In this document: positions 1 through 64,000 of the stretch, piece by piece | Layout of the letters: every line of letters starts with the position of its first letter | Numbering within the stretch: position 1 is the stretch's first letter | Assembly: GCA_003598135.1 (NCBI GenBank) | Contig: QZKA01000026.1 | Location: 11,258-75,257, forward strand | Source: Candidatus Omnitrophota bacterium | Lineage (GTDB): Bacteria; Omnitrophota; Gorgyraeia; Gygaellales; Profunditerraquicolaceae | DNA length: 64,000 nucleotides | Direction: 5' to 3' | The notes under the pieces: generated by a model | Database searches by the model: none | What the model was told of the DNA's origin: nothing | Seen by the model: only the letters and a program-made list of their open reading frames with translations | Position numbers and translations under genes: made by a program

Positions 1-3000
1 GAGAGGGCTTTCTGTCTTTGAGAATACTCCTTGAGTTATAGCAACGACGTCTCGCAATTTTCTTGATTTAACCGGAGATATATTTTCGGTTTCCCATTCT
101 TGATCAGTTAGTTCACTAACAAATAAACAAGTCCTTATTTCTACCTCACCAGCTTGCTGTCCTATCATAGCAATGTCTTGAAGCTTCTTAAATTTTCCTA
201 TACCTCTTTGGGTATAGTCTGCATACGTTCCGTCGAGCACTCCATGCTCGACGGCTATTTTATATGCCTTCTTTGGATGAGATACAAATCTTTGTTTTCC
301 TTTCAGATATGTTGAGAAATCTTGCCAGATTATGCTGTTTGTTTCTCCTGCGACAATGTTTTTAATAGCAGAATAGTAATTTAATGATAATAATTTTATA
401 TATCCTAAATCTACAATGGCGTTGCCTACCTTAGTAAGCCAACCCATCTTGCCGGACCGGAATTCGTAGTCTAAACCGCGGCCTTTCAGATTTTGTAGAA
501 ATTTCTTAAGCCACAGGGCACTCCTGCCCTTGATGATCAGCTGCGTTGCCACCTGGCCAAGCGGCAGGACCCGGTCAAGAGCCATCTTGGTCTCAAATAA
601 AGACGAGTATTCATGCACTATCTTGCGGATGTTTGTCGTCGGTTCTATGCCGCCTTTTCGCTGCAGGGCAAAACGGAAGAACTTCTCGCTGCCGATGATG
701 TTATCAAGCTCAAGCATTATGTCTGTAGGAATTCCTTCCTCTGCAGAGCGTTCATCAAAATATTGCTTCAATGCTCCTATAACTCCCCTTTCCAGTATTT
801 TTTCGGTTAAGGGCTGTTCAAGATACGTGATATAATTCTTGCGGAATTTCTGCAGGCCGAGTTTTTCTTTCACCATCACGAAGAAGTTCTTAAGATATGC
901 TACTACGGCTACTTCTTCTTTGGTGAGCTCTACCTTTTCACCGCTTAAGGCCCGGAAGATCTCTTTATTCTGAGAGGTAAAGAACCTTTTTGTCTTTTCT
1001 CCCGCAGGAAGTTTTCTTGATTTCTCAGCCTTGGTCAACATCTCCTCGAGCTGATTATCGCGCCGGCGCACTTCCTCTTCTGCAAATTCTGACCTTTCGT
1101 CTATCTCATTTAAAATTTTCCGCACAAGAGGATTTCCTTCTTTTATATCTACCGTCGGGATGAGTTCGTTGGCTACCCTGCTCATGATCAGACCCTCAAG
1201 GAGCTGTGGGTCGTTACCAAACTGCTCTATGGCGATACGTTTCGGCATGATGGCGAGATCCTTTACGTCTTCTAAAAGGCCCTGCAGCACTTCTATTTGC
1301 TTTTTCGATAGCAACTTGTCGCCTGCTTTAAGACCCTCGAGATAATCAACCACTTTTTGTATCTGAGGGATATCGGTATTTTTCCATTCTTTGATACCGA
1401 GATAACTCTTGATCCTCGATACTGTGATGTTGGAGAGCATCTTGCTTTTGGCGATCAGTTTTATCTTGGCTATCAGATCCTGCTTTCTCGCTTCCTCCTG
1501 GAGTTTCAGCTCATGCTCTCTGAGCCATTCAATAAATCTTGCACTTTGTCCTGTAACTCTTTCGGTAACGTATTGCTGTCCTTGCTCAACAGCTCCTGCT
1601 CCTTCTGGTCCAACTTGTCCCAGAGTCCGTTCAGCACTAACACCTGCGCCAGAAACATATTGCTGGGGGAATTTGAAGTTAATAAAGCTGATGATTTCAT
1701 CTCGACCGCTCCTTTCGGCTACTGCGCCTATCGCCTTATTAATGTTGTAAGGAAGTTTATGGGCGCGCAGCCAGTTTATCAATTCATAGTCCGCGTTATT
1801 GGTATATATTATCTTGACGCTTGTTTTTACTAAGGGCATTAGATGCTTCTCTAAATTCTCCTTGTGCCCTTTCCAGGTTATATCGCTTAAACCTACTGAA
1901 TATGTCCCAGCAGCTTCTGTTGGACTCAGGTATTGCGGATCCACGAGCACTACCACCGTTTCTTCCGCATTTACCTTGCCGGATTTTATGTCACCAGTGA
2001 GCGTATCCATCGCATCCCAGGCATCGCTTTGCATAACCGGCATCCCCTGATCTCTTTTTAACTCGCTATCTAATTGACCATTAAAGTCGATTAACTTGCT
2101 TACGATGTTCTTTATTGCCGATTCGCCCTTACTGGTCCGGATAATACCTTGCGTCCATTGGTATCCGCTTTCAGTTTTGCTTATAGAGAATATGCTGGCA
2201 TTCTCCAAAAAGTAATACTTAGCGCTTGATTCCGGGCTGGCGAATTTATCGGCCGCGGCTTCCTGCAGCAGATTATCTCCGAATTCCTGGATTACTTCCC
2301 GGGTAAAATAATAGCGTTCTTTTCTCAGGCCCATCTTCAGCCAAGAATTAAGCATATCGAGAAAGTCTTTATTGTCTTTTGCGGGCGGGAGATTAAAAGC
2401 ATCCTTCATCAGGACGACAAAATTGTTCATGATAGCTACCAACGTCTGCTTCATCACCTTCTGTTTCTCGGGATCCTGGATGTTTTTATAATAGTTATAT
2501 CGCTCGTCGCTGAGTTCATTCAAAGTATAGTTCTCTGCAGGGATATCCCAGAACAGGCCTACGCGATAACCCTTTGCACCACCCCAGAGGTCAAATACTT
2601 TCTTGATACCTTGCCTTAATACTGCTTTAAATTTTTCCGGGAGCCGCGCCAGAACCTCGGCTTTATTTCCGAGGAGAGCAAACGGCATGCCCCGGAATAT
2701 CTTGGCTCTTTCTTCGTAATTTATGTCTTCTTTAGTACTTATGACCGACCCGTTTCCTACTCCGGTTATCTCTCGCTCAGGCTTAAGCTTCTTTTTCGTT
2801 ACCGGCGCGCTGATCCCTTTTTGCATCTTAACCCTGGCTGCCTTGCTTATTTTCGCCTCTGATGTCGCAGCGCGGCCCTGTATTTCATTGCTAAAATACG
2901 CCTTAATTAGATCTAAAACGTCCTGCTCGGTTTCAAGGGGAGCGCCGATTATACCGCCAAGTTCTGCAGCTAATACATCTGGCCGCTGTCCGCCCTCACC

Positions 3001-6000
3001 AAACAGCCAAGGTAGAAGTTTTAGATCCGCATATTCTCCTTCCTCTTTCAGGGCCGGATCCAGCTTTCCTTTAAGGTAATTCTTTATCTGATTTCTTATG
3101 AACCCTTCCTCTGCTGCCCCTGCCTCTTCCGTTTCGGCGCGCATCTCATCGACTATTTCCTGCATGTGCGCGTATGCCCACATCTCGGTTTTCTTCACGT
3201 CCTCTATGTCCTCGCCGAACTCTTTAGCGATCTGTTTCAGGCTCTTTTTCTCGTCGATGTATTTCTTAAGGAACTCCTTGTCGGACACCGTCAGCCTGTT
3301 GATAATGTCTGAAGTATTCCAAAATTCCATCTCAGCCTTGCGCTGTTCAATACGTGGCTTTGGCTGCTCTTCTTCCGGTGCCGGAGGATGCGTTAGGCCG
3401 CCTGCCGCCGGAATATTTTTTTCTCTATAATCATCGAGCCATTTCTGCGCCTGTTTTTCTGTGGTAAAATTAGGGCTTATGCTTGTATTTACACCATTCT
3501 CTTCTTTATAAACACTATATCCTCCACCGCCTAACCCCTTGGGGCCAGTATTCTTCAAAATCTTTAGATTTTCTTCACCACCTAATACCTTACCTTTAAG
3601 CTTATTTAATTCGCCTTCATAGACGGTAATCTGCTTCCCATCCTGCAGCTTAACTTTATTCGGAACGATATTGCCTTCAGAATCATAGACCGGCAAAGTC
3701 CGGTATTCCTCACCTTTGGGTAAAGTCACGATCTCACCTTTTGTATTTACTATCTGCATCTCTTCATCCATACGGAAGATCTGCATCTGGTCAGGCTCTA
3801 ACCCAGATACGCCGACTTCTTTTGGCATCTTGCCGAAGACGGGTTGACCTTCCTGCAGGAGTGCTTGCTTCATCTGGGGGGTGATGGTGATGGATTGCTG
3901 GGTTGTTAATCTGGCTTTCTCAAAATATCCTGGCGTTATCTCTTTTACTTCGTCTCCTATTTCTACCGTCTCAACCTGCGCCCCAAACTTCTTGGCGTAG
4001 TCATTAAGCCAGTTGGGAATTTGTTTGTCATAGAGATTCTGCGCCCATTCTCCGCCAACTCTTAAATCCTCGCCTTTAATACTTCCTGATTTTTTACCGT
4101 CTATAATTTTCTGGGCATTATCTTTACCTACAAAATTGCGGAGTTCTTCTGGATTCTGTATTGCCTTACCCTCAAGAATTTTTCCATCTTTAATAATATC
4201 AACACTCCATCCTTGAGCTGGGCCAAAACTTTTATACTTTATCTCGTCTATAATTTTACTTAAATCATAATACTCCGCCACCTGTTCCCCCGTCGCCCAA
4301 GTTATAAAGTCGTATCCATTCTCAGCAGCATAACGCAAGAGACGCTTGAGAATAATTTCGTGCCAGCGGGTAACGGCGGGATGTTGAGGCACCATCTTAA
4401 ATCCTTGACCTATAGCTATACCTTTTTCCACTGATGCCTGGAATTTTCTATAATCTATACTCCACTGGCTCTGGATTTCGTTAACAAATAATCCTTTGCG
4501 GCCCTGCTCATCCGTTACATCAGCCATACGCGCATGCGCGAAGACGTTGGGTTCGTCCCAATGAGGTTCTTTGTATGCAGAGACATAAGGTATATTTTGT
4601 CTTTGCCATTCAAGATATTCTGCTCCATTATATCGAACAGCATATTCTGCATCTTCTTTTGATAGTCCTTGTTGCATTAAATCTCTAATTGCATCGGAGG
4701 GCCTTAATCTCGAATGTTCATAAGGTACCTTCAACAACATCTCCTTATAATTCTCTGTAACTACGTTATATTTGGCGTCGGAGTATTTAGCGGTATCAAC
4801 TTTTTGTGTTTTAGGATTTCCTACCACGAATTGATTGTAACGCTCTAAGTCATCCTTAGTTTCTATAGATTCGTATTCGCCTTCACGACTAATGCCATGC
4901 ACCTGCTTACCTTCATCAAAAGCTTCCGTGGCTCTATCTGCTTCTACAACCTCAAGTTCTCCTACGCCCTTTACCATCTCCTCAATCGTCATCTGGTTCT
5001 TTTGTAGGTAGTCAAGGAGTTCGGGCTTCGATATCTTCTCCTTGCCTTTCAGAAATCCCTCTATTCCAGACCACTCGATTTCTTCATTAGGTATCTGTGC
5101 ACTCTGCAGGATGCCGCGCACCTGCTCTATTGGAGCGGATTCCGGCATCTTCTCTGCCAGGGCGCTTGTCATCTTAGAATAAAAAACAGGGGCTTTTTGG
5201 GGCTTTACAGCCATTCCGCCGGCTTTAGGCTGGGTAGTAGTAGTGGTGGCTGGAGCCCAGATTGCCCTGCCTGCCTCGCCTGGTGCTTGTTTTGAGGGTG
5301 TTTTAGGGGTATATGTCAATCTGTCATAAGTAGCCTGTTTGGCTGGGTCTATAGGGCCAGCTGGCTTTTCTATCTTGGTGCGCATCAAAGTATAGAAATC
5401 CTTGATCATCCTAAATAAACCTACCCGCGTTGATGCTGCATCTAAAGCATCTACATCAAGGGTTATCTTTCCTTCTGGAAGACCTTTTTCGCTGGCTATC
5501 CTGTTTGCTTGAGCTATAATGCCCCTGCCAAGAGCCGTTTTTGCCAATGTTGGAGCTTCAAAAATAAGCGATAAAGCCGTAATCATACCGCCTTGCTTTA
5601 AGGCCTGTTCGAGATCTGTTCCGAATACTGTCTCAAGGCCTGCAGTGCCTGCCCCTCTTGCTCCGGCCCGGGCTATTGCCGAAAGATACGGCCGTCCTAT
5701 GAATCTAAGCGCTCCGGAATAATGCCATATTGGAGCCATTGCCCCGCTCTTTATGGCTTCAACCCCAAGTTCTTTTGCTTTTTCTCCCGCAGGCATAAGC
5801 AGGCTTTCATCGGTTCTGATCTCTCCTACTTTTCTTGTTAAACCTACAGTCTCAAAGGTAGCCAGCGTTCCTAACAAGCTCTGTGGGAATAATGGCGCTG
5901 TGGCTATAAATGGCGCTACTCCGGAAACTATCTGGCCTAAAGTAAAGGCAACCGGATGCTCTTTCTGCATGGCTATGTCTTGCTCAACTTCAGCTTGCGG

Positions 6001-6354
6001 TTTAGGGCCTTTCTCTAATCCAAACGGCCTTGATAAATCAGGCCGGTATCCAAACGGCTTAGTGAAAAATCCCACGACTCCTTCGGTATACGGGATTAAA
6101 AAAGATTGCAGGGCGCCAGGGTCATTAGTTTCCGCGTCTTGAATAAACCTTACTTCTCCTGCGCTCAGCGGCCGGTTGATGTTGTCCTTGATCTGCTGAT
6201 GGAATTGCGAGCGCACAAACCCCTCATATCCTTCTCCTCCGTCGATAGGCTCAGTTACTTTTAAAGCCGTGTTGATGTCAAATTCCGGCTCTTTGGTAGG
6301 TTGGCCGTTTTCTTCTGCAATAGGAATTGCCGTCTTGATATCAAACGCTGGCAT
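1..6354 (-). CDS. giant virion-associated protein, over 2100 aa, C-terminus beyond the window start; putative internal virion/ejection protein (T7 gp16-like position)
   Basis: Single open minus-strand frame from ATG at 6354 (TAATG overlap with the upstream gene) to the window edge, verified at both ends; no other plausible ORF in 6.3 kb; last gene of the tail/ejection block. Confidence 0.6.
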   Translation of the reverse strand, partial: MPAFDIKTAIPIAEENGQPTKEPEFDINTALKVTEPIDGGEGYEGFVRSQFHQQIKDNINRPLSAGEVRFIQDAETNDPGALQSFLIPYTEGVVGFFTKPFGYRPDLSRPFGLEKGPKPQAEVEQDIAMQKEHPVAFTLGQIVSGVAPFIATAPLFPQSLLGTLATFETVGLTRKVGEIRTDESLLMPAGEKAKELGVEAIKSGAMAPIWHYSGALRFIGRPYLSAIARAGARGAGTAGLETVFGTDLEQALKQGGMITALSLIFEAPTLAKTALGRGIIAQANRIASEKGLPEGKITLDVDALDAASTRVGLFRMIKDFYTLMRTKIEKPAGPIDPAKQATYDRLTYTPKTPSKQAPGEAGRAIWAPATTTTTQPKAGGMAVKPQKAPVFYSKMTSALAEKMPESAPIEQVRGILQSAQIPNEEIEWSGIEGFLKGKEKISKPELLDYLQKNQMTIEEMVKGVGELEVVEADRATEAFDEGKQVHGISREGEYESIETKDDLERYNQFVVGNPKTQKVDTAKYSDAKYNVVTENYKEMLLKVPYEHSRLRPSDAIRDLMQQGLSKEDAEYAVRYNGAEYLEWQRQNIPYVSAYKEPHWDEPNVFAHARMADVTDEQGRKGLFVNEIQSQWSIDYRKFQASVEKGIAIGQGFKMVPQHPAVTRWHEIILKRLLRYAAENGYDFITWATGEQVAEYYDLSKIIDEIKYKSFGPAQGWSVDIIKDGKILEGKAIQNPEELRNFVGKDNAQKIIDGKKSGSIKGEDLRVGGEWAQNLYDKQIPNWLNDYAKKFGAQVETVEIGDEVKEITPGYFEKARLTTQQSITITPQMKQALLQEGQPVFGKMPKEVGVSGLEPDQMQIFRMDEEMQIVNTKGEIVTLPKGEEYRTLPVYDSEGNIVPNKVKLQDGKQITVYEGELNKLKGKVLGGEENLKILKNTGPKGLGGGGYSVYKEENGVNTSISPNFTTEKQAQKWLDDYREKNIPAAGGLTHPPAPEEEQPKPRIEQRKAEMEFWNTSDIINRLTVSDKEFLKKYIDEKKSLKQIAKEFGEDIEDVKKTEMWAYAHMQEIVDEMRAETEEAGAAEEGFIRNQIKNYLKGKLDPALKEEGEYADLKLLPWLFGEGGQRPDVLAAELGGIIGAPLETEQDVLDLIKAYFSNEIQGRAATSEAKISKAARVKMQKGISAPVTKKKLKPEREITGVGNGSVISTKEDINYEERAKIFRGMPFALLGNKAEVLARLPEKFKAVLRQGIKKVFDLWGGAKGYRVGLFWDIPAENYTLNELSDERYNYYKNIQDPEKQKVMKQTLVAIMNNFVVLMKDAFNLPPAKDNKDFLDMLNSWLKMGLRKERYYFTREVIQEFGDNLLQEAAADKFASPESSAKYYFLENASIFSISKTESGYQWTQGIIRTSKGESAIKNIVSKLIDFNGQLDSELKRDQGMPVMQSDAWDAMDTLTGDIKSGKVNAEETVVVLVDPQYLSPTEAAGTYSVGLSDITWKGHKENLEKHLMPLVKTSVKIIYTNNADYELINWLRAHKLPYNINKAIGAVAERSGRDEIISFINFKFPQQYVSGAGVSAERTLGQVGPEGAGAVEQGQQYVTERVTGQSARFIEWLREHELKLQEEARKQDLIAKIKLIAKSKMLSNITVSRIKSYLGIKEWKNTDIPQIQKVVDYLEGLKAGDKLLSKKQIEVLQGLLEDVKDLAIMPKRIAIEQFGNDPQLLEGLIMSRVANELIPTVDIKEGNPLVRKILNEIDERSEFAEEEVRRRDNQLEEMLTKAEKSRKLPAGEKTKRFFTSQNKEIFRALSGEKVELTKEEVAVVAYLKNFFVMVKEKLGLQKFRKNYITYLEQPLTEKILERGVIGALKQYFDERSAEEGIPTDIMLELDNIIGSEKFFRFALQRKGGIEPTTNIRKIVHEYSSLFETKMALDRVLPLGQVATQLIIKGRSALWLKKFLQNLKGRGLDYEFRSGKMGWLTKVGNAIVDLGYIKLLSLNYYSAIKNIVAGETNSIIWQDFSTYLKGKQRFVSHPKKAYKIAVEHGVLDGTYADYTQRGIGKFKKLQDIAMIGQQAGEVEIRTCLFVSELTDQEWETENISPVKSRKLRDVVAITQGVFSKTESPL

Positions 6355-8015
6355 TATTTCTGTCCTTCAGTTTTGGTTTTCTCTTTGTACGTTACTACCG
6401 GTTCAATAGTACCGTCAGGATACACTATCGCCTTGTTACCGTACGCATCCATCATCAGCTGGCCTTTGGGAGATATCGTGTCTATTTCGGGAATCTTACT
6501 GCGTAGGTGATCGTTCATAATCGCTTTTACCGCTTCCTGCGGATTCGCCTGCGGGTCCTGCAACGTGCCTAACAGTTGCTTGATTCGAAAAGTTATCTCT
6601 TCATCACTGGCGTTATTTTTCCCCATCCACGATTTGAATCCTTTTATGGCCGAGTTTATTGGTCCCGAATAACGATTAAATTCTATATGTTTCAAGTTTT
6701 TCTGAAGGGCATTTAAAAACCTCGTTTCCTGCGAGTTTATAATCCCGTCGGCGTATGCTTCGGCGAGTTTTTCCCTGGCATGCCATTTATCAGTGTCTTC
6801 ACTTACAAAGGCATCTATCAATTTTAAGTATTCTTTAACTTCCTTTGCGCGCTTGGTTGGGTCTTTGTCGGAATCTTTCTCCGTAAGCATCCTATTCAAA
6901 TCTCTTTGAATACCGTTCTGTATTGCTCTTTGATAATTCACCAAGATTTTTTTCTTTAATCCTCCAGCTTCCTCCGGGATCTGCATTTCATTCTCGATAT
7001 CGCGCAGAGTAAGTTTTTCCGTGGCGAGATTATCAAGCAACTTGTTATGCCTCGTTTCCTGGCCGTCGGCAATCATCTTTTCGGCAAGCGTATTGGTAAA
7101 GTCATACGCGGCTTTGCGCTTGACCGGGTCTTTTATGTTATATGCGTTTTCTTCTATCTTCTTGCGGGTGGTAATAGGATCAAGGAATGCGTCGGTTATC
7201 GCGATATTGTACGGGATACCGCTCTCGACTTCCTCTTTCATTTTTTGCTCTATTTCGGCCGGCACTTTTCCTTTTATCGCGTTGTAGATTGACTGTGCTT
7301 TTATGAGATTATTCTCTGCCATGGCGGATGCAAACGCGCTTTTTGCCACCTTACCTGTTATCTTTACACGCTCTGCTTCGGCAGTTTTCTCGTCGAAGCC
7401 GCTTATCTTGCTAAGCGAATTTTGGGTCACGATAGCCTGCTCTATAGCCCGTATCACCGATGGCCCATCCTGCAGCTGCGCGGCATCGTTTACCTGGATA
7501 TCAAGGTTAGACTTAAATGAATTCTGGATGCTTTCGTCTACCTGTTGGCGCTCATGGCGTATGATGGTATCGCGGCTCGATAAATATGTCTGGTCAAGCC
7601 TTCGCGCCAAAGCTTCTTTTTGCTCGGGGGCCGCTACGTTATTCAGATAATGCTTCCGGATGGTATAGTATGTATTATCAAACTCCGGGGTGACGTTCTG
7701 TGCCTGATCGAGTTTTCTGTTCAAAAAACCGACAGGCTTTCCTTTATCATCCACTTGGTCGTTATAGAGTACATTTTGTAGGTCCTTCCTGAACGAGGTA
7801 TCCTGTTCGATGAGCTCCTTTTCCATCAGTTCTTTTTTGCGCTCGGCTGCCCTCTTCATCAGGGCATTCGCTATCGTAAGGCCGGTTTCTCCGAGCCGCG
7901 TTGCAGCATCAGCCATTTCCGCGCCGAAAGCCGCAGAAGGCGGCCTTAATTCCTGAGGAGTCGATACTGTAGGCACTACTCTGCTTGTCTGTTTCTCATA
8001 TACAGGAACTCTCAT
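6354..8015 (-). CDS. coiled-coil-rich phage protein, 553 aa, putative internal virion protein (gp15-like position)
   Basis: Long ORF with K/E-rich helical composition, coupled to the flanking virion genes. Confidence 0.55.
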   Translation of the reverse strand: MRVPVYEKQTSRVVPTVSTPQELRPPSAAFGAEMADAATRLGETGLTIANALMKRAAERKKELMEKELIEQDTSFRKDLQNVLYNDQVDDKGKPVGFLNRKLDQAQNVTPEFDNTYYTIRKHYLNNVAAPEQKEALARRLDQTYLSSRDTIIRHERQQVDESIQNSFKSNLDIQVNDAAQLQDGPSVIRAIEQAIVTQNSLSKISGFDEKTAEAERVKITGKVAKSAFASAMAENNLIKAQSIYNAIKGKVPAEIEQKMKEEVESGIPYNIAITDAFLDPITTRKKIEENAYNIKDPVKRKAAYDFTNTLAEKMIADGQETRHNKLLDNLATEKLTLRDIENEMQIPEEAGGLKKKILVNYQRAIQNGIQRDLNRMLTEKDSDKDPTKRAKEVKEYLKLIDAFVSEDTDKWHAREKLAEAYADGIINSQETRFLNALQKNLKHIEFNRYSGPINSAIKGFKSWMGKNNASDEEITFRIKQLLGTLQDPQANPQEAVKAIMNDHLRSKIPEIDTISPKGQLMMDAYGNKAIVYPDGTIEPVVTYKEKTKTEGQK

Positions 8016-8026
8016 CGCGTTTTCTC

Positions 8027-8659
8027 CTAATAGAGTTTATAGGGAGACCATGTCCTCCCATACTGCTGCGTATCGATAACTTGCCCGCCTCTGCCGCCGA
8101 CGACCGTTGATCCCTTTGAAGATCCCATTCCGCCAAACCCTCCGGCGACAGATGAAGCTGTCCCTAATAAGGTCGTAGTCATGTTTATCTCCGCTGTCCT
8201 CTTCGCTGCCTTTCCTGCAAACCGGTATAGCGTTGATTGATTCCTTAATGCAATCGCTCGTTCGTTCGCTTCTTTATTTACTGCCCAGGATTGGATATCG
8301 GCATTGTAGCGTATATTCGTTTCATCAAGCTTTGCTCTATTCGCCGTATCGTTAAGAATATCTTCTGCAGTAACACCGGTTAGGCCCATAGCGGCCATCG
8401 CCGCTTTCTGCGCTCCTTTTACCCTTGAGACATCGCCTTTCAGCTCCTTCGCTCTTTGCGCGGCTTCGCTTTGTATAATGCTTGTCTGCTCTTCTGCGGT
8501 TTTCTGTATTGCCTCAGCTTCACGTTCATTCTGGTCAGCTAAATAGCGGTAATACTTATTCTGAGACTGGCCAGCCTGGTATTGGCCGTACGCAGTCATT
8601 CCGCCGCTCGCCGCGGCTAATACTACTCCGGTTATAGTAAGGCTGACAGGGTCGCACAT
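8027..8659 (-). CDS. phage virion protein, 210 aa, Gly-rich C-terminus (gp14-like position)
   Basis: ORF sits between the tail gene and the internal-protein genes. Confidence 0.5.
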   Translation of the reverse strand: MCDPVSLTITGVVLAAASGGMTAYGQYQAGQSQNKYYRYLADQNEREAEAIQKTAEEQTSIIQSEAAQRAKELKGDVSRVKGAQKAAMAAMGLTGVTAEDILNDTANRAKLDETNIRYNADIQSWAVNKEANERAIALRNQSTLYRFAGKAAKRTAEINMTTTLLGTASSVAGGFGGMGSSKGSTVVGGRGGQVIDTQQYGRTWSPYKLY

Positions 8660-9142
8660 TTAGTTGGTCCTCCCAAAATAAAAATAATGAAAAGGTAATT
8701 GTTCTACGCCGTACGGCTTGGCTTCCTCTATTACCGCGCCGCACCACTTAAGCCAGCGTATTGATTCTACGTTTCGCGCATCCACGTAATTTTCCAATAC
8801 CGGATACCTTATTAACATCATGTCTATATAATGCTGGCATTCCTTTACGAAAGATTTGCGGATATGCCGTATTTTTTCAGTCGCAAGCATCCACACGGTC
8901 GCGCTGTTGTCTAATAACGTCTGCGGCGTTATGCCGAATATCACCGCCGGCATGCCCTTGACGTCTACGGTAAGACACAACTCCGAAACAGCAAAAGATA
9001 ATTCCAGCGCTTTCTCGGGAGTATGGTGATGGCTTGCCCATACTTCTTGCACATCTGAAAGGCGCAGATGGTTTTTCATCATCTCTATGTCAAGTCTCGT
9101 TGTCGTCCTCACCACATTCCCGTTCTTATTGTAATAAACCAT
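8660..9142 (-). CDS. phage protein, 160 aa (gp13-like position)
   Basis: ORF whose start overlaps the upstream tail gene stop (ATGA). Confidence 0.5.
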   Translation of the reverse strand: MVYYNKNGNVVRTTTRLDIEMMKNHLRLSDVQEVWASHHHTPEKALELSFAVSELCLTVDVKGMPAVIFGITPQTLLDNSATVWMLATEKIRHIRKSFVKECQHYIDMMLIRYPVLENYVDARNVESIRWLKWCGAVIEEAKPYGVEQLPFHYFYFGRTN

Positions 9143-11790
9143 TATCCACCTACGGTCACTTTAGGAATAATCGCCAATATCGTCACCGGGAGCGGGTCTA
9201 TCTGCCTGAAGAATACGTTCCCGCCCTCTTTATAATCACCGGTGATTGGTTGCTTATGCGGCCCTGTATAAAGCACAATCGGCGAACCCATCGGTTCATT
9301 GGTGCGCTGCACTATTTCATCAAGATGGTCTTTATCCGGGCCGATCCATCCGCCCCTTGAGTTAAGGAAATAGAATTGTACCTGCGCTACTTTTAAAAGC
9401 TTCCCTTGCGTTGTCCCGGAAGCAAGATTAAATTCAATGTTAAGAGTCTCCAAGTCGGCCGTGTATGGCAATCCCACATGCACAATAGATGCGTAGACCG
9501 GAAGAGTAATGCTTCCGCTCTCTACCGTGATGCCGTCTATTACATTCCCATCAGCTAATATAGCCACTTCCTTATCTTCAAGGTGGTCAAGCCCAGAAAA
9601 AGTGTTTTCCGCCTTCCGCACTTCCCCGCCCGATTCGTAGGCAGAGAATGCTGTCCCGTCTATATCTGTATCGTCCTCTTCATCCGTAAGCTCAAAGGTA
9701 TACGTCGTGGCATTCGCTACCTTATATCGAAGATCGTTTATTTCAGCCATTCCCTGTACGTCACGTATGTCGACAAGATCTCCATTGCTAAATCCGTGCG
9801 CTTCTGAAGTGGTGATCACCACCGGTTCTGCTTTCGTGGCCCCGGTTATTGTCTTTGGCGAATCATAACTTATCCCGCAATCCACGAAGAATTGGTCCCG
9901 CGGGTCGGTTGATACCATGCGCTGCGTGAGGCGTTCAATAAATCTCTGGCTCCCTCTTTTCACTATAAACCATACCTCGTCATACGTATCTCCGGGGATA
10001 CAGGCTACCGATTCAAAGTCGCCATCGGTATCATGCCATGCCCAGGCGACCACTTCTTGCTCTCTTAAATAGGTAAGGGATAGTAAGATGCCATCATTCC
10101 TGAGACACCATAAAATGCTATCCGGTTCTGCCTGATACGCCATGGCTACGATTGAATGATTCTGAAATAAATGATTTGATAACAGGCTCAGTGGATCACC
10201 CGTATAGCCGTCGGTCGCGTAGTCATACACAAGGTCGCGCACAATAGAGCCTTTGGGTTGTATGAATATTATCCGATTCCCTATGATCTCGGGGGTTACC
10301 TCTGAGCTTCCCCTGCTCCCCTGGAATTGCTGGCTTATGGAAGTAGGTGTTATTATCCCGCTTAAAGCCGGTCCTATACTCCATTCACTTGACGAAGTAA
10401 AAGCGATAATTTTACCAAGAGACACAAGATGCCTGATGGCATTCATCTTCCGGCTTGGAAGATTAACAGTGATTCCATCCGAGTCAACGAGTGGATCGCT
10501 TCGTCCGAAGTTCACATAATTGCTGGTTTTTGTACCCCATGTCGTCTGAGGTTCTGCTTTAGTTGAAGCAAAAACTACCCTATCTTGATAAAAATTGACA
10601 GTTGCGGGATATCCTCGATAATCAGACCATGCACCTTCTGACCAATCAGCGGTTGCGGAAGCAAGCCCTATCTCTTCCTGCACCTCTGCTTCTACTTCTG
10701 TGGCAGAAGTATAGTCAGATATCTTTGCGATACCTACGTGAGTATATGCATCGGTGGTAAGATCTACGTTGATCGTGCCGCTTGTATAGCTGTGGCAATT
10801 TATTCTTACCAGAAACGGCCGTTCTTCATCTTCTTCCCCGTACGTGTTGGGATTATAGTCATCGGCTGACGAGAATGACCGTATGGTCGTCCAGGTAGTG
10901 CCTCCGTCGGTTGACTTCTCTACTTTTATTTTTCCCGTCCATGTACCATGAGTGATAATACGCCACGTCCCGCCGCATTTTATGGCTGTCCCCTGCCCTG
11001 TGCCGGTAAATGCACCTGTATATGATTGCCCTTCTATATAGTGGTCAAACTTAAATAATGCTCCTACATGCAGGATGTCAAATAAACCCTCTGATGCGGT
11101 TAAGGTTATCGTGCCGGTCGTGGCTGAGGGGGTAATGGTTTTTACTGTCACATTCTGCGACATGAACGGACCGTCTTCAAAAGGATATAATTCAAGGCGC
11201 CAGGAAATATGAGAATATCTCGAGAGAGTGCGGGGATAAAAATCAGAACTGGTGATGTACAATACATCGGCTGACTGCACAAATTTAAGCCCTACGAGAT
11301 CTGTTTCTGCGTATGGCGTTTCTATCTCATAGACGCTTGATTCTTCCCAATCAGTGGTATTCCCTGGAGGAGTATTGTGATCGGTCCCGTTTGAGGTATG
11401 GTTAGTCTTGGAGCGATAGATAACATCGCTTACTTTGACAAAATCGCCTATGTAATAATCAACGCCTGATGCCCAGGCGGCCGTAGACGTGGGGGCGATA
11501 ATCTGCCCACCGTTCATATAAAAACGGCAGTAGTACTCCCCAAACTCTATCATGTAGGCTTGCTCTTTTGAAAATTCAAAAGGCACAAGCCGCCCATACT
11601 TGTTGCCGTATTTTGCGGAGGCTATATATTGTAGGCCGGGGCGGTTCGATGCTCCGCCATGCGGATGCACGAAGAAATTGCGCAGAGTCTTGCAGCCTGA
11701 ATTATAGCGCTGCAGGTCAACGCGCTCCCATAAACTCGGGGCAAATTCACCACCGGTAAACGCAGGTTTTAATGCGCTGATAGGCTGCAT
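9142..11790 (-). CDS. tail tubular protein B-like (T7 gp12-like), 882 aa
   Basis: N-terminus LKPAFTGGEFAPSLWERVDLQRYNSG...NRPGL parallels T7 gp12 LKGGISQQPDILRYPDQG...KRPPL; large beta-rich protein followed by ejection-protein genes. Confidence 0.55.
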   Translation of the reverse strand: MQPISALKPAFTGGEFAPSLWERVDLQRYNSGCKTLRNFFVHPHGGASNRPGLQYIASAKYGNKYGRLVPFEFSKEQAYMIEFGEYYCRFYMNGGQIIAPTSTAAWASGVDYYIGDFVKVSDVIYRSKTNHTSNGTDHNTPPGNTTDWEESSVYEIETPYAETDLVGLKFVQSADVLYITSSDFYPRTLSRYSHISWRLELYPFEDGPFMSQNVTVKTITPSATTGTITLTASEGLFDILHVGALFKFDHYIEGQSYTGAFTGTGQGTAIKCGGTWRIITHGTWTGKIKVEKSTDGGTTWTTIRSFSSADDYNPNTYGEEDEERPFLVRINCHSYTSGTINVDLTTDAYTHVGIAKISDYTSATEVEAEVQEEIGLASATADWSEGAWSDYRGYPATVNFYQDRVVFASTKAEPQTTWGTKTSNYVNFGRSDPLVDSDGITVNLPSRKMNAIRHLVSLGKIIAFTSSSEWSIGPALSGIITPTSISQQFQGSRGSSEVTPEIIGNRIIFIQPKGSIVRDLVYDYATDGYTGDPLSLLSNHLFQNHSIVAMAYQAEPDSILWCLRNDGILLSLTYLREQEVVAWAWHDTDGDFESVACIPGDTYDEVWFIVKRGSQRFIERLTQRMVSTDPRDQFFVDCGISYDSPKTITGATKAEPVVITTSEAHGFSNGDLVDIRDVQGMAEINDLRYKVANATTYTFELTDEEDDTDIDGTAFSAYESGGEVRKAENTFSGLDHLEDKEVAILADGNVIDGITVESGSITLPVYASIVHVGLPYTADLETLNIEFNLASGTTQGKLLKVAQVQFYFLNSRGGWIGPDKDHLDEIVQRTNEPMGSPIVLYTGPHKQPITGDYKEGGNVFFRQIDPLPVTILAIIPKVTVGG

Positions 11791-11792
11791 CG

Positions 11793-12125
11793 TTATCCTA
11801 AAAGGCTGGGTTCTTTTTCTTTCTTCTTGTCTTTCCCTACGATCTCGCCTTCTTTGAGCTCAAAGGTTACTATCTTGCGCCATTCATTATCCTCAAAACC
11901 GCAGATCTTGCCCTTAAGCCTTATCTCTACCTCATCGTTACGCTTCACATCTTTATCGATGATAAACGAAAGTGGCAAGTCTACTTTTGGATATGTTACC
12001 TTTGGGCCATTATCCGGGTGGTCGTATATCTTTTCATCGCGCTTAGTACCTAAATCTTTCATCTGTCTCCTTTCACCTCGCGTCTTCAAAAGACGAGGAT
12101 TCCGTTGGCTTGATGTTTTTTTCAA
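11793..12125 (-). CDS. small basic phage protein, 110 aa (true start may be the internal Met at 12062)
   Basis: ORF in a coupled position between tail genes. Confidence 0.4.
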   Translation of the reverse strand: MKKTSSQRNPRLLKTRGERRQMKDLGTKRDEKIYDHPDNGPKVTYPKVDLPLSFIIDKDVKRNDEVEIRLKGKICGFEDNEWRKIVTFELKEGEIVGKDKKKEKEPSLLG

Positions 12126-12993
12126 TATCGTTTATCCTGGCGGCGTCGCTTACCATCGAGCCGTATATTTGAAGCATCGTTTTTGCAATGGTGTCGTCGC
12201 CGGTAAGAGGTTTTGCAATTTGCGCAGCAAGCAAAAAAGAAAACGCCATCACAAAAGACACGTCGAATAAAGTAGCATCTACGACCTGATAGGTATATTC
12301 GGCGTAGGCATCCTCATAATCACAAGCAATTACCTTCCTATTGATTGAAGGAAGAAGCAAGGTTTCGTATTCTATGGGCGGTGGATTCTTGTTCCCGGTG
12401 TCCACGAATATCTTACGTATACAAAGGCATTTTACTGGATAACCGTATACATATCCCCATCCGGAACATGTTTGGTCCGCTAATTCCGCGAGAGGCGCCT
12501 TCACCGAAGCAAATCTCCAAGCTTTTGCCCTTAAAACCGCGTCCCTGCTGATTTCGTATATCCTGTTTAAAGCACGCGCACTCTCCAGTTCATCGGTAAG
12601 AGACACTATCGGACTTACACCAATATGCGCTAATGCAAGGTTGCAAATAGCAATGTCAGAAGTAGATGTCCTTCCGAGTATCGCGGTAGGATAATCATCC
12701 GAGCTCACCGCTATGAATGCCTGCGGATACTTTACGTCAAGCGTAGAATCTTCTATCAACACCATATATGTATCTTCTGTAGGCGGAGTAAAACTCTGCT
12801 TCCAGAAAATATCATAATCCCACGTCATAGATCCGCTCGCCTCTGCTACCTGGAAGGCAAGGGTGCTGAAATTCCAGTAATACCCATCTAAAAGACGGCG
12901 TATCGTAATTGTCACTGTGTCGGTAGATACACTTTCCGGAATGGCCTCAACAATGGGAAAATATTGATTGGCTACGATTATCATATATTTCAT
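12073..12993 (-). CDS. putative tail tubular A/adaptor-like structural protein, 306 aa
   Basis: Sits immediately upstream of the gp12-like gene. Confidence 0.45.
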   Translation of the reverse strand: MKYMIIVANQYFPIVEAIPESVSTDTVTITIRRLLDGYYWNFSTLAFQVAEASGSMTWDYDIFWKQSFTPPTEDTYMVLIEDSTLDVKYPQAFIAVSSDDYPTAILGRTSTSDIAICNLALAHIGVSPIVSLTDELESARALNRIYEISRDAVLRAKAWRFASVKAPLAELADQTCSGWGYVYGYPVKCLCIRKIFVDTGNKNPPPIEYETLLLPSINRKVIACDYEDAYAEYTYQVVDATLFDVSFVMAFSFLLAAQIAKPLTGDDTIAKTMLQIYGSMVSDAARINDIEKNIKPTESSSFEDAR

Positions 12994-13002
12994 ATTGTCT
13001 CC

Positions 13003-14511
13003 TTACCTCTGTATTCTGATCATCCTTTCAATACCTGTATAATTTCCGGCTTCTTTTTCGCCGTTTGTATAGTTGCCGATTTGCTGCAACGTTGAGGTGG
13101 TAGCGTTGTTTATGATCCCCAATGCCCCCTTGATCGCCACTTTCTCTGCCTCGCCCCAGTCACCGGTCCCCGATGTCGGCAGCACGTTCATTTTATTCCC
13201 CATGGTGCCGGTGCCGTTGTAGGAAGCCATAGTCGCGTTCCACACTCCGCCGGTGATGTTGGCGATATCCCCCGCGCCGATAGTGGCATTTATCGATTGC
13301 GTGAGCGTCCTGGTCGCATAACCCCATACGTCAGAGGCGCCTAATGTCGAGCGCGAGGATACGGCCGCGTCAAGATATCCGGCCTTGGTTGCATTCCAGG
13401 TAGTATCTGATGTCATATTGCCGGCTGGTTTCTTGTCCCACAGGCCTTTTAAGTAAGTCCCTGCGTAGCCTGCGCCGCTATATCCAGAGATATCCTTATT
13501 CCAGATGTTCGTATATTCGCCTGAGTCAAGTGTAACGCCTGTCTTGTTGGTAATATTCGTTACTAACGGAATGACTGCGCCGGTATGGGCGTTATTGGAA
13601 AGAATAACCTTATTATCTGTGCCAAGCACCCAGTCGGCGAGTTTCTTGCCGATTGAGCCGGCAGTTGTCAGCGCTGAGGTAAGCGCGTCCCAAATGGACT
13701 GTATCGCGGCAGCTGAGAGGCTCCCTATCGATCCGCTTAGGTTGCCGGTGATATTGCCTGTCAGGTTGAACGCTTGCGCGCCTGAGAGGCTGTAACCGGC
13801 CTTATCTGACACGGTAGAGGCGGTATATCCGGTTTTGTCGTCATTCGTGCCTACCGTGACCTTCCCTGCGCTCGTGATGAGCAGACTTGAGAAGTTGCCC
13901 GGGAATGACTGGCTTAAGGTATAACCTGTCTTGTCATTATTGGTCGTGACAGTTACGCCGGTCTGCGGCGTTGACTTGGTATAATTTGAAGCGTCGAATT
14001 GGATTTTGTCGGTCTGTGCCTTGATAGCTACGGAAGTACCATTGATTGATGTAACTGTGCCGTTGATTATTCCCGTGTCGTTCTTGATTGCCTCAAGCCC
14101 GAATGTGGCGTTGTTTATAATGGCATAAGAATCGCTCTCGAGTTTCGAAACGATATCTATTGTTTTTCTGAACGTCCGTACGCCAGCCTTATCCACGTAT
14201 ACTATTAATTCACCTTCTGTATCTGTCATTACTGAGGTAGTATTAAGCCTATACAATCCTGGCATATTAGTTGCATTAATCTCAGTCCATTCAGGCGATG
14301 TAAGGTTTATCGCTTCACCACCCGCCTTTGAGTAATATACTATTGGGGAAGTAACTCCGACCGTCCCAGTGTATCCATCGGTGGAATTGACCAGGAGGAT
14401 AGCAATAGGCGTGATCGAGTTCTGTTTTATCTCAAGCGCAAAGGCGCTTGTAACAAGCATGACACACAAGAATAAAGACAGCAACTTTTCGATAATGGAC
14501 AGTTTCTTCAT
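13003..14511 (-). CDS. tail fibre-like protein with signal peptide and an N/T/G-rich repetitive domain, 502 aa
   Basis: N-terminal signal sequence; repeats NDKTGYTLS / NDDKTGYTAS / SDKAGYSLS; Asn-Thr-Gly-rich composition typical of fibres. Confidence 0.55.
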   Translation of the reverse strand: MKKLSIIEKLLSLFLCVMLVTSAFALEIKQNSITPIAILLVNSTDGYTGTVGVTSPIVYYSKAGGEAINLTSPEWTEINATNMPGLYRLNTTSVMTDTEGELIVYVDKAGVRTFRKTIDIVSKLESDSYAIINNATFGLEAIKNDTGIINGTVTSINGTSVAIKAQTDKIQFDASNYTKSTPQTGVTVTTNNDKTGYTLSQSFPGNFSSLLITSAGKVTVGTNDDKTGYTASTVSDKAGYSLSGAQAFNLTGNITGNLSGSIGSLSAAAIQSIWDALTSALTTAGSIGKKLADWVLGTDNKVILSNNAHTGAVIPLVTNITNKTGVTLDSGEYTNIWNKDISGYSGAGYAGTYLKGLWDKKPAGNMTSDTTWNATKAGYLDAAVSSRSTLGASDVWGYATRTLTQSINATIGAGDIANITGGVWNATMASYNGTGTMGNKMNVLPTSGTGDWGEAEKVAIKGALGIINNATTSTLQQIGNYTNGEKEAGNYTGIERMIRIQR

Positions 14512-15680
14512 TGGTCAAATCCCCCGTTAAATTTATAATCACCATAATAAATCGTTCCATTGCCGCCGCCGGATGTAGTATTCACTCCGGTAACAAGCAG
14601 TGAACCAATATATACCTTCGTTTTATTATCTACCCATGCGCCTTCGTCAGTGCGTTGTGTTGCATACATAAAATCACCGAATTCAGAAGATTGGTTCTTT
14701 ATAATTTCGTCCGGATACGCGTAATACTGCCACGTCATTGTTTCTGTTGTTTGGTTAGTGAATATAATAAACCGATATGTTTCTCCCTGGTTTAATGTAA
14801 TTGTAGGCCAGCCTACTCTATAAGGCCCGTGGTTATTTGATTGGCGTACACCTATATTAACCGTGGTATTGGAAAGTACTACATTCGTTGCATTCAGTAT
14901 TTTTATGAAGCCAAAATTAGTATCACATTTAAGTGCAAGATACGCACCTGACACGTTCATCGTAAACGGCGGAATAATGACATTGCCTATTTCATCGGGG
15001 TCAAGATTGCTTCTTACGGTATCTTTTCCTTGTTGTGCAATCGAAGAAAGCCCAGTAACAAATGGCGTTGAACCGTCGCTATACTCCAGTCCACCAAGCC
15101 CTTGACTAACTCCCCTTGCCCAGGAAGTGGTATATAGGGCGGTATAGGGGTGCAATCCGCCAAAATATGCTGATACCCGAGATACAGTAAAATTGCCATA
15201 GTCGCTTCCAGGATTTTTTATAGTAAGTGCTGCCACACTGCCTGCAAGCCCTGTTACATTCACAGGCTGATTGAGAGAGACAGTATGATAAGTATTATTA
15301 TGTGTATCGGCAATAAGCCTATATATTGCTTGCGAATCAGCGCCAAGCAATGAACCGGAAGGATCTCCTGACGATAAATTAACCGTTTCTAAAGCTACCG
15401 TTGCATTTGCACCGGTGCTTACGCCAGTAGTTCTAAAAGATACTTTAGAGATAGTGCCATTTTTAGGGATATAAAATATAAAAGCTGCTGTCTCATCGGC
15501 GGCATCAACCAACATCGTAGCGATTGCAGGCTCTCCCGCGGCATTAGTAGCTTCGATAGGGAAAAGGAACGCCCCGCTTATCATTGCGCTATAACCGACT
15601 TTTAAAATCAGCACTATGGACAATGCCAATGGACATAATATACCAGATGCTTTAATTTTATTCCGCACTCCACGCCTCAT
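14508..15680 (-). CDS. secreted/anchored N,T-rich structural protein, 390 aa (fibre/spike-like)
   Basis: N-terminal hydrophobic segment; NxT/S-rich, beta-rich composition. Confidence 0.5.
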   Translation of the reverse strand: MRRGVRNKIKASGILCPLALSIVLILKVGYSAMISGAFLFPIEATNAAGEPAIATMLVDAADETAAFIFYIPKNGTISKVSFRTTGVSTGANATVALETVNLSSGDPSGSLLGADSQAIYRLIADTHNNTYHTVSLNQPVNVTGLAGSVAALTIKNPGSDYGNFTVSRVSAYFGGLHPYTALYTTSWARGVSQGLGGLEYSDGSTPFVTGLSSIAQQGKDTVRSNLDPDEIGNVIIPPFTMNVSGAYLALKCDTNFGFIKILNATNVVLSNTTVNIGVRQSNNHGPYRVGWPTITLNQGETYRFIIFTNQTTETMTWQYYAYPDEIIKNQSSEFGDFMYATQRTDEGAWVDNKTKVYIGSLLVTGVNTTSGGGNGTIYYGDYKFNGGFDQ

Positions 15681-15972
15681 CTTTTTGAATATCTACTTTT
15701 GTGCTAATGGTATAATTTAATAAAGATTGTGCTTTTGATTTTTTGAAAAAAACTTTGATTTGTTTAAGCGCTTCGCTGTCATTATCAGACTGAGGTTCCT
15801 TTACCTCATCCTTAGTGGTGATTTCCACAACTTCGCCCTTCTCATTCTCGATATTGATATGTCTGCACGTATTTCCATTAGGCGCAATGACGATAGTATA
15901 ATTTTCTCCCCACGCCCTTCCACCTACCGCCAATCCCAGCACCAGCGCCATTGCTATAATCAGTTTTTTCAT
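15658..15972 (-). CDS. small secreted protein, 104 aa
   Basis: Signal peptide MKKLIIAMALVLGLAVGGRAWG. Confidence 0.45.
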   Translation of the reverse strand: MKKLIIAMALVLGLAVGGRAWGENYTIVIAPNGNTCRHINIENEKGEVVEITTKDEVKEPQSDNDSEALKQIKVFFKKSKAQSLLNYTISTKVDIQKDEAWSAE

Positions 15973-16022
15973 AGGGTTACTCCTTAAATAGCGGGCCCGC
16001 CGTAGGACGGACCCGCGATTGC

Positions 16023-16358
16023 TTACTTCTGCTGGCGCTTCTTAGCCTTGGCAACAATAGCCCTTATTTTCTGCTGGCTGATGTCTCTGGCTAACACTTC
16101 CAGTAATTCTTCTTGATTCAGTACCTCGGCATCTTTAATACCGTGGCTCTTGGCTTCAACCAACAGCTCTTCGCGTGCTACAGCAGCTGCAGTCGTTGGT
16201 TCTTCCTGCTTCTGCTCTTTGACTGCTGCGGATTCTGCTTTTATCTTTTTAAAATGCTTAGGAGGATTCATTTCAGGGTCTATCTCTACAATCTCCCCCT
16301 TCTCCCAGTACCTGTTTTGGAATCCGTAACAGTCTCTTAAAACTTCGTACTTAGCCAT
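16023..16358 (-). CDS. phage protein with a C-terminal HeH/Rho-N-like motif, 111 aa
   Basis: C-terminal LLVEAKSHGIKDAEVLNQEELLEVLA resembles a Rho-N/HeH DNA-binding motif. Confidence 0.45.
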   Translation of the reverse strand: MAKYEVLRDCYGFQNRYWEKGEIVEIDPEMNPPKHFKKIKAESAAVKEQKQEEPTTAAAVAREELLVEAKSHGIKDAEVLNQEELLEVLARDISQQKIRAIVAKAKKRQQK

Positions 16359-16372
16359 GTTTTCCTTTCTCC

Positions 16373-17128
16373 TTACGCGTCAGCAATGGTAAAAGTAACC
16401 TGCAGCATAAATGCCGGCGGGTTAGCAGTAGATCCATTGGTTACGGCAAGGACTAATTTTTCCCCAGCTGCCAATACTTTGTATGTTCCGCTTAATGCTC
16501 CTAAGCTGCCGGAAGCATTTTCATCCGGGAACGGAGTTTCGTTATCATAGGTTGCCGTGGCAATAGCGTTTGAGCCGTTCTTAATGGCTACTGCGCAGGT
16601 GTTACCGGCATCAATACCGGCCGCTGTGCCGTGCGAGATGATCCTGGCATCGGTAATGGTAAAGACCATCCCCGTGGGTACTTCGAGTAAGGCTTTAGCC
16701 GCGATATCCGCACCCGCTGCGAGATCTTCTACCTGATAATTAACTACCCTGGTGTTTGCCGTTGCCGTCATCTTTGCAGGCGGCAAGAAGCCGTCGGCAA
16801 ACAATGCTCTGGTAGAAGCATCTGCAACAAAAGCGCCGTCTGCGATAAGAAGAAGCAGTACGGCGTTTGTGAAGCTGTCGGCATCAAACTTAGCCAAGAC
16901 CGTAGCAGCATCGAAGAAATCATCTGCTATCTTGCCTCTGCCTGCAGCGGAAGCTGCCAAGGCCCCGGCAAGTATCTTGGCTGTCGTCACCGCATCATCT
17001 GCGGGCGTGCCGGTGGTTACCGCTTTGGAATTCGTTCCGTCATGATCATGCCCATTCGCCGTGTCAAAGACAAGGCAAAGTAGGTCGACCAGTTCGGCCA
17101 CGTTTTTGAAATTGTAATATACGCTCAT
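16373..17128 (-). CDS. putative virion structural/decoration protein, 251 aa
   Basis: Ala/Thr/Gly-rich beta-type composition in the head-gene block. Confidence 0.45.
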   Translation of the reverse strand: MSVYYNFKNVAELVDLLCLVFDTANGHDHDGTNSKAVTTGTPADDAVTTAKILAGALAASAAGRGKIADDFFDAATVLAKFDADSFTNAVLLLLIADGAFVADASTRALFADGFLPPAKMTATANTRVVNYQVEDLAAGADIAAKALLEVPTGMVFTITDARIISHGTAAGIDAGNTCAVAIKNGSNAIATATYDNETPFPDENASGSLGALSGTYKVLAAGEKLVLAVTNGSTANPPAFMLQVTFTIADA

Positions 17129-17148
17129 GGTTCTCCTCTCTGGTTAAT

Positions 17149-17177
17149 AAGGGGCCTGCTTTATGGGCAGGCCCCTT
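17149..17177 (-). terminator. GC-rich hairpin (AGGGGCCTGC...GCAGGCCCCT) after the capsid-proximal genes
   Basis: 10-bp perfect GC stem between two same-strand genes; weak U-tract. Confidence 0.4.
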
Positions 17178-17187
17178 GGTTACCTAC

Positions 17188-17598
17188 TTAGGCTATGTTC
17201 ACATCCGGTGTTAAAAACGCATCGATGGTGCCGGAAGTTATGGCTTCTCCGCTTTCAGTGTAATAAAGCCTGATATATCTCTGCAGGCCCGGAGGAAGCT
17301 TAATCTTCCAGACGATTGTGTTGACAGTCAAAGCTGCTTGCGCGAACGTCTTTGAGACATGGACTATTTTGGTGCTGTTTGTGGAAAAATCTTCCACGCT
17401 GTCGCTTTCCAAGGCGATATTCAAAGAAGCTCCGTGCCCTGAAGAGTCTATAGCCGTACCTATCCTCACTACGAGGTAAAGCTCAGCTCCGGCGACTGCG
17501 TCACCGGCTTTCGTCATGTCTATGACATTGGTGCTTGCGCCTGTAGCATCCGTGGCAGCCTGAAGCGCGGAAAATAAAAGATGTGCATCTTTAATCAT
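17188..17598 (-). CDS. small head-associated protein, 136 aa
   Basis: ORF directly downstream of the capsid gene. Confidence 0.45.
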   Translation of the reverse strand: MIKDAHLLFSALQAATDATGASTNVIDMTKAGDAVAGAELYLVVRIGTAIDSSGHGASLNIALESDSVEDFSTNSTKIVHVSKTFAQAALTVNTIVWKIKLPPGLQRYIRLYYTESGEAITSGTIDAFLTPDVNIA

Positions 17599-17635
17599 GG
17601 TATCTCTCCTTCGTTTAGTTTCGGTTAAACTACGT

Positions 17636-18643
17636 TTACGATACTAATGATTCGGTGTTGAGGATCTTGTCGCACCGACGGATAGGAATGCCGAAGAAGC
17701 GCGTAATCGGCTTTCCGTTCTCAAGGCTGTCGATGGTAAGATTTACATTGCTCTTGTTGTACGCCTTGATGTCGAGGGCGGTTTTCACCGTCTTGTTGCA
17801 GTACCACGCTACGCGCCCTACGTTGAGAGTGGGTACTTTGTTCAAGGCCTGAATCATGAGCTTGATGAGGTTCGCTGAGACATCAGAGGTGTCGCCGGCT
17901 GTGGCCAATGCAGACACTTCCAGGTTGCAGATACGCACGGCATATCTCCAGTCTCTCACTGCAAGACCCAAACGGGTCTTGTACTGATCGATGTAGGCGC
18001 GGAACTGCCCTGCCGGGGTCTGGTCGTCGTTCACGAGCTGCTTGCCTAAATCTTCATGCTCGATGCCTGCCTTGGTGCCGCGGGGATAAAATGCATGGAT
18101 GGTATTCTCGCCCCATACCACTAACCAGATCGAGGTATTATCTGTATCTGCGCTGCCGCCCAAGATCACGTTTTCGCCTGAGGCTGCAGTCGTAGATGAG
18201 TAATACGCGGAAAGGCCGGTGAATCTCTCAGGGTTCGTTTCTACGTTGCCGTAGAAAAACGTGGTGGCCATGGTCTGAGAGATTGCCTCAATGAACGGGG
18301 CATTCTCAGAAAGCCTGAAGGCTGCTTTGTCAACTGCAATGTTGACGAGCTCTTCGTCAACGCGGCCCAAGCCTTCGATGATACCGGCAGTAAACAACTG
18401 CTGCTTGGTTTGAGACTTAGAGGGCTGCACGCCTCTGTTTATCTGTCTCCAGGCGACTGTCGGCAAGCCTGTTCTTATGGTACTCTTATGGCCGGTCGTG
18501 GTGTTTCCTTCGATGAACACGAGATCGCTCAATATCTCGTTGACCTCGTTCATCATTTCTGCGATGCGGGCAATTTTCCCGTTCGGATCAAGCCGTCTTG
18601 CATGATCCATCAGGGTTAAATTTGTATTCGCGATAGTAGGCAT
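17636..18643 (-). CDS. major capsid protein (HK97-fold type), 335 aa
   Basis: Size and position immediately after the scaffold gene in portal-scaffold-capsid order. Confidence 0.55.
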   Translation of the reverse strand: MPTIANTNLTLMDHARRLDPNGKIARIAEMMNEVNEILSDLVFIEGNTTTGHKSTIRTGLPTVAWRQINRGVQPSKSQTKQQLFTAGIIEGLGRVDEELVNIAVDKAAFRLSENAPFIEAISQTMATTFFYGNVETNPERFTGLSAYYSSTTAASGENVILGGSADTDNTSIWLVVWGENTIHAFYPRGTKAGIEHEDLGKQLVNDDQTPAGQFRAYIDQYKTRLGLAVRDWRYAVRICNLEVSALATAGDTSDVSANLIKLMIQALNKVPTLNVGRVAWYCNKTVKTALDIKAYNKSNVNLTIDSLENGKPITRFFGIPIRRCDKILNTESLVS

Positions 18644-18675
18644 GGTTCTGCTCCTTTTTTTAGATTGAGGTTAAA

Positions 18676-19482
18676 TTACTTTGTTTCATTCATCCCGGGG
18701 TAAAACAAATCGGCGTCGGTCTTCTTGCCGCTTCGGTCAACGCCATGCACGAACGTATCTTCGCCTATGGCCTTGCCTACTTTTATGAAGAACCTCACCA
18801 TCTCTTTGTGGTTAGCGACTCCTGTTTGCTTAAGAAGTACCCGCAATTCAGGCGTGCCGAATTGTTCGATGGCTCTCCCCGCATGCACCAACTCTTTCTT
18901 GTAATCAGCCCCTAACTCCTGGACGGTCTCTTTCTTCCAGGCAGTTACGGTCTCATTAAAGTTTTTCAGCAAGCCATCGCTTATCTGCTGCGTGTACTTT
19001 ACCTGAAGGTCTACTAACTTCTGAGCTGCCTCTTGGCTGAGATTAGCTTCCTTGGCCACTGTCTTGAATTCATCAAGCATCAGCTGGTTGATCTCTATGC
19101 CGTCAGGCAACTTGAATTCAGCATACGTTTCAGGCGCTCCTTTTTCTTGCGCTGCTTTCTTTGCATCATCCTGGGCTTTTATTAAGGCTGTTTTTTTGAC
19201 TTTATCTTCAGCAGACAGATCCTCATCTTTAGCCTCAAGAAGCCTTTTCTCTTCCTTGGTCTTGACGATACCAGATTTCTTCTCCTTGTCCTCTGCGGAC
19301 AAGTCTTCATCCTTTGCTTCCAAGAGTCTTTTCTCTTCTGCTTCCTGCGTTTGTTTAGCTGCGGCAATCTCTTCCGGAGTCTGTGCTGCCCTCTCTTTCC
19401 CGGCTTCAACATCTCCGCCGTCAAGAAGGCTTGATACTTCCTCTGATTCCTGAGGTTTTACTGTTCCGTTTGGCTCTGGCAT
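18676..19482 (-). CDS. scaffolding protein, 268 aa
   Basis: Acidic coiled-coil protein with a tandem 28-aa repeat (EEKRLLEAKDEDLSAEDK.. x2) between portal and capsid. Confidence 0.55.
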   Translation of the reverse strand: MPEPNGTVKPQESEEVSSLLDGGDVEAGKERAAQTPEEIAAAKQTQEAEEKRLLEAKDEDLSAEDKEKKSGIVKTKEEKRLLEAKDEDLSAEDKVKKTALIKAQDDAKKAAQEKGAPETYAEFKLPDGIEINQLMLDEFKTVAKEANLSQEAAQKLVDLQVKYTQQISDGLLKNFNETVTAWKKETVQELGADYKKELVHAGRAIEQFGTPELRVLLKQTGVANHKEMVRFFIKVGKAIGEDTFVHGVDRSGKKTDADLFYPGMNETK

Positions 19483-19528
19483 CTTTAACTCCTTTGTTTA
19501 TGCTCCTCTTAGCCGATACGCGCTGTCC

Positions 19529-19873
19529 CTACAGCTCATCTGGGTCAGGAGGAAATTCTTTTTTTAAACTCTCTTGCTCGGACCTATATTCCCTTTGCAT
19601 CTGCAAAAACATTTCAGGGGCAACCAGCATGATGTCGTTAAACAAGCGCATTCCGACTATCTGCTTCTCGGTAGCTGGAGCGATAAATGTTTCAGCTTCG
19701 GTCAGAATACGCCACAGAAGACGGCGGCCCTCGGGAGTCTTAAGAACCTTGCTGATATCGTTGAGTTCACGTTCCCTCAGCCGCTTAGAACGCTCCGCTA
19801 ATTTCTTTTGTCTCTCTTCTGAATCCATTATTTTTTCTTCTTTGCACCGGCCATACTTCGATGTTATGATCAA
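19529..19873 (-). CDS. hypothetical phage protein, 114 aa
   Basis: ORF between portal and scaffold. Confidence 0.4.
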   Translation of the reverse strand: MIITSKYGRCKEEKIMDSEERQKKLAERSKRLRERELNDISKVLKTPEGRRLLWRILTEAETFIAPATEKQIVGMRLFNDIMLVAPEMFLQMQREYRSEQESLKKEFPPDPDEL

Positions 19874-19900
19874 TATTCTTTTTACCTTTCAGTAGGGGCA

Positions 19901-21643
19901 TTATTTCGCTCCTGCAGGCTGCGTAGCCGGCTCCTGCTTCTGCGGCATAGATTTCCCTGTCATGGCAGCGATTACTGCGTCAAGGGCGCTATTCTCGCCT
20001 ATTCTGGCTTCAGATAGAGTCTTTGCGCCTTGGGCTGCTATCATACCTGACTGCGCTTGTTGCACACGAAGCTGCGCTTCTTGTTTTGCTTTACGGATTA
20101 CTGCAACCATCTCAGCGCTTCTTAATAGCCGCGCAGGAATTCCTTTCATCTCAGCGTAGGTTTCAACAGCCTCATCAAAATCAAATTTATCTATCACGTT
20201 TGCGTCAATTTTTGATAAATCGCCTACGAAGCCGCATACTTGCTCTATTGCGCTTGTCCCTACCATCTTCTGCGCTTGGGCAAGAACGGAGATATACTCC
20301 ACCTTTATGTCCTGCCCCTCAAGTTCTACGGGCGGTTCCGGTATAAGCCCGGCTCGCAACATCTTGGCGAAGGTAATGTCTATACAAGGATCAAACAGCT
20401 GAGTCTCTAATCCATCGAGTATCGAGCCAAGCATAAGCAGTTTCTCTTCATGGCGTTCTGCTATTTCCCGTGCGGTAATGTCGGTGCGATCTAAATTCTG
20501 CAGCATCAGGAATAAGTCAACATAGAACGTGCTGCCGATATCCTGCTTGGTGATATTAATGGTTTCCTCTAACTCTTTGAAATTAATCTGTACCTGATAG
20601 ACCGCGCGTACTCCTGCGTTCGGCACAGAGGCGGAGCTTGTGTTCACTCCCCCCGGCAAAGTATTGACTTCGCCGCTCACCGATGCGTCTTTCTGAACGG
20701 CCGGGTCTACTGTTTTATCAAGGCCCAACAGCTTCTTCCTCTGCAGTTTCTGCAACATCTTGCAGTCGCCTAATGCGTCCCAGCCCGGTCCTTTCCCATA
20801 GATGTCGCTTGTCGTGGTGGTTGCCCAACGCGGGGCCAATATAGAGAATTCCCTAAATCCCCCTACTCTTAAGAAACAATCCTGAGGAGATCCTTCTTCC
20901 CATTGGATGGAACGATAGGGCATGTTCTTGAAATCTTCCCTGTGCGGTATTCTTTTATCGTTCTCTTCCACAAGGTGAATTACTGAAATCCACTTATCAA
21001 CATCTTTCGATAAGTCGTAGGCGTCCTTTACGGTAGGGCTGACGTTATCGATCCCGAACTCCTTTACCAACTGTCCTGCGGTCATCCAGTACCTTCTGGC
21101 AAACCCATTTACCCTGCCGTCAGGCCCAATACTGAGCCAATATTCGCCGCAGGTAAAGTTATAGCCGCGGATTACCGTATCATAATCATCGACAATAATC
21201 GCAGCTGCGGTGGCGAACGATCCAAGTTCTTCGTAAATTGAATAGAAAATCTCGTAAATATTAGACCGAGAGAACACGTTCAGCATTCTCTCCTGGACTA
21301 TATCGAGCCATAGCTTTACGTTGTCGTTCTCCATAAGATCCGGATCATCGACACCAAGCCTGAACCATGGCCGCGTAGGGCTCGTCATTCCGTTCAGCAT
21401 TCCTGAAGCTAATGTGCGCACGCATCTTCTCGGATAGCCGGACAGCATCGTCTTGTGATCTATGGCCTGCCCTTTATTCGGTTGGTCGTCAAAAAAGCCG
21501 CGCGTGGGGATTTCGTATAATTTGATATCTTTCCAGGTTGGAAGCCAAGACTGCGCCTCATTCTTCATAGCGCTTACGCGGCGCTCGAATTCTTTCCTGT
21601 CAAGACCTACGCCTATCTTCTCTTTAGTTTGTTCTGCCATCAT
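19901..21643 (-). CDS. portal protein, 580 aa
   Basis: Size and position downstream of terminase and upstream of scaffold. Confidence 0.6.
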   Translation of the reverse strand: MMAEQTKEKIGVGLDRKEFERRVSAMKNEAQSWLPTWKDIKLYEIPTRGFFDDQPNKGQAIDHKTMLSGYPRRCVRTLASGMLNGMTSPTRPWFRLGVDDPDLMENDNVKLWLDIVQERMLNVFSRSNIYEIFYSIYEELGSFATAAAIIVDDYDTVIRGYNFTCGEYWLSIGPDGRVNGFARRYWMTAGQLVKEFGIDNVSPTVKDAYDLSKDVDKWISVIHLVEENDKRIPHREDFKNMPYRSIQWEEGSPQDCFLRVGGFREFSILAPRWATTTTSDIYGKGPGWDALGDCKMLQKLQRKKLLGLDKTVDPAVQKDASVSGEVNTLPGGVNTSSASVPNAGVRAVYQVQINFKELEETINITKQDIGSTFYVDLFLMLQNLDRTDITAREIAERHEEKLLMLGSILDGLETQLFDPCIDITFAKMLRAGLIPEPPVELEGQDIKVEYISVLAQAQKMVGTSAIEQVCGFVGDLSKIDANVIDKFDFDEAVETYAEMKGIPARLLRSAEMVAVIRKAKQEAQLRVQQAQSGMIAAQGAKTLSEARIGENSALDAVIAAMTGKSMPQKQEPATQPAGAK

Positions 21644-21894
21644 TGCCCCAGCTTTTCTTTAAGCGTCGAGCCGACGACCGCGGGCAACAGAAGGTTCACC
21701 GAGGAGGTATCTCCTGTGCCTGATGTTTTCACGGTGCTGGCTATGCCATACTTTATTGCGGCGAGCTGCTTTCTTTTTTTCTCTGCGATGCTTGAAGCGG
21801 TTTCTTCTGCAGGTTCCGGAGCTGAAGGCGTGGGTGCTGGCGAGACGGTAGTGGTGGCGGGTGATTCTATCCTTGGCGTTCCTCCAAAGCACAT
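21640..21894 (-). CDS. hypothetical small protein, 84 aa, upstream of portal
   Basis: ORF ends exactly at the portal start. Confidence 0.3.
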   Translation of the reverse strand: MCFGGTPRIESPATTTVSPAPTPSAPEPAEETASSIAEKKRKQLAAIKYGIASTVKTSGTGDTSSVNLLLPAVVGSTLKEKLGQ

Positions 21895-21993
21895 AGGACG
21901 CTCCTTTGTAGTATGTCAGTTTGTCATTATCGTTGGCATAAAAAAGAGGCAACCCGCACGGCCGCGAATTGCCTCTTAGATATGCCTAAAACG

Positions 21994-22016
21994 AATTGAG
22001 TGATCAGCTCAATTCA
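21994..22016. promoter_or_regulatory. inverted repeat GAATTGAG-N7-CTCAATTC downstream of the moron cassette
   Basis: Perfect 8-bp arms; possible terminator or protein-binding site at the moron 3' boundary. Confidence 0.35.
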
Positions 22017-22079
22017 CAAATCGTCTATGTGATTCTACCAATAACACGATTATGTCATTTTGTCAAGTATTTTTGTGAA

Positions 22080-22556
22080 TTAATTCAGGGAGGGATTCTT
22101 AAATGCGGTAGAGAACTTTTTATTGCACCAGGTTATTATCGTTTGAAGATTAGTAGTAACCATCCCTTCTGCGATCCTTCTATTCCAGATATACTGTCTA
22201 TACCGAGCCGTCTCGCTCGCATTATATAGTCTTTTGTATTGAGCAGACACCTCCGGATAGTTTAAATACACAATAAGTAATCTGGCTGCATGGTCGCTTT
22301 TAGATTTGCAATAGTTCGGAAACGGCAATCCGGAAGTTTTTATCTGAATAAAAAATTCTTTAGGATGCGCCACTTGAAGCGCCTTACCCCGGTATATTAC
22401 TCTTTTCCTTTTAAATACGACGCATTCAATAATATGGACGGAGGAATAAAAAGCCGCGGTAACAATCCAATCATTGAAGTCTTGCTGGGGATAAATATAA
22501 CTTAAGAAGTCGATGTTGTGATTCCCATGGATCAAATGCTCAGCATCGGTAGGCAT
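22080..22556 (-). CDS. moron gene B, 158 aa, unknown function, AT-rich
   Basis: ORF in a low-GC island between terL and portal; TAGATG junction with gene A. Confidence 0.55.
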   Translation of the reverse strand: MPTDAEHLIHGNHNIDFLSYIYPQQDFNDWIVTAAFYSSVHIIECVVFKRKRVIYRGKALQVAHPKEFFIQIKTSGLPFPNYCKSKSDHAARLLIVYLNYPEVSAQYKRLYNASETARYRQYIWNRRIAEGMVTTNLQTIITWCNKKFSTAFKNPSLN

Positions 22557-23111
22557 CTATGAATTCCTTACAAAAGGGAAATCGTACCCAATAGCTTGCT
22601 GGTCAAGTGTCGAATCTCTGCTATTTAAGTACAAAATATCCGCCAGGTAATTCTCTCGATTCAACACAAACAGCTCGGAGGCAATAACAAACTCAGAGAA
22701 TTCTTTCTCGCCTTTCTCATCTGCATCAATAACAAACAAGATCTTAATCTCTTTGGTAATAAAATCAAAGCTTGTGCGGGCCTCTACTATCTTGATGTCG
22801 ATTTTCTCTTCAGCCATTTGAGTCCTTACCACTTCATAAGCGACCTCAACGATTTTTGTAACTATCAAAATATACTCATGCGCTTCTTTTTTGGCACGCT
22901 CTTTTAGCCTTTCCAATGCCTCACTCTCACCTTGCCTCTTGGCTTCCCTAAGCACATATTCAAGATGGTGGGCCATCGCCTCCCTAATTGACTTGACGTT
23001 GTTGAATAAATTAATGGGGTCTTCTACGGAAGTTTGCGCTGAGAATAACGAGGAAATTTCCGCGGACATGCCTGACAACCGATCCTCTACTCTGTTTTTA
23101 AAATTAAACAT
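22557..23111 (-). CDS. moron gene A, 184 aa, unknown function (weak Rx4H motif REAMAH)
   Basis: ORF with its own promoter directly after the terL stop. Confidence 0.55.
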   Translation of the reverse strand: MFNFKNRVEDRLSGMSAEISSLFSAQTSVEDPINLFNNVKSIREAMAHHLEYVLREAKRQGESEALERLKERAKKEAHEYILIVTKIVEVAYEVVRTQMAEEKIDIKIVEARTSFDFITKEIKILFVIDADEKGEKEFSEFVIASELFVLNRENYLADILYLNSRDSTLDQQAIGYDFPFVRNS

Positions 23112-23134
23112 ACTTTTGGTGGTTTGCGGGTATA

Positions 23135-23163
23135 AGTATAGCGTTGGAGGGGTCGAAAGTCAA
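23135..23163 (-). promoter_or_regulatory. sigma70-type promoter for the moron cassette (-35 TTGACT, 17 bp spacer, -10 TATACT)
   Basis: Near-consensus hexamers with a 17-bp spacer between terL stop and gene A start. Confidence 0.55.
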
Positions 23164-23169
23164 TAATTT

Positions 23170-24651
23170 TTAGCTTAACGGGTCGTATTCTTTCTTCTGA
23201 CCGAAATTCTCTTCATTGCTCTTTTTTTTCACGACGGGGAATGCGAATGTTAAAGCGAGGGCATCTGCGTTGCTGGGTGAAGCTAATCCTCTATCTTTCA
23301 TCTGCTTCTTTGATTCCAGAACGATTTCTCCTTTTAAATTCGGGTATGCTTCCGGCCCGGTTAAATCATCTACTAAACGTTGATCATCAGGAATACATCC
23401 ACCTTCTTCGAGCCATTTCTTTGTCTTAGCCCAGATCTCTGCGCGCTTATTCGCGAATCCTGGCGTACTGGATTTTGAGCCGAAAGAACAAAGCAGCCAT
23501 TGCCGATTCATTGACTTGCCGATAGAATAAACTCCTGTGCCGTAGCCTAAGTCAATGATGACGCCGTCTGCTTTTTCTTGGTCTTCCCACTTTGCTACTG
23601 CAGCAGCAATGACTGTATCATCATCGTTCTTTGCGAATTTCTGTAAGCGCCTGTAGACTAACCCTTGCCTGATACCGATCAGGACCTCATCGCCGCCGGT
23701 CCAGGCCATGTCTACGCCGATGATCTTGGGTGCAAACACGTACTTATGCGCTTCTATCTGCTTGCCTTTTGCGGATTCAGCTAAGTCCGTAGGAATAAAC
23801 TGCAGATCCCCTGCTTTGGGAAATAAACCAAGAACATGCACACGTACCCAGTCACTATCTATGCCAAGATCTTCTATCCATTCCTTAACCTTCTGCTGGT
23901 TAACTAATATTGACTTACGGATATCAAGCTGCCATTGCTTCCAGCGATGCCGTAGTTTGGCGAAGCATTCTTTAAAGCGGCCGGTATTGCGGGTAGGGTT
24001 ACCGAAGACAAGCCATAAAATCTGCGTACCGGTATCGGTTAATGCGCCTTCTGTAACTTCCCAGATTGTATCCGGAATAGCTGAGGCTTCATCGAATATT
24101 ACCAGAATGCGTTTGCCCTTATTGTGAAGGCCCGCGAATGCCTCAGTCTTATGTTCGCTCCAAGGCACCTGATCTATACGCCACGTTCTTTCATGCTCAG
24201 GGTCTTTTGCGTAGATAGCTGTGGCTGTCAGTTCAAACCAATGCTTTATTATGCATAGACGATACCATTTGCTTAGCTCTGCCCATGTCTTGGTTTTAAG
24301 CTGAGTCTCTGTATTGGCGGTTACCGTTCCCCTGGTGTCTTCAAAAGTAGACAGGCCCCAAAGGATGATCCAAGCTACAAGCGCACTTTTCCCCGGACCA
24401 TTGCCTGAAGCTACGGCAATCTGAATCACATAGTTTATGGCGCCTTGGGCATTAAGCTTACCGGCCTGCAACTGATCGCGGATATACTGCAAGACTTCGC
24501 TCTGCCATCTATCCGGGCCTTTATAGCCTATGAGTTCTTCTTTGCCCCACTTGAAAGCATAAAGGACCCAACCGTAAGGGTCCTTCTCGTATGAGGCTAT
24601 GTCTTCTATAAGGGCTCTCTCAGCCTTTACGTCCTCTTCGGTTGTGAGCAT
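23170..24651 (-). CDS. terL: terminase large subunit
   Basis: P-loop ASGNGPGKS, Walker B VIFDEASAIPD, C-terminal nuclease-like region; follows the small subunit. Confidence 0.85.
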   Translation of the reverse strand: MLTTEEDVKAERALIEDIASYEKDPYGWVLYAFKWGKEELIGYKGPDRWQSEVLQYIRDQLQAGKLNAQGAINYVIQIAVASGNGPGKSALVAWIILWGLSTFEDTRGTVTANTETQLKTKTWAELSKWYRLCIIKHWFELTATAIYAKDPEHERTWRIDQVPWSEHKTEAFAGLHNKGKRILVIFDEASAIPDTIWEVTEGALTDTGTQILWLVFGNPTRNTGRFKECFAKLRHRWKQWQLDIRKSILVNQQKVKEWIEDLGIDSDWVRVHVLGLFPKAGDLQFIPTDLAESAKGKQIEAHKYVFAPKIIGVDMAWTGGDEVLIGIRQGLVYRRLQKFAKNDDDTVIAAAVAKWEDQEKADGVIIDLGYGTGVYSIGKSMNRQWLLCSFGSKSSTPGFANKRAEIWAKTKKWLEEGGCIPDDQRLVDDLTGPEAYPNLKGEIVLESKKQMKDRGLASPSNADALALTFAFPVVKKKSNEENFGQKKEYDPLS

Positions 24652-25198
24652 GTTTTGTCCTCATTCGCGCCTCTTTTATTCTATCCGCAAGGCCTTCAAG
24701 GCCCCTGTGTTCGGTTACATCGGTAAACATCTTTAGATGCTTGCCTAAGAGCTCAAGCGTTTTTGTTTTGTCGCAAAGCTTAATCTTCTTAGTGTAGCCG
24801 ATATGTTCTCTATCTTCTCCGCGACCTTCAAATAACTCTTCTGTTTCTATAGCAATAATTGCCTTCCGCAATGGTTCAGGCATATCTTGGATATCTTTGA
24901 GCTCGCCGTTCTCATCATAAGCATCCGCAATATCTATTGTGGCGTGCTTAAGCAGTTCTTTAATAACAAGGTCAGTGTTTAATTTAAGCCGGTTAATTTG
25001 CGCTGCTATCAATTCATTCACCCGCGCTTTAATCATAACATTTGATAACAAACGCGAAGCTTGCTCTTGGGCTGTCTTGCGTGAGTATTTAGCGCGGATT
25101 GCTGCTTGAGTGCCGTTGCGGTCTTTTAAGTATTCATGACAAAACCGCTCTTGCTGCGGAGTAAGTGGCCTAAGCTTGTTTTCTTCTTTTATTTCCAT
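24620..25198 (-). CDS. terS: terminase small subunit
   Basis: N-terminal LTPQQERFCHEYLKDRNGTQAAIRAKYS matches the classic TerS motif. Confidence 0.8.
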   Translation of the reverse strand: MEIKEENKLRPLTPQQERFCHEYLKDRNGTQAAIRAKYSRKTAQEQASRLLSNVMIKARVNELIAAQINRLKLNTDLVIKELLKHATIDIADAYDENGELKDIQDMPEPLRKAIIAIETEELFEGRGEDREHIGYTKKIKLCDKTKTLELLGKHLKMFTDVTEHRGLEGLADRIKEARMRTKHAHNRRGRKG

Positions 25199-25534
25199 GT
25201 ATAGATATGCGTAGTTAATAGGGTATTTACTGCTGCTACCGCTAACAGCGCGCCTACCGCCGCTAATATTGAATACCCTATAAAGTCAATAACCTTCACC
25301 ATAGCTCTACCCCTTGGGTTCCATTTACCACAAATATGTCAAAATGTCAAGTTCTATCTTGGGGACCTCTATTTAGTATTCTGAATGCCCACTCAATCTC
25401 TAATATTAAAAGTTGTTCTTCAACCGTACGCTCTGCTTCTTTTAGCCAGGCTCTTACGAGTGGGTTTTTTAACAACTTACGGTCTTTTGGTATTATCTTT
25501 ATCTTCATCTCTGGATAATAAGCTCTGCTCCAAT

Positions 25535-25801
25535 TCATCGTATCACTACCGCGATCCTCCCTTCCGGAAGCGCAAAATAATGCTGGCCAGCGTAGTCAAA
25601 CTCGGTTGTGGCCGGCGCGCTGACAATTATCTGGTCGTTCCGTTTTATTCCACTCTTGCATTGGCTGCCTACGTCTATCACCCGAAACACCGAGTCAGCC
25701 TTGACTACTCCTTTAACAACATCAGGCACTACTATCTGACCGTTCTCTTTTTCTTGCAACTGCACGATTACGAATTCCCCTATTGCTCTTGGTCTTGCCA
25801 T
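25535..25801 (-). CDS. GroES/Cpn10-fold protein, phage-encoded, 88 aa
   Basis: Pattern FVIVQ..NGQIVVPD...RVIDVG...DQIIV resembles co-chaperonin GroES with a shortened mobile loop. Confidence 0.45.
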   Translation of the reverse strand: MARPRAIGEFVIVQLQEKENGQIVVPDVVKGVVKADSVFRVIDVGSQCKSGIKRNDQIIVSAPATTEFDYAGQHYFALPEGRIAVVIR

Positions 25802-25843
25802 GTACTACTCCTTTCTTTTATTCTTCCTCGCTGGTTTTTTTTA

Positions 25844-25927
25844 TTGCGGGGGTGGGATTCGAACCCACGGTGTCCTTTCGGATACATGGTTATGGGCCAT
25901 GCGACCTCGCCACTGGTCAACCCCGCG
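25844..25927 (-). tRNA. phage-encoded tRNA, apparent anticodon CAT, atypical long variable region
   Basis: D-arm GACC-AGTGGCGA-GGTC, anticodon arm CATGG-CCCATAA-CCATG, T-arm GTGGG-TTCGAAT-CCCAC, 6-bp acceptor with C1-A72 mismatch and A73; 16-nt variable region. Confidence 0.6.
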
Positions 25928-25943
25928 ATTGATTTATCTTTTC

Positions 25944-26372
25944 TTATTCCTGCTCTTCCTCTACCTCAGGCGCCTTATATTCTTCTACTTCTTCCCCGAG
26001 ATCGATGCGCTTTCTTCTTGCTTCGCCGATTGCCTTCACCAGCTCAACGCGGATTTTCCTAATAACGAATTTCGAATATGCCTCAAGTTCCGCGCGCAGC
26101 TGATCAACCAGGTTTTTGATGTTATCAGACGAAACCTTTTCCGTACCCCCCCCTAAAGCTTGACGTTTTTTATAGAGTTTTAATTTAGAAACTCCAGCTG
26201 CGACGCTTCCTCCGGATTTCTTCTGGTGGCCGTGCAAGATATAATGCAGCACCGAAGAAGCAACTTTGATTTGATACTGGTCTTGAAAAAATTTAATAAT
26301 CTCACAAGGCCTCTTTCCGTCCTTAGCCATCGCCCTGCATTGTTCTTTCTGACCCTCTGTTAACTTCGCCAT
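25944..26372 (-). CDS. HTH DNA-binding protein, 142 aa
   Basis: N-terminal HTH-like segment; upstream of the tRNA and downstream of the ParB-like gene. Confidence 0.45.
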   Translation of the reverse strand: MAKLTEGQKEQCRAMAKDGKRPCEIIKFFQDQYQIKVASSVLHYILHGHQKKSGGSVAAGVSKLKLYKKRQALGGGTEKVSSDNIKNLVDQLRAELEAYSKFVIRKIRVELVKAIGEARRKRIDLGEEVEEYKAPEVEEEQE

Positions 26373-26461
26373 TTTACTACCCTCCTTAGTTTGGCCAGGC
26401 TGCCGGCTGGCTGACTGCTTGGGAATACCGCGGATCCCCTCATACCAACCGGCGCGCTGGG

Positions 26462-26641
26462 TTATAATTGTTCGTTAACGCACAACATCAATTCCGTAAA
26501 ATCAACCTTTTCGCTGTTTGATAAATCGCGCAGCCATTCCGTTAAATTCATTACTCGGCACCATTCATCCGGAGTAACAGCTGCCTCCGGATCGGTGAGG
26601 CGATAGATCTTGCCTTCCTTGGTTTTAAGTACGAGTCTCAT
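26462..26641 (-). CDS. small ORF, 59 aa, start overlaps the ParB-like stop (ATGA)
   Basis: ATGA coupling with the upstream gene. Confidence 0.3.
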   Translation of the reverse strand: MRLVLKTKEGKIYRLTDPEAAVTPDEWCRVMNLTEWLRDLSNSEKVDFTELMLCVNEQL

Positions 26642-28275
26642 TTCACCAGCTCCTTCGGCACCTTGCCCTTTGGCGCATTCTTAAGGATAAACGCCACAAG
26701 CGCGCTTTTCTTATCTTCTGTCGTATCGATGTTAACATTCAGCTCCTTGGCCAGCTTCGCCAGCTGGTCCTTAGTCATGGCCTGTAGATAACTTTCAGCG
26801 ATCACATAATCCTTAGCCATGGAGAAACCGAGTTTGGTGGAGAGAAAATTAAGATCTTCGTCATCAATAACTTTGGGTTTTTCCGCGATAACTTTTCCGA
26901 TAAGTTCTTGCACCACCGTATCTCCAAGTTCATAAATCTTTGGAATACTGTACGGCCTACCGTATTCTTTACCGCCTTTTATCTTATCTTTAACGATCGC
27001 CTGAGACTCACTCCAACCCATATCGTTTAACAATATGAATAACGTAAGCACATTCCTGCAACGCTGATCCTTGGTAACTGATACCTTGCTAATCCAGAAA
27101 CCACGCTTTGCTTCCCGGACCCGGTTCTCTGTTTTGGATTTGGCGAGATCCTTTACCCGAGGGCCCTCACTGGCGTTAAGTTTAATCCCGGCTTTCCTTA
27201 GGATTTTAGGCACGTCTGCATTATTCACCATTTCAATAATCTTTCCAGAGAATGGATGCACCGCAAAAACCGTTTTAACGTCTTTGCTTGCCTTAAACAA
27301 CTGTCTGAGGGAAAGATATTTATGGTTATAGTAATTCCTTTCATCCACGTTAGAATATTTACGCTCCGGCGTGGTATCGCTTTCATACTCAAAGAGTTTC
27401 TTCGCTTCCTCTTGAGATACCACTTCTTTGCCCTGGGCTTTCAGCCTGGTAATTGTCCGCTGGGTACGCGCCTGTTTCTTCGCTTCAAAGCATCCCGGAT
27501 CCGTACAAGTATCCGCTGCGCTTACGTCCGCGAATAATTCTTTTTGATTCCCGGTCCTTTTAGGACAATCCACGCAGGATCCTTTTCCGGCCAGGCCTTT
27601 TTCTTTAGTATCGAATTGCGCCTCCTTAAGCTGCAGCATAAAGTTTTTGTGGATATACTCCTGGGCTTCCCGATAACTATAAGGTTCCTTACCCCACTGT
27701 CCTCCCTTGGCCACCTGGACGCCGGCTTCTTTCTGCAGATCCTTAGGTACCCTGGCCACCAGGAGCGCAACCGATGGGCTGAATTTCCCATCATAGAACA
27801 ACTTGCGATTCTCCGGGATCAGCTCGCAAAGCTTAAGCCGGCCGTAAATATATGTCGGGCTCTTGCCGACTTTAGCCGCGATATCCTTGACGTCTTTATA
27901 TCCGTGCTTTTTCATTAAGGCTTCGTATCCCTCGGCTTCTTCCAGGGGATGCACGTCCTCGCGCTGCAGGTTTTCGATCACCATGCACTCCAGGGCCTGC
28001 TGATCCGTAAGCTGTCTGATCACGGCCGGGATCTCTTCAAGGCCTGCCGCGGCAGCTGCGCGCATGCGCCGCTCACCGCAGACCAGCTCATAAACATCTC
28101 GGACAGCCGGTCCACGTTGTGTCGTTTTGCCTAACAGCCTTACCAGGATCGGGTTAATGATTCCTTTCTCTTTAACCGACGCGGTCAACTCTTTCATCTT
28201 TGCTTCGTCAAAAGTCTGGCGCGCATTACGGCCAGATGTTTTGATGTCTTTAAGGCTTATCGATTTCATGTCCAT
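26638..28275 (-). CDS. ParB-like nuclease domain protein with a long C-terminal extension, 545 aa
   Basis: GERRMRAA...VIENLQREDVHPLEEAEGY ParB/Srx N-domain motifs. Confidence 0.7.
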   Translation of the reverse strand: MDMKSISLKDIKTSGRNARQTFDEAKMKELTASVKEKGIINPILVRLLGKTTQRGPAVRDVYELVCGERRMRAAAAAGLEEIPAVIRQLTDQQALECMVIENLQREDVHPLEEAEGYEALMKKHGYKDVKDIAAKVGKSPTYIYGRLKLCELIPENRKLFYDGKFSPSVALLVARVPKDLQKEAGVQVAKGGQWGKEPYSYREAQEYIHKNFMLQLKEAQFDTKEKGLAGKGSCVDCPKRTGNQKELFADVSAADTCTDPGCFEAKKQARTQRTITRLKAQGKEVVSQEEAKKLFEYESDTTPERKYSNVDERNYYNHKYLSLRQLFKASKDVKTVFAVHPFSGKIIEMVNNADVPKILRKAGIKLNASEGPRVKDLAKSKTENRVREAKRGFWISKVSVTKDQRCRNVLTLFILLNDMGWSESQAIVKDKIKGGKEYGRPYSIPKIYELGDTVVQELIGKVIAEKPKVIDDEDLNFLSTKLGFSMAKDYVIAESYLQAMTKDQLAKLAKELNVNIDTTEDKKSALVAFILKNAPKGKVPKELVK

Positions 28276-28316
28276 GTTATTTCCTCCTTTTGAAATATTA
28301 AATTGTCAAACCGTCA

Positions 28317-28751
28317 TCACTGGCAAGAGCGGACGGGCCGCACATAGCTATGGCCACTCCGGTCGAAGTTGTAAACGTTGCCGTTGTAGGAATTCACGCA
28401 CCACGCGGCATCTTTGTTCCAAGCGCAAGGATCCCCACTCCAATACCAATCATCAAATTTGCCCTTGAAGATGTTTGTATCATAGCAAGGATTATATTTT
28501 GTCCTATCCGTCATACCACAGAGTTCTTCGACTGTGGGTAAACGCCAGTCTTTGAAACCGTAAAATTCCAGAGCGGCGCAGGCTTTTTCGGCTTCTTTAT
28601 GCGTCATTGCCGCCTTGAACACGCCTCCTAAGAGTGTTGGGTCTTGAATGATTTGTAGACCTGTTTTACGGTCAGTAATGATGTTCTTCGCTGTTACTAC
28701 AAATCTTGATTCTCCCTTCGCCTCTTCTTTTGTTGCCTTTTTTCTTCCCAT
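28317..28751 (-). CDS. DUF1566 (Lcl C-terminal domain) family protein, 144 aa
   Basis: Signature WRLPTVEEL and overall match to DUF1566. Confidence 0.5.
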   Translation of the reverse strand: MGRKKATKEEAKGESRFVVTAKNIITDRKTGLQIIQDPTLLGGVFKAAMTHKEAEKACAALEFYGFKDWRLPTVEELCGMTDRTKYNPCYDTNIFKGKFDDWYWSGDPCAWNKDAAWCVNSYNGNVYNFDRSGHSYVRPVRSCQ

Positions 28752-29065
28752 TATTTCCTCCTTTTAGCTTTAAATTGTACTGCCCTTTTGAGTTCTTCTA
28801 TCTTACTCCTTATGGCATGGACTATGCGCTGTCCAGGCTCCTGTTTTATTGAATGCTTCTCAATAAATTGCGCTCGATCATGTTTACCCACGCATTTCCA
28901 ACAACCGTACCCTACCAATACCGGTAGTACCCCGAGAGATTTCTTCTTCCTGCCCTTTCCCTCAAATACCTCCTGGCGATCATAAAACGCCACGGGGAAG
29001 TATTTTCCCTTCGCCGCATGTGCTCCTCCACATAGTTTGCAATATAATAATAGCCTCATCCTCAC
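28751..29065 (-). CDS. Cys-rich small protein, 104 aa, GTG start (CKLCGG...CWKC zinc-ribbon-like)
   Basis: Two CxxC pairs; start overlaps the upstream stop. Confidence 0.4.
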   Translation of the reverse strand: MRMRLLLYCKLCGGAHAAKGKYFPVAFYDRQEVFEGKGRKKKSLGVLPVLVGYGCWKCVGKHDRAQFIEKHSIKQEPGQRIVHAIRSKIEELKRAVQFKAKRRK

Positions 29066-29235
29066 TCCTTTCGTTCTACCCCTAATATCCTGACCTGATG
29101 CCCTTTCGGTATCTCACATATAAACTGCGGCCTGAATGGATTCTCAAATGCTTTCTTGACTGGCAGTTCCACGTCACGAACCATCCACTGACCGGTGTTG
29201 ATATCAATGAGTAGAATAGTTAATATGGATTTCAT
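29062..29235 (-). CDS. small ORF, 57 aa, translationally coupled
   Basis: ATGA overlap with the DUF559 gene stop and GTGA overlap with the next gene. Confidence 0.3.
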   Translation of the reverse strand: MKSILTILLIDINTGQWMVRDVELPVKKAFENPFRPQFICEIPKGHQVRILGVERKE

Positions 29236-29537
29236 CGTTTAAAAAATATCTTCAAATCTTTCCCTACTTCATCTATCATATCCGACGAATATCTTAAAAC
29301 TTTCCACCCTAACAGTTGCGCTGCGTTGTATTTCTGGCAGTCTCCGATAAACCCTGCCCCCCTGGTATGCCTGCCGCGGGTCCAGACAGCTCCTTCGCAC
29401 TCAATAGCGATTTTTTTATCAGGATAAGCAAAATCAAATCGCCACTTCCTCTCGGGATGGAAATGGTATTCTTTTCTGGGTATGGGCAAGCCCGCGCGCT
29501 CGATCCTGTTAAGCACGATCATTTCAAGACGCGTCAT
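29232..29537 (-). CDS. DUF559/Vsr-like endonuclease-fold protein, about 101 aa (start at the internal Met MTRLEM)
   Basis: WRFDFAYPDKKIAIECEG...GWKVLRY matches the DUF559 endonuclease domain; the longer ORF overlaps the upstream gene. Confidence 0.5.
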   Translation of the reverse strand: MTRLEMIVLNRIERAGLPIPRKEYHFHPERKWRFDFAYPDKKIAIECEGAVWTRGRHTRGAGFIGDCQKYNAAQLLGWKVLRYSSDMIDEVGKDLKIFFKR

Positions 29538-30298
29538 TGTACCTCCCTTATTCTCATCCCTGCCAATAGCTTCGCTATTGCCGGCGCTACTGGCGCCTTC
29601 TTCCATTGCTGGCCTTCTTTGATCTGCTGCTCTGCATTCCAGAATTCCCATTCCTTTTTTGTAGTTATTAAAAACCATGGCCAAGGCTTCTTTACTCCAG
29701 GCTTATTTCGTGTATAGCTTGCGCATATCCTGTTGATAACTGCTTCCGGTATCTCTACTTCTTTTTTTTTAAGCCTTCCTAAGAGCTGATAAATATTGAA
29801 TTCCTTACTGACAGTTTTTAGTTCTTCCTGAGTTTTATCTGAAAAAGCAGCCCAATAGGGCTGTGTTTCTTTATTCTTCTCTACTCTACTCAACTCTACT
29901 CTACTCAGAGGTAGTACTAACTTACCACTACGGTAGTCCTCTTGTAGTGATACTGGAGGATCAGGGTATTTTCCTTTTGAGGGATGATTAATAGTCTGAT
30001 GTTTCGGCATTGTAGGGCACCACAACCACTGCTTCCCCTCAGCTTCGAATGGGAAGTATCTGCGTAAAGCAATAATCTCCGCCACGATGGGGGCGATATC
30101 AATGCCTTCTTCCGGGAAGATATTATTCTTAAGGAAGAATAAATCGTACGGCATTACCCCTCCAATCTTCTTTGTTTCTTTATTTGGGTCACTCATGTGG
30201 CACCAGCTCAAGATATAAAAATAACGTGCTGGAATAGAGAGCGCCCGGATTTCTTTCTCAAACGGGTAACATGGATCTATTTGCCGCGTGCGGGCCAT
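29534..30298 (-). CDS. hypothetical early protein, 254 aa, candidate replication initiator with internal direct repeats
   Basis: ORF upstream of SSB; contains iteron-like repeats at 29878..29945. Confidence 0.45.
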   Translation of the reverse strand: MARTRQIDPCYPFEKEIRALSIPARYFYILSWCHMSDPNKETKKIGGVMPYDLFFLKNNIFPEEGIDIAPIVAEIIALRRYFPFEAEGKQWLWCPTMPKHQTINHPSKGKYPDPPVSLQEDYRSGKLVLPLSRVELSRVEKNKETQPYWAAFSDKTQEELKTVSKEFNIYQLLGRLKKKEVEIPEAVINRICASYTRNKPGVKKPWPWFLITTKKEWEFWNAEQQIKEGQQWKKAPVAPAIAKLLAGMRIREVQ

Positions 30299-30299
30299 A

Positions 30300-30659
30300 T
30301 TACTCTCCTATTTCTTCTTCCGGCGATGTGCCTGCCTTTACCCTATCCAGGAATTGAATATTCTCGATTTGCATCTCTATCACCGACCGCTTCTGACCAT
30401 CTTGTTCCCACGAGCGCGTCACAAGACGCCCCTCTACGAATACATTGCTTCCTTTTTTTAGATATTGAGTGCAGTTCTCTGCGCGCTTGGCCCAAAGCGT
30501 CCCGGTGATAAACAACTTGTCTTCGCGATCCTCATTATCTTTCCCCTTGAATATATGGCTCGATGCAAGCCGCAGGTTACACACCGCAGTGCCCTGAGGC
30601 GTATAGCGTAATTCGGGATCCTTGGTAAGATTTGCAATCAAGAGTATTTTGTTCAGCAT
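30300..30659 (-). CDS. ssb: single-stranded DNA-binding protein
   Basis: MLNKILLIANLTKDPELRYTPQGTAVCNLRLA is a classic SSB OB-fold N-terminus. Confidence 0.75.
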   Translation of the reverse strand: MLNKILLIANLTKDPELRYTPQGTAVCNLRLASSHIFKGKDNEDREDKLFITGTLWAKRAENCTQYLKKGSNVFVEGRLVTRSWEQDGQKRSVIEMQIENIQFLDRVKAGTSPEEEIGE

Positions 30660-30862
30660 AGCTTCTTCCTTTCGTTTTCCAGAATATCAGTAGCCACTTG
30701 TCCCAGGCCAGCCAACGGCCGTCTGTCCTGTTTTGATGATTCTTGCGGCGCCTTAATTTTCTACGCAATGACGGCGAGAGCGGTATAAATTCAGTAGTGC
30801 CGTCATAAACCCTCTGCCGGTCAAAATCCAAATAAAGGCCCCCTTCTCCCATGACAAACATA

Positions 30863-31138
30863 TTATGCAATATGTAGTTGTACTTCGCGCGAGTGCTCTA
30901 CTCTTTCTTGATAAATGCGCACCGCCTGAATATGGCTGCATTCTCTCCCCTTGCGCCCTGCCTGGCAGTTACAGAGAAGCTTCCCGAAATATTCCTTTAT
31001 GGTGTACGTACTGATGTTATATCCGGGGATGGGGAGGCATTGGTAAATGCCGTCAGTAACCCTGGATATCTTATTCAACTCAATGAGTTTCTTGACTTTT
31101 TGATTCATAAATGCCTTCGTACCCATTTCGTATCCCAT
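30863..31138 (-). CDS. SWIM zinc finger protein, 91 aa
   Basis: CNCQAGRKGRECSHI gives a CxCx8-CxH SWIM signature. Confidence 0.4.
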   Translation of the reverse strand: MGYEMGTKAFMNQKVKKLIELNKISRVTDGIYQCLPIPGYNISTYTIKEYFGKLLCNCQAGRKGRECSHIQAVRIYQERVEHSREVQLHIA

Positions 31139-31141
31139 GCG

Positions 31142-31648
31142 TTATCTCCTTTCTTTAAAAAAGGTATGCTCGCCTATCTTAGCCGTTTTTATCATTCCTT
31201 TGGCCCATCGGGGAATCCCGTAACGCTCGACTGCTTCGTAGTGGGTTGCGCCGTTGGTAAAATCTGGCGAATTCTCTACAAACACGCGCCGGACGATCTC
31301 TTTGGCTATGAGTTCCTGTTTCCTTCCTTCGCGTTGAACGAACACGTCAAGATTTTTTCTTTTTAACCCGCAAAGGCCTGTATTCATTCCTTTATTCAGG
31401 CGATTCCTCACACAGCAGGCCACGGCATACATGCCTTGGTAACCTTCCCCGGTTGCTTCCGCAATCAGTCCTTTCCACAGATCTTCGGGAATTCGCTGTT
31501 TCGCGTAGGCAGGCGTTGAGAGAAGCAATACGGTTATCAAAATTATGGGCCAGCACGGGATTAGACCCTGTGAAGGAAATTGCGTTCTTGAATTAACCGG
31601 TTTCTGAATTGTCCTAAGAGCAACGCGTACTGCGTATGCTGGTCCCAT
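31142..31648 (-). CDS. cell wall hydrolase (SleB/Hydrolase_2 type) with N-terminal TM anchor; putative endolysin
   Basis: GMYAVACCVRNRLNKG...ATHYE matches the SleB-type cell-wall hydrolase domain; N-terminal hydrophobic segment. Confidence 0.6.
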   Translation of the reverse strand: MGPAYAVRVALRTIQKPVNSRTQFPSQGLIPCWPIILITVLLLSTPAYAKQRIPEDLWKGLIAEATGEGYQGMYAVACCVRNRLNKGMNTGLCGLKRKNLDVFVQREGRKQELIAKEIVRRVFVENSPDFTNGATHYEAVERYGIPRWAKGMIKTAKIGEHTFFKERR

Positions 31649-31650
31649 AG

Positions 31651-32757
31651 TTACCCTTCCTGTCGTGCTGAATGCTCCTTGCTTAGATCGGCAAGCAGCT
31701 TATTTGCGGTAGCGATATCGGGTATTTCTTCCATCCTGGTAAGTCCCAAACCGCCCAAGATTTTCTGGTATATCTGATCCCCTACCTTTGACCTGGTTTT
31801 TGCAATGGTTTCCTGAATATGCTTCGGAAGGGAAGACTTTATTTCAGGCGGCGGCAACTGCTGTTTTGCTGGCGAGGCGCCGTTTTTATCTGCCGCCGTT
31901 GCCTCTACTTCAATCGGAGGCTCTTCCCAACTGGTGGTATCCGGAAGATCCATGGCGCTGTCTATCCCCTTGCGGTATTCCCGGCTGGTTTCATCAACCG
32001 CAATGGCGCGCTGCAGCTCTACCGATAAAGGCAGGAGCTTGGCAAGCTGAATCAATACCGTCTTCATACACATTGCGTCCGGGTCTTTATTCCAGGGAGA
32101 GGATTCCGCAAAATGTGGAGTTTGCAGCTTTACCATCCTCTTTTCTTTGTTGTCCCATTCCTGTGTGATCCAGGTCTTGCTATGTTTCCGGCCGTGTTCC
32201 ATGGCCTCTGCCTTTGACATAAACCTGAATATGCAGCCACCGCCTTTCATTTTGGCGATGGCGTAGTAGCCGATAACTTCTCCACGATCTCCCAGCGCCG
32301 GCTTGTGCCGTATAAAACTACTGGTCCCGTACTCGTAGGCAAAATCGTCGTGTGTATGCACAGTCTGCATCTCTATTGAGAGAGCGGCTTCATGCCGGTA
32401 GAATAACTCTGCCAAGCCCTTGTATCCTATTAAGGCCTGTACTTCCGGCACAGTTACCCATTCATTTCCTACCTTGCGCTTATTCTTAAACGGCAGAAGG
32501 TATGCGCGGCCGGCAATAGGTTCAAGGCCTATCTGCGCCAGCACAAATAAACTGCCCAAGAAACTCTCCGGCGTGCATTTCGCGAGATCCGGATTCGTCC
32601 TTATCGACGTCAACGCGATCCGTACCAGCCTCTCCGGATTCAGATGTGCCGGCAGAGCTTGCCCAAGCTCTTTTGCCGACTGCTTAATCAATGTTGTGAG
32701 ACTTTTCTGCTCTGGCGAATTCTCTAATGCTTTCCCCACTTCTCCTTGTTTTGCCAT
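31651..32757 (-). CDS. recT: RecT family single-strand annealing protein
   Basis: LPAHLNPERLVRIALTSIRTNPDL...GLEPIAGRAYLLPF...IGYKGL are RecT motifs. Confidence 0.75.
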   Translation of the reverse strand: MAKQGEVGKALENSPEQKSLTTLIKQSAKELGQALPAHLNPERLVRIALTSIRTNPDLAKCTPESFLGSLFVLAQIGLEPIAGRAYLLPFKNKRKVGNEWVTVPEVQALIGYKGLAELFYRHEAALSIEMQTVHTHDDFAYEYGTSSFIRHKPALGDRGEVIGYYAIAKMKGGGCIFRFMSKAEAMEHGRKHSKTWITQEWDNKEKRMVKLQTPHFAESSPWNKDPDAMCMKTVLIQLAKLLPLSVELQRAIAVDETSREYRKGIDSAMDLPDTTSWEEPPIEVEATAADKNGASPAKQQLPPPEIKSSLPKHIQETIAKTRSKVGDQIYQKILGGLGLTRMEEIPDIATANKLLADLSKEHSARQEG

Positions 32758-32767
32758 AACTTCCTCC

Positions 32768-33802
32768 TTATTTCTTCACCGATATCCTCAGTATTCTTTT
32801 ATCCTTTGGTTTCGCATACTTCTCGTATAACCCGGGTTCCTCTTTCTTGAATAACTCGACGTCTATCCTCCTTTCCTGCTGATTCTTCCACGTAATTTTA
32901 TACTTCGGGGTTACGCCGGTTTCGTAAGTCTTCAGCATCGCCCGCAGCGTATTCTTTTGTTCATCAATTTCTTTTTCAAGAACGGCATAATCTGCCTGCA
33001 TAGAATCAAGGCTCTCACATACACGACTGGCATCATCTCCAAGTTCTATGATGCTTTCATTGGCTGCCTTTGGGTATAGCCTGTAAAGGACGCCATCATC
33101 TTGAGAGGTTATGGTCATCGGCATCACTTTCGGAACGATGAAATTGTTCCAGAAATGAACCTCTTTGGCGATCATGTTATCGAGCGTCTTGGGATCAACA
33201 AGATTTATGTGTTCTTTTGGCATCTTAGGCAGGTCTGTTTTAGTATCGTAATCAGATCGAACAAATACCTTCCAGAGGAACGACATATTTCCGATTAATA
33301 CGGCAAGGTACCATATCGGAAGGCCAGTCACAGCCATATAGTGCAAACACTGCACTTGATATTCTTGAGGAATTTCTTCGCCTTCCCACTCCCTCATCTT
33401 AAACTGGTTAGCAGTTTTGGCTTCAAACCCTGCCTGTTCTAACATTACCCTTCGGTCAATGTTTGCCCCAATAAAGGAATACCGTGGATGAAGTATGGTT
33501 ATCCTGTTTGGGTCATCGTGGGATACTACGTATGGACGACGTATCTCTTCACAAAATTCTTTAGTCACCATAGCTACTCTTTTACCCGTATCTTCCATAA
33601 AAAATTCAGCTACGGTTTGCTCAAGCTTAATGCCGAGCTTTACCGCGACTCTGTCAGAGATATCTTCCGGCGCAACTTGGCCGGTTTTTATAGCCCAAAC
33701 TTGCAAAGGCGTTCTGTAGCGAGAGAGACCGAGGATCGCCGCGGCATCTGAGCCGCCAATATAAAACTTCCTTGCCTCAACCTGTTCTTTTGTCCAGTCC
33801 AT
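32768..33802 (-). CDS. YqaJ-like viral recombinase exonuclease (RecE/lambda-exo family)
   Basis: IGGSDAAAILGLSRYRTPLQVW is the YqaJ signature; paired with recT. Confidence 0.7.
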   Translation of the reverse strand: MDWTKEQVEARKFYIGGSDAAAILGLSRYRTPLQVWAIKTGQVAPEDISDRVAVKLGIKLEQTVAEFFMEDTGKRVAMVTKEFCEEIRRPYVVSHDDPNRITILHPRYSFIGANIDRRVMLEQAGFEAKTANQFKMREWEGEEIPQEYQVQCLHYMAVTGLPIWYLAVLIGNMSFLWKVFVRSDYDTKTDLPKMPKEHINLVDPKTLDNMIAKEVHFWNNFIVPKVMPMTITSQDDGVLYRLYPKAANESIIELGDDASRVCESLDSMQADYAVLEKEIDEQKNTLRAMLKTYETGVTPKYKITWKNQQERRIDVELFKKEEPGLYEKYAKPKDKRILRISVKK

Positions 33803-35415
33803 TATTTCGTCTCCACCTGTAGGTCTCCGTCAGTTACTACGGTAATAAAGAATTGAAATTCCTGATCCCCTTCTATCTGCTGCAGGAATTCTGCCCGGAC
33901 GGTTTCATCAAGGTGTTCAAGCTTGTCTACACAGATCAGTTTAAGCGGGTTATCCTTAGCCAGTACCCTGGCGATATCCAAGCAGATCCTTACTTGCTGG
34001 GCAGTGGATAGATTCGATAACGGCAGGTCTTTTATAGTTACGATCCCGCGGCCGTCTACCCCGAGATCCTTAATGGGCAATTCTACTGTGGCGAGTAACT
34101 CGTGAGGCTTAAGCCGAGCGGTCTCTACGCATTTGTCATAGTGTTCAGCCGTTGCCTCTTCTTCTTTTAACCGGTCCTGCAGAGCCCCTACTTCCCTGGC
34201 CAAGGGGATAAAGGACTTCATGCGTTCTGCTTCTATACAGCGGTTCTTTATCGGAGCCGTATCAATGAGCTGGTGAACGTCGAGGAAAAACTCAGCTTGT
34301 TTCTTTTTGACTTCAAGACGGGTGAGTTCCTCTTTCTTGCGCTCGGCGATAGTCTTCAATCTTTCTTTAGTTACTTTAACAAGAGCTGCTTTTCTCTCGG
34401 CCAAGGATATTTCGTCAAGAGCTTTTACCTTAACCCGCAGGGATTCTTTCTCATTGATGAGTTTCTGAATCCTATCCTGCAGTAATTTGATTTCTTCGTC
34501 TACCATGTCTATCTGGACGATTAAATCTTTCTTGTCGCCCTCTATGGCCTCCTTGGCTTGTTCATATTCCGTTTTTTCGTTCTCCTGGGCCTCTTTTTCC
34601 TGCAGGGCATACTTATTGCGTATGGCTTCTACGTCTAACGGAAATGCCTCAATCACATTATGGCATTCCACAATGTCCCTGTTTGTTTCTTGGGCGTCGT
34701 TGAGTTCTGCGAATAATGCTCCGAGGTTTATCTGCTCCCAAGCCTCTACTTCGTAGTTATCCGGAAGCCTCTTGGCTACGGCTGCGCTCTCGTCCTCTGT
34801 GGCCTTAACCCTGGCGTTTGCCTCGCGCCTGGCGTCATAGAACCATTCTTCCAACGCCTTTAATACCTGCAGGCCATGGTTCTCATAGTTGACTTTTGGT
34901 GCTTCTCCGAACCATTCCAACGCTTGCTTCGCGGTCACCATAATTGGCATAAGACTGAACAAAATACTGGTTTGTTCGGTATCTTTCTTCTGCATAAAAT
35001 CTACGGGATTGAAGACGAACACATCGCGATGTGTTCCTTTGTTTACTTGATACCCAAATAATTCCTTTAGAAAAGTCTCGGGAGACTTCACCGGAACACC
35101 CGCTTTAGTTACCTTAACCGATCCCTCATCCAGTCCTGCTTCATCTTCTTTTACGGTCCGACGTATGCTTATGCCGTCATCAGTTTCAAGCTCTATATAA
35201 GCTTTATCTGCTCCTGTCCTCACAAAGCGCGCGCGCCGTTTGGTGTTATAAAGTGCTTTTTCTATGGTCTCGAGTATCGATGTCTTACCCCGTTCGTTGC
35301 CGCCGCTTATCACATTGACTTTGCCCGGGTTGATAGCGAGTTCCTCTATGCCCAAACAATCTTTAATTACTAATCTCTTTATCATTACTCCTCCTGTTTT
35401 ATCATCCGCCCACAA
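33802..35415 (-). CDS. SMC/RecF/SbcC-like ATPase with a coiled-coil region, 537 aa
   Basis: Walker A GGNERGKTS close to the N-terminus; long coiled coil; C-terminal signature region. Confidence 0.55.
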   Translation of the reverse strand: MWADDKTGGVMIKRLVIKDCLGIEELAINPGKVNVISGGNERGKTSILETIEKALYNTKRRARFVRTGADKAYIELETDDGISIRRTVKEDEAGLDEGSVKVTKAGVPVKSPETFLKELFGYQVNKGTHRDVFVFNPVDFMQKKDTEQTSILFSLMPIMVTAKQALEWFGEAPKVNYENHGLQVLKALEEWFYDARREANARVKATEDESAAVAKRLPDNYEVEAWEQINLGALFAELNDAQETNRDIVECHNVIEAFPLDVEAIRNKYALQEKEAQENEKTEYEQAKEAIEGDKKDLIVQIDMVDEEIKLLQDRIQKLINEKESLRVKVKALDEISLAERKAALVKVTKERLKTIAERKKEELTRLEVKKKQAEFFLDVHQLIDTAPIKNRCIEAERMKSFIPLAREVGALQDRLKEEEATAEHYDKCVETARLKPHELLATVELPIKDLGVDGRGIVTIKDLPLSNLSTAQQVRICLDIARVLAKDNPLKLICVDKLEHLDETVRAEFLQQIEGDQEFQFFITVVTDGDLQVETK

Positions 35416-35572
35416 GCGCTGTTTCAGAAAAACGCTCTATTGCCGCGTTGATCCGCCTCAGCCTATCCTCGATTTCATTCCTGGTTGTTTCCGACCAGTA
35501 CTGCTCCAGGGTTTTCTCAATCGTGTGTTTTGCCTCAAATAACCTCTTAAGTGTAATATTCATAAAGACCTC
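35414..35572 (-). CDS. small ORF, 52 aa
   Basis: ORF between the ATPase and the excisionase-like gene. Confidence 0.3.
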
Positions 35573-35806
35573 TTATTTAGGTTGAAGTAAGAGTTTTTCT
35601 ACGTCGTCCCAAAAAAACCTCAGTGCCCGATTAGCCCCCAGCTTTACCGGCCTAATGCCCATTAACAACTCCGGCCATTTGTTGCGCAGGTAGTTTTCCG
35701 AATACCGAAGACGGCTTGCTATCGTTTTAATATCTACTACTTCCCTTATCATACCCCCTCCTACAAGCGCTCTAATTCCTCCTGTACTACCTTCGACTTC
35801 TTCCAA
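35573..35806 (-). CDS. small DNA-binding (excisionase/AlpA-like) protein, 77 aa
   Basis: Position in the early operon downstream of cro; HTH-like segment. Confidence 0.35.
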   Translation of the reverse strand: MEEVEGSTGGIRALVGGGMIREVVDIKTIASRLRYSENYLRNKWPELLMGIRPVKLGANRALRFFWDDVEKLLLQPK

Positions 35807-35955
35807 TAATCCTGTACCTTTACTTTTAATTCTTCGCGCGACATATTACTTTCGAGATCTTCGTGTAGGAGTTCATTAAGTAATATCTGTACGTCCAGCA
35901 CGAAATTTATTGCCTGCCCCTTGATTGACTTCCTGCCCGATCCGTGTCCCCCCAT

Positions 35956-36192
35956 TTAGTCCTCCTGTTCTATCTCGCGGTCTAACGTTAATAGCTCAGA
36001 AGCGTCAAGCCCGGTCAGTAGGCAAAGCTTGCGGAGCATCTGCCATGACGGATGCTTCGGTTTTTTTTCGTCAAGCCATTGCGATATGAGGCTATCATCG
36101 CAGCCAAGCTCCAGCGCAAGCTGCCGTTGATTCCACCCCTTGAGTTCCATCCACTTATTCAGTTTTCCTGTGATTCTAAACGCTCCCTTCAT
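35956..36192 (-). CDS. cro: Cro-like XRE-family HTH repressor, 78 aa
   Basis: HTH NQRQLALELGCDDSLISQWL; divergent from the cI-like gene across an operator region; SD GGAGGA. Confidence 0.6.
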   Translation of the reverse strand: MKGAFRITGKLNKWMELKGWNQRQLALELGCDDSLISQWLDEKKPKHPSWQMLRKLCLLTGLDASELLTLDREIEQED

Positions 36193-36261
36193 GCGATCCT
36201 CCGATTTACTTTATGTATCACTCGTTGGTTAAAAAAAATTGCTCCCTGGCGTTTCAAGGCA

Positions 36262-36403
36262 ATGATACTACTTTTTGTAATCTTGTCAAGCGTTTTTTTA
36301 CAAAAAGTGGTATTCATATTTTTATGTTCTAAAAATTCCGTCGGTAATGCTACTTTTTGTATGACTTAAAATATTTGACTAAGCCTACTTACTGTAGTAT
36401 AAA
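36262..36403. promoter_or_regulatory. genetic switch region: Pcro (-35 36284..36289, -10 36262..36267 on the minus strand), PcI (-35 TTGACT 36375..36380, -10 TATAAA 36398..36403), and three operator repeats TACAAAAAGT(A/G)GTA at 36267..36281, 36299..36312 and 36349..36364
   Basis: Three copies of a 14-bp motif in alternating orientation overlapping the divergent promoter hexamers. Confidence 0.55.
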
Positions 36404-36461
36404 AGTTGTCAAGTATGGTTTTTCCCCACAAAAAAAATCGGTATGCTAAAATCGCATAATC

Positions 36462-37046
36462 ATGCTGCTTAAAGACCGCATCAGACAATTAAGGGAAGAT
36501 AAAAAACTCCTACAGAAAGAATTCGCCAAAAAGCTCGGCGTATCTAAGCCTACGGTGTCAGCCTGGGAGCAGGGATCAAGGTATCCTAACTCTACCCAAC
36601 GCAAAAAAATATGTGAGTTCTTTGGAATCAGCGAAGCAATGCTTTTTGGTTTGCCGAAGGTGGAGATTGAAGATGCTATCATCCCTATCGTTTCTTCCGT
36701 AGGTGCCACGGACGATCTTGGACGCGCGGCATTTGAGGCGTTCGATCCACCCTATAAAACGATATCTTTTAAAGATTGCAAAGCGGTCGTGGTAGACTCA
36801 AACAGTATGGCGCCGATTGCGTATAAAGGACAGAAGATTATTTACTGCGAAACAGAGCCGGTTCACAACGGGGACCTCGTGTTTATAAAACTCAAAAAGG
36901 GGGCGCAGCTGTTCAAACGCTTTCACAAAAATCACGATAACATTATCACGCTCCAGAGCGTTAACCCTACAGAATCCTTTGATCCTATTCCGGTACACGA
37001 AAAGGAGATTGAATTCTGCTACAAGGTCATGGGAGTGAAGTTTTGA
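36462..37046 (+). CDS. cI: CI-like repressor: XRE HTH plus S24 LexA-type peptidase domain
   Basis: N-terminal HTH; C-terminal SNSMAP (Ser) and LFKRF (Lys) dyad with GDLVFIK; near-leaderless start. Confidence 0.8.
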   Translation: MLLKDRIRQLREDKKLLQKEFAKKLGVSKPTVSAWEQGSRYPNSTQRKKICEFFGISEAMLFGLPKVEIEDAIIPIVSSVGATDDLGRAAFEAFDPPYKTISFKDCKAVVVDSNSMAPIAYKGQKIIYCETEPVHNGDLVFIKLKKGAQLFKRFHKNHDNIITLQSVNPTESFDPIPVHEKEIEFCYKVMGVKF

Positions 37047-37552
37047 AAAGGCATACCTTAATATATATTTTTCTCTTGCTTCTCTCCGGATGCGCAACGC
37101 TTTCTTCCCTGCCGCAGACTATCGATGGTGTCGATTTCAATTCGCTTAAGACCGGTCGGACCGCCATGTGGACGTACGAAGACGAAACAGTCTTTAATAA
37201 TATGGATAAAGAAATGATCTTCCTTGCGGCAAAGCATGGTCTTTCCGCAAGCGGATTCGTGATCAGAAAAGCCTCGTTCGAAGATGGGGTATTGCTTGGG
37301 TACCACGATACGACAGCCCACGACTGGAACGTCGTTGCCGGAGTCTACATTAAGCAATCCGGAGAAAAAACGGCAGTCAAGGTTATCGCAAAAACCTCAA
37401 AGGATTTTTCATTGGTCGGTAATATCGGGGATACTACTTCCGCAAGCTGGCCGCAGCTCATTATCAGCGCAATGCAGGATTATATAGTAAAGGAGTCTCT
37501 TACTGCTAATAAACCTGCCAAGCACTTAAAGGTGAATGGAACTGAAAGATAG
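37043..37552 (+). CDS. prophage lipoprotein, TTG start, 169 aa; candidate superinfection-exclusion (Ltp-like) moron
   Basis: Signal peptide with lipobox LLSGC; located between cI and int. Confidence 0.55.
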   Translation: MKRHTLIYIFLLLLSGCATLSSLPQTIDGVDFNSLKTGRTAMWTYEDETVFNNMDKEMIFLAAKHGLSASGFVIRKASFEDGVLLGYHDTTAHDWNVVAGVYIKQSGEKTAVKVIAKTSKDFSLVGNIGDTTSASWPQLIISAMQDYIVKESLTANKPAKHLKVNGTER

Positions 37553-37733
37553 AATTAAGGAATTAAGGGGAAAAAAGCGTCTTACGCAGGCCCAGCTGGC
37601 CGAAGGGACAATGGTTGACCAGTCTACTGTCTCTTATTGGGAAAAGGGCCGCCAGGAGCCTAACGCGGCGCAAAGGAAGCAACTCTGCCGATTCCTGGGA
37701 ATCACCCAATCAGAACTCTTTAAGGGTTTATGA
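37536..37733 (+). CDS. XRE-family HTH protein, 65 aa; paralog of the CI N-terminal domain without the peptidase domain
   Basis: About 48% identity to CI residues 1-62 (LKDRI..LR..K.L.Q...A....V...TVS.WE.G...PN..QRK..C.F.GI....LF). Confidence 0.55.
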   Translation: MELKDRIKELRGKKRLTQAQLAEGTMVDQSTVSYWEKGRQEPNAAQRKQLCRFLGITQSELFKGL

Positions 37734-37891
37734 AAACCGGCATCAAGCTTATCCTGAAACTTATCGGTTATGGTTTCCTTATCTACTATCTTGTTATCTG
37801 CAGCATCGCTAATTGGACCGGCAAGACTCAATATCTCCGCTTCCCCTGGGGTAACACTCCCATTCGATCATACCAAGACGTAGATCCATGA
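37730..37891 (+). CDS. small membrane protein, 53 aa, ATGA-coupled to both neighbours
   Basis: Hydrophobic segment LILKLIGYGFLIYYLVICSIANW. Confidence 0.35.
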   Translation: MKTGIKLILKLIGYGFLIYYLVICSIANWTGKTQYLRFPWGNTPIRSYQDVDP

Positions 37892-38901
37892 GTTCTCTCT
37901 ACCGCCGCAGTGGTATCTACTGGCTCTCTTACCGTCAATATGGGAAGGGCCATTGTATGAGTCTTGAAACCCGGGATCGGTCTACCGCACTCTATAAAAA
38001 AGCCGAAAAAGACAAAGAGCTGATTGAGGGTAGAAGCGTGATCCCTAAAGCGAATGCCACGTGCGCTCCCCTATTGGAAGAATTTCACAACTACAATCTG
38101 CACCGCAAGACAAAAGACGCCAATTCAGATGATTGCAGCAGGATTAAGAAGTTTCTTTCCTGGGCCGGTATCTCATCGTTTAATCAAATCACTGAACAGC
38201 GACTGCAGGAATACCTTAACCATCGCTTCTCTACAGAAAAAATAGCCCCGCGCACGGCGAATATGATCATCACCAATCTTAAAACTTGGCTCAATTTTTG
38301 CGTTAAGAATAGGAGGATACCGGAAAATCCCCTGGCGCGCATGAAGAAGTTTAAAGAACCGGTTAATCCTAAGCGATTCCTCAGCCGCGAAGAGATCAAC
38401 TCTTTGCTCAAAGAGACTCAAAACGATGAGCATTACTGTAACGGGGACGCTTCACTGTATCCGGTAATTGCGATGGGGATATACGCCGGGTTGCGTAAGC
38501 AAGAAATATTCAGCCTGGACTGGCAGGATATCAATTTCAAACGCGAGGAAATAACGGTCAGGAATAAAGCTAACTTTGCTCCAAAATCGAGGAATTTCAG
38601 GGTTGTGCCATTGCACGAGAATCTCAAGAAGATACTGAAGCCTTTGGTCAAGAATAGCGGCCGGTGCTTCGATGTTACGAATCAACGCAGGATATTCGGC
38701 AGGATTACAAAAAAAGCCAATCTTACAGGGATTGGCTGGCATACCTTGCGACACACCTTTGCTTCTCAGCTTGTCATGGCTGGGGTTGACCTGGCTACCG
38801 TGGCTAAACTGCTGGGCCACTCAAGCATCACCACTACGATGATCTACAGCCACCTTTCTCCGGACCATGTCCGGGGGGCTATAGATAAACTCAGCTTCTA
38901 A
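37888..38901 (+). CDS. int: tyrosine integrase
   Basis: Catalytic R (GLRKQE), HTLRHTFAS (HxxR), MIYSHL (Tyr). Confidence 0.85.
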   Translation: MSSLYRRSGIYWLSYRQYGKGHCMSLETRDRSTALYKKAEKDKELIEGRSVIPKANATCAPLLEEFHNYNLHRKTKDANSDDCSRIKKFLSWAGISSFNQITEQRLQEYLNHRFSTEKIAPRTANMIITNLKTWLNFCVKNRRIPENPLARMKKFKEPVNPKRFLSREEINSLLKETQNDEHYCNGDASLYPVIAMGIYAGLRKQEIFSLDWQDINFKREEITVRNKANFAPKSRNFRVVPLHENLKKILKPLVKNSGRCFDVTNQRRIFGRITKKANLTGIGWHTLRHTFASQLVMAGVDLATVAKLLGHSSITTTMIYSHLSPDHVRGAIDKLSF

Positions 38902-38977
38902 AAATCACTACATTAATCACTACAGTCTTTCTCTAATCTCGTTACATTCCAGTAGGTTAGGTTGGTAATGCTTAAGC

Positions 38978-39015
38978 TTATGAGTCACCTGCTCTACCAC
39001 TGAGCTATGGGCCCC
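38978..39015 (-). pseudogene. tRNA-Met (CAT) 5' fragment; probable prophage attachment junction
   Basis: GGGGCCCATAGCTCAGTGGTAGAGCAGGTGACTCATAA matches elongator tRNA-Met through the anticodon loop, then homology ends; no T-arm. Confidence 0.5.
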
Positions 39016-39217
39016 AAAATCTAGACCTTTACCATCACATAGCGAATCCGCTAATGTATTATAGCGGAGCGCTATGGGCCCTTGACACATTATTATAATA
39101 GCCGCAAACTCGCAAGACCGCGAAATTATGTCAAAATGTAACATTATATGATACTATTTTTAAAGTATTTTGGCAAGACAAAAATTGTTAAAAAATAAAG
39201 AAATAGAGCTGCTCCTC

Positions 39218-39246
39218 TTGAATAAACCGTAACGCTGTGGCATACT
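39218..39246 (+). promoter_or_regulatory. promoter (-35 TTGAAT, 17 bp spacer, -10 CATACT) driving the riboswitch transcript
   Basis: Spacing and hexamers directly upstream of the aptamer. Confidence 0.45.
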
Positions 39247-39249
39247 TTA

Positions 39250-39350
39250 ATTGCCGATAAAAGCAAACTATCCGAAAGGGTAGGACGCAAAGCTACAGGG
39301 CCTAAAGACCGCGCAAGCGGAACATGGTAGCCAGTTGCCGAAGCGAACGC
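39250..39350 (+). ncRNA. cyclic-di-GMP-I (GEMM) riboswitch aptamer
   Basis: GCAAAC-UAUCC-GAAA-GGGUAG-GACGCAAAGC..GGGCCUAAAG..ACCGC-GCAA-GCGG..GGUAGCC matches conserved GEMM-I elements (compare the Vc2 aptamer). Confidence 0.75.
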
Positions 39351-39367
39351 AGGGCCACAAAAAACCC

Positions 39368-39400
39368 GCGCCGACCGCTTTTTATCGGCGTTTTTATTTT
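39368..39400. terminator. bidirectional intrinsic terminator (CGCCGA-N10-TCGGCG, U-tracts on both strands)
   Basis: Hairpin followed by TTTTTATTTT on the plus strand and GGGTTTTTTGTGG on the minus strand. Confidence 0.6.
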
Positions 39401-39438
39401 GTAGGTAGTAAAGAAATTTGGAACGGTGGGCGTGCTGT

Positions 39439-39645
39439 CTAAAAAATCGTCTTCTTGGCTTTCTTATACCACGGACAATCCCAACAATAGGTAAAATCCT
39501 TCGGGCTTTTCGGATGGAAACTGTCACCTAACCAACAGTACCTACCAAGGTCGTTCTTGAAGGCGCGGCATCCCTGCTTTGCCTCTTTCGAACATTGCCA
39601 GAACTCCCAGCAATTTTGGGGTCCTTCTGAATTATCGCGCCTCAT
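39439..39645 (-). CDS. small Cys-rich protein, about 68 aa (start at the Met preceded by SD GGAGGAGGGGGAG)
   Basis: Seven Cys in the CWEFWQC...CRAFKNDLGRYCW...YCWDCPW patterns. Confidence 0.4.
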   Translation of the reverse strand: MRRDNSEGPQNCWEFWQCSKEAKQGCRAFKNDLGRYCWLGDSFHPKSPKDFTYCWDCPWYKKAKKTIF

Positions 39646-39874
39646 CTCCCCCTCCTCCACCTTACCGAGAGATGCGCTCACGCACAAACGCTTCTTCTAG
39701 TATCATCCTACTGCGTTAAAATGATTTGTCAACAAAAATAAAGGTTGTCATAATGCTGGATATTTGCGGGTTTAGGCTGCAAACAAAGCCTGCGGGGTGA
39801 TTTCTGTTTTGCGGCCTAAGAAAACTTAAAGAATAGGAAATTCTTAGTTTTTGAGGAAAAGCCAGAAAGGAATG

Positions 39875-40204
39875 TTATGTGTTCTTGAGGAGATGGTAGC
39901 TTCCCATCAAGTCAGTTTCTTCCAGGTCAATCCCTGCCATATATCTATTACAAATGGTAGATTTTGACCAAACGACCATGCCGCGGGTAAACAGGGGTTC
40001 TTGATGGTGTGGGAAATACAGCCATATACCTACAATCATACGCACAGAGAGTTCTTCGCTTGTTACAAGGCAAAGGCCTTTAGCGCAGACATTGTAAGTC
40101 TCGGCATCGTTGTTGTAATACGAATCTGAGCTGCAATACTTCACCGCGAGCCTTGCTGAGCAACGTTCAAATACCCTCCGGTCTTCAAAACCTAGGTCAT
40201 CCAT
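39875..40204 (-). CDS. PilZ domain (c-di-GMP receptor) protein, 109 aa
   Basis: RRVFER (RxxxR) and a downstream D/NxSxxG-like segment. Confidence 0.45.
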   Translation of the reverse strand: MDDLGFEDRRVFERCSARLAVKYCSSDSYYNNDAETYNVCAKGLCLVTSEELSVRMIVGIWLYFPHHQEPLFTRGMVVWSKSTICNRYMAGIDLEETDLMGSYHLLKNT

Positions 40205-40438
40205 CTCTCTCCTGTATGCCGGTAATAAAAAGACCGCGCTGCCCCCTTTTCCGGCAACCCGGCTATCGAAAACCGCTACATTCGACCCGTAGGCTTTCCG
40301 CTTCTCAAATACACGAGATTTGGCTTTTTCGGTGAAGGATTGCTCCTAATATAATAATAATTAATAATTAACAAAAATCAAGGGGTCAAAGGGGCCTGGA
40401 AGAAAGCGTTTTCACAAGAGAAAACAAAATACCGGGAT

Positions 40439-41971
40439 CTAGAATTCTCTTTCGTGGGTCACGCTCATGTCAAGGAAGGCGCGCAGCCTCCTTGAACGGG
40501 TAGGATGTCTGAGTTTCTTCAATACCTTTGCCTCAATCTGGCGAATTCTTTCTCTAGTGACCTTGAAAATATTGCCGACTTCTTCAAGGGTCCTCGGACA
40601 GCCGTCCTGAATGCCAAAACGAAGCATCAGTATCTTACGTTCCTTATCTGCGAGAGTATTAAGTATACAATCCATCTCTTCCTTAAGCATCGAACGCACC
40701 GCGGTATTTGCAGGAGAGGCTATCTTTTTGTCCTGTATGAAATCCCCGAAATGAGTATCTCCTTCGTCACCTATAGGCATTTGCAGCGATATTGGTTTCT
40801 GCGCAAATTTTAATATTGCCTTGATTTTACCTCTGGAAAGACGCATTTTCTGGGCGATTTCTTCGGGACGCGGCTCGCGGTCATTTTCCTGAAGAAAGAC
40901 CCGGGAGAAGCGTATAATCTTATTGATAGTTTCAGTCATATGTACGGGTATGCGTATAGTCCTTGCCTGATCAGCTATGGCCCTGGTAATCGCTTGCCTT
41001 ATCCACCAAGTAGCATAGGTAGAAAATTTATAGCCGCGCTTATACTCAAACTTTTCCACCGCCCTCATCAGGCCGATATTTCCTTCCTGGATAAGATCTA
41101 AGAAAGAAAGCCCCCGGTTATTATATTTTTTTGCGATGCTGACGACCAATCTTAGGTTTGCCTCGACAAGCCTCTCTTTTGCGTGTTTAAATTTCATATA
41201 GGCATAGCGGACCATTTTCATCTGCTCTTTAATCTTGGCATAGGACCCGCCGATCTCTCGGATTATTTCGCGCCTGCGTCGGATGCGCCTTTTTTTCTGC
41301 TTCTCGATGTTATCAAGCTCCCTTACAAGTTTGTTGAGTTTGCGTACTATCGACTCCACAATGGAGACGGTGAAATTGAATTTAAGCGATAGCGTCAGGC
41401 ACTTCTGTTCATCCTTTGTCTTCTTCAGGCGGTCGGCTATCCTTCTGAACCTATTTAAGACGCTGCGGTGCCCTGTTTGAAGTTCCCCCTTTATCACCTC
41501 TTCTACATTGGTTTTCTCATCGAGAATGTCCTTAACGAACAACAAAATCATGTTTCTGGCAAATTTGGTGACAAGGACTGCCCTCCTGAACTTCTCCTCC
41601 GCTTCTTCGATCTTTTTGGCAAGCAGTATTTCTTCTTCGCGCGAAAGTAAAGGGATAGAGCCCATCTGTTTCAAGTACATTTTGACTGGGTCGTCTAACG
41701 GCAAGAAGCGCTCTTCTCCTTTTAGCTGCTCTTCCAGCACCGTTTCTTCCTTAAGCAGGGTAATATGTTTCTCGAGGTCTAATTCTTGTTCGTTCTCGAC
41801 CAGCTGGATATCTTCGTTTCCGAGTATATCGAAAATTTGGTCGATTTCCTCCGAAGAAGAAACGCTCTCGGGCAGTAAATCGTTTACTTCATCGTAAGTC
41901 AAGAAGCCTTTTTGCTTCCCGAGTGCGATAATTTTTTCTACATCGTCTTTAGTATATACTCTCTTCTTCAT
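40439..41971 (-). CDS. rpoD: RNA polymerase sigma-70 factor RpoD
   Basis: Regions 2 to 4 conserved ([41 protein letters not shown]). Confidence 0.9.
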
Positions 41972-43743
41972 CCGGTCCCTCGCCTTGTTTTTATTAAAGT
42001 ATCGAATTCGGCTATTAATTTATGCAATCGTTCTTCGTCGCCTTTTTCTTGGGCAGCCTTTATCTCTTCTTGTAGGCACTGCCGCTTAAATGTCAATTTC
42101 TTGGCCTTAAGTCTTTGGACGCAGTCTGCAAGGATTTTTTCCCTGTTCTCGATGTTAATGTCGGGTAGAAATGTGGATTCGCACAAAAGCCGTGTCGCCT
42201 CAGCATCCCCAAGATGGGTAAGCAGCTTGGAAGGCTCGATGCCTTTGCCCTGAGCGATACAATCAAACATGAGAGTGACAATTTTAGCAGTTCGTTCATC
42301 CAAAAAATCATCCGGCTCAAGTTTATCTTTTAATTCGGCAATGATTGCGTCTTCTTCCAGCATAAGCTTGATTAAGAATTGCTCGACGGAATGTATGGAT
42401 TTTTGCGCAACCACAGCAGGCGATGCAGCAAGCCCGCGTTCTTTTCCTCCTGTGTGAAAAAGCTTCGCCTCCTGAAGGAGCGCCTCCTCTTTCACCTTAA
42501 GCTCCTGTGCCAACTTCTTAAAGTATTCCGATTTTACTACTGGCCTTCTGAATTTCTGTATTGTAGACAGCATCTCCGAACAAATCTTTTCTTTCCCTTC
42601 GATTTCTTTGGCGTCATAACGCGATTTCAAAACTGACATCTTATAATCAAAGAGGGGCTGCGCTTTGAGTATAAGTGCCCTAAAACATTCTATGCCGTTT
42701 TTCCTAATAAATAAATCTGGGTCCTGCCCTTCAGGCAAAGATACTACCCGCACCTGCATATCTTCTTCGATAAAAATATCCAGTGCCCTTATGGTGGCGA
42801 TCTGCCCTGAAGCATCTCCATCATACACCATTACCACGTTATGCGTATATCGCTTGATGAGACGGGCCTGTTCTGCAGTCAAAGCAGTTCCGGAAGAGGC
42901 AACAACGTTACGGACCCCCTGTTGGAACGCGGAAATAAAATCAAGGTAGCCCTCGACCACAACCGCTGCATCTAAGTCCCTGATCACATCCTTTGATAAC
43001 CAAAGGCCATAAAGATTTTTTCCTTTTATGTACAACGGCGTTTCGGGAGAATTGATATATTTGGGAAGGGTCTTATCGAGCACCCTCGCCCCAAACCCGA
43101 TCACCCTTGCCTTGACGTCGAGAATAGGAAAGATAATGCGATTACGAAATCTATCATAATATCCGCCGCCTTCCTTGGGCACTACAAGCCCTGCCTTCTC
43201 CATCAAGGAAAGATTTATCCCTTTACTTCTTAAGTGGTTGATCAACGCATCCCATTTCTCTACCGCAAAACCCATCCTGAAGGCTTTGATTGCTTCTTGA
43301 GGTATGCCCCTTTTCAAAAGATATTCTCTTGCCTGTGTACCGCAAGGAACACTGAGGTTATTTTCGTAGAAACTCGCCGCCGTCTCGCATGCCTTCTGCA
43401 GTTGAGCGTTAATCCCCGAAGATTCCTTCGTGTCATACGAAAGGCTTTCCGGAATAACGACTCCCGCTTTTTTCGCTAAAATCTCTACAGCCTCGGGAAA
43501 CTCTATTCTCTCAAACTGCATAAGGAAGTTAAATACGTTCCCTCCGGCGCCACAACCGAAGCAGTGATATATCTGTTTATCGGTAGACACCATAAATGAT
43601 GGTGTTTTCTCCTGATGAAACGGACATAGCGCCCTGAAATTCCTTCCTGCGCGCTTCAACGGTATGAATTCGGAAACAACCTCAACAATATTCACCCGGC
43701 TTAAAACAGTTTCGACTATGTGATCGGGTATTCTTCCCTTCAT
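41968..43743 (-). CDS. dnaG: DNA primase
   Basis: Zinc finger [11 protein letters not shown]...CFGCG; TOPRIM region. Confidence 0.85.
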
Positions 43744-43744
43744 T

Positions 43745-44617
43745 CTATTTCCTTTTAAATCGCCGAAAACCGGAACAGCTAATCACCGTCAGCGAATGCC
43801 GCTTTTCCACCTTATCTAAAAGCAGATTGAGCCCGAGCGTATCAGAAGAAACATGGCCTGCAATGACCACGCTCAGGCCAGAATCCTTGACCTTCTTAAA
43901 ATGCTCCTCGCTTAAGTGCATCGCCACTATTGTGCGCGCCCCAGCTTTATAGAGCGGTTCGTAAACGCCCTGTGGGCCTTCGGTTCCTCCGGTCATCTCA
44001 AGGAAAACCTCTCCTACGGGACGATGAGGATTACCTATGATAATACGTGGCCCCATAGATTCCTTCTCAGCAAGTTGATATTCTGGTTCTTCAAGTAAAA
44101 TCGTAATGATGTCCTTGACGGTTCTTGGTTTTTTCTTATCCAAGAGCCCTTTAAGAAAATAGGCTGCGTGATTGTCCGCCGGCGTATGCACACACATAAA
44201 AGGAAGTTTAAGCAGCCTTGCGGCATCCACTGCCCGCATATGATTTGCAGGAGCAAGCCTGCGCTCGACTTCCCGCATTCGTTCATCCAAAAGCCCTTTT
44301 GCTACCCTTAAAGAGACACCGGCATTCTTTAAAAGATCAACCTGCAGCCTCATTACGTTGAAAAGGCTGGCATATGCGGTCCCCTCGGGATGGTGCGACA
44401 GGGCCAAATCAAGCCCCTCTCGGCTCCTAATCGCATCAGCTAAAAGAAGCTCGGAAACCTCAATATCGATACCTACCAGCAATTTCGACACCGCGGTATC
44501 CGGCCTCCCGTAAAGGATGCCGCTATCGGCATAAGAAGCAATCTTTGATTTCTTGCTTCTCGGGTCGCATTCCTTGCCGAATCGTACAACCAGATTATAG
44601 AACTCGGATAATTTCAT
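43745..44617 (-). CDS. Nif3-like dinuclear metal centre protein
   Basis: Family-level similarity, size, context after dnaG. Confidence 0.5.
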   Translation of the reverse strand: MKLSEFYNLVVRFGKECDPRSKKSKIASYADSGILYGRPDTAVSKLLVGIDIEVSELLLADAIRSREGLDLALSHHPEGTAYASLFNVMRLQVDLLKNAGVSLRVAKGLLDERMREVERRLAPANHMRAVDAARLLKLPFMCVHTPADNHAAYFLKGLLDKKKPRTVKDIITILLEEPEYQLAEKESMGPRIIIGNPHRPVGEVFLEMTGGTEGPQGVYEPLYKAGARTIVAMHLSEEHFKKVKDSGLSVVIAGHVSSDTLGLNLLLDKVEKRHSLTVISCSGFRRFKRK

Positions 44618-45192
44618 GAATTAATACTATCCTGGACTTCCTGGATAGTTTCATTGAACCTTTCGCCTGTCATGAATTTTGACATCACGTGACGCCACAG
44701 CCAGCTGTACGTGGAAGGCGCTACCTTAACAAAAGAACTCCCAGAAAGGGAACTGAGGGCGCTATTTCTTAAGTAGCTGATCGAAGAGATTACTAGCATG
44801 AAAACAATGAGCCCAGACAAAAGGATAGACCTAAGGAACCCTAACGTTATGCCTCCTATCTTATTCACGCGAGGCACCGCCTCCATTTTGATGAACCGGG
44901 CGAAGACCGAACGAAACACAAAGAAGAAAAGGTCCGCGCTCACCACAATAAAAACAAAAAAGATAAAATCAAGGAAATCCAGAGGCGCGACTTTAAGATC
45001 GAAGCGGTCTCTGAAAAAATCAGATACAGGGGTGTAATAGTGAAGAGAGAAATATATCGCACACACAGTTCCCAGAAACCTAAACAATTCGTGCGGGAAG
45101 CCGTTTTTTAAAGCGATGTAACAGGTTCTGGCAAAGATAATTAAAATAACAATATCGACCCAATTTATCCGTGCAAATGCCTCAAGTATCAT
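44614..45192 (-). CDS. cvpA: CvpA family membrane protein
   Basis: N-terminal NWVDIVILIIF motif; multiple TM segments. Confidence 0.55.
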   Translation of the reverse strand: MILEAFARINWVDIVILIIFARTCYIALKNGFPHELFRFLGTVCAIYFSLHYYTPVSDFFRDRFDLKVAPLDFLDFIFFVFIVVSADLFFFVFRSVFARFIKMEAVPRVNKIGGITLGFLRSILLSGLIVFMLVISSISYLRNSALSSLSGSSFVKVAPSTYSWLWRHVMSKFMTGERFNETIQEVQDSINS

Positions 45193-45262
45193 AAGATAAT
45201 AAAAATTTTTACAAGTATATCATATAAAAAGCGGTTTGTCAAGAAAGCGCTTTCTTTACCTA

Positions 45263-45298
45263 TATAAAAGAGAAGGGGCGAAGTTTCCCTCGCCCCTG
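45263..45298 (-). terminator. intrinsic terminator downstream of groEL
   Basis: AGGGGCGA-N8-TCGCCCCT followed by a T-rich run on the minus strand. Confidence 0.55.
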
Positions 45299-45330
45299 CA
45301 AACAGTTACGTAAAACCCTTCAAAAACTGT

Positions 45331-46968
45331 TTAATACATTCCTCCCATTCCTCCCATCCCGCCTCCTGGCGGCATAGGCGGCATTTTTTCGTCCTTTTCA
45401 GGCTTATCCGTGATGAGCGCCTCAGTAGTAAGCAGAAGCGCAGCAATGCTGGCTGCATTCTGTAAAGCGCTACGGGTAACCTTAGTGGGGTCAATCACAC
45501 CCGCCTGTATCATATCCACATACGCATCCTGGGATACATCGTAGCCTATGTTAGTCTTCTCCTGCTTTACTCGCTGTACCACTACGGAACCCTCGAGCCC
45601 GGCATTCCCTGCAATCTGGCGAATCGGCTCTTCCAGCGACCTTTTAATTATATCGACACCGATCTTTTCATCGCCTTCTATTTTTAGTTTCTCAAGTGAA
45701 GCAATGGCACGAAGGAGAGCAACGCCGCCTCCGGGAATAATCCCCTCTTCTGCGGCTGCGCGTGTTGCATGAAGCGCATCTTCTACCCGGGCTTTCTTTT
45801 CTTTCATTTCGGTTTCTGTTGCTGCGCCCACATTGATAACCGCAACTCCTCCGGCCAATTTGGCCAGCCTTTCCTGGAGCTTCTCTTTATCGTAGTCGGA
45901 ATCGCTGGTTTCAACCTGTTTTTTGATCTGGGCAATCCGTGCGTTAATCGCCTGGGTCTTACCTGCGCCTTCAACAATCGTAGTATTTTCCTTATCTATC
46001 TTTACCCGCTTTGCCCGGCCGAGATCCTCAGTATCCACATTCTCAAGTTTGATGCCAAGGTCTTCGGTAATGGCTTTTCCACCGGTCAGTACCGCGATAT
46101 CCTCAAGCATGGCCTTACGCCTATCTCCGTATCCAGGAGCTTTCACTGCGCACGCAACAAAAGTCCCGCGGATCTTATTCACCACCAGCGTGGCTAAGGC
46201 CTCTCCTTCAACTTCTTCTGCAATGATAAGCAGGGGCTTTCCTGCACGAGCTATCTTCTCCAGAAGCGGAAGAATATCTTTAATTGCAGATATCTTTTTC
46301 TCATAGATGAGAATATAAGGATCTTCGAGCACTACTTCCATTCTTTCAGCATCAGTGACAAAATATGGCGAAAGGTATCCTTGGTCAAATTGCATCCCCT
46401 CCACAACCTCTTTTGTCGTTGCGGTAGATTTTGCCTCTTCAACGGTAATAACGCCGTCTTTACCGACGCTATCCATGGCTTCCGCAATAAGATCGCCGAT
46501 AGCGGCATCACAGTTGGCAGCTATTGAAGCAACCTGCGCAAATTCTTTCTTCTCTTTGATTGGAGTAGAAAGTTTTTTGAGTTCTTCAATTACCTTTTCT
46601 ACCGCCTTTTCGATTCCCCGCTTTAACGCCATGGGATTTGCTCCTGCAGTCACGTTCTTAAGGCCTTCCCGATAAATAGCCTCGGCCAAGATCGTCGCGG
46701 TAGTAGTCCCGTCGCCAGCAATATCCGAAGTCTTTTCAGCGACTTCCTTCACCATTTGGGCGCCCATATTCTCAAAAGGATCCTCTAGGTCTATTTCTTT
46801 TGCAACGGTTACACCGTCCTTGGTAATGGTTGGCGAACCAAACTTTTTGTCAATTACAACATTTCGGCCTTTAGGGCCAAGGGTCACCTTGACCGCAGCT
46901 GCCAATTGCTCTACGCCGCTTAAGATCTTTCTGCGGCCTTCATCCCTGAACAATAACTGTTTTGCCAT
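45331..46968 (-). CDS. groEL: chaperonin GroEL
   Basis: Full-length Cpn60 with a C-terminal GGM repeat. Confidence 0.95.
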
Positions 46969-46982
46969 GACTCCTCCTCTAA

Positions 46983-47273
46983 TTATTTTATAATTGCCAG
47001 GATATCCTCTTCCCTGACGATTAAAAGCTCTTCTCCATCTTTAGTGGTAAATTCATTGCCGGAATACTTACCGTACAATACCTTATCACCTGCTTTTACT
47101 TCCAGCGGTTGTAGGGTGCCGTTTTCCAGAATTTTTCCTTTTCCTACGGCAATCACTTCTCCCTGCTGGGGCTTCTCTTTGGCGGTATCAGGCAAAACAA
47201 TACCACCCTTGGTTTTATTCTCGGCTTCGAGCGGCTTTACCAGTACGCGATCACCAAGCGGATGGATCTTCAT
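46983..47273 (-). CDS. groES: co-chaperonin GroES
   Basis: Cpn10 sequence immediately upstream of groEL. Confidence 0.9.
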
Positions 47274-47314
47274 TACTACACCTCCTTTAATTGTTTTGAT
47301 AGGTTATGTTGATT

Positions 47315-47341
47315 TTGGCACTCAAAATCATAGAGTGCTAA
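47315..47341. promoter_or_regulatory. CIRCE element (HrcA operator) TTGGCACTC-N9-GAGTGCTAA
   Basis: One mismatch to the consensus TTAGCACTC-N9-GAGTGCTAA; overlaps the groES -10. Confidence 0.75.
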
Positions 47342-47369
47342 TTTAAAACATTTTTTACGTATTGTCAAG
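47340..47369 (-). promoter_or_regulatory. groESL sigma70 promoter (-35 TTGACA, 17 bp spacer, -10 TAAATT)
   Basis: Hexamers and spacing read on the minus strand. Confidence 0.55.
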
Positions 47370-47384
47370 TATTTTTTTTAAAAT

Positions 47385-47624
47385 TTATTTTTCCTGGTCA
47401 ATCAAGGCAAGGACATCCGCAATATTCACTAAATCGCCCTCGCGGAAAAATATCTCAGCCAACACACCAGAGGCAGGGCTAGGTAAGTTAAACGCAGCTT
47501 TATCCGTAGTGAGCTCAACCAGATCATCTTTCTCACTAACCCTGTCCCCTGCTTTAAAAAACCAGTAAGAAACAGTTGCGCTCTTAATACCTTCGCCTAA
47601 CTCCGGCAAAATAACCTTCGTCAT
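47385..47624 (-). CDS. standalone lipoyl/biotinyl attachment domain protein, 79 aa
   Basis: ELTTDKA lipoyl-lysine motif. Confidence 0.6.
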   Translation of the reverse strand: MTKVILPELGEGIKSATVSYWFFKAGDRVSEKDDLVELTTDKAAFNLPSPASGVLAEIFFREGDLVNIADVLALIDQEK

Positions 47625-47686
47625 CGCCCCTCCCCCCCCCTGTTATTTACCGTCATTCTTGTCTGTTGCTTCTAAAAACGCTATCA

Positions 47687-48988
47687 CTATGTTTCTCTTA
47701 ATGACTCGGCAGTATTTTCGGACAAAGAGGGATGCGCAAAAAGCAAATCTCTGAAATGTTTCGCTTCAACGCGAGCCTGCACTGCAACCGTAAGGATACC
47801 GACGAGCTCGGTTGCACACGGACCTATTATCGATGCGCCAAGAATGCGGTCGGATTGCGTATCGGTCACTATCTTGATGAACCCTTCTGTTTCTCCCATA
47901 ATACGCGCCATCGCTGATCCGAGAAAATGAAAAACGCGCACCTCGGTATGGAGCGAGCGCTCTTTGGCTGTTTTTTCATTCAGGCCAACGCTCGCTACCT
48001 CAGGATGCGTAAAAATACAATTAGGGACATTTTCGTTCGCCGCTTTTTCTGAGGGTAAGCCTACCGTAATATTCAACGCCGCAATGCGCGCCTGATACGC
48101 AGCAAAATGCGCCAACATGTTTATGCCAGTACAATCTCCGGCCGCATAGACGTTATGCACGGTAGTCCTTAGATACTCATCTACAATAATCCTGCCTTTA
48201 TCGGTCTTGATCCCCGCAGAATCTAAACCAAGCCCGAAAATCCGCGGCTTCCTGCCTACACATACCAATACAGTTTCGTACGCACGCAGATCATACCCGC
48301 CGTGCCCGGCTTGAGTAATTACTTCTATCCCTCTCTTTTTAAAAGAAGTTTCCAGTTTACGCGCAACTTCGGAATCCTCTTGAGGCAACAGTTGAGGCAT
48401 TGCTTCTCTTATGGTAACTCGAGAGCCCAACAAAGAAAAAAGAGAAGCAAACTCGCACCCGATTACCCCTCCTCCGACGATCAACAAGGAAGCAGGGATA
48501 TTTTCATACGATAAGATATCATTGCTGGAAACGATTTTCTTCCCGTCAAACTTCAAACCCTCGCATTCTGCGGGCTCTGAACCACAGGCAATAAGCAATG
48601 TGCGGCCGTTAAGCTTCTTGTCTTTTAGTTTGACTGTATCGGGCGAGACAAGCTCTGCCCTTGATTTAAAACACTCTACCCCTTTTAGCCTCAGCTCTAT
48701 GCCTTTTCTTAGTTGTTCGATAATTCTGTCTTTTCTGCTGAGAACCGCCTTAAAATTAACCCGGGGGCATCCGTCGATCTCTACCCCGAATGCGCTCGCA
48801 TCTTTTATGCCTTTGAGGACTTTTGAAGACTGTATCAGGACCTTGGTAGGGATACATCCCAGATTGAGACAGGTGCCGCCAAGGCTTTCCTGCTCAATAA
48901 GTGCAACCTTCAAGCCTTTTCTCTGCGCAGCAATCGCCGCATTGAATCCGGCCCAACCAGCTCCTATCACGATAAGATCGTATGCCAT
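47687..48988 (-). CDS. lpd: dihydrolipoyl dehydrogenase-like flavoprotein disulfide reductase (E3)
   Basis: GGTCLNLGCIPTK redox-active disulfide; FAD/NAD Rossmann motifs. Confidence 0.75.
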   Translation of the reverse strand: MAYDLIVIGAGWAGFNAAIAAQRKGLKVALIEQESLGGTCLNLGCIPTKVLIQSSKVLKGIKDASAFGVEIDGCPRVNFKAVLSRKDRIIEQLRKGIELRLKGVECFKSRAELVSPDTVKLKDKKLNGRTLLIACGSEPAECEGLKFDGKKIVSSNDILSYENIPASLLIVGGGVIGCEFASLFSLLGSRVTIREAMPQLLPQEDSEVARKLETSFKKRGIEVITQAGHGGYDLRAYETVLVCVGRKPRIFGLGLDSAGIKTDKGRIIVDEYLRTTVHNVYAAGDCTGINMLAHFAAYQARIAALNITVGLPSEKAANENVPNCIFTHPEVASVGLNEKTAKERSLHTEVRVFHFLGSAMARIMGETEGFIKIVTDTQSDRILGASIIGPCATELVGILTVAVQARVEAKHFRDLLFAHPSLSENTAESLRET

Positions 48989-48998
48989 TATGATAAAA

Positions 48999-49916
48999 TT
49001 AAGGTATCCGGGTGATCAGCGCCCGTAAGGATTCGGCGGATTGAGTGAGTGCCGCGGTTTCGGAACCGTTCAATTTAAGCTCAATAATTTTTTCTATCCC
49101 ACTTCCCCCTAAAAGGCAAGGGACACCAATACACACGTTTTTCAGGCCGTATTCACCCTGAAGGAGCGCTGAAACACCTATCGTGCGCTTCTGGTCCTTT
49201 GCGATGGCTGAAACCAGCTCAGCCACGCAAAGAGAAGGGGCAAAATAAGCGCTCCCGGTCCCGAGAAAGCTGACGATTTCTTTACCACGTTCCTTTGTCC
49301 TCTGAAGGAGGCTTTGCACTTGTTTATCGTCGAGAAATTCATCCAGCGCTATCCCCTTGACATACGTAAACCTCGGCAGAGGAAGCATGCTCTCTCCGTG
49401 GGTGCCGATAACCGTAGTCTCGATATCTCTGGATGAAACCGCCACTGCCTGGCTGATCAAATTCCTGAACCGTGCTGCATCAAGGCTAGGACCCATGCCA
49501 AACACCTTAGACGGGAAAAAGGCGGTATAGCGCAATACCAGATACGTCATCACATCCAAAGGGTTGGTGACGACTATCACGATTGAACGGGGAGCATGTT
49601 TCTTAATCGCTAAGGAAAGGTCCTTTACGATATGGGCGTTTTTATCGAGCAACTCTTCTCTGGTCATGCCGGGCTTACGGGCAAATCCAGCAGTAATCAC
49701 GACAATGTCTGAATCGCGCAACGCAGAAATATCATCGCTTGCAGTCATATGATAGGGAACCCCTAAATGCGCGCAGGCATCTTCCAGGTCAAGTGCTTTT
49801 CCCTTTGCCAATGCACCTGCAACATCCAGAAGCACTACCTCGCCCAAGCCCTCCCTTACGATATGAAAAGCGGCAAGCGAACCAACATTTCCGGCGCCGA
49901 CAATACTGATTTTCAT
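48999..49916 (-). CDS. mdh: malate dehydrogenase (LDH-like family)
   Basis: GAGNVG; ITAGFARKPGMTREELL. Confidence 0.75.
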   Translation of the reverse strand: MKISIVGAGNVGSLAAFHIVREGLGEVVLLDVAGALAKGKALDLEDACAHLGVPYHMTASDDISALRDSDIVVITAGFARKPGMTREELLDKNAHIVKDLSLAIKKHAPRSIVIVVTNPLDVMTYLVLRYTAFFPSKVFGMGPSLDAARFRNLISQAVAVSSRDIETTVIGTHGESMLPLPRFTYVKGIALDEFLDDKQVQSLLQRTKERGKEIVSFLGTGSAYFAPSLCVAELVSAIAKDQKRTIGVSALLQGEYGLKNVCIGVPCLLGGSGIEKIIELKLNGSETAALTQSAESLRALITRIP

Positions 49917-49923
49917 TGCATCC

Positions 49924-51015
49924 CTATTTTGAACAAATTAATTCATGAATTACGGCATCCGCCATCTGCTGCGTACCCACAGAAGTCGGATCATCGGGGC
50001 TTGGTTTTAAATCGTAGGTAACCGACTCCCCTTTCGCAATTACGCTTTTCACTGCCGACTCTAAGCCGTCTGCGGCAGCCTCTTCTTTAAGGTACCTTAA
50101 CATAAGGACTCCGGAAAGAATCATTGCGGTCGGATTAACTTTATTTTTACCGGCGTATTTCGGCGCTGACCCATGCACCGCTTCGAAAACCGCGATACCG
50201 TTGCCGATATTTGCCCCAGGGGCAATACCTAAGCCTCCCACCAATCCTGCACAGAGGTCAGATAGTATATCCCCGTAAAGGTTGGGCAACACAAGCACAT
50301 CGAAATTCTTGGGCTTCTGCACGAGCTGCATCGCCATATTGTCAACGATTGCCTCTTCAAACAACACCTTATTCGAATATTCTTTTGCGACTTCGCGGCC
50401 GGCCTTTAAAAATAGCCCGTCGGTGAATTTCATGATATTGGCCTTGTGCACGATGGTCACTTTCTTCCTCTTGTTATGTAAGGCATACTCAAACGCAAAC
50501 CGCACGATGCGTTCCGAAGCAAATTTAGAGATGGGCTTAATCGAAATACCCGAATCCTGCCTGATCTTCTTATCCTGAAGTTTTGAGATCTCAGAAATAA
50601 GCTGCAGGGTCTTAGGTAGCCCTTCCTGGAATTCTATGCCCGCGTATAAATCTTCGCTGTTCTCCCTGATCACCACCAGGTCAATATCCCGATAATATGA
50701 CTTGACCCCTTGATAAAATTTTGCTGGCCGCACGCACGCATACAAATCAAGGGCATGCCGAATCGCAACATTCACAGACCGGAATCCTTCGCCGATCGGG
50801 GTAATAATAGGGCCTTTTAATGCGACCTTGTTTTTCCTTATTGAATCGAGTGTGCGCTTAGGCAAAAGTTCCCCGTATTTCTCGTGGGCGCACTGACCGG
50901 CCTCTGCCTCTTCCCAGTCGATTTTGACTCCGGTTGCCTCAATGCACCTTTTTGCCGCAAGACTTACCTCAGGCCCAATACCATCTCCAGGAATAAGAGT
51001 AATTGAATGCAGCAT
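49924..51015 (-). CDS. isocitrate/isopropylmalate (or homoisocitrate) dehydrogenase family enzyme
   Basis: [10 protein letters not shown]...GGLG motifs. Confidence 0.7.
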
Positions 51016-51017
51016 AA

Positions 51018-51518
51018 TTAAAGCGTTAGCCCTCCGCGCTTTTTGACATAATTCACCACGCCTCCCTCTGAGAGTATCTTTTGCATAAACTGAGGCAGGG
51101 GCTTAATCGGCAAAGAAGCTCCTGTGGTGCTATTAACTATCGCGCCCTTGTCTAGGTCGATATCCAGCGCATCATTATCAGCTATCTTATCGGTGTCGGT
51201 TTCGACCAGCAATAAACCGATATTGAAGCTGTTACGGTAAAATATGCGCGCAAAATTCTTAGCCAGCACCGCGACGATGCCCGATGCCTTGATAACCAAA
51301 GGTGCCTGCTCCCTGGAAGACCCCATGCCAAAATTCTTCCCTGCCACCAGTACCGTTTCTGACGGAACAATCTTTTTTGAAAAGCCAGGGTCAATATCTT
51401 CCATAATATGTTTTGCCAATTCATTGATGTCGGTAATAGAAAACTTATACCGGCCGGATATAATAAAATCCGTATTTATATTATCTCCTAACTTCAAGGC
51501 CTTGCCTTCTATTTTCAT
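51018..51518 (-). CDS. LeuD-like small subunit of an aconitase-family dehydratase
   Basis: LeuD-type N-terminus [13 protein letters not shown]. Confidence 0.65.
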
Positions 51519-52561
51519 AAATTTTTAAATTCTTCCGGATTCTTTGCCTTTGACATCGCCACATCAAGGCTTATAAGCCCCTTCTGGAATAATTCTTTTA
51601 GTGATTTATCCATGGTCTTCATGCCGAACTGGCTGCCGGTCTGCATAAGCGTTGGTATCTGTTCAATCTCCTGCTCGCGGATGAGATTCCTGATCGCGGG
51701 GGTTCCGACCATTATTTCGCATGCCATTACGCGCCCCTTACCTGCAGACTTCGGAAGCAATAGCTGTGACATAACGCCTTGAAGGCAATCGGCAAGCTGT
51801 AATTTTACCTGCTGCTGCTGATGCGGTGGGAATACGTCAATAATCCTCTCGATAGTCTGAGGGGCGTCGGGCGTATGAAGGGTTGCCAGCACCAAATGGC
51901 CTGTCTCTGCGGCAGTAAGGGTAGTAGAAATAGTTTCCAGATCACGCATCTCTCCGACCACGATAACATTGGGATCCTGCCTGAGCGCATGCTTTAACGC
52001 GTCCGCAAACGAATGGGTGTCGGAATATACCTCTCTTTGCTTGATAATGCTTTTTTTATTCGAATGCACGAATTCTATAGGGTCCTCGATACACATGATC
52101 ATACTCTCTCTCTCCCTATTAATAAGATCAAGCATCGCAGCGAGAGTAGTAGTTTTGCCCACGCCGGTCGGTCCGGTCACCAACACCAAGCCGTTTGGCT
52201 TACGGGCAAGGTCCAGGGCGATCGAAGGCAGCCCTAATTCATCAATGCCGGGTATCTTAAGCGGGACACGTCTAAACGCGCCCTCCACCGAACCCCTCTG
52301 CATATGGATGTTTACCCTGAAACGGTCCATTCCGGGGAAGGTAACGGAAAAATCGAGCTCTAGAGCCCTTTCGAATATTTCCTTCTGCGTATCGGTCAAT
52401 AAACCATAAATCATCCTCTTTAACACGTCCCTTGACAATACCAAGTAATCGAGCCGTATAAGCTTACCATCGATACGCAACACAGGAGGCTCCTTCTCGG
52501 TAAGGTGCAAATCAGACGCCTTGTTTTCAATACACAGAAGCAATAATTCTCTTATCTCCAT
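51515..52561 (-). CDS. pilT: type IV pilus retraction ATPase PilT
   Basis: GPTGVGKTTTLAAMLDLINRE Walker A; PilT/PilU family features. Confidence 0.8.
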   Translation of the reverse strand: MEIRELLLLCIENKASDLHLTEKEPPVLRIDGKLIRLDYLVLSRDVLKRMIYGLLTDTQKEIFERALELDFSVTFPGMDRFRVNIHMQRGSVEGAFRRVPLKIPGIDELGLPSIALDLARKPNGLVLVTGPTGVGKTTTLAAMLDLINRERESMIMCIEDPIEFVHSNKKSIIKQREVYSDTHSFADALKHALRQDPNVIVVGEMRDLETISTTLTAAETGHLVLATLHTPDAPQTIERIIDVFPPHQQQQVKLQLADCLQGVMSQLLLPKSAGKGRVMACEIMVGTPAIRNLIREQEIEQIPTLMQTGSQFGMKTMDKSLKELFQKGLISLDVAMSKAKNPEEFKNL

Positions 52562-52572
52562 GCAGACCTCCC

Positions 52573-53847
52573 TTATAGATACTTTCTCGGGTCAGTGATT
52601 CTGCCTTCTATGGCTGAGGCGGCAACCGTTGCTGGTGAGGCAAGATAGATAAAAGCAGCAGGGTTGCCCATTCTTCCTTTAAAATTCCTGTTTGCTGTAG
52701 AAATCACTACTTCGTTGTCGGCGGGTATCCCGTTATGCGTACCGACGCAAGGACCGCACCCGCAAGCTACTACCACTGCCCCGGCTTTAATAAACGTTTC
52801 CAACAGCCCTTCTTTGATTGAATCCAATAAAATTGTGCGCGAAGCAGGCGCAACTATCAATTTAACACCCTGCCCAACTTTTCTTCCCTTAAGAATAGCG
52901 GCGGCGATCCTTAAGTCTGATAATCTTCCGTTTGTACAGGTACCGATAAACGCCTCATTTATTTTTATCTTCTTCAAAGACCCTGCGGCGACAACCGTAT
53001 CGACACTGTGCGGAACCGAGACCTGCGGTGTAAGGCGCGAGATATCAAATTCTTTTATCTGCGCATACACGGCTCCTGCATCTGCAGTCACCGGTTTCAA
53101 TTTTGAGGCCGCCACTTTCGTATACCTACGGTACCACTGGAATGTCTTTTTATCCAGGGGCATGAAGCCCGCCTTAGCCCCCATCTCAACAACCATATTA
53201 CATATAGTAAATCTTCCGTCCATATCGAGACGGTCAATCACGGGCCCGTAAAATTCAATTGCTTTGTAGGTCGCGCCATCCGAGCCTACCGTACCGATAA
53301 TATGCAGAATGATATCCTTGGCAAATATCCCATTCGGTATTTTGCCTTTTACGATGATCTTTATTGTTTCGGGGACCTTAAACCACGTCTTTGCGGTCGC
53401 CAACGCAACCGCCAGATCGGTAGAACCGACTCCGGTTGAAAAGGCCCCGAGCGCGCCATACGTACAGGTATGTGAATCTGCGCCAAGCACGAGGCTCCCC
53501 GGAAGGATATGTCCTGATTCGGGTATCACCTGATGGCATACGCCACAGCCTATATCAAATAACCCCGCCGTATATTCAGAAGCAAACTCGCGCATCTTTT
53601 TGTGTACGCCCGAAACGCCTTCATTCGGCGACGGTGCGCTATGATCAATAACCATGCAAAAATTTGCCTTTAACTTTGTACGGCCCAGCTCGCGTATGCG
53701 GTCGATAATTATGGAAGAGGTGCCGTCCTGACCAAACGTAAAATCAACATTGCCTATTGCCAGGTCGCCAGCCCTCAGTATCTTCCCCGCGTGGGCGCTT
53801 AATACCTTCTCTGCTGTCGTAAGGCCCTTTAAAGGCACTTTACCCAT
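52573..53847 (-). CDS. LeuC-like large subunit of an aconitase-family dehydratase (archaeal-type, about 420 aa)
   Basis: Aconitase-family Cys ligand region; pairs with the LeuD-like gene. Confidence 0.7.
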   Translation of the reverse strand: MGKVPLKGLTTAEKVLSAHAGKILRAGDLAIGNVDFTFGQDGTSSIIIDRIRELGRTKLKANFCMVIDHSAPSPNEGVSGVHKKMREFASEYTAGLFDIGCGVCHQVIPESGHILPGSLVLGADSHTCTYGALGAFSTGVGSTDLAVALATAKTWFKVPETIKIIVKGKIPNGIFAKDIILHIIGTVGSDGATYKAIEFYGPVIDRLDMDGRFTICNMVVEMGAKAGFMPLDKKTFQWYRRYTKVAASKLKPVTADAGAVYAQIKEFDISRLTPQVSVPHSVDTVVAAGSLKKIKINEAFIGTCTNGRLSDLRIAAAILKGRKVGQGVKLIVAPASRTILLDSIKEGLLETFIKAGAVVVACGCGPCVGTHNGIPADNEVVISTANRNFKGRMGNPAAFIYLASPATVAASAIEGRITDPRKYL

Positions 53848-55001
53848 TCTTCAATCCTGTTCATTCCTGACTCTATCTGCTTCAGGCCTGTTGCAAAGCT
53901 AATCCGGACATAATCATCCCTGCCAAACGCATCGCCCGGAATTAATGCAACAAGGGCTTCGTCAAGTAACCGGCTCGCAAACACAGCAGAAGAAAGCTTG
54001 GTCCGAGAAATATCGCAGAATACATAGAATGCGCCCTGAGGCATTACGAATCTTATTTTTTTAATTGCCTGCAGCCGGTTCGCGATATAATCCCGCCTTT
54101 TCTGGAATTCTTCGGCCATGAACTTGGTAAACTCATCAGACATCCCTAGTGCGGCCACTGCTGCTTTCTGGCTTATGGAACAGGGATTGGAAGTCGAGTG
54201 ATCCTGAAGTTTTGAAATTGCCTCAATTATATCAACGGGCGCCCCCAGATATCCAATACGCCAGCCCGTCATTGAGAAGCTCTTAGAAAGACCGTTTACT
54301 GTTACTGTCAGATTATAAATTTCTTTCCCCAGTGACCCGATAGAAACGTGCGTGAGGCCTTCGTAGATCAAATTCTCGTAAATCTCGTCGCTGAGCACGA
54401 ATATCTTTTTTGACACGCACAAAGCGGCTAATTCCTGCAGTTCCTCTTTTAGGTAAACGCTGCCCGTGGGATTGGAAGGACTATTAAGCACCAGGAGTTT
54501 TGTTTTCTGGCTAATATGCGCTTGCAGTTCTTGAGGAGAAAGCTTGAAATTATTCTCGGCAGTAGTCTTAATAAAACGGGGGATGCCCTCACATACGCGC
54601 ACCATCTCTGGATAACTCACCCAGAACGGCGAAGGGATAAGGACTTCGTCTCCCGCGTTAATCAATGCAAGCATCGCGTTGAAAATAGAATGCTTGGCTC
54701 CTGAAGAAACAACTATTTGGTTTGGTTCGTAATCGAGCGAATTTGTCTTAAATTTTGCGCAAATGAGCTGTTTTAGCTCGGGGATTCCCGTGGTAGGGGT
54801 ATATTTGGTAAAACCCGACTTGATTGCTTCTATAGCCTTCTCTTTTATTGCATCAGGAGTATCAAAATCAGGCTCGCCCGCAGCAAAATTAATAACGTCC
54901 TTACCTTCGGATTTGAGCTTCTTGGCTTTAGAGGTAATGGCGAGAGTTGAGGAAGGATGGATCTTCTTTACTCTTTCTGATACTCTTGTTTCTATACGCA
55001 T
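53829..55001 (-). CDS. class I PLP-dependent aminotransferase (AspC-like); start likely the internal Met
   Basis: SKSFSMTGWRIGY contains the PLP lysine region. Confidence 0.7.
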   Translation of the reverse strand: MRIETRVSERVKKIHPSSTLAITSKAKKLKSEGKDVINFAAGEPDFDTPDAIKEKAIEAIKSGFTKYTPTTGIPELKQLICAKFKTNSLDYEPNQIVVSSGAKHSIFNAMLALINAGDEVLIPSPFWVSYPEMVRVCEGIPRFIKTTAENNFKLSPQELQAHISQKTKLLVLNSPSNPTGSVYLKEELQELAALCVSKKIFVLSDEIYENLIYEGLTHVSIGSLGKEIYNLTVTVNGLSKSFSMTGWRIGYLGAPVDIIEAISKLQDHSTSNPCSISQKAAVAALGMSDEFTKFMAEEFQKRRDYIANRLQAIKKIRFVMPQGAFYVFCDISRTKLSSAVFASRLLDEALVALIPGDAFGRDDYVRISFATGLKQIESGMNRIEEWVKCL

Positions 55002-55014
55002 AACGCATAAAGAG

Positions 55015-55590
55015 TTATAAAGAGTCTCTCTCTTTTTTGAAAATATTCTTGATGCCGCCAAGGAACTTTTTCGGTATTTTCTTAACAGGCGGCCTCTCCT
55101 TTACTTCAGCCGAGGTGTGGGGCTTTTTCTCTTCATGAAGGGCCTGTGTCTTGGATTCCACTTTCTGGGTCGAATCTGCGGCCGGCTGCTCTAGCTTACT
55201 TTCCTTCTGTTTCTTGGCCTTTTTTGGTTTCTGTGTATGTTCAGTGAGTTCAAAAATAGCCAGAGAAGCATTATCGCCCCTGCGTAGGCCAAGCCTTACA
55301 ATCCTAGTATACCCGCCAGCCCTATTTTTGAACAGTGGGCCGATTTCTCTGAATAGGCGCCCTACCAGTGCATGATCGACGAGGATTGCAAACGCACGCC
55401 TTCGCGCCGCTAACGTATCTGCCTTGGCTAGCGTAATAAGCCTTTCCGCCAGAGGTCTGGCTGCATGCGCCCTTGTAACGGTAGTCCGTATACGCTGATG
55501 ACGCAGCAGGTTTTTTGCAAGGGCTATAATCGTCGCTTTGCGCCAGCTTGTGAAACGACTTAACTGGAATCTTTTTTTGCGATGTCTCAT
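55015..55590 (-). CDS. rplQ: ribosomal protein L17 with a Lys-rich C-terminal extension
   Basis: N-terminal MRHRKKRFQLSRFTSWRKA. Confidence 0.8.
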   Translation of the reverse strand: MRHRKKRFQLSRFTSWRKATIIALAKNLLRHQRIRTTVTRAHAARPLAERLITLAKADTLAARRRAFAILVDHALVGRLFREIGPLFKNRAGGYTRIVRLGLRRGDNASLAIFELTEHTQKPKKAKKQKESKLEQPAADSTQKVESKTQALHEEKKPHTSAEVKERPPVKKIPKKFLGGIKNIFKKERDSL

Positions 55591-55605
55591 GTAATATCCT
55601 TATGC

Positions 55606-56595
55606 TTATACCTTTTTGAGTTTTTTCTGATCGACTTTAATCCCCAGACTAAGCCCCATGCCGGCAACCAGTTCCTTAATTTCGACTAATGATTTTTTTC
55701 CGAAATTCTTGAATCCAAGAAGTTCGTCCTCAGGCTTCTTTACAAGGTCGGCGATGGTCTTGATATTTGCTTCGCGTAAACAATTGGAACTGCGGACGGA
55801 GAGTTCAAGTTCAGAAATCGGAAGTCTTAACTTCTCATACAACGCACGCTCCTCTTTAGTCATCTCGGGCTCTTCCTCTTCTTCTTCGGGCAATTGGCCA
55901 AAATTCACGAAGATATCAAGGTGCCGCTGGAAAATGTTAGAGGCATATAGCAATGCATCTTTCGGACTGATTGAACCGTTAGTAACAACCTCAAGAATCA
56001 ACTTGTCATAATCGGTCTTTTGCCCCACGCGGGTGTTTTCCACATTATGGGTTACCCTTTTTACAGGGCTAAAGAGCGAATCAATAGGTATTACCCCTAT
56101 GGGCTGATCCTCTTTTTTATTCAATTCCTGAGGCACATAACCCCTTCCTCGGGAAACCTCCATCTCCATGTAAAACTTGACGTCTTTGGTAAGAGTGGCA
56201 ATATGCAACTCCGGGTTGATCACCTCTACCGTCTCGTCGGTTTCGATATCTGCTGCCTTGATATCGCCTTTCTTTTCTTTTTTGATGATGAGCGTCTTAG
56301 GGATTCGCGAATGCGACCTTAAGATAAGGCTCTTGATGTTCAGAATTATCTCAGGGACATCCTCCACAACGCCGGGAACAGTAGAAAACTCGTGTTGGAC
56401 GCCATTTATTTTTATTGACGTTACCGCGCTGCCTTCAATGGATGAAAGTAACACCCTTCTCAAGGAATTCCCTATCGTAACACCATAGCCCCTTTCGAAA
56501 GGAGAAGCAAAGAATTTACCATATGTAGCAGTGTAAGACGCTTCATCGCATTCCAGCCTTTTCGGTAACTGAAAATCTCTCCATTTTATTCCCAT
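55606..56595 (-). CDS. rpoA: RNA polymerase alpha subunit
   Basis: Conserved NTD and CTD. Confidence 0.9.
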   Translation of the reverse strand: MGIKWRDFQLPKRLECDEASYTATYGKFFASPFERGYGVTIGNSLRRVLLSSIEGSAVTSIKINGVQHEFSTVPGVVEDVPEIILNIKSLILRSHSRIPKTLIIKKEKKGDIKAADIETDETVEVINPELHIATLTKDVKFYMEMEVSRGRGYVPQELNKKEDQPIGVIPIDSLFSPVKRVTHNVENTRVGQKTDYDKLILEVVTNGSISPKDALLYASNIFQRHLDIFVNFGQLPEEEEEEPEMTKEERALYEKLRLPISELELSVRSSNCLREANIKTIADLVKKPEDELLGFKNFGKKSLVEIKELVAGMGLSLGIKVDQKKLKKV

Positions 56596-56655
56596 TTTGC
56601 CTCCCTAACTAATTTTAGAAGATTGTAAATCCGCCTGCTGCGGCAATAAATACGC

Positions 56656-57288
56656 TTACTTGGAATACAATTCTACGATTAACTGCTCCTGAATCGGCTG
56701 CTGGATGTCCTCTTTTTCTGGCAACCTCACCACTTTCGCCTTAAGCGCACCTGCGTCAAATTCAAGCCACGCAGGGACGTCTCTGTCTTTCGCTAAATCA
56801 AGATTATCTCTGATTTTCTGCTGGGCCTTCTCTTTTGCTTTTAACTCGATGACGTCGTCTTTATTTACCTGAAACGACGGGATATTGACACCCTTAGTAT
56901 TTACATAGACAAAATTGTGTCTGACAATCTGGCGTGCCTGCGCTCTTGAAATACCGACACCCAGCCGGAATATTACATTATCGAGTCTACGCTCAAGTAT
57001 CTGCAACAGCACCTTTCCAGTGACACCCTTGGTCTTGGAAGCAATCTTAAAATACCTGCGGAACTGCCTTTCTAAAACCCCGTACATTCTTTTCACTTTT
57101 TGCTTTTCCCTCAACTGGAGGCCATAGTTAGAAAGCTTCATCCTCGACTTAGCCTGGCCATGCTGACCGGGCGCATAGTTTCGCTTGGTAATGGGGCACT
57201 TTTCGGTATTGCATTTCGTCCCTTTTAGAAACAATTTCTCCTGTTCCCGTCGGCACAATCTGCATACAGCGTCTGTGTACCTGGCCAT
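56656..57288 (-). CDS. rpsD: ribosomal protein S4
   Basis: MARYTDAVCRLCRRE. Confidence 0.9.
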   Translation of the reverse strand: MARYTDAVCRLCRREQEKLFLKGTKCNTEKCPITKRNYAPGQHGQAKSRMKLSNYGLQLREKQKVKRMYGVLERQFRRYFKIASKTKGVTGKVLLQILERRLDNVIFRLGVGISRAQARQIVRHNFVYVNTKGVNIPSFQVNKDDVIELKAKEKAQQKIRDNLDLAKDRDVPAWLEFDAGALKAKVVRLPEKEDIQQPIQEQLIVELYSK

Positions 57289-57291
57289 TTA

Positions 57292-57675
57292 CTATACTCT
57301 CCTTTTCTTTCTCGAACGGCAACCGTTATGCGGTATGGGCGTTATGTCTTTTATGGATAGTATGGTCAATCCGGAAGCCTGCAGTGCCCTGATGGCGGAT
57401 TCACGGCCCGGCCCCGGCCCTTTCACATACACCTCAACTTCTTTTAAGCCTACATCCATCGCCTTCTTTGCTGCATCAGTAGCCGCTATCTGCGCGGCAA
57501 AAGGCGTTGATTTCTTGGAGCCACTGTACCCGACCACCCCGGGCGCCGACCATGCCAGGGTATTACCCTGTTTATCGGTGATAGTAACAATGGTATTATT
57601 AAAGCTGGCATTGATGTGCGCGATCCCTGAGGTAATCCCTTTATTGACCTTCTTTTTTTTAGTTTTCTCTGCCAT
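57292..57675 (-). CDS. rpsK: ribosomal protein S11
   Basis: Conserved S11 core. Confidence 0.9.
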
Positions 57676-57698
57676 ATATCATACCCCTTTTGCTGTTT

Positions 57699-58112
57699 TT
57701 ATTTAGCTGCCTTCGCTGCGGGCTTTGCTGCAGGGGCTTCTTTCTTGATTACTGCCATGCCGCGTCGACGAGGCCCTTTTCTGGTGCGGGCATTGGTGCG
57801 AGTCCTCTGACCCCTTACCGGGAGGCCTTTTTTATGACGCATCCCCCTCCACGAACCTATATCCACCAATCGTTTGATATTCTGGGAAATCTCCCTGCGT
57901 AAATCTCCTTCAACCTTAAATGTTGCCTTCTGGATTATGTTGGTAATACGGGAAACCTCATCTTCTGTCAAATCCTTTGCCCGTTTATCGGGAGAGATCT
58001 GAGCCTCTTTAAGGATTATATTCGAAAGGTGCCTTCCCACGCCGAAGAGGTACGTCAGGGCTATCTCTATCCTTTTTTCCTTTGGTATGTCTACGCCTAA
58101 AATTCTTGGCAC
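57699..58112 (-). CDS. rpsM: ribosomal protein S13
   Basis: [10 protein letters not shown]. Confidence 0.9.
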
Positions 58113-58140
58113 GGTTAACCTCCTTCTGTGCCGAAAAGCC

Positions 58141-58254
58141 TTAACCTTGTCTCTGTTTATGTTTAGGGTTTGAGCAAATTACCCGCACAACTCCCTTTCT
58201 TTTGATAATTTTGCATTTATCGCAGATCTTGCGTATGGATGCTTTTACCTTCAT
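58141..58254 (-). CDS. rpmJ: ribosomal protein L36
   Basis: [37 protein letters not shown], 37 aa, not in the ORF track. Confidence 0.8.
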
Positions 58255-58255
58255 C

Positions 58256-58474
58256 TCACTTCACCCTGTAAGTTATCCTTCCTCTTGTTAAATCGTACGG
58301 AGAAAGTTCAAGTTTTACCTTGTCTCCCGGAAGTATCCTGATAAAATTCATGCGCATCTTACCTGATACATGGGCAAGCACAAAATGGCCGTTCTCAAGC
58401 TCTACTTTAAACACGGCATTCGGAAGCGCCTCCGCCACTTTTCCTTCGGTTTCAATAAGTTCTTCCTTGCCCAT
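58256..58474 (-). CDS. infA: translation initiation factor IF-1
   Basis: S1-like IF-1 sequence. Confidence 0.9.
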
Positions 58475-58493
58475 ATTCTTTTTAAAAACTGTT

Positions 58494-59243
58494 TTAGTTA
58501 TAGTGTGTTAATATTTCTGGTCCGCTATCCCCGATCGCCACCGTATGCTCAAAATGCGCAGAGAATAACCTGTCCTTGGTGACCGCAGTCCAGCCATTAT
58601 CCAAAATCTGGCATTCCCAGCTACCGGTATTTACCATCGGCTCTATTGCAAGCACCATCCCATGCATAAGCATAACCCCTTCGTGCGGCCTTCCGAAATT
58701 CGGGATTTCCGGCTCTTCGTGCAGGCTTCTTCCGATGCCATGGCCGACAAACTCCCTGACTACCGAAAACCCGTTATTCTCGACGTGCTGTTGGATGGCA
58801 TGAGAAATATCGTATAAGTGATTATTAACCCGCGCCTGTCTTACTCCTGCCATCAACGCCTCTTTTGTGACCTCTATCAATTTTTTGACGCTCGGCGATA
58901 CCTTCCCGATGCCTATGGTAATGGCTGCGTCCGCAAAATAACCCTGGTAATTGATCCCCACGTCAACACTTACGATATCACAGTCCTTAAGCCTTCTTTC
59001 TGAAGGAATGCCGTGCACCACCTCTTCATTCACGGAAGTGCATATATGCGCGGGAAACCCTTTATAACCAAGAAAAGCCGATTCGGCATTTTCCTGCCGG
59101 ATCAAATTATCCGCAACTCTATCAATTTCTAGCGTGGTAATGCTAGGCTCAATATACTCACGCAGTTTTTTTATGATTCTCGCCAGTTTCTGGCCGGTAC
59201 ACCTCATCATTTCTAAATCTTTTTCAGACTTTAGGGGAATCAT
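58494..59243 (-). CDS. map: methionine aminopeptidase
   Basis: Conserved metal ligands D, D, H, E, E. Confidence 0.85.
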
Positions 59244-59889
59244 CCAGTTCCTTTATAAGCTGCATGATCTTATCTAGCACGATCTGGGGCCCTTCGTCAG
59301 AAGAAACGTGGTGCAGCTTATGGCGCTGCTGGTAATACGAAATTAATCCTGCCACTTCGCTCTGATACACCAAAAGACGCTTTTTGATAGTTTCTTCTTT
59401 GTCATCATCGCGCTGGTATAATCCGCAGGAACAGTTATCACATATCATCTCGCGCTTAGGAGGCATATTGGTCACATGGAAATTTGCACCACATGATTTG
59501 CACACCAGCCTCCCTCCCAGGCGCTGGATGATGACCGGTTCGCTTGCATCAAGGTAGACAACCAAATCCATTGCGGCATCCAGACTGTTAAGAATACCGT
59601 CCAGTGTTTTTGCTTGCGCCAGATTCCTGGGATACCCGTCTAAAATGAAGCCTTTCTGTATATCAGGCTGTTTCAACCTCTCAATAAGCATCTGGGTAAC
59701 GAGCTCATCGGGAACAAGCATCCCCTTATTCATGAAATCCTTTGCCCTAATGCCCAATTGCGTATTGCCGGCTACATTCTGCCTTAAGAGGTCGCCCGTC
59801 GAGATATGAGAAAGGTGCGTCGCTTGAGCCAAAACTTTTGCCTGCGTCCCTTTGCCTGCGCCTGGAGGTCCAAGCAGTACTATTCTCAC
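59224..59889 (-). CDS. adk: adenylate kinase with zinc-binding LID
   Basis: GPPGAGKGTQ P-loop; CKSCG...CDNCSC. Confidence 0.85.
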   Translation of the reverse strand: MRIVLLGPPGAGKGTQAKVLAQATHLSHISTGDLLRQNVAGNTQLGIRAKDFMNKGMLVPDELVTQMLIERLKQPDIQKGFILDGYPRNLAQAKTLDGILNSLDAAMDLVVYLDASEPVIIQRLGGRLVCKSCGANFHVTNMPPKREMICDNCSCGLYQRDDDKEETIKKRLLVYQSEVAGLISYYQQRHKLHHVSSDEGPQIVLDKIMQLIKELDDSPKV

Positions 59890-61244
59890 TGCCTTCTTCC
59901 TCTGATCTTCCCGGATTTGATAAACCCTTCATAGTGGTGCATCACAAGATGCGATTCTATCTGTTTTATCGTATCAAGCATAACGCCTACCACAATCAAT
60001 ATTGCGGTCCCGCCGAAAAACGAAGCAACAAGGTAGGGGATGCCAAGCCACGCCATGATGAAGTCGGGAAAAATGGCAATAAAGGCAATAAAAAGCGCAC
60101 CAGCGAGTGTTATCCTGGTCATAACAAAATCAAGATATTCCGCGGTCGGCGCACCTGGCCGGATTCCCGGGATAAACCCTCCATATTTCTTCATGTTCTC
60201 AGAAACCTCCGAGGGATTAAACACTATCGCGGTATAGAAATAACAAAAGAATATGATCAACAGCGAATAGACAAGCGTATAGAGTAGTCCTCCCCTGCTT
60301 AAGCCCTGCGCCAATCTCTGAAAGGCAGGCAAAGGAATGAACGACGCAATAGTAGCAGGAAAAAGGATTATCGATTGCGCAAAGATAATCGCGATGACCC
60401 CTGAAGTATCTACCTTTAACGGAATATACGTTGACTGCCCCCCGTAAATCTTTCTGCCGACGATCCTGCGCGCATACTGGACGGGAATCTTGCGGTATCC
60501 CTGGGTAATAAGCACCACCGCCAGCACCACTCCTACTAATAACAGCGCCATCAATAAAAGGGTGTAAGGCTGTACCTGGCCTCTCGAAGTAGATGAAGGC
60601 GAAATGAGGATTGCCAGCTGCGCAACGGCAGTAGGTATTCGCGATATAATACCGGCAGTGATGACCAAAGAAATCCCGTTTCCGATTCCGCGTTCCTGAA
60701 TCTGTTCCCCCAGCCACATAATAAATATAGTACCAGCGGTCAGGGTCAAGACCGTCAGGATCCTAAATCCCCAGCCGGGATACATCACAATCCTTAAACC
60801 TTCAAACCCTTCGAAACGTGCGGAGTTCTCAAGCCACATCGCGATGAAGAACGACTGAACCGCAGCAAGTGCCACTGTCCCTATGCGGGTATATTGATTT
60901 ATTTTTTCGTAACCGGCTTTTCCTTCTTTTGCCAGTTTTTCAAGGCGCGGGATTACTACGGTCAAAAGCTGCATAATGATCGAGGATGATATGTAAGGCA
61001 TAATGCCAAGCGCAAAAATCGTAAGCCTCTCCATAGCGCCTCCTGAAAACATATTCATGATCCCCAGCAATGACCCGCCGTGAGTCCTGGCAATGCGATT
61101 GAAGAATTCAGTAAGGGCGTGCACATCAATTCCGGGAGTTGGTATGTAACAACCCACGCGGTACACCGCGATAAGCAAGCCTGTCACCACAAGGCGATTC
61201 TTCAGGTCGGGAATTTTAAAAGAGTTGGCTAGTGCGCTAAACAT
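59886..61244 (-). CDS. secY: preprotein translocase SecY
   Basis: 10-TM SecY sequence. Confidence 0.9.
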
Positions 61245-61752
61245 TTACAATAAGCTCCGTGGAACCGCCTGCTTTTTTAATCTTTTCCTGCGCCTGCCTG
61301 GAAAAGGCATGCGCCTGCACGGCTAAGGCATGTTTTATCTCGCCGTTGCCAAGGATTTTAAGCGGCAATTGTGTATCCTTAATGATTCCTTTTTCTTTTA
61401 ATAACGCCGGATTGACTTTCGGGTCTTTAATGTTATTCAGGTCGATAAGGTTTATAATCTGGTACTGTCTCTTTGCCCTACTGGTAAAACCTCGCTTGGC
61501 AATCCTTCGGATTAAAGGCGTCTGGCCTCCTTCGAAACCAAGATAGAAATGTCTCCCGGAACGGGAAGTCTGCCCCTTACTGCCTCGGGTAGAAGTCTTA
61601 CCGTGCCCAGAACCAGGACCCCTGCCGAGTAGCTTGCGTTTTTTATTCGCTCCACGAGGGCTTCGTAAATTATGTATCCCCACGGATGCAACATGAGCGC
61701 TATTCTTTTTCTTCTCAGCAGCTCTTTTAATCCGGCTTATTTTCTGTTTCAT
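61237..61752 (-). CDS. rplO: ribosomal protein L15
   Basis: Gly/Arg-rich L15 N-terminus. Confidence 0.85.
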
Positions 61753-62218
61753 CTTTTTCTATAGGCTGTAGTTGTTCTAATCCTTCAACGGTCGCCTTAA
61801 TGACATTAATAGGATTATTGGATTTAATGGTTTTAGTGAGAATGTCCTTTATGCCGCACGATTCGCAAATAGCCCTTACAGGGCCGCAGGCGATAATTCC
61901 CGTACCTTCTGAAGCAGGTTTCAAAAGCACCTGAGCCGCTCCGAATTTCCCCAGCACCTCATGGGGAATGGAAGAACCCTGCAGAAATACCTTGCGGGTC
62001 TCTTTCTTTGCCTTGGTGATTCCTTTACGGATGGCATTTGCAACTTCATTGGCTTTACCAAGGGCAAAACCGACATTGCCTCTTTTATCACCGACCACCA
62101 CAAGGGCGCTGAACGATAATTTCTTCCCACCTTTGGTCACCTTAGTCACCCTGTTGATGGTGACTACCTTTTCCACATACTCAGCTTGTGGCCCTGCCTG
62201 GAAAGTATTCGTCGTCAA
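61727..62218 (-). CDS. rpsE: ribosomal protein S5
   Basis: [16 protein letters not shown]. Confidence 0.85.
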
Positions 62219-62577
62219 AATTCCAAACCTCCCTTTCTTAAGGACTCAGCAAACACTTTAACTCTGCCGTGATAGGCATAGCCAGCACGGTCAAAGACAA
62301 CCCTGCTGACCCCTTTCTCTTTGGCCTTCTGCGCAAAAACCTCTCCAAAAAACGCAGCCGCCTTGACATTGCCCGCATAAGGAAACCTGTGCTTAATTTC
62401 TTTATCCAGTGTGGATAAAGAAAAAATCGTCCTGTGTTTAATATCATCCACGAGTTGGGCAGAAAAATTCTTCAGACTCCTACGCACCACTAACCGTGGC
62501 TTTTCGTTATCGCCGCTTAGCCGGGTACGGATACGTACATGCCTATACTGCCTTTTTAATCCTTTTCTTTTTTTCAT
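62215..62577 (-). CDS. rplR: ribosomal protein L18
   Basis: Conserved L18. Confidence 0.85.
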
Positions 62578-62583
62578 AGACGT

Positions 62584-63129
62584 TTATTTGGTTGACGCCT
62601 GGGCCTTGCCCACTTTCTTCTTTACCAGTTCTCCCGTATACCTGATCCCCGTACCCTTATATGGCTCAGGAGGGCATACTGCGCGGATCTCCGCTGCCAC
62701 CTCGCCAACCTTCTCCTTATCTATGCCGCTTATAATGACTTGGTTGGCCTTGGGTGTCTCGATCTTTATTCCTTCGGGTATCGCGTAATTCACCGGATGA
62801 GAAAAACGTAATTGCAGATTGAGCACTTTGCCCTGCACCTGCGCGCGGAACCCTACGCCGATAATATCCAGCGATTTCTTGTATCCCTCGGTAACTCCCT
62901 TGACCATGTTATATATCAACGCCCTGGTTAAACCGTGCAGGGATTTATCCAGCTTGGTATCGCTGTTGCGGCCAAGAATGATCACGTTATCTTTGTACTC
63001 CGCAGAAATGGAATCAAACAGGGATAGAACAAGTTTTCCTTTCGGCCCCTCTATATTGAGGACTTTTTCCTTCAGGTCAACCTTAACTTCCTTTGGCACC
63101 ACTATAGGCTTCTTCCCAATTCTTGACAT
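62584..63129 (-). CDS. rplF: ribosomal protein L6 (start at MSRIGKKPI)
   Basis: Conserved L6 N-terminus; the longer ORF would overlap rpsH. Confidence 0.85.
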   Translation of the reverse strand: MSRIGKKPIVVPKEVKVDLKEKVLNIEGPKGKLVLSLFDSISAEYKDNVIILGRNSDTKLDKSLHGLTRALIYNMVKGVTEGYKKSLDIIGVGFRAQVQGKVLNLQLRFSHPVNYAIPEGIKIETPKANQVIISGIDKEKVGEVAAEIRAVCPPEPYKGTGIRYTGELVKKKVGKAQASTK

Positions 63130-63139
63130 ATAGCCTCTC

Positions 63140-63535
63140 TTACCAAATGTATCCCAATATCTCGCCGCCAATCTGATTTAGGCGCGCTTCTTTATCTGTC
63201 AGGATTCCTTTGGAGGTAGAAATAAGCGCAATCCCTCTTCCCCTTAAAACATAAGGGATTTTATCTTTTCTTGCATAAACCCTGAGCGAACATTTGGAAA
63301 TGCGCTTGATATTTGTTATCGCCGGCTTCTTGCCTTTGTATTTCAAATATATCCTCAATATACCTTGCTTGTTGTCTTCAATAAGCTTATAGTTATCAAT
63401 GTAATGCTCGCGTTTGAGAATTTCCATAATCGCCTGGGTAATTTTTGAGGCAGGCGCATCAAGATTCTCCTTCTTTGCCATGATGGCATTGCGTATCATT
63501 GTAAATGTATCAGCGATTAAATCTGTTTTTGCCAT
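63140..63535 (-). CDS. rpsH: ribosomal protein S8
   Basis: Conserved S8. Confidence 0.85.
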   Translation of the reverse strand: MAKTDLIADTFTMIRNAIMAKKENLDAPASKITQAIMEILKREHYIDNYKLIEDNKQGILRIYLKYKGKKPAITNIKRISKCSLRVYARKDKIPYVLRGRGIALISTSKGILTDKEARLNQIGGEILGYIW

Positions 63536-63560
63536 TTTTTTCCCCGTGTTATGAAACTAC

Positions 63561-63746
63561 CTACCAGCTTGCTTTTTTTACGCCGGGAATAAGGCCTTGC
63601 CAGGCCAATTCCCTAAAACAAATACGGCAGAGCTGAAATCTCCTCAAATACCCTCCCGACCTGCCGCAGATATGGCACCGGTTGTGTTTTCGTACTGAAA
63701 ACTTTGGGGGCCTTTTCCATCGATTGATTTGTGATGTTTTGGCCAT
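63561..63746 (-). CDS. rpsZ: ribosomal protein S14 type Z (zinc ribbon)
   Basis: 61 aa with CxxC...CxxC. Confidence 0.85.
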
Positions 63747-63764
63747 TTAGACGTACTCCCTTTC

Positions 63765-64000
63765 GATAAAATGTTATTCTTCCAACTTGAACGGCATACC
63801 AAACAACCGCAGCAATTCTTTCGATTGCTCTTTGCTCTTTGAATTCTTAATTACGAACGTAATATCCATGCCTTGAGTCCGGCTTATTTTGTCGTAATCT
63901 ATTTCTGGAAATATATTCTGCTCTGTAAGCCCCAGCGTATAATTGCCCCCTTCGTCAAACGAATTATCAGGAACGCCCCTGAAATCGCGGATGCGGGGAA
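63765..64000 (-). CDS. rplE: ribosomal protein L5, C-terminal part only (continues beyond the window end)
   Basis: [24 protein letters not shown]...GMDITF. Confidence 0.8.

Follow-up and report, generated by a model that had tools for sequence, protein, structure and literature searches.

Why does a prophage carry a tRNA gene with a CAU anticodon while its integrase gene adjoins a fragment of another tRNA gene that reads the same anticodon? The initial annotation of this locus offered two answers, namely that the phage tRNA compensates for a host elongator tRNA-Met gene disrupted by the integration, or that it serves phage translation. We analyzed the complete 64-kb stretch of DNA, in the following referred to as the window. 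We consider it likely that the prophage carries the gene for an initiator tRNA (tRNAfMet type) which belongs to a phage-restricted class, combines a canonical initiator with a hairpin in the variable region and serves phage growth.

The prophage tRNA gene and its initiator features

The gene is located at positions 25844..25927 on the minus strand and is the sole tRNA gene detected by ARAGORN in the window, where it was reported as tRNA-Met(cat) at 25843-25928. The Rfam model RF00005 matched from 25927 to 25844 with 47.9 bits (E 3.7e-7; gathering score 29). Up to the discriminator base A73 the gene comprises 84 nt, and CCA is not encoded. The RNA begins with the acceptor strand CGCGGGG (25921..25927), which is followed by UU, the D arm (GACC, AGUGGCGA, GGUC), a single G and the anticodon arm (CAUGG, CCCAUAA, CCAUG). 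The variable region UAUCCGAAAGGACACC (25869..25884), the T arm (GUGGG, UUCGAAU, CCCAC), the second acceptor strand CCCCGCA (25845-25851) and A73 at 25844 complete the molecule. Pairing of the two acceptor strands leaves C1 and A72 unpaired. The anticodon CAU (positions 34-36) occupies 25892..25894 and the adjoining base 25895 is C33; sequence and ARAGORN led to the same reading of this loop. The variable region of 16 nt contains a stem of 3 bp (UCC/GGA) with a GAAA loop.

The minimum-free-energy fold of the tRNA is a cloverleaf with this extra hairpin; it has an energy of -35.4 kcal/mol (z = -3.0) and accounts for 65% of the ensemble. Pairing is perfect in the four stems as well as in the extra arm. 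The D stem consists of 4 bp with an 8-nt loop. Moreover, U8, A14, G18G19, G15 with C available at 48, and GGUUCGAAUCC are all intact. In the drawing provided by ARAGORN the acceptor has 8 bp, which resembles the 8/5 branch of tRNA-Sec. We rejected this drawing since the eighth pair is formed by the leader base U(-1) opposite A73. Hence, the tRNA-like gene proposed in the initial annotation is real. Its canonical D and T arms, the CCCATAA loop, the C1-A72 mismatch with A73 and the 16-nt variable region were all described correctly, and ARAGORN retained Met (CAT) as isotype and anticodon. The remark that this is not a standard Met, Ile2 or fMet architecture was also right; an initiator acceptor is combined with a long arm.

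The acceptor CGCGGGG/CCCCGCA-A is common to host-type initiators from seven phyla and to the E. coli initiator sequence. Determinants described for methionyl-tRNA formyltransferase are an unpaired C1-A72 assisted by A73 as well as G2:C71, C3:G70 and G4:C69 (PMC9976931), all of which are present in the phage tRNA. Besides, it carries A11:U24 in the D stem and, as identity elements for MetRS, the CAU anticodon together with A73. In the anticodon stem we found G30:C40 and G31:C39 with U:A at 29:41, so that two of the three initiator G:C pairs are present. The E. coli metY/metZ initiator shares the CAU anticodon, A37A38, the acceptor with its C1xA72 mismatch, A73, A11:U24, G30:C40, G31:C39 and a standard T arm. 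In contrast to the E. coli initiator, the phage tRNA is prophage-encoded and has a hairpin variable region of 16 nt, where the E. coli tRNA has 5 nt (initiators have a variable loop of 4-5 nt). Further differences are C33 in place of U33, U29:A41 in place of G:C and another D-arm sequence, and an alignment of the two showed matches in only 59 of 86 columns. Judged by its sequence, the tRNA qualifies as an initiator; the exceptions among the criteria are the length of the variable arm, C33 and the pair at 29:41. It is best filed as a phage-encoded initiator with a class-II-like arm. To our knowledge every initiator tRNA described so far is of the short-arm type (class I).

The tRNA gene is in line with the surrounding minus-strand genes and lies between a replication/ParB module and the terminase genes. 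On its higher-coordinate side are a gene for a ParB-like protein (26638-28275), a small ORF without family assignment (26462-26641) and, upstream of the tRNA, an ORF of 142 aa (25944..26372). Neither the 142-aa ORF nor a 59-aa ORF near the tRNA could be assigned to a Pfam or PHROG family, and IMG/VR contained no relatives of either. Downstream follow a Cpn10/GroES-like ORF (25535..25801), the gene for the small terminase subunit (24620-25198), an ORF of 493 aa in the position of the large terminase without Pfam family (23170-24651) and the portal protein gene (19901-21643), all of them on the minus strand. The left edge of the window cuts through an ORF of at least 2122 aa, and the left end of the prophage therefore lies outside the window. 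On the other side, a tyrosine integrase gene is located on the plus strand (37888..38901; PF00589, E 1.2e-26), with the host genes rpoD and groES/groEL to its right. Between the prophage and rpoD, Rfam also identified two c-di-GMP-I riboswitches. We found no sigma-70-like promoter on the minus strand near the tRNA, which is probably made from a read-through transcript.

The closest relative of the tRNA was identified on a metagenome contig (L105), directly after a ParB-like gene. Both tRNAs are 96% identical and differ at three bases, all located in loops (the D loop, U33 and the loop of the extra arm), whereas the adjoining ParB-like proteins are only ~63% identical. Nucleotide similarity between the window and L105 is confined to the tRNA +/- 4 nt. 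The difference between tRNA and protein identity points to selection acting on the tRNA or to its recent transfer. The 142-aa ORF belongs to the same variable segment as the tRNA and is absent from L105. Since its 96% identical relative has U33, C33 is a private change of the window tRNA and represents a recent single-base change of uncertain effect. Position 33 is U in nearly all tRNAs and, as far as we know, bacterial initiators otherwise have U33 without exception. In the family described below, 49 of 51 members have U33, including L105, and two have C33, which recurs independently in a member 78% identical to the window tRNA (L114). C33 is normal in initiator tRNAs of multicellular eukaryotes, and in vitro a U33C exchange stopped E. 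coli TsaBCDE from modifying the E. coli initiator tRNA (PMC8887486). Therefore, the copy in the window may be impaired.

Other relatives of the phage did not contain the gene. In six phages with the Cpn10-like gene (72-97% identity) there was no tRNA upstream of this gene in the fetched loci, and none was found in the fetched loci of twelve relatives with the 493-aa ORF (70-97% identity). As close relatives lack the tRNA gene, it appears to be dispensable for this type of phage. Judging from the loci compared, it is a sporadic accessory gene in this phage group.

A family of long-arm initiator-like tRNAs

We scanned sequence collections with a pattern consisting of CGCGGGG, 23-28 nt, YCATAA, 18-30 nt and GGTTCRAATCC, which corresponds to the initiator 5' strand and a CAU loop with a variable region of at least ~10 nt. 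The pattern matched 10 loci in IMG/VR and 93 loci in JGI metagenomes. We removed matches containing N, chance matches in coding sequences, junction hybrids as well as three loci that resembled duplication artefacts or were poorly formed (L022, L036 and L080). After this, 51 distinct, well-paired long-arm initiator-like tRNAs remained, with the window's own tRNA counted. Since CGCGGGG, YCAUAA and GGUUCRAAUCC were required by the pattern, the retrieved tRNAs owe part of their initiator features to the search itself; the 3' acceptor strand, position 73, the pair 11:24 and the arm were left free. All 51 members have a mismatch at 1:72 (C.U in 38, C.A in 12 and C.C in one), 49 have A73 and 47 have A:U at 11:24. 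G30:C40 is the only invariant pair among 29:41, 30:40 and 31:39, and CCA is not encoded in 28 members. Two further candidates, L052 824-898 and L070 947-1019, had been considered as second initiators and were rejected, as they have a paired U1:A72.

The variable regions of the family comprise 12-22 nt and form a hairpin in 46 of 51 members, frequently with GAAA, GCAA or GUAA as loop. Their mean folding energy is -3.72 kcal/mol compared to -0.74 kcal/mol for shuffled sequences (sd of the set mean 0.15). A covariance model (R1) was built from 45 members including the window tRNA, which scored 79.4 bits, a fit that is overstated for a member of the training set. In the alignment based on R1, the proportion of pairing cells is 94%, while shuffles reach 72% and slid partners 42-54%. 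This structural alignment supports all five helices, with compensatory changes at six of six pairs in the helix of the extra arm. The alignment is fitted to the structure and thus leans towards it, whereas the shuffle test on the unaligned variable regions is independent. The tRNA of the window shows the features that define the class, i.e. an initiator acceptor with a 1:72 mismatch, a CAU loop and a hairpin variable region within 12-22 nt.

At least three tRNAs were found in 58 of 71 loci, with up to 25 in a single locus, and several contigs of the family are 100-490 kb long. Such numbers of tRNAs are typical of the arrays of large lytic phages. Normal-length initiator-type tRNAs are more frequent in IMG/VR than long ones (at least 120 compared to 10). 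Among GenBank phage records, a 635-kb uncultured phage carries an initiator of normal length and 735-kb uncultured phages gave partial matches; none of these records represented a cultured phage with a long-arm initiator. The same pattern yielded 12 hits among 185,579 representative genomes (one per species), with the window's own genome not among the hits, and none of the 12 was a clean long-arm initiator. Eight contained N runs or tandem duplications at assembly joins, and the remaining four were another oddity, an initiator 5' half fused to a hairpin. Host-type initiator 5' halves that are fused past the anticodon loop to a covarying CCCGC-NNNN-GCGGG hairpin occur in genomes of Verrucomicrobia and Acidobacteria and in soil metagenomes.

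The open-access full-text literature, where absence is not proof, contained no description of long-arm initiator tRNAs that we could find. They apparently represent an undescribed and phage-restricted class. While the single gene in the window is ordinary in its likely role, the class to which it belongs would surprise tRNA specialists. Similar combinations are known from allo-tRNAs with 8/4 or 9/3 branches and from nematode V-arm tRNAs (PMC5389517). Their identity is Ser or Leu, their acceptor/T branches are altered, and they function as decoders of the missense or nonsense type. Like the phage tRNA, these carry a long arm on the anticodon of a short-arm family and were mined from metagenomes, in part from phages. 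In contrast to them, the window tRNA keeps the 7/5 branch and the full initiator identity.

The tRNA fragment beside the integrase

The integrase gene abuts the 5' half of a tRNA gene with a CAU anticodon (tRNA positions 1-38; 38978..39014, minus strand), which constitutes the att identity block at the integrase-proximal junction. Read from 39014 to 38978 the fragment is GGGCCCAUAGCUCAGUGGUAGAGCAGGUGACUCAUAA and is followed by non-tRNA sequence. Neither ARAGORN nor Rfam reported a complete tRNA at this site. The initial annotation was accordingly right to place a truncated CAT tRNA next to the integrase, while its designation as elongator tRNA-Met has not been established. Among 5,426 E. coli genomes, the best match of the fragment was a CAU gene annotated as tRNA-Ile, which agrees with the whole fragment at 34 of 38 positions (89.5%). 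Moreover, the fragment has G1, C4 and C5. These features suggest that it is not an initiator and is more likely derived from a tRNA-Ile2 than from an elongator tRNA-Met. An alignment with the 5' half of the phage tRNA showed matches in 24 of 43 columns.

A related phage contig (L124) with an 82% identical integrase and the same att arm sequence carries an identical 37-nt tRNA 5' half between the integrase gene and the tail-fibre/retroelement genes. Past this half follow a DGR-type reverse transcriptase gene, a tail-fibre gene and a homologue of the leftmost 2.3 kb of the window. This indicates that the 5' half is part of the phage's own attP and that the identity block comprises 37 bp and is of the reconstituting type. 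Usually phages carry the 3' part of a tRNA gene, and the arrangement with a 5' half mirrors this. Integration should therefore join the 5' half of the phage and the 3' half of the host to a whole gene at the far junction, which lies outside the window (by analogy with L124, some 7-8 kb to the left of position 1), and the fragment in the window would be a leftover duplicate. A disruption of the host gene, as originally assumed, is thus doubtful. Searches for the T-loop, for GGGCCCC and for direct repeats revealed neither a tRNA 3' half nor an att repeat within the window, since the prophage runs off its left edge.

Alternative readings and the possible role of the extra arm

In 2024, Guerrero-Bustamante and Hatfull described a tRNA-dependent lysogeny (PMC10865867) characterized by a core of 8-17 bp, a host tRNA gene that is not rebuilt and a phage tRNA of matching isotype. 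Applied to our locus, the phage would have integrated into an essential host CAU tRNA gene that is not restored, and the lost function would be taken over by the CAU tRNA of the phage. The locus resembles the mycobacteriophage Fionnbharth and the Gordonia phages that integrate at tRNA-Ile2-CAT in several points. A tyrosine integrase adjoins a tRNA fragment that ends right past the anticodon loop, the phage sequence after the fragment does not complete the tRNA, and both the phage tRNA and the att fragment read CAU. Nevertheless, we regard this explanation as very unlikely. The core is 37 bp and not ~10 bp, the 5' half is carried in attP as in L124, and the gene should be intact at the far junction. 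The phage tRNA has an initiator acceptor (C1xA72, G4, G5) and is of another functional class than the tRNA-Ile(CAU)-like fragment, to which it shows only the limited similarity given above. Furthermore, no tRNA was present in L124 and in a second contig (L008), which share the integrase type, in 27 kb of a 43.6-kb genome including the position equivalent to that of the tRNA, and a minus-strand promoter for expression in the lysogen was not found either. The different class, the long core and the missing co-occurrence with the integrase argue against the proposed compensation for a disrupted tRNA-Met, as do the twelve relatives without the tRNA. Judging from these sequence comparisons, the tRNA is probably an accessory gene unrelated to the integration site and the idea of compensation is probably wrong. 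The case also calls for caution, as a match between the anticodons of a phage tRNA and of the tRNA at the att site does not by itself point to tRNA-dependent lysogeny, given that three functional classes share CAU and that the 5' half of the target gene can be part of the phage genome.

Two other explanations concern the tRNA itself. It might be a decaying or inactive remnant of a phage initiator which lost its function by the U33C change and is drifting in the prophage. The rarity of C33 in the family, U33 in the closest relative, U:A at 29:41, the lack of an encoded CCA and the absence of the gene from all other relatives of the phage are in line with such a decay. However, the perfectly paired stems and extra arm, the intact U8, A14, G18G19, G15/C48 and GGUUCGAAUCC, and only three loop differences from L105 while the flanking proteins diverged to ~63% speak for a maintained gene. 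In addition, more than half of the family members likewise lack an encoded CCA, and C33 works in eukaryotic initiators (PMC8887486). Taken together, we consider decay unlikely. Alternatively, the tRNA could act in elongation, where it would decode AUG or AUA either as a long-arm tRNA charged by LeuRS or SerRS or as a tRNA-Ile2 modified by TilS. Bacterial tRNA-Leu also combines a long variable arm with A73, the arm sequence UCCGAAAGGA is found in phage tRNA-Leu and tRNA-Pro genes as well, misdecoding non-canonical V-arm tRNAs exist (PMC5389517), and the 8-bp acceptor drawn by ARAGORN recalls tRNA-Sec. Yet the eighth pair of this drawing involves the leader base, the 7/5 branch and the 4-bp D stem with its 8-nt loop are not of the tRNA-Sec or allo type, neither G73 nor U73 is present for SerRS, and the extra arm has only 3 bp. 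The tRNA shares the long variable arm with class II, Sec and allo-tRNAs, but its CAU anticodon does not match theirs. In E. coli tRNA-Ile2, the pairs C4:G69 and C5:G68 play a role for TilS. The phage tRNA has G4:C69 and G5:C68 instead, whereas C4 and C5 are found in the att fragment. Moreover, position 1:72 is unpaired throughout the family, a classic feature that excludes initiators from elongation. Altogether, a function in elongation is extremely improbable.

We therefore return to the reading as a phage initiator tRNA. Of the two suggestions in the initial annotation, a service to phage translation is the better one, and its role as an initiator had only been hinted at there. According to this proposal, host RNase P and 3' processing would cut the tRNA from the read-through transcript and a host enzyme would add CCA. 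Following known identity rules, host MetRS could charge it via the CAU anticodon and A73, and host formyltransferase could formylate it via C1xA72, G2:C71, C3:G70, G4:C69 and A11:U24. Entry into the P site of the 30S subunit would be mediated by G30:C40 and G31:C39. The tRNA might thereby provide extra initiator capacity during lytic growth. The covarying arm on phage initiators raises the questions how formyltransferase, IF2/IF3 and the P site can accommodate it and why phages add such arms at all. Besides, orthogonal or tagged initiator tRNAs could be engineered on the natural scaffold of a long-arm initiator.

Our best guess on the extra arm, which is speculative, is that it sets phage tRNAs apart in structure from those of the host, for example to escape tRNA-targeting nucleases or toxins. 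Host VapC toxins are known to cleave tRNAfMet, and an evasion of tRNA-targeting enzymes has been proposed for phage tRNAs whose anticodon loops are altered (PMC10264068). Moreover, a tRNA-Lys of phage T5 was shown to neutralise the PARIS defence (PMC11464382). As in these cases, the window tRNA copies a host tRNA species and keeps its decoding identity while its structure departs from the host version. The anti-defence tRNAs differ from it in that they carry point changes in the anticodon loop, some of them supported by experiments, whereas the window tRNA has a whole extra arm and has not been linked to a nuclease or defence system.

The arm is not restricted to initiators. In the same arrays, 19 of 48 tRNA-Thr and 6 of 20 tRNA-Asn have a length of at least 82 nt, and this also applies to some Ile, Lys, Pro, Glu and Arg tRNAs. 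These long arms on other short-arm isoacceptors indicate that the extra arm is a wider habit of certain phage tRNA sets and not specific to initiators. As it is conserved, covaries across unrelated phages and occurs on other short-arm tRNAs, it probably has a general role independent of the isotype. In a broader version, which we put forward tentatively and consider doubtful, initiator, Thr, Asn, Pro, Ile and Lys tRNAs with a class-II-style arm would form a phage tRNA class of its own. Here, the arm would serve as a self-mark by which phage tRNAs escape tRNA-targeting nucleases or toxins, be they host defences or enzymes of the phage for host shutoff, the tRNAs would still be compatible with host MetRS, formyltransferase and ribosomes, and the prophage tRNA would be a single-gene outpost of this class. 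With regard to the individual arm sequences, a tRNA-Pro in L114 carries the arm UUCCGAAAGGA, which is nearly the same as the arm of the window tRNA.

Long variable arms and normal-length CAU tRNAs in related loci

Across the 71 family loci, which were collected around long-variable-arm initiator tRNAs, long variable-arm hairpins were also found on isoacceptors of the phage tRNA arrays that belong to the short-arm class I. Examples lie in L114 (3312-3571) and L009 (7359-7443, 8121-8207 and 8565-8650), and example lengths were 87 nt for tRNA-Pro(UGG), 83-85 nt for tRNA-Thr(UGU), 80-87 nt for tRNA-Asn and 86 nt for tRNA-Ile(GAU). A size of at least 82 nt was reached by 19 of the 48 tRNA-Thr and 6 of the 20 tRNA-Asn in these loci. 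The arm of the L114 tRNA-Pro, UUCCGAAAGGA, is almost the same as that of the prophage initiator-type tRNA in the window.

Some phage loci moreover carry a CAU tRNA of normal length within 250 nt of the long-arm initiator, as in L052 (824-898) and L070 (947-1019). Both have the acceptor UGCGGGU/ACCCGCA with a paired U1:A72 and look like initiator-like sequences that were changed to an elongator-type end.

Host initiator 5' halves joined to a hairpin

A different arrangement was observed after canonical host initiator tRNA 5' halves, where a covarying hairpin CCCGC-NNNN-GCGGG replaces the 3' strand of the anticodon stem and the tRNA part reaches through CUCAUAA. It occurs in L019, L020, L026, L027, L033, L048, L050, L054, L056, L059, L063, L073, L089, L096, L098, L100 and L112, which derive from Verrucomicrobia and Acidobacteria genome bins and from soil and peat metagenomes. 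The example in L027 (5509-5592) retains the T arm and CCCCGCAACCA. These fusions could mark junctions where elements have inserted into tRNA-fMet at its anticodon loop; alternatively, they could represent a real unusual RNA.

Attachment site and neighbouring elements

The phage attP usually carries the 3' portion of its target tRNA. In contrast, the phage attP considered here (window 38978-39014, and 11091-11127 in the related phage contig L124) holds the 5' half, which spans position 1 through the anticodon loop. In L124 a promoter-like element of the TGnTATAAT type is located about 165 nt upstream of this half (11290-11321, minus strand).

Two c-di-GMP-I riboswitch aptamers, one at 39252-39342 (plus strand, 70.4 bits) and one at 40250-40334 (minus strand, 48.5 bits), are found in the 1.4 kb that separate rpoD from the prophage junction. 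No ORF of at least 70 aa was found downstream of the former on its own strand; a 109-aa ORF (39875-40204) follows the latter.

Left edge of the window and a possible retroelement in L124

The left edge of the window cuts through an ORF of 2122 aa or more (1-6366, minus strand), whose product is probably a giant prophage protein of the tail or for host interaction. The end of this ORF shares 80% DNA identity with L124 18725-21011. In L124 a reverse transcriptase (phrog_1423, E 2e-118) and an adjoining 743-aa tail-fibre gene occupy 12846-18233, a pair that looks like a diversity-generating retroelement; the counterpart of this region in the window prophage would lie past the left edge.

Follow-up and report, generated by a model that had tools for sequence, protein, structure and literature searches.

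Exclusion genes inside the lysogeny modules of phages are well established (PMC3952083). The lipoprotein Ltp of Streptococcus thermophilus phage TP-J34 acts via two repeat domains that bind the tape-measure protein, and it blocks DNA injection (PMC3952083). Other established exclusion lipoproteins bind the periplasmic face of an outer-membrane receptor and abolish the attachment of the receptor-binding protein (PMC9586334, PMC12685063). On the side of gene regulation, the small DNA-binding proteins Apl of phage 186 and Cox of phage P2 have sites at att as well as between the early promoters (PMC7498355).

Here we analyze a locus that resembles each of these systems in part. It lies in a window of 64,000 nucleotides, the whole stretch of DNA that was analyzed, from a Candidatus Omnitrophota bacterium. 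The gene for a lipoprotein, LipoA, is located between repressor and integrase on the repressor strand, as is the gene for Ltp in TP-J34 and as are lactococcal genes of the Sie2009 type. However, LipoA shows no similarity to the Ltp family and is predicted to consist of a single helix-grip domain instead of Ltp's two repeats.

LipoA shares with Cor (phi80, N15, HK022, T1), Llp (T5) and Rtp45 (Rtp) that it is a phage lipoprotein of a diderm host; the Omnitrophota are a diderm phylum. Genes of the cor and llp type adjoin tail or receptor-binding genes. LipoA homologs on three other phage contigs (L014 to L016) are also adjacent to a tail-tip gene, whereas the LipoA gene of the window lies in the lysogeny module. 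Cor, Llp and Rtp45 (the last of about 6 kDa) are much smaller than mature LipoA (~16 kDa), and their fold differs. BamC of Escherichia coli is, like LipoA, a lipid-anchored envelope protein with a helix-grip domain. Yet BamC has two such domains and a BamD-binding N-terminal stretch, whereas LipoA is single-domain and has no BamC match in NCBIfam or Pfam.

The operon also encodes a standalone HTH protein, HTH65. Like 434 Cro, it is domain-sized (an XRE HTH of ~65-70 aa) and has no dimerisation or cleavage domain. The identity between 434 Cro and the 434 repressor is similar to that between HTH65 and the N-terminal domain of CI. In contrast to 434 Cro, HTH65 is encoded on the repressor strand, where its gene is part of the lysogenic operon and linked to int. 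The Cro position is taken by a separate Cro-like gene, and HTH65 does not co-vary with the operators. The likeness to Apl and Cox is that a CCGWCGG box occurs at both the switch and att, and that int is part of the repressor operon. In P2 and 186, too, int is transcribed with the repressor gene. However, the genes for Apl and Cox belong to the lytic operon, while that for HTH65 belongs to the lysogenic one. Apl and Cox also bind direct repeats that are spaced by one helical turn; for HTH65, the box is a candidate site.

We read the locus as the lysogen operon of an integrated, tailed Omnitrophota prophage, made up of a variable slot for an envelope lipoprotein and a conserved backbone of HTH65, usually the membrane peptide TM53, and the integrase Int. 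In this reading LipoA would exclude superinfecting phages, and HTH65 would act on a site common to the phage group. We see about even chances that this reading as a whole is right.

The operon and its prophage

The gene order in the operon is cI, lipoprotein (LipoA), HTH65, TM53 and int. All five genes are on the + strand and tightly packed:

36462 to 37046, + strand: CI-type repressor, 194 aa (HTH_3, E 1.8e-13; Peptidase_S24, 39 bits, cutoff 23.3)
37043 to 37552, + strand: LipoA, a lipoprotein of 169 aa and swappable cargo (lipobox LSGC; 16 close homologs; 161 family clusters)
37536 to 37733, + strand: HTH65, a standalone XRE-family HTH protein of 65 aa and backbone gene (HTH_3, E 5.8e-13, 49.1 bits, cutoff 23)
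37730 to 37891, + strand: TM53, a single-pass membrane peptide of 53 aa (one hydrophobic segment; ATGA overlaps with HTH65 and int)
37888 to 38901, + strand: tyrosine integrase, 337 aa (Phage_integrase, 93.9 bits, cutoff 27.1, E 1.2e-26)

Among the PHROGs, CI matches the transcriptional repressor phrog_4 (E 1.8e-25) and the integrase matches the integrase phrog_1 (E 2e-62). The initial annotation had placed three ORFs between cI and int, and all three are real, on the + strand and at the positions listed here. They are more than chance ORFs, because the orthologs show saturation at synonymous sites and yet have conserved protein sequences: the lipoprotein has a dN of 0.10 and TM53 one of 0.17 (dS is undefined for both), and the dN/dS of HTH65 is ~0.1 where it can be computed, again with saturated dS.

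All comparisons between phages were made across a set of 13 related but heteroimmune phage loci, that is, the window locus and 12 relatives. Since these loci are related by descent, the locus counts given below are not independent. We infer the hosts to which the relatives are assigned.

The initial annotation had also described every junction in the operon as an ATGA overlap. This holds for HTH65/TM53 and TM53/int. The junction between cI and LipoA is a TTGA overlap, and LipoA and HTH65 overlap by 17 nt, as they also do in L007. No convincing terminator was found inside the cI-int operon.

That the operon belongs to the lysogen side, between a CI-type repressor and a tyrosine integrase, is borne out by the gene layout, the domain matches and the genes of a tailed prophage. 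The prophage carries genes for terminase, adaptor, major head, tail and RecT/RecE, and it looks complete. Its host is identified by a protein that matches one of an Omnitrophota MAG at 100%. The left end of the window cuts through a single ORF of more than 2,100 codons. Two features lie beyond int:

38905 to 38924, + strand: two direct TCACTACA repeats 12 nt apart, kept after the int stop in all five aligned phages
38978 to 39014, - strand: tRNA-like fragment (5' half, CAU anticodon loop) and right end of the prophage, from homology with L062

The TCACTACA repeats are likely to be arm-type Int sites. Homology with L062, a free or related phage, runs through 38978-39014 and breaks at ~39014/39015. 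The tRNA resemblance of this fragment was seen by eye, and neither ARAGORN nor Rfam calls a tRNA at 38978 to 39014. The att core differs between phages. The other prophage end (attL, P' arm) lies outside the window, and a 12-mer search for a repeat of the att region found none.

Operators and promoters of the immunity region

The immunity region lies to the left of cI and reaches into a divergent lytic operon:

35576 to 35752, - strand: conserved 59-aa protein of the early lytic operon, possible excisionase (10 related loci, two subtypes)
35956 to 36192, - strand: Cro-like HTH protein, first gene of the lytic operon, divergent from cI across the operators (HTH_19, E 3.3e-7)
36262 to 36289, - strand: lytic promoter (PR-like), TTGACA-16-TATCAT, with operator O1 in its spacer (promoter scan, 11/12 matches)
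36265 to 36279, 36299 to 36313 (- strand) and 36347 to 36361: three 15-nt operator copies ATRCTACTTTTTGTA (3 matches against 0.29 expected)
36375 to 36403, + strand: candidate maintenance promoter of the cI operon, TTGACT-17-TATAAA (direct sequence reading)

Operator repeats had previously been annotated at 36267..36364. They are real and consist of the three ATRCTACTTTTTGTA copies; no further copies occur elsewhere in the window. A weaker fourth copy is found at 36207-36222. Among the related loci the operators form five different palindromes. The A-tract and the CTTGACAA of the lytic promoter are kept in 11 loci, and the palindrome in the promoter spacer is immunity-specific. The 59-aa early protein may be an excisionase, a suggestion that comes from reading its sequence pattern; searches of Pfam and of PDB sequences did not support it.

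The promoter scan missed the maintenance promoter because it demands a T at position 6 of the -10 hexamer. A degenerate operator copy (36381-36400) overlaps the spacer and the -10 hexamer of this candidate. From this promoter, just right of the operators, cI, LipoA, HTH65, TM53 and int would be expressed as one translationally coupled unit. We infer the co-transcription of the genes from cI to int, as we do the molecular functions of all genes in the operon.

A variable slot for lipoproteins

The slot between the repressor and HTH65 differs from locus to locus. It holds LipoA in 3 of the 13 loci, LipoB (phrog_3716) in 5 and a third lipoprotein in 1, and it is empty in the remaining 4. The slot lipoproteins belong to unrelated families, and LipoA is absent from the slot in 10/13 loci. 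One fixed slot with three unrelated lipoproteins or none marks these genes as probable lysogen-expressed envelope factors. Previously, the word cargo had been applied to all three genes between cI and int. It fits the lipoprotein alone; HTH65 (13/13 loci) and TM53 (9/13) are always joined to int, regardless of which repressor or slot gene accompanies them, and do not behave as cargo.

LipoA has the TTG start and the lipobox that had been proposed for it: the signal peptide is MKRHTLIYIFLLLLSGC, with L-S-G-C confirmed. The TTG aligns with the ATG starts of the L007 and L001 orthologs, and GGGAG lies 8 nt upstream. In all 16 of the 16 LipoA homologs the G-C of the lipobox is invariant. A lipobox-like motif is present in 103 of the 166 retrieved family sequences, many of these being fragments. 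With a basic n-region, a hydrophobic core and a lipobox that fits [LVI][ASTVI][GAS]C, the N-terminus of LipoA is that of a bacterial lipoprotein, a class of proteins processed by Lgt and LspA. The protein would be lipid-anchored and presumably face the periplasm. LipoA was also considered as an o-spanin, which was rejected on context, since the gene belongs to the repressor operon rather than to a lysis cassette.

The LipoA family is unnamed and comprises ~161 clusters across phyla and phages. LipoA itself matches no family in all of Pfam-A at E<=0.1, and nothing meaningful in PHROGs, PADLOC, NCBIfam or the PDB sequence profile search. A tblastn search of 50,697 phage records returned no match, and among the viral predicted structures (BFVD) there are weak matches only, the best ones with an RMSD above 10. 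The comparison with Cor (phrog_1119, E 0.019) covers residues 1-24, which is the signal peptide only, with no stretch passing by itself, and gives LipoA no sequence membership in Cor/Llp.

The AF2 model of LipoA (pLDDT 78.8) finds its best PDB fold match in the N-terminal domain of BamC (2yh6, Foldseek E 5e-5). The match is modest, with a target-normalised TM of 0.60-0.63, a query-normalised TM of 0.41-0.46 and 12-14% identity. Judged from the model, LipoA appears to be a single domain with a helix-grip fold like that of the BamC N-terminal domain, a resemblance at the level of the fold only.

LipoA most likely acts at the envelope of the lysogen, where it would keep out superinfecting phages. 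The likeliest route would be that it binds or masks an outer-membrane component needed by incoming phages, in the manner of Cor, Llp and Rtp45. A role in superinfection exclusion is plausible. LipoA homologs are encoded directly 3' of a lambda-J-like tail-tip gene in L014, L015 and L016, which are unrelated IMG/VR siphovirus contigs; the J-like genes are assigned by matches to phrog_31 (E 2.7e-55) and phrog_469 (E 1.6e-205). These three are marine phages of the Alteromonadales type, and a relative is found in a Glaciecola MAG (L017). One further homolog adjoins a gene for an outer-membrane beta-barrel. The initial annotation had drawn a parallel between LipoA and Ltp. The parallel is one of position only. 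The variability of the slot together with the homologs 3' of J-like genes makes LipoA a reasonable exclusion candidate. A relationship to Ltp does not follow, as LipoA has no match in Pfam at E<=0.1 and no Ltp-like hit in PHROGs. LipoA has no sequence similarity and no convincing structural similarity to any proven exclusion protein.

Alternatively, LipoA may be a lysogenic-conversion factor for envelope physiology, for example a regulator, adaptor or inhibitor of a periplasmic trypsin-like protease or a modulator of outer-membrane protein biogenesis. Among the 150 listed family members there are about 11 proteins of 340-411 aa that combine an N-terminal LipoA domain with a C-terminal Trypsin_2 protease (Trypsin_2 was matched in 7/10 of the longer members that were scanned), and one standalone homolog is encoded two genes from a Trypsin_2 gene. 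The fusions and the nearby protease point to a link with envelope proteolysis rather than to receptor masking. Still, a fusion tells us only that the LipoA domain is able to anchor a protease and leaves aside the role of the free domain. The slot also takes up nothing but lipoproteins, all of unrelated families, which fits a shared task at the envelope better than the regulation of a protease. As for envelope physiology more broadly, the best fold match of LipoA is a domain of a BAM-complex lipoprotein, the cargo lipoprotein of one sister phage contains a BamE/DUF3192 domain, and many LipoA family members have an ordinary chromosomal context. Against this stand the phage contexts, which are classic for exclusion genes: the lysogeny module in the window and the place after the J-like gene in L014-L016. 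We consider a conversion factor unlikely, though with a chance that deserves to be kept in mind.

A conserved standalone HTH protein

HTH65 has an HTH domain and nothing else. It does not contain the S24 domain that the upstream CI carries, as the initial annotation had stated, nor an oligomerisation domain, and it has the size of a Cro protein. HTH65 orthologs are present in 13/13 loci at 62-94% identity and are joined to int in every one of them. With a mean identity of 72% HTH65 is the most conserved gene of the operon, compared with 51% for Int and 43% for the HTH domains of CI, which range from 8 to 94%. The helix-3 motif DQST(V/I/A)SYWEKGRQEP is the same in 11 loci.

HTH65 most likely recognizes a site common to the whole phage group and not the immunity operators, because it is constant while repressors, operators, integrases and att sites change.

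Searching by exact match for palindromes that the loci have in common (half-sites of 5-7 nt, spacers of 0-10 nt) gave nothing in more than five loci, and those palindromes were A/T runs. A candidate site was found only after this search, from the cross-locus alignment:

36338 to 36344, no strand assigned: CCGTCGG box abutting operator O3, common to heteroimmune relatives

Upstream of cI, at a distance of 70-130 nt, 9/11 loci have a CCGWCG(G) box (binomial P ~2e-13 relative to the locus-wide rate), and 5/6 loci have one 40-260 nt past the int stop. The box of the window is found ~70 nt upstream of the presumed start of the maintenance transcript, beside the outermost operator. The two loci without a box in the immunity region are the same two in which helix 3 of HTH65 is altered (AE[CS]T in place of DQST). 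L063 keeps its att-side boxes despite an altered helix 3. From these sequence patterns, the CCGWCGG box is the best candidate for the HTH65 target; other possible binders are a host architectural protein and the conserved 59-aa early protein. Bound to the box, HTH65 would modulate the cI-int operon and perhaps integration as well, in a way that does not depend on the SOS response.

HTH65 could also be an accessory or directionality factor of Int. It would then be held at a fixed ratio to Int by translational coupling and bind both attP and the switch region, like Apl of 186 and Cox of P2. HTH65 is directly upstream of int and joined to it by an overlap in 13/13 loci, and a CCGWCGG box in the switch region and in the attP arm is the dual-site pattern that has been documented for Apl (PMC7498355). 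In NCBIfam there is a weak match, below cutoff, to the HTH of the VC1465 Xer-activation factor (E 8e-6). However, following the logic of P2, 186 and lambda, a factor that is expressed in the lysogen and made together with Int would be expected to destabilize the prophage. Nor does HTH65 co-vary with Int (72% versus 51% identity) or with the att core. Recombination directionality factors are known to use direct repeats with a spacing of one helical turn; the box, in contrast, is a single quasi-palindrome. We give a directionality factor a low probability.

In the model drawn from the initial annotation, HTH65 is instead a truncated CI paralog on the operators at 36265-36361 and serves either as a non-cleavable immunity factor or as CI's dominant-negative or anti-repressor partner. 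The underlying identity of about 48% is correct (30/62 residues of the CI N-terminus), and both the place in the cI operon and the missing S24 domain would suit this role. Moreover, 434 Cro and the N-terminal domain of the 434 repressor are similarly identical and share their operators. Yet HTH65 resembles its own CI no more than it resembles the CI proteins of heteroimmune or Pseudomonas phages: it is 40% identical to cognate and 39% identical to non-cognate repressors, and in its first 51 residues it is 47-49% identical to CI proteins of Pseudomonas phages. The term truncated CI paralog is thus overstated, and by its sequence HTH65 is no recent duplicate of the resident cI.

Binding of HTH65 to the immunity operators is unlikely as well, because its recognition helix is nearly invariant while the operators, five palindromes in all, differ entirely between the phages. 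Among the heteroimmune relatives the recognition residues of HTH65 show no co-variation with the operators. The start of helix 3, which is predicted to contact the bases, reads QST in HTH65 and KPT in the CI of the window. Operators of the L062 type (TTCCCAnnnTGGGAA) were considered for HTH65 too, since the L062-type repressor has the same QST start of helix 3; none are present in the prophage. Taken together, we regard a CI paralog acting on the operators as very improbable, and HTH65 acting on a group-wide site stays our preferred reading.

The small membrane peptide

TM53 had been described as a peptide of 53 aa with a single transmembrane segment, and it does have one hydrophobic segment. 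It is kept in 9/13 loci, where the orthologs share the motif IAN.T...Q.L..PWG. No match to TM53 was found in Pfam, PHROGs, NCBIfam, PADLOC or cultured phages. TM53 would be a small inner-membrane peptide and may provide a second layer of exclusion.

It is highly doubtful that HTH65 and TM53 make up a two-gene system for toxin-antitoxin function, abortive infection or prophage stabilisation, with TM53 as a small membrane toxin and HTH65 as its repressor or antitoxin. In favour of such a pair, the two genes are adjacent and ATGA-coupled in 9/13 loci, TM53 resembles typical small membrane toxins in size and hydrophobicity, and HTH65 gives sub-threshold matches to the MqsA and HipB antitoxin models and to HTH components of defence systems. 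However, these are matches of a generic HTH that score far below the cutoffs of the families. PADLOC, Pfam and phage collections contain no match to TM53, and the peptide is missing in 4/13 loci in which HTH65 is retained and highly conserved. Neither the obligate pairing nor the family matches of a type II toxin-antitoxin system are found for HTH65 and TM53.

Discussion

Omnitrophota are an uncultivated phylum of very small bacteria, and to our knowledge their temperate phages are essentially undescribed. Together with its 12 relatives, the locus shows clearly how the lysogeny switch of these phages is built. None of our findings on the lysogeny operon overturns current understanding, and the functions that we give to its genes are predictions from sequence.

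The contents of the lipoprotein slot are candidates for new families of superinfection exclusion, and the slot itself is a clean natural experiment. The LipoA family is of interest beyond phages, as its domain also serves as the anchor of periplasmic proteases.

A bolder version would join the two halves of the operon. HTH65 would be a new lysogeny-side regulator that mirrors Cox and Apl, acts on a group-wide box at the operators and attP, and couples the maintenance promoter and integration independently of SOS. With a site that the whole group shares, HTH65 could then also act in trans on related incoming phages. The lipoprotein slot would be a dedicated collector, and one of its genes would found a BamC-like family of exclusion proteins. 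We think this full version improbable.

A standalone HTH protein that is better conserved across heteroimmune phages than either the repressor or the integrase lies outside the textbook switch. If HTH65 binds the box at both the switch and attP, then it would add a new regulatory layer that links immunity and integration.

The prophage and its relatives

The element in the window is an integrated tailed prophage whose right end falls within the window, because phage genes lie to the left, similarity to a related locus (L062) ends at ~39014 and host genes begin beyond. Left of the lysogeny module are RecE/RecT-like, replication, ParB-like, terminase, adaptor, major head and tail genes. A stop-free frame of more than 2,100 codons (1-6366, - strand) leaves the window at its left end and presumably encodes a giant tail or fibre protein.

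We searched a protein collection, IMG/VR, metagenome contigs and GTDB genomes with LipoA (a lipoprotein), HTH65 (an XRE-family HTH protein) and Int as probes. This yielded 13 loci of the same group: the window, L007/8, L001/13/121, L062/19, L063/122, L065/123, L116, L117, L118, L119, L120, L124 and L125. In the protein collection, LipoA has a 100% identical counterpart encoded in a Candidatus Omnitrophota MAG.

The phages of these loci are heteroimmune relatives: they share a nearly identical lytic promoter (an A-tract and CTTGACAA followed by TATAnT), but operator palindromes and repressors differ. The palindrome in the promoter spacer varies by phage, with nearby repeats; it is TACAAAAAGTAGTAT in the window and TCCCAnnnTGGGA, ACACnnnnnGTGT, ATCAAAnnnnnTTGAT or TAGGAnnnnTCCTA in others. 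Repressors have 194 or 206 aa (each with S24), 184 aa, or 122-129 aa with another C-terminal domain. The operator repeats of the initial annotation are real: ATRCTACTTTTTGTA occurs three times in the window (0.29 expected), confined to the cro-cI intergenic region. Between promoter and cro, the lytic leader (36227-36259, - strand) carries a terminator-like hairpin followed by T8AACC, at the same position in at least six relatives; an 11-mer of the leader, GGTTAAAAAAA, is common to 7 loci. This hairpin may be an attenuator or an antitermination target.

Right of int, the L062 similarity extends across two TCACTACA repeats and a tRNA-like fragment in the att region (38978-39014, - strand; ~5430-5470 in L062, ~5300-5390 in L063). 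ARAGORN and Rfam made no call for the window fragment. In the window phage and L062 it looks like a 5' half only, ending at a CAU anticodon loop, the reverse of usual targeting, where the 3' end of the tRNA is used. In L063 a whole tRNA-like gene, Pro-like by eye, adjoins int. The prophage also carries an 86-nt tRNA (25843-25928, - strand), called tRNA-Met (anticodon CAT), with a long variable arm, uncommon among Met or Ile2-type tRNAs.

Beyond the junction, host DNA contains two c-di-GMP-I riboswitch matches. One (39252-39342, + strand), at 70.4 bits, clears its gathering score of 35 and precedes a terminator-like hairpin near 39369-39400; no + strand ORF of at least 100 aa follows within ~2 kb. 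The other (40249-40333, - strand) reaches 47.2 bits, under its gathering score of 59, and lies upstream of a 109-aa ORF, PilZ-like by eye (39875-40204, - strand). In sister phage L001 (10526-12513; also L013), a diversity-generating retroelement with an RVT_1 reverse transcriptase and an mtd-like target lies a few kb past int.

A variable slot behind the repressor gene

Lysogen-expressed morons in the lysogeny module are a well-known arrangement, of which the operon in the window is a variant. Three ORFs lie between cI and int, as first annotated.

Genes of the lysogeny operon
36462-37046, + strand: cI, 194 aa, HTH_3 plus Peptidase_S24 (Pfam)
37043-37552, + strand: LipoA, 169 aa, no Pfam match
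37536-37733, + strand: HTH65, 65 aa, HTH_3 alone (Pfam, E 5.8e-13)
37730-37891, + strand: TM53, a single-TM peptide of 53 aa, no Pfam match
37888-38901, + strand: int, Phage_integrase (Pfam)

ATGA overlaps, initially ascribed to all junctions, join HTH65 to TM53 and TM53 to int; cI and LipoA meet at TTGA, and LipoA and HTH65 overlap by 17 nt.

The slot between repressor and HTH65 contains LipoA in three of the 13 loci (the window, L007 and L001, the latter two with an additional small membrane ORF alongside). It holds an unrelated lipoprotein, LipoB (phrog_3716), in L063, L065, L119, L124 and L125, and a third lipoprotein in L116. The slot is empty in L062, L117, L118 and L120; in L062, the empty-slot locus checked, the HTH65 start overlaps the repressor stop. 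HTH65 is present in 13/13 loci, the TM peptide in 9/13, and int always follows, mostly via overlapping codons. Because slot content varies while HTH65, TM53 and int persist, LipoA counts as a moron occupying a hot spot. The integrase-proximal backbone includes HTH65 and TM53, which are not cargo as first proposed.

In TM53 a basic N-terminus precedes a single hydrophobic span, and the tail carries the conserved motif IAN.T...Q.L..PWG. Compared with its L007 ortholog, dN is 0.17 and synonymous sites are saturated. Family libraries and cultured phages contain no homologs. Possible roles for TM53 are those of a small exclusion factor in the inner membrane or of a toxin-like peptide.

LipoA as a candidate exclusion factor

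LipoA starts with a TTG, aligned with the ATG starts of its orthologs, and reads MKRHTLIYIFLLLLSGC, with a canonical lipobox. All 16 close homologs keep the lipobox and share H88, D94-W95-N96, S119-K120-D121 and G129-D130. A profile search of 1.84 billion representatives places LipoA in a family of 161 clusters.

The closest match of the AlphaFold model (pLDDT 78.8, pTM 0.74) is the helix-grip domain at the N-terminus of BamC (E 5e-5), with SRPBCC-type proteins next; the likeness is one of fold only. In L119 the cargo lipoprotein (429-1133) joins a LipoB-like domain to a C-terminal BamE/DUF3192 domain, at Pfam thresholds. Hence two slot occupants resemble BAM-complex accessory lipoproteins.

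Family members occur in the lysogeny modules of three phages of the window group. In three unrelated siphovirus contigs from IMG/VR, the homolog comes immediately after a lambda-J-like tail-tip protein. One follows an outer-membrane beta-barrel gene. Another lies in a Glaciecola MAG, on an island whose ORFs, read by eye, include an integrase fragment, toxin-antitoxin-like genes and an Rhs-like gene. Further contexts are plain chromosomal settings.

Cor/Llp-type exclusion lipoproteins are encoded beside tail genes. The exclusion gene Ltp sits in a lysogeny module (PMC3952083), and for periplasmic lipoproteins, locking of an outer-membrane receptor is established as a mechanism (PMC9586334, PMC12685063). 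Since both phage positions match known exclusion-gene sites and receptor locking is established, we favour LipoA as a plausible envelope-level superinfection-exclusion factor. The Ltp-like role suggested initially stays plausible; the Ltp link is positional only, and we found no homology between LipoA and proven exclusion proteins.

A different envelope function is a serious rival to exclusion, supported by fusions of the LipoA domain to proteases. Among 150 family members listed, ~11 have 340-411 aa, and those scanned carry the LipoA domain followed by a Trypsin_2 serine protease. In the bacterial proteins P0020, P0022, P0026, P0031, P0032, P0035 and P0047, the LipoA domain is the lipid-anchored N-terminus of such trypsin-like proteases, an unnamed domain architecture. 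A Trypsin_2-type protease gene also lies two genes upstream of one standalone LipoA homolog.

HTH65 and its candidate target

HTH65 is an old, independently conserved standalone HTH, because its conservation is high and it resembles cognate and non-cognate repressors equally. Mean pairwise identity among orthologs is 72% for HTH65 (62-94%), 51% for Int and 43% for repressor HTH domains. Of 78 pairs, 62 are saturated at synonymous sites, and dN/dS is ~0.1 where computable. HTH65 matches the CI N-terminus at 30/62 positions, and its best matches in cultured phages are CI N-termini (at most 49%). Identity is 40% to own repressors versus 39% to non-cognate ones, which speaks against the proposed truncated paralog, at least as a recent copy of the resident cI.

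The related proposal that HTH65 binds the immunity operators fares no better. Helix 3 reads DQST(V/I/A)SYWEKGRQEP in 11 loci, whatever the operator type, and the window CI has KPT at the QST position of HTH65. Such a role is therefore unlikely.

Another candidate target emerged from the switch-region alignment: a CCG(A/T)CG(G) box, GC-rich and flanked by T-rich sequence. In 9/11 loci it precedes the cI start by 70-130 nt; with a background of one per 2.4 kb over the loci, binomial P is ~2e-13, although the loci are not independent. In the window (36338-36344) it is 2 bases from the outermost operator O3, and the inferred maintenance transcript would start ~70 nt downstream of it. In 5/6 loci it recurs 40-260 nt past the int stop, in the attP arm (beside operators and in the attP arm: 3511 and 5525 in L062, 3166 and 5523 in L065). 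Such a pairing of sites is reminiscent of Apl of phage 186 (PMC7498355).

The switch-region box is absent in L001 and L063, the two loci whose HTH carries AE(C/S)T in place of DQST. Box presence agrees less well with the subtype of a conserved 59-aa early protein (9/11). We treat the box as a candidate HTH65 target, a lead and not a result. L063, however, retains att-side boxes despite its AE(C/S)T HTH, and a host protein could be the binder instead. A role for HTH65 as a recombination directionality factor would be unattractive too, because it is presumably produced together with Int by the lysogenic operon and does not co-vary with Int or the att core.

Two points are worth follow-up: a slot that collects lipoproteins, one of them from an uncharacterised family, and an HTH protein of unusual conservation with a candidate dual-site box.

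Follow-up and report, generated by a model that had tools for sequence, protein, structure and literature searches.

An orphan, conserved GEMM-I aptamer RNA convergent with a riboswitch-bearing PilZ-like cassette in Omnitrophota

The window analysed here is a stretch of 64,000 nucleotides from a Candidatus Omnitrophota genome (assembly GCA_003598135.1, contig QZKA01000026.1). It holds two GEMM-I aptamers on opposite strands, one of which lies in the leader of a PilZ-like gene, while the other lies in a short plus-strand transcription unit of its own that points back at the cassette. The features of the locus are as follows.

39218-39246, plus strand: promoter of the orphan RNA (-35 TTGAAT at 39218-39223, 17-nt spacer, -10 CATACT at 39241-39246)
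39252-39342, plus strand: orphan GEMM-I aptamer, a match to the RF01051 covariance model
39253-39262, plus strand: 5' strand of P1, the closing helix (GCCGAUAAAA), with which the predicted transcript begins; invariant in all lineages
A39262 and C39338, plus strand: equivalents of Vc2 positions G20 and C92
G39263-C39288 and C39264-G39287, plus strand: core pairs of the aptamer
39268-39283, plus strand: aptamer P2, with a GAAA loop
39291-39336, plus strand: aptamer P3, with a GCAA loop
39343-39368, plus strand: linker, with a small hairpin GCAGGG/CCCGC (39349-39369; probability 0.7-0.8)
39369-39400, both strands: bidirectional intrinsic terminator, from folding and a terminator scan
39439-39645, minus strand: Cys-rich two-CW-like gene, 68 aa, convergent with the orphan RNA
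39732-39705, minus strand: promoter of the two-CW gene (TTGACA-16-TAGGAT), conserved and facing the riboswitch
39875-40204, minus strand: PilZ-like gene, 109 aa, with the RxxxR motif RRVFER and a second motif NVCAKG
40250-40334, minus strand: second GEMM-I aptamer (RF01051, 48.5 bits against a gathering score of 35)

The orphan unit occupies the equivalent place in three related Omnitrophota lineages represented by six assemblies. Besides the window these are L002 (GCA_040754255.1) and L003 (GCA_028717045.1), and the three further assemblies (from ENA, JGI and Logan) are identical or nearly so to L003 and add no new variation. In all of them rpoD is followed, in this order, by GEMM-I, pilZ, the two-CW gene, the orphan GEMM-I, which is directed back towards these, and tRNA-Met. 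Because the same arrangement recurs in further lineages, the unit is not an assembly artefact.

The segment at 39252-39342 is a true GEMM-I aptamer within an orphan transcription unit. A cmsearch with RF01051 (c-di-GMP-I/GEMM-I) gave 70.4 bits on the plus strand, well over the gathering score of 35, with E = 9.2e-12 as computed over the whole 64-kb window and all 4227 Rfam families. The match is full length, covering positions 1-87 of the 87 in the model, and the L002 orthologue scores 67.8 bits. An earlier sequence-only reading had recognized the aptamer from a set of conserved elements, and all of these are indeed present: GCAAAC, the CUAUCC-GAAA-GGGUAG hairpin, GGACGCAAAGC, GGGCCUAAAG, a GCAA-capped hairpin and GGUAGCC. 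In its full-length aptamer, GAAA tetraloop hairpin, receptor hairpin, ACGCAAAG and C92 equivalent, and in carrying A at the G20 position, the RNA resembles known GEMM-I and GEMM-Ib representatives; it differs from them in lying outside any 5' leader and in having no gene downstream.

The promoter and terminator that the same reading had placed on either side of the aptamer also stand. Although the promoter matches the consensus at only 8 of 12 hexamer positions in the window (9 of 12 in L002 and L003), its hexamers are kept in the three lineages (TTGAAC or TTGAAT, and TATACT outside the window) around a 17-nt spacer that has diverged, and this conservation of hexamers around a free spacer is good comparative evidence for a working promoter. 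A consensus promoter scan of the window did not list this TTGAAT-17-CATACT promoter at 39218-39246. Transcription is predicted to start near G39253.

Directly 3' of the aptamer, CGCCGA (39369-39374) and UCGGCG (39385-39390) form a 6-bp stem with a 10-nt loop (-7.5 kcal/mol), followed by the tail UUUUUAUUUU (39391-39400). The terminator scan made no call on the plus strand for the sole reason that a 10-nt loop exceeds its loop-size limit. The minus-strand reading of the hairpin, which the scan did call, has 7 bp at -11.5 kcal/mol and is followed by CGGGUUUUUU. The same inverted repeat thus reads as a terminator on both strands; it is therefore bidirectional, as had been claimed, and also ends the two-CW mRNA. 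The terminator is invariant in all lineages except for one loop substitution, C39375A, in the L003 group. Part of it is shared with other elements: its 3' arm and loop (39377-39389) double as the 3' strand of P1, and the A-rich loop of the linker hairpin (A39359-39364) supplies the U-tract when the terminator is read on the minus strand. Under each of the mechanisms considered below, the predominant transcript would be an RNA of about 145 nt, closed by P1 and ending mostly in the U-tract at 39391-39400.

The orphan RNA converges, as described before, on the 3' ends of two minus-strand genes, the Cys-rich one at 39439-39645 and the PilZ-like one at 39875-40204. The first is best read from an ATG at 39645, preceded by the Shine-Dalgarno sequence GGAGGAGGGGGAG. 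Its 68-aa product scores 15.4 bits with the NCBIfam two-CW domain model NF045718, which is below the cut-off, and belongs to a family with 149 cluster representatives at E <= 1e-3 that are 60-85 aa long. Relative to L002, the 68 codons show 21 synonymous and 3 non-synonymous changes, and on such comparative grounds the ORF is judged a real gene under clear purifying selection. For the 109-aa ORF, assignment to PilZ is plausible. Its score with PF07238 (16.7 bits) is below the Pfam cut-off of 22.5, TIGR02266 gives a weak match, and the second motif, as read from the translation, has Cys in place of the Ser of (D/N)xSxxG. The aptamer in its leader, which the sequence-only reading did not mention, lies 45 nt upstream of the start codon; it is also found in L001, L002 and L003 and is 95% identical to its counterpart in L002.

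No gene that the orphan RNA might control in cis is apparent. The longest plus-strand ORFs after the terminator encode 35-60 aa, and none is conserved, the ORFs differing between lineages. Across the two-CW gene, each of the three plus frames is interrupted by stops in every one of the three lineages, and for more than 20 kb downstream of the orphan RNA every substantial ORF is on the minus strand. The orthologous loci of the three lineages likewise hold no conserved plus-strand ORF. The absence of a plus-strand ORF to control, which had been put forward from the window alone, is thus borne out, and the lack of any conserved ORF of this kind excludes a standard cis-acting riboswitch.

Two further associations were considered. 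A type I toxin-antitoxin pair was rejected, as the opposite protein is charged, rich in Cys and Trp and soluble-looking, and is without a hydrophobic helix. With an HMM of 129 members of the two-CW family, no two-CW gene was detected at about 140 other GEMM-I loci, which speaks against a general link between the two.

The distribution of the unit is narrow. At the rpoD loci of Omnitrophota whose RpoD is 82, 78 and 75% identical, both riboswitches are absent, and in the closest of these pilZ directly follows rpoD without a riboswitch. As far as these comparisons reach, the two-riboswitch module is confined to one genus-level group. A scan of the genome collection for GEMM-I aptamers with A at the G20 position (A20-type) returned 27 loci, with the orphan unit in two only, L014 and L026, which are the contigs of L003 and L002, respectively. 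Among the metagenome GEMM-I matches listed, a blastn search of the full RNA against all loci revealed no new lineage, and viral contigs gave no match. In another Omnitrophota genome (locus L029), a similar A20-type GEMM-I sits in a conventional leader, upstream of a terminator and a signal-peptide ORF, which suggests that the orphan derives from a normal riboswitch.

Comparison with L002, which is about 85% identical to the window genome-wide, indicates how strongly the orphan RNA is constrained. Identities to L002 by segment are as follows.

39196-39247, promoter region (hexamers and diverged spacer): 61.5%
39248-39342, 5' flank and aptamer: 94.7%
39343-39405, linker and terminator: 100% (63/63)
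Terminator to two-CW stop codon (two-CW 3' UTR): 48.5%
Two-CW coding sequence: 87.9%
pilZ coding sequence: 85.5%

From 39248 to 39405, 153 of 158 nt are identical. The few substitutions in the aptamer either preserve pairing, as with U-A to U-G in P2, or affect loops and bulges, an example being GCAA to GUAA in the L003 group. On the 3' side of the terminator, only coding sequence is conserved. Because the orphan RNA is 95-100% identical where coding sequence is at about 85% and neutral spacer at about 48-61%, it is best regarded as selected and not as a relic, and by this measure the orphan RNA is under strong purifying selection in the three lineages, stronger than that on the neighbouring proteins.

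The sequence-only reading had also pointed out that the 5' flank of the aptamer is complementary to the 3' half of the terminator, and had proposed this pairing as an anti-terminator. The complementarity itself is complete, with GCCGAUAAAA (39253-39262) matching UUUUAUCGGC (39380-39389) at 10 of 10 positions. The helix is part of the minimum-free-energy fold, with pair probabilities of about 1.0 for the outer six pairs and 0.23 for the innermost, and the equilibrium probability of the local terminator hairpin is near 0. When energies are computed with the Rfam aptamer fold held fixed, the alternatives compare as follows.

Aptamer fold alone: -26.0 kcal/mol
Aptamer with the local terminator hairpin: -30.8 kcal/mol
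Aptamer with the long helix (P1): -39.1 kcal/mol
Aptamer with helix X: -30.5 kcal/mol

P1 is thus favoured by about 8 kcal/mol. Among 135 other GEMM-I sequences, pairing of a 5' flank xCGAyAAAR with a downstream UUUrUCGx is common; in those RNAs 7 to about 60 nt separate the aptamer from the 3' strand, and genes follow downstream. Hence, the helix between the 5' and 3' ends is the ordinary closing P1 of the aptamer and not a special anti-terminator. What is unusual in the orphan P1 is that its 3' strand consists of the terminator loop and 3' arm, and that the nucleotide at which the RNA is predicted to begin is also the first of its 5' strand. Yarnell and Roberts (1999) reportedly showed that the transcript is released by whatever duplex forms with a terminator's downstream arm. 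Since P1 ends directly at the U-tract, it would be expected to favour release, and its role as an anti-terminator is doubtful.

A better candidate for an anti-terminator than the pairing of the 5' flank is helix X, in which GAAGCG (39340-39345), the 3' tail of the aptamer just after the C92 equivalent, pairs with CGCUUU (39376-39381). This helix is weak, consisting of three G-C pairs, two A-U pairs and one G-U pair worth -4.5 kcal/mol in total. It appears in the fold of the nascent RNA, as modelled by prefix folding, with a stability equal to that of the local hairpin. The two cross each other and therefore cannot coexist. P1, the local hairpin and helix X are all invariant in the available sequences, so covariation supports none of the three. 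The proposal made from the sequence thus survives as to the pairing, and P1 dominates the alternative folds, while the part assigned to the 5' flank in anti-termination is doubtful.

The ligand requires similar care. The orphan RNA had been described as a c-di-GMP sensor, and this is an assumption because an adenine, A39262, sits at the position equivalent to Vc2 G20, just 5' of the G-C core pair, in all lineages. The presumed mapping of G20 to RF01051 model position 11 is based on the Vc2 sequence together with PMC6140456. The aptamer reads AAAA followed by GC at 39259-39264 and GCC at 39337-39339, such that adenine replaces G20 and C92 is retained, which is the signature of GEMM-Ib. Of the ligand-contact set G20/A47/C92, only G20 is exchanged; A47 is found as the first A of CGCAAAG, and C92 as C39338. 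Adenine at this position is rare, being found in 5 of 121 of the metagenome GEMM-I matches listed, where either purine was allowed. The pilZ-leader riboswitch, unlike the orphan, carries G.

In Vc2, G20 contacts one ligand base, and its change to A defines the GEMM-Ib RNAs that sense cGAMP or are bispecific (PMC6140456). The G20A variant of Vc2 and several natural A20 RNAs bind both ligands, with c-di-GMP bound through a protonated adenine (PMC6140456). Natural examples include Gs1761, which is cGAMP-selective, and Cbe 1-2, which prefers c-di-GMP (30 nM versus 463 nM), such that A20 alone is no predictor of selectivity; P1 stability may also affect it (PMC6140456). The ligand of the orphan aptamer would accordingly be c-di-GMP, 3'3'-cGAMP or both.

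Taken at the level of sequence, the orphan probably works as a small signal-binding or antisense RNA. We tentatively favour ligand-tuned termination that limits convergent antisense read-through, with a probability of about 0.4. Transcription would begin near G39253 and stop mostly at 39391-39400, within the U-tract. In the resulting RNA, about 145 nt long, the first ten nucleotides would pair with 39380-39389 as the closing P1. With ligand bound, the aptamer would hold its own 3' tail; either P1 or the local hairpin would then form directly next to the U-tract, bringing transcription to an end. With ligand absent, GAAGCG (39340-39345) would pair with CGCUUU (39376-39381) and block the weak local hairpin, allowing some read-through. 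The read-through RNA would run antisense through the two-CW gene with its promoter and, if extended far enough, through pilZ, and this run-on might lower expression of the two genes by collision or duplex formation. The regulated output would then be convergent antisense transcription, turned off by ligand, with pilZ additionally controlled in cis by its own G20-type GEMM-I riboswitch.

We favour ligand-tuned termination because it corresponds to the usual use of terminator riboswitches, gives a role to the invariant platform and has a direct precedent in Clostridium difficile. There, the GEMM-I riboswitches Cdi1_4 and Cdi1_5 precede the antisense RNAs RCd11 and RCd12, and a terminated RNA of about 140 nt is accompanied by a read-through product of about 400 nt that falls as c-di-GMP rises (PMC7699646). 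Most class-I c-di-GMP riboswitches terminate upon ligand binding (PMC7699646). The Omnitrophota locus has the same layout, in which a GEMM-I riboswitch with its own promoter and terminator faces a convergent small-protein gene, and its terminated RNA has a similar predicted length (about 145 nt). The two systems differ in the gene opposite the RNA and in their architecture. The C. difficile RNAs act on a prophage-borne type I toxin, which is hydrophobic, and the main antitoxin comes from a second promoter that is independent of the riboswitch. In Omnitrophota the convergent gene is chromosomal and encodes a soluble-looking Cys-rich two-CW protein, there is no evident second promoter, and P1 and the bidirectional terminator are merged.

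Several observations speak for ligand-tuned termination. Opposite the riboswitch stands a genuine gene, the two-CW gene, whose own promoter faces it. Helix X is as stable as the local hairpin, itself weak, and excludes it topologically. Other observations speak against it. Whether the 3' arm pairs in P1 or with the local 5' arm, the resulting duplex lies directly against the U-tract, and termination may therefore be constitutive; P1 has an advantage of about 8 kcal/mol and a probability near 1, and helix X is weak. Covariation is lacking for the helices, the unit occurs only in three closely related lineages, and nothing past the terminator is conserved beyond coding sequence. In its favour, again, the near-complete invariance of 39248-39405 is as expected where the same bases serve several alternative helices.

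Riboswitches that control antisense or decoy non-coding RNAs are known from other ligand classes, examples being the S-box antisense RNA of C. acetobutylicum, the B12-controlled AspocR and Rli55/EutX. In these cases the read-through part is reported to carry the function. They share with the arrangement proposed here that riboswitch termination sets the length of a non-coding RNA acting on a neighbour.

Alternatively, it is quite possible, though short of probable, that termination is constitutive and the orphan is a stand-alone ligand-binding sRNA. The P1-closed RNA of about 145 nt would then be the sole product; it might buffer or store c-di-GMP or cGAMP, or would offer a trans partner a segment whose exposure changes with ligand (for example, displaced CGCCGACCGC). 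Every helix that uses the 3' arm abuts the U-tract, and P1, which dominates the ensemble, joins the extreme 5' end to the 3' end in the manner typical of stable sRNAs. There are also precedents for orphan aptamers. The merRNA of Bdellovibrio bacteriovorus, a massively expressed RNA of 445 nt with no conserved downstream ORF, has been proposed as a c-di-GMP sponge (PMC3627812, where an antisense-acting riboswitch is also cited), and in C. difficile an orphan GEMM-I lies between CD2517 and CD2517.1 and is listed as having 'no known function' (PMC11477304). Like merRNA, the Omnitrophota orphan is a c-di-GMP-type riboswitch present as a non-coding RNA in a narrow lineage, without a conserved ORF downstream, but it is far shorter by prediction (about 145 nt), and its promoter is modest (8-9 of 12 consensus positions), unlike what the massive expression of merRNA would suggest. 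Furthermore, RNAduplex found the complementarity of the orphan RNA to the pilZ and two-CW leaders to be no better than that of shuffled controls, and a pure sponge has no obvious need for an invariant linker and terminator of 63 nt, although the minus-strand terminator explains part of this invariance.

A less likely proposal places the function in the overlap of the 3' ends themselves. The hairpin would be mainly the terminator of the two-CW mRNA, and the orphan RNA, which is complementary to about 40 nt of this message (39358-39400), would tune the stability or processing of its 3' end in response to ligand, with P1 hiding or freeing the shared 3' arm. Consistent with this proposal, the hairpin is stronger on the minus strand (-11.5 versus -7.5 kcal/mol), the A-tract at 39359-39364 and the hairpin are invariant, and the two transcripts necessarily overlap at their 3' ends. 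However, any convergent pair sharing a bidirectional terminator overlaps in this way without a function. We give a similarly small chance to a two-input circuit in which a G20-type GEMM-I acts on pilZ in cis while the convergent A20-type aptamer, cGAMP-preferring or bispecific, gates the antisense RNA with P1 as its terminator stem. If this were true, a single PilZ/two-CW module would receive signals from two related second messengers, one on each strand. Given how small Omnitrophota cells are reported to be, the terminated RNA might, under this reading, also take up an appreciable part of the ligand pool.

That the orphan is a relic riboswitch, which lost its gene by rearrangement and is now decaying, is very improbable. 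The ordinary A20-type leader with terminator and signal-peptide ORF at L029 would fit this reading, and restriction of the unit to one genus-level group could be read in the same way. Nevertheless, only 5 substitutions are seen in 158 nt, as compared with synonymous changes in 21 of 68 neighbouring codons and neutral spacer of 48-61% identity, and the promoter hexamers have been maintained; constraint stronger than that on the surrounding proteins rules out a decaying sequence. Scarcely credible is cis regulation of an unrecognised small plus-strand ORF, since short candidates exist (for example, 37 aa at 39418-39531 in the window and 61 aa in L002) but differ between lineages and overlap, in antisense, a gene that is clearly under purifying selection. 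Stops occur in all plus frames, and identity directly past the terminator is no more than 48%, so that this small-peptide reading was rejected on conservation grounds.

As an orphan convergent arrangement, the unit joins a small set of known cases, made up of merRNA, the orphan between CD2517 and CD2517.1, and the Cdi1_4/5-RCd11/12 pairs. Noteworthy here are the merging of P1 with a bidirectional terminator, and two GEMM-I aptamers of different position-20 type that face each other across one PilZ cassette. Few riboswitch aptamers are maintained by selection in the absence of a gene to control, and the functions put forward for them are mostly proposals, that of merRNA included. An orphan RNA that is small (about 145 nt), sharply bounded, conserved above its surroundings and set opposite a PilZ cassette with its own riboswitch therefore offers a compact test case. 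It may be used to ask whether the P1 helix of a riboswitch can serve as a terminator stem, whether convergent antisense transcription takes part in cyclic-dinucleotide signalling outside Clostridia, and what A20-type aptamers sense outside Geobacter. While it constitutes no new class of element, the locus adds direct evidence for the sensing of cyclic dinucleotides by RNA in the uncultivated phylum Omnitrophota.

The orphan cyclic-di-GMP-I (GEMM-I) riboswitch is a chromosomal element and not part of the prophage that precedes it, whose junction lies about 235 nt from the start of the riboswitch. The left 39 kb of the window (1-38977) is occupied by a T7-like prophage inserted into the anticodon loop of a host tRNA-Met gene, of which the 5' 40 nt are kept at 39017-38978 (-) and the 3' half falls outside the window. 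In the relatives L002, L003 and L155, which lack the prophage, this tRNA-Met is intact and is accompanied by tRNA-Val. In addition to RecT, YqaJ and ParB genes, the prophage carries the following features.

8027-8659, gp14-like gene
17636-18643, GP7 capsid gene
19901-21643, portal gene
25843-25928 (-), tRNA-Met (CAU) of 86 nt, 47.9 bits by Rfam and also called by ARAGORN
36462-37046, S24/HTH repressor
37888-38901 (+), tyrosine integrase

The variable region of the prophage-borne tRNA-Met contains a long insertion. This tRNA might make up for the loss of the host tRNA-Met, which the insertion disrupts.

Between the tRNA-Met remnant and the promoter of the orphan riboswitch lies a 72-nt AT-rich block (39124-39195), which is 97-100% identical across all lineages, whereas its flanks reach only 50-60%. 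The block holds two promoter-like sites on the minus strand (TTGCCA-17-TATCAT and TTAACA-16-AATACT), as well as an inverted copy of ATACTTTAA, a 9-mer found at the -10 region of the orphan riboswitch. The block probably serves as the tRNA operon promoter, although its conservation exceeds what a promoter requires. An 11-nt direct repeat, GCTATGGGCCC, is present nearby at 39004-39014 and 39071-39081; here the remnant's 5'-terminal sequence recurs 67 nt onward, an arrangement not seen in L002.

On the other side of the riboswitch, an insertion of about 120 nt (39746-39866) lies between the pilZ stop codon and the promoter of the Cys-rich two-CW gene. It is specific to the lineage of the window, including L001, and is missing from L002 and L003; no second copy was found in the window or in any of the fetched loci. 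L001 (Ga0394679_031955) is a 57-kb JGI contig with 99.85% identity to the window. It ends at the equivalent of position 39648, where the two-CW gene has its start codon; the terminator of the riboswitch would follow about 250 nt further on, and the prophage junction about 630 nt further on. Strain heterogeneity at the insertion site may be the cause of this contig end.

The convergent pilZ gene carries a GEMM-I riboswitch of its own.

40250-40334 (-), second GEMM-I riboswitch in the pilZ leader, which runs to 40205; 48.5 bits with RF01051, G at the G20 position

In a permissive scan, the c-di-GMP-I-GGC variant model gave this aptamer 47.2 bits, below the cut-off of 59. The 5' flank of the aptamer, CCGAAAAAG, has a potential pairing partner in CUUUUU(AUUAC)CGG, about 30 nt 3' of the aptamer. 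Just upstream of this flank lies AAUCCUUCA, whose complementarity to the Shine-Dalgarno and start region suggests that pilZ is controlled at the level of translation.

A GEMM-I of the A20 type occurs as an ordinary leader in another Omnitrophota genome, GWA2_41_15 (L029).

6662-6757 (+) and 2543-2702 (+), L029 loci

The first 50 nt of the A20-type GEMM-I in L029 are about 92% identical to the aptamer in the window. Downstream of it come a strong terminator and an ORF with a signal peptide. By Rfam it falls in c-di-GMP-I-GGC, scoring 59.5 bits where the cut-off is 59, and a 6S RNA is located near it. In L132 and L027, gene-linked GEMM-I loci from the collection scans, the terminator downstream has a 3' arm complementary to the leader just 5' of P1, the closing helix of the aptamer, and this pairing bridges the terminator's 5' arm. 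The orphan riboswitch shares this competition layout with both gene-linked loci, and thus the layout may be a recurrent design of GEMM-I expression platforms.
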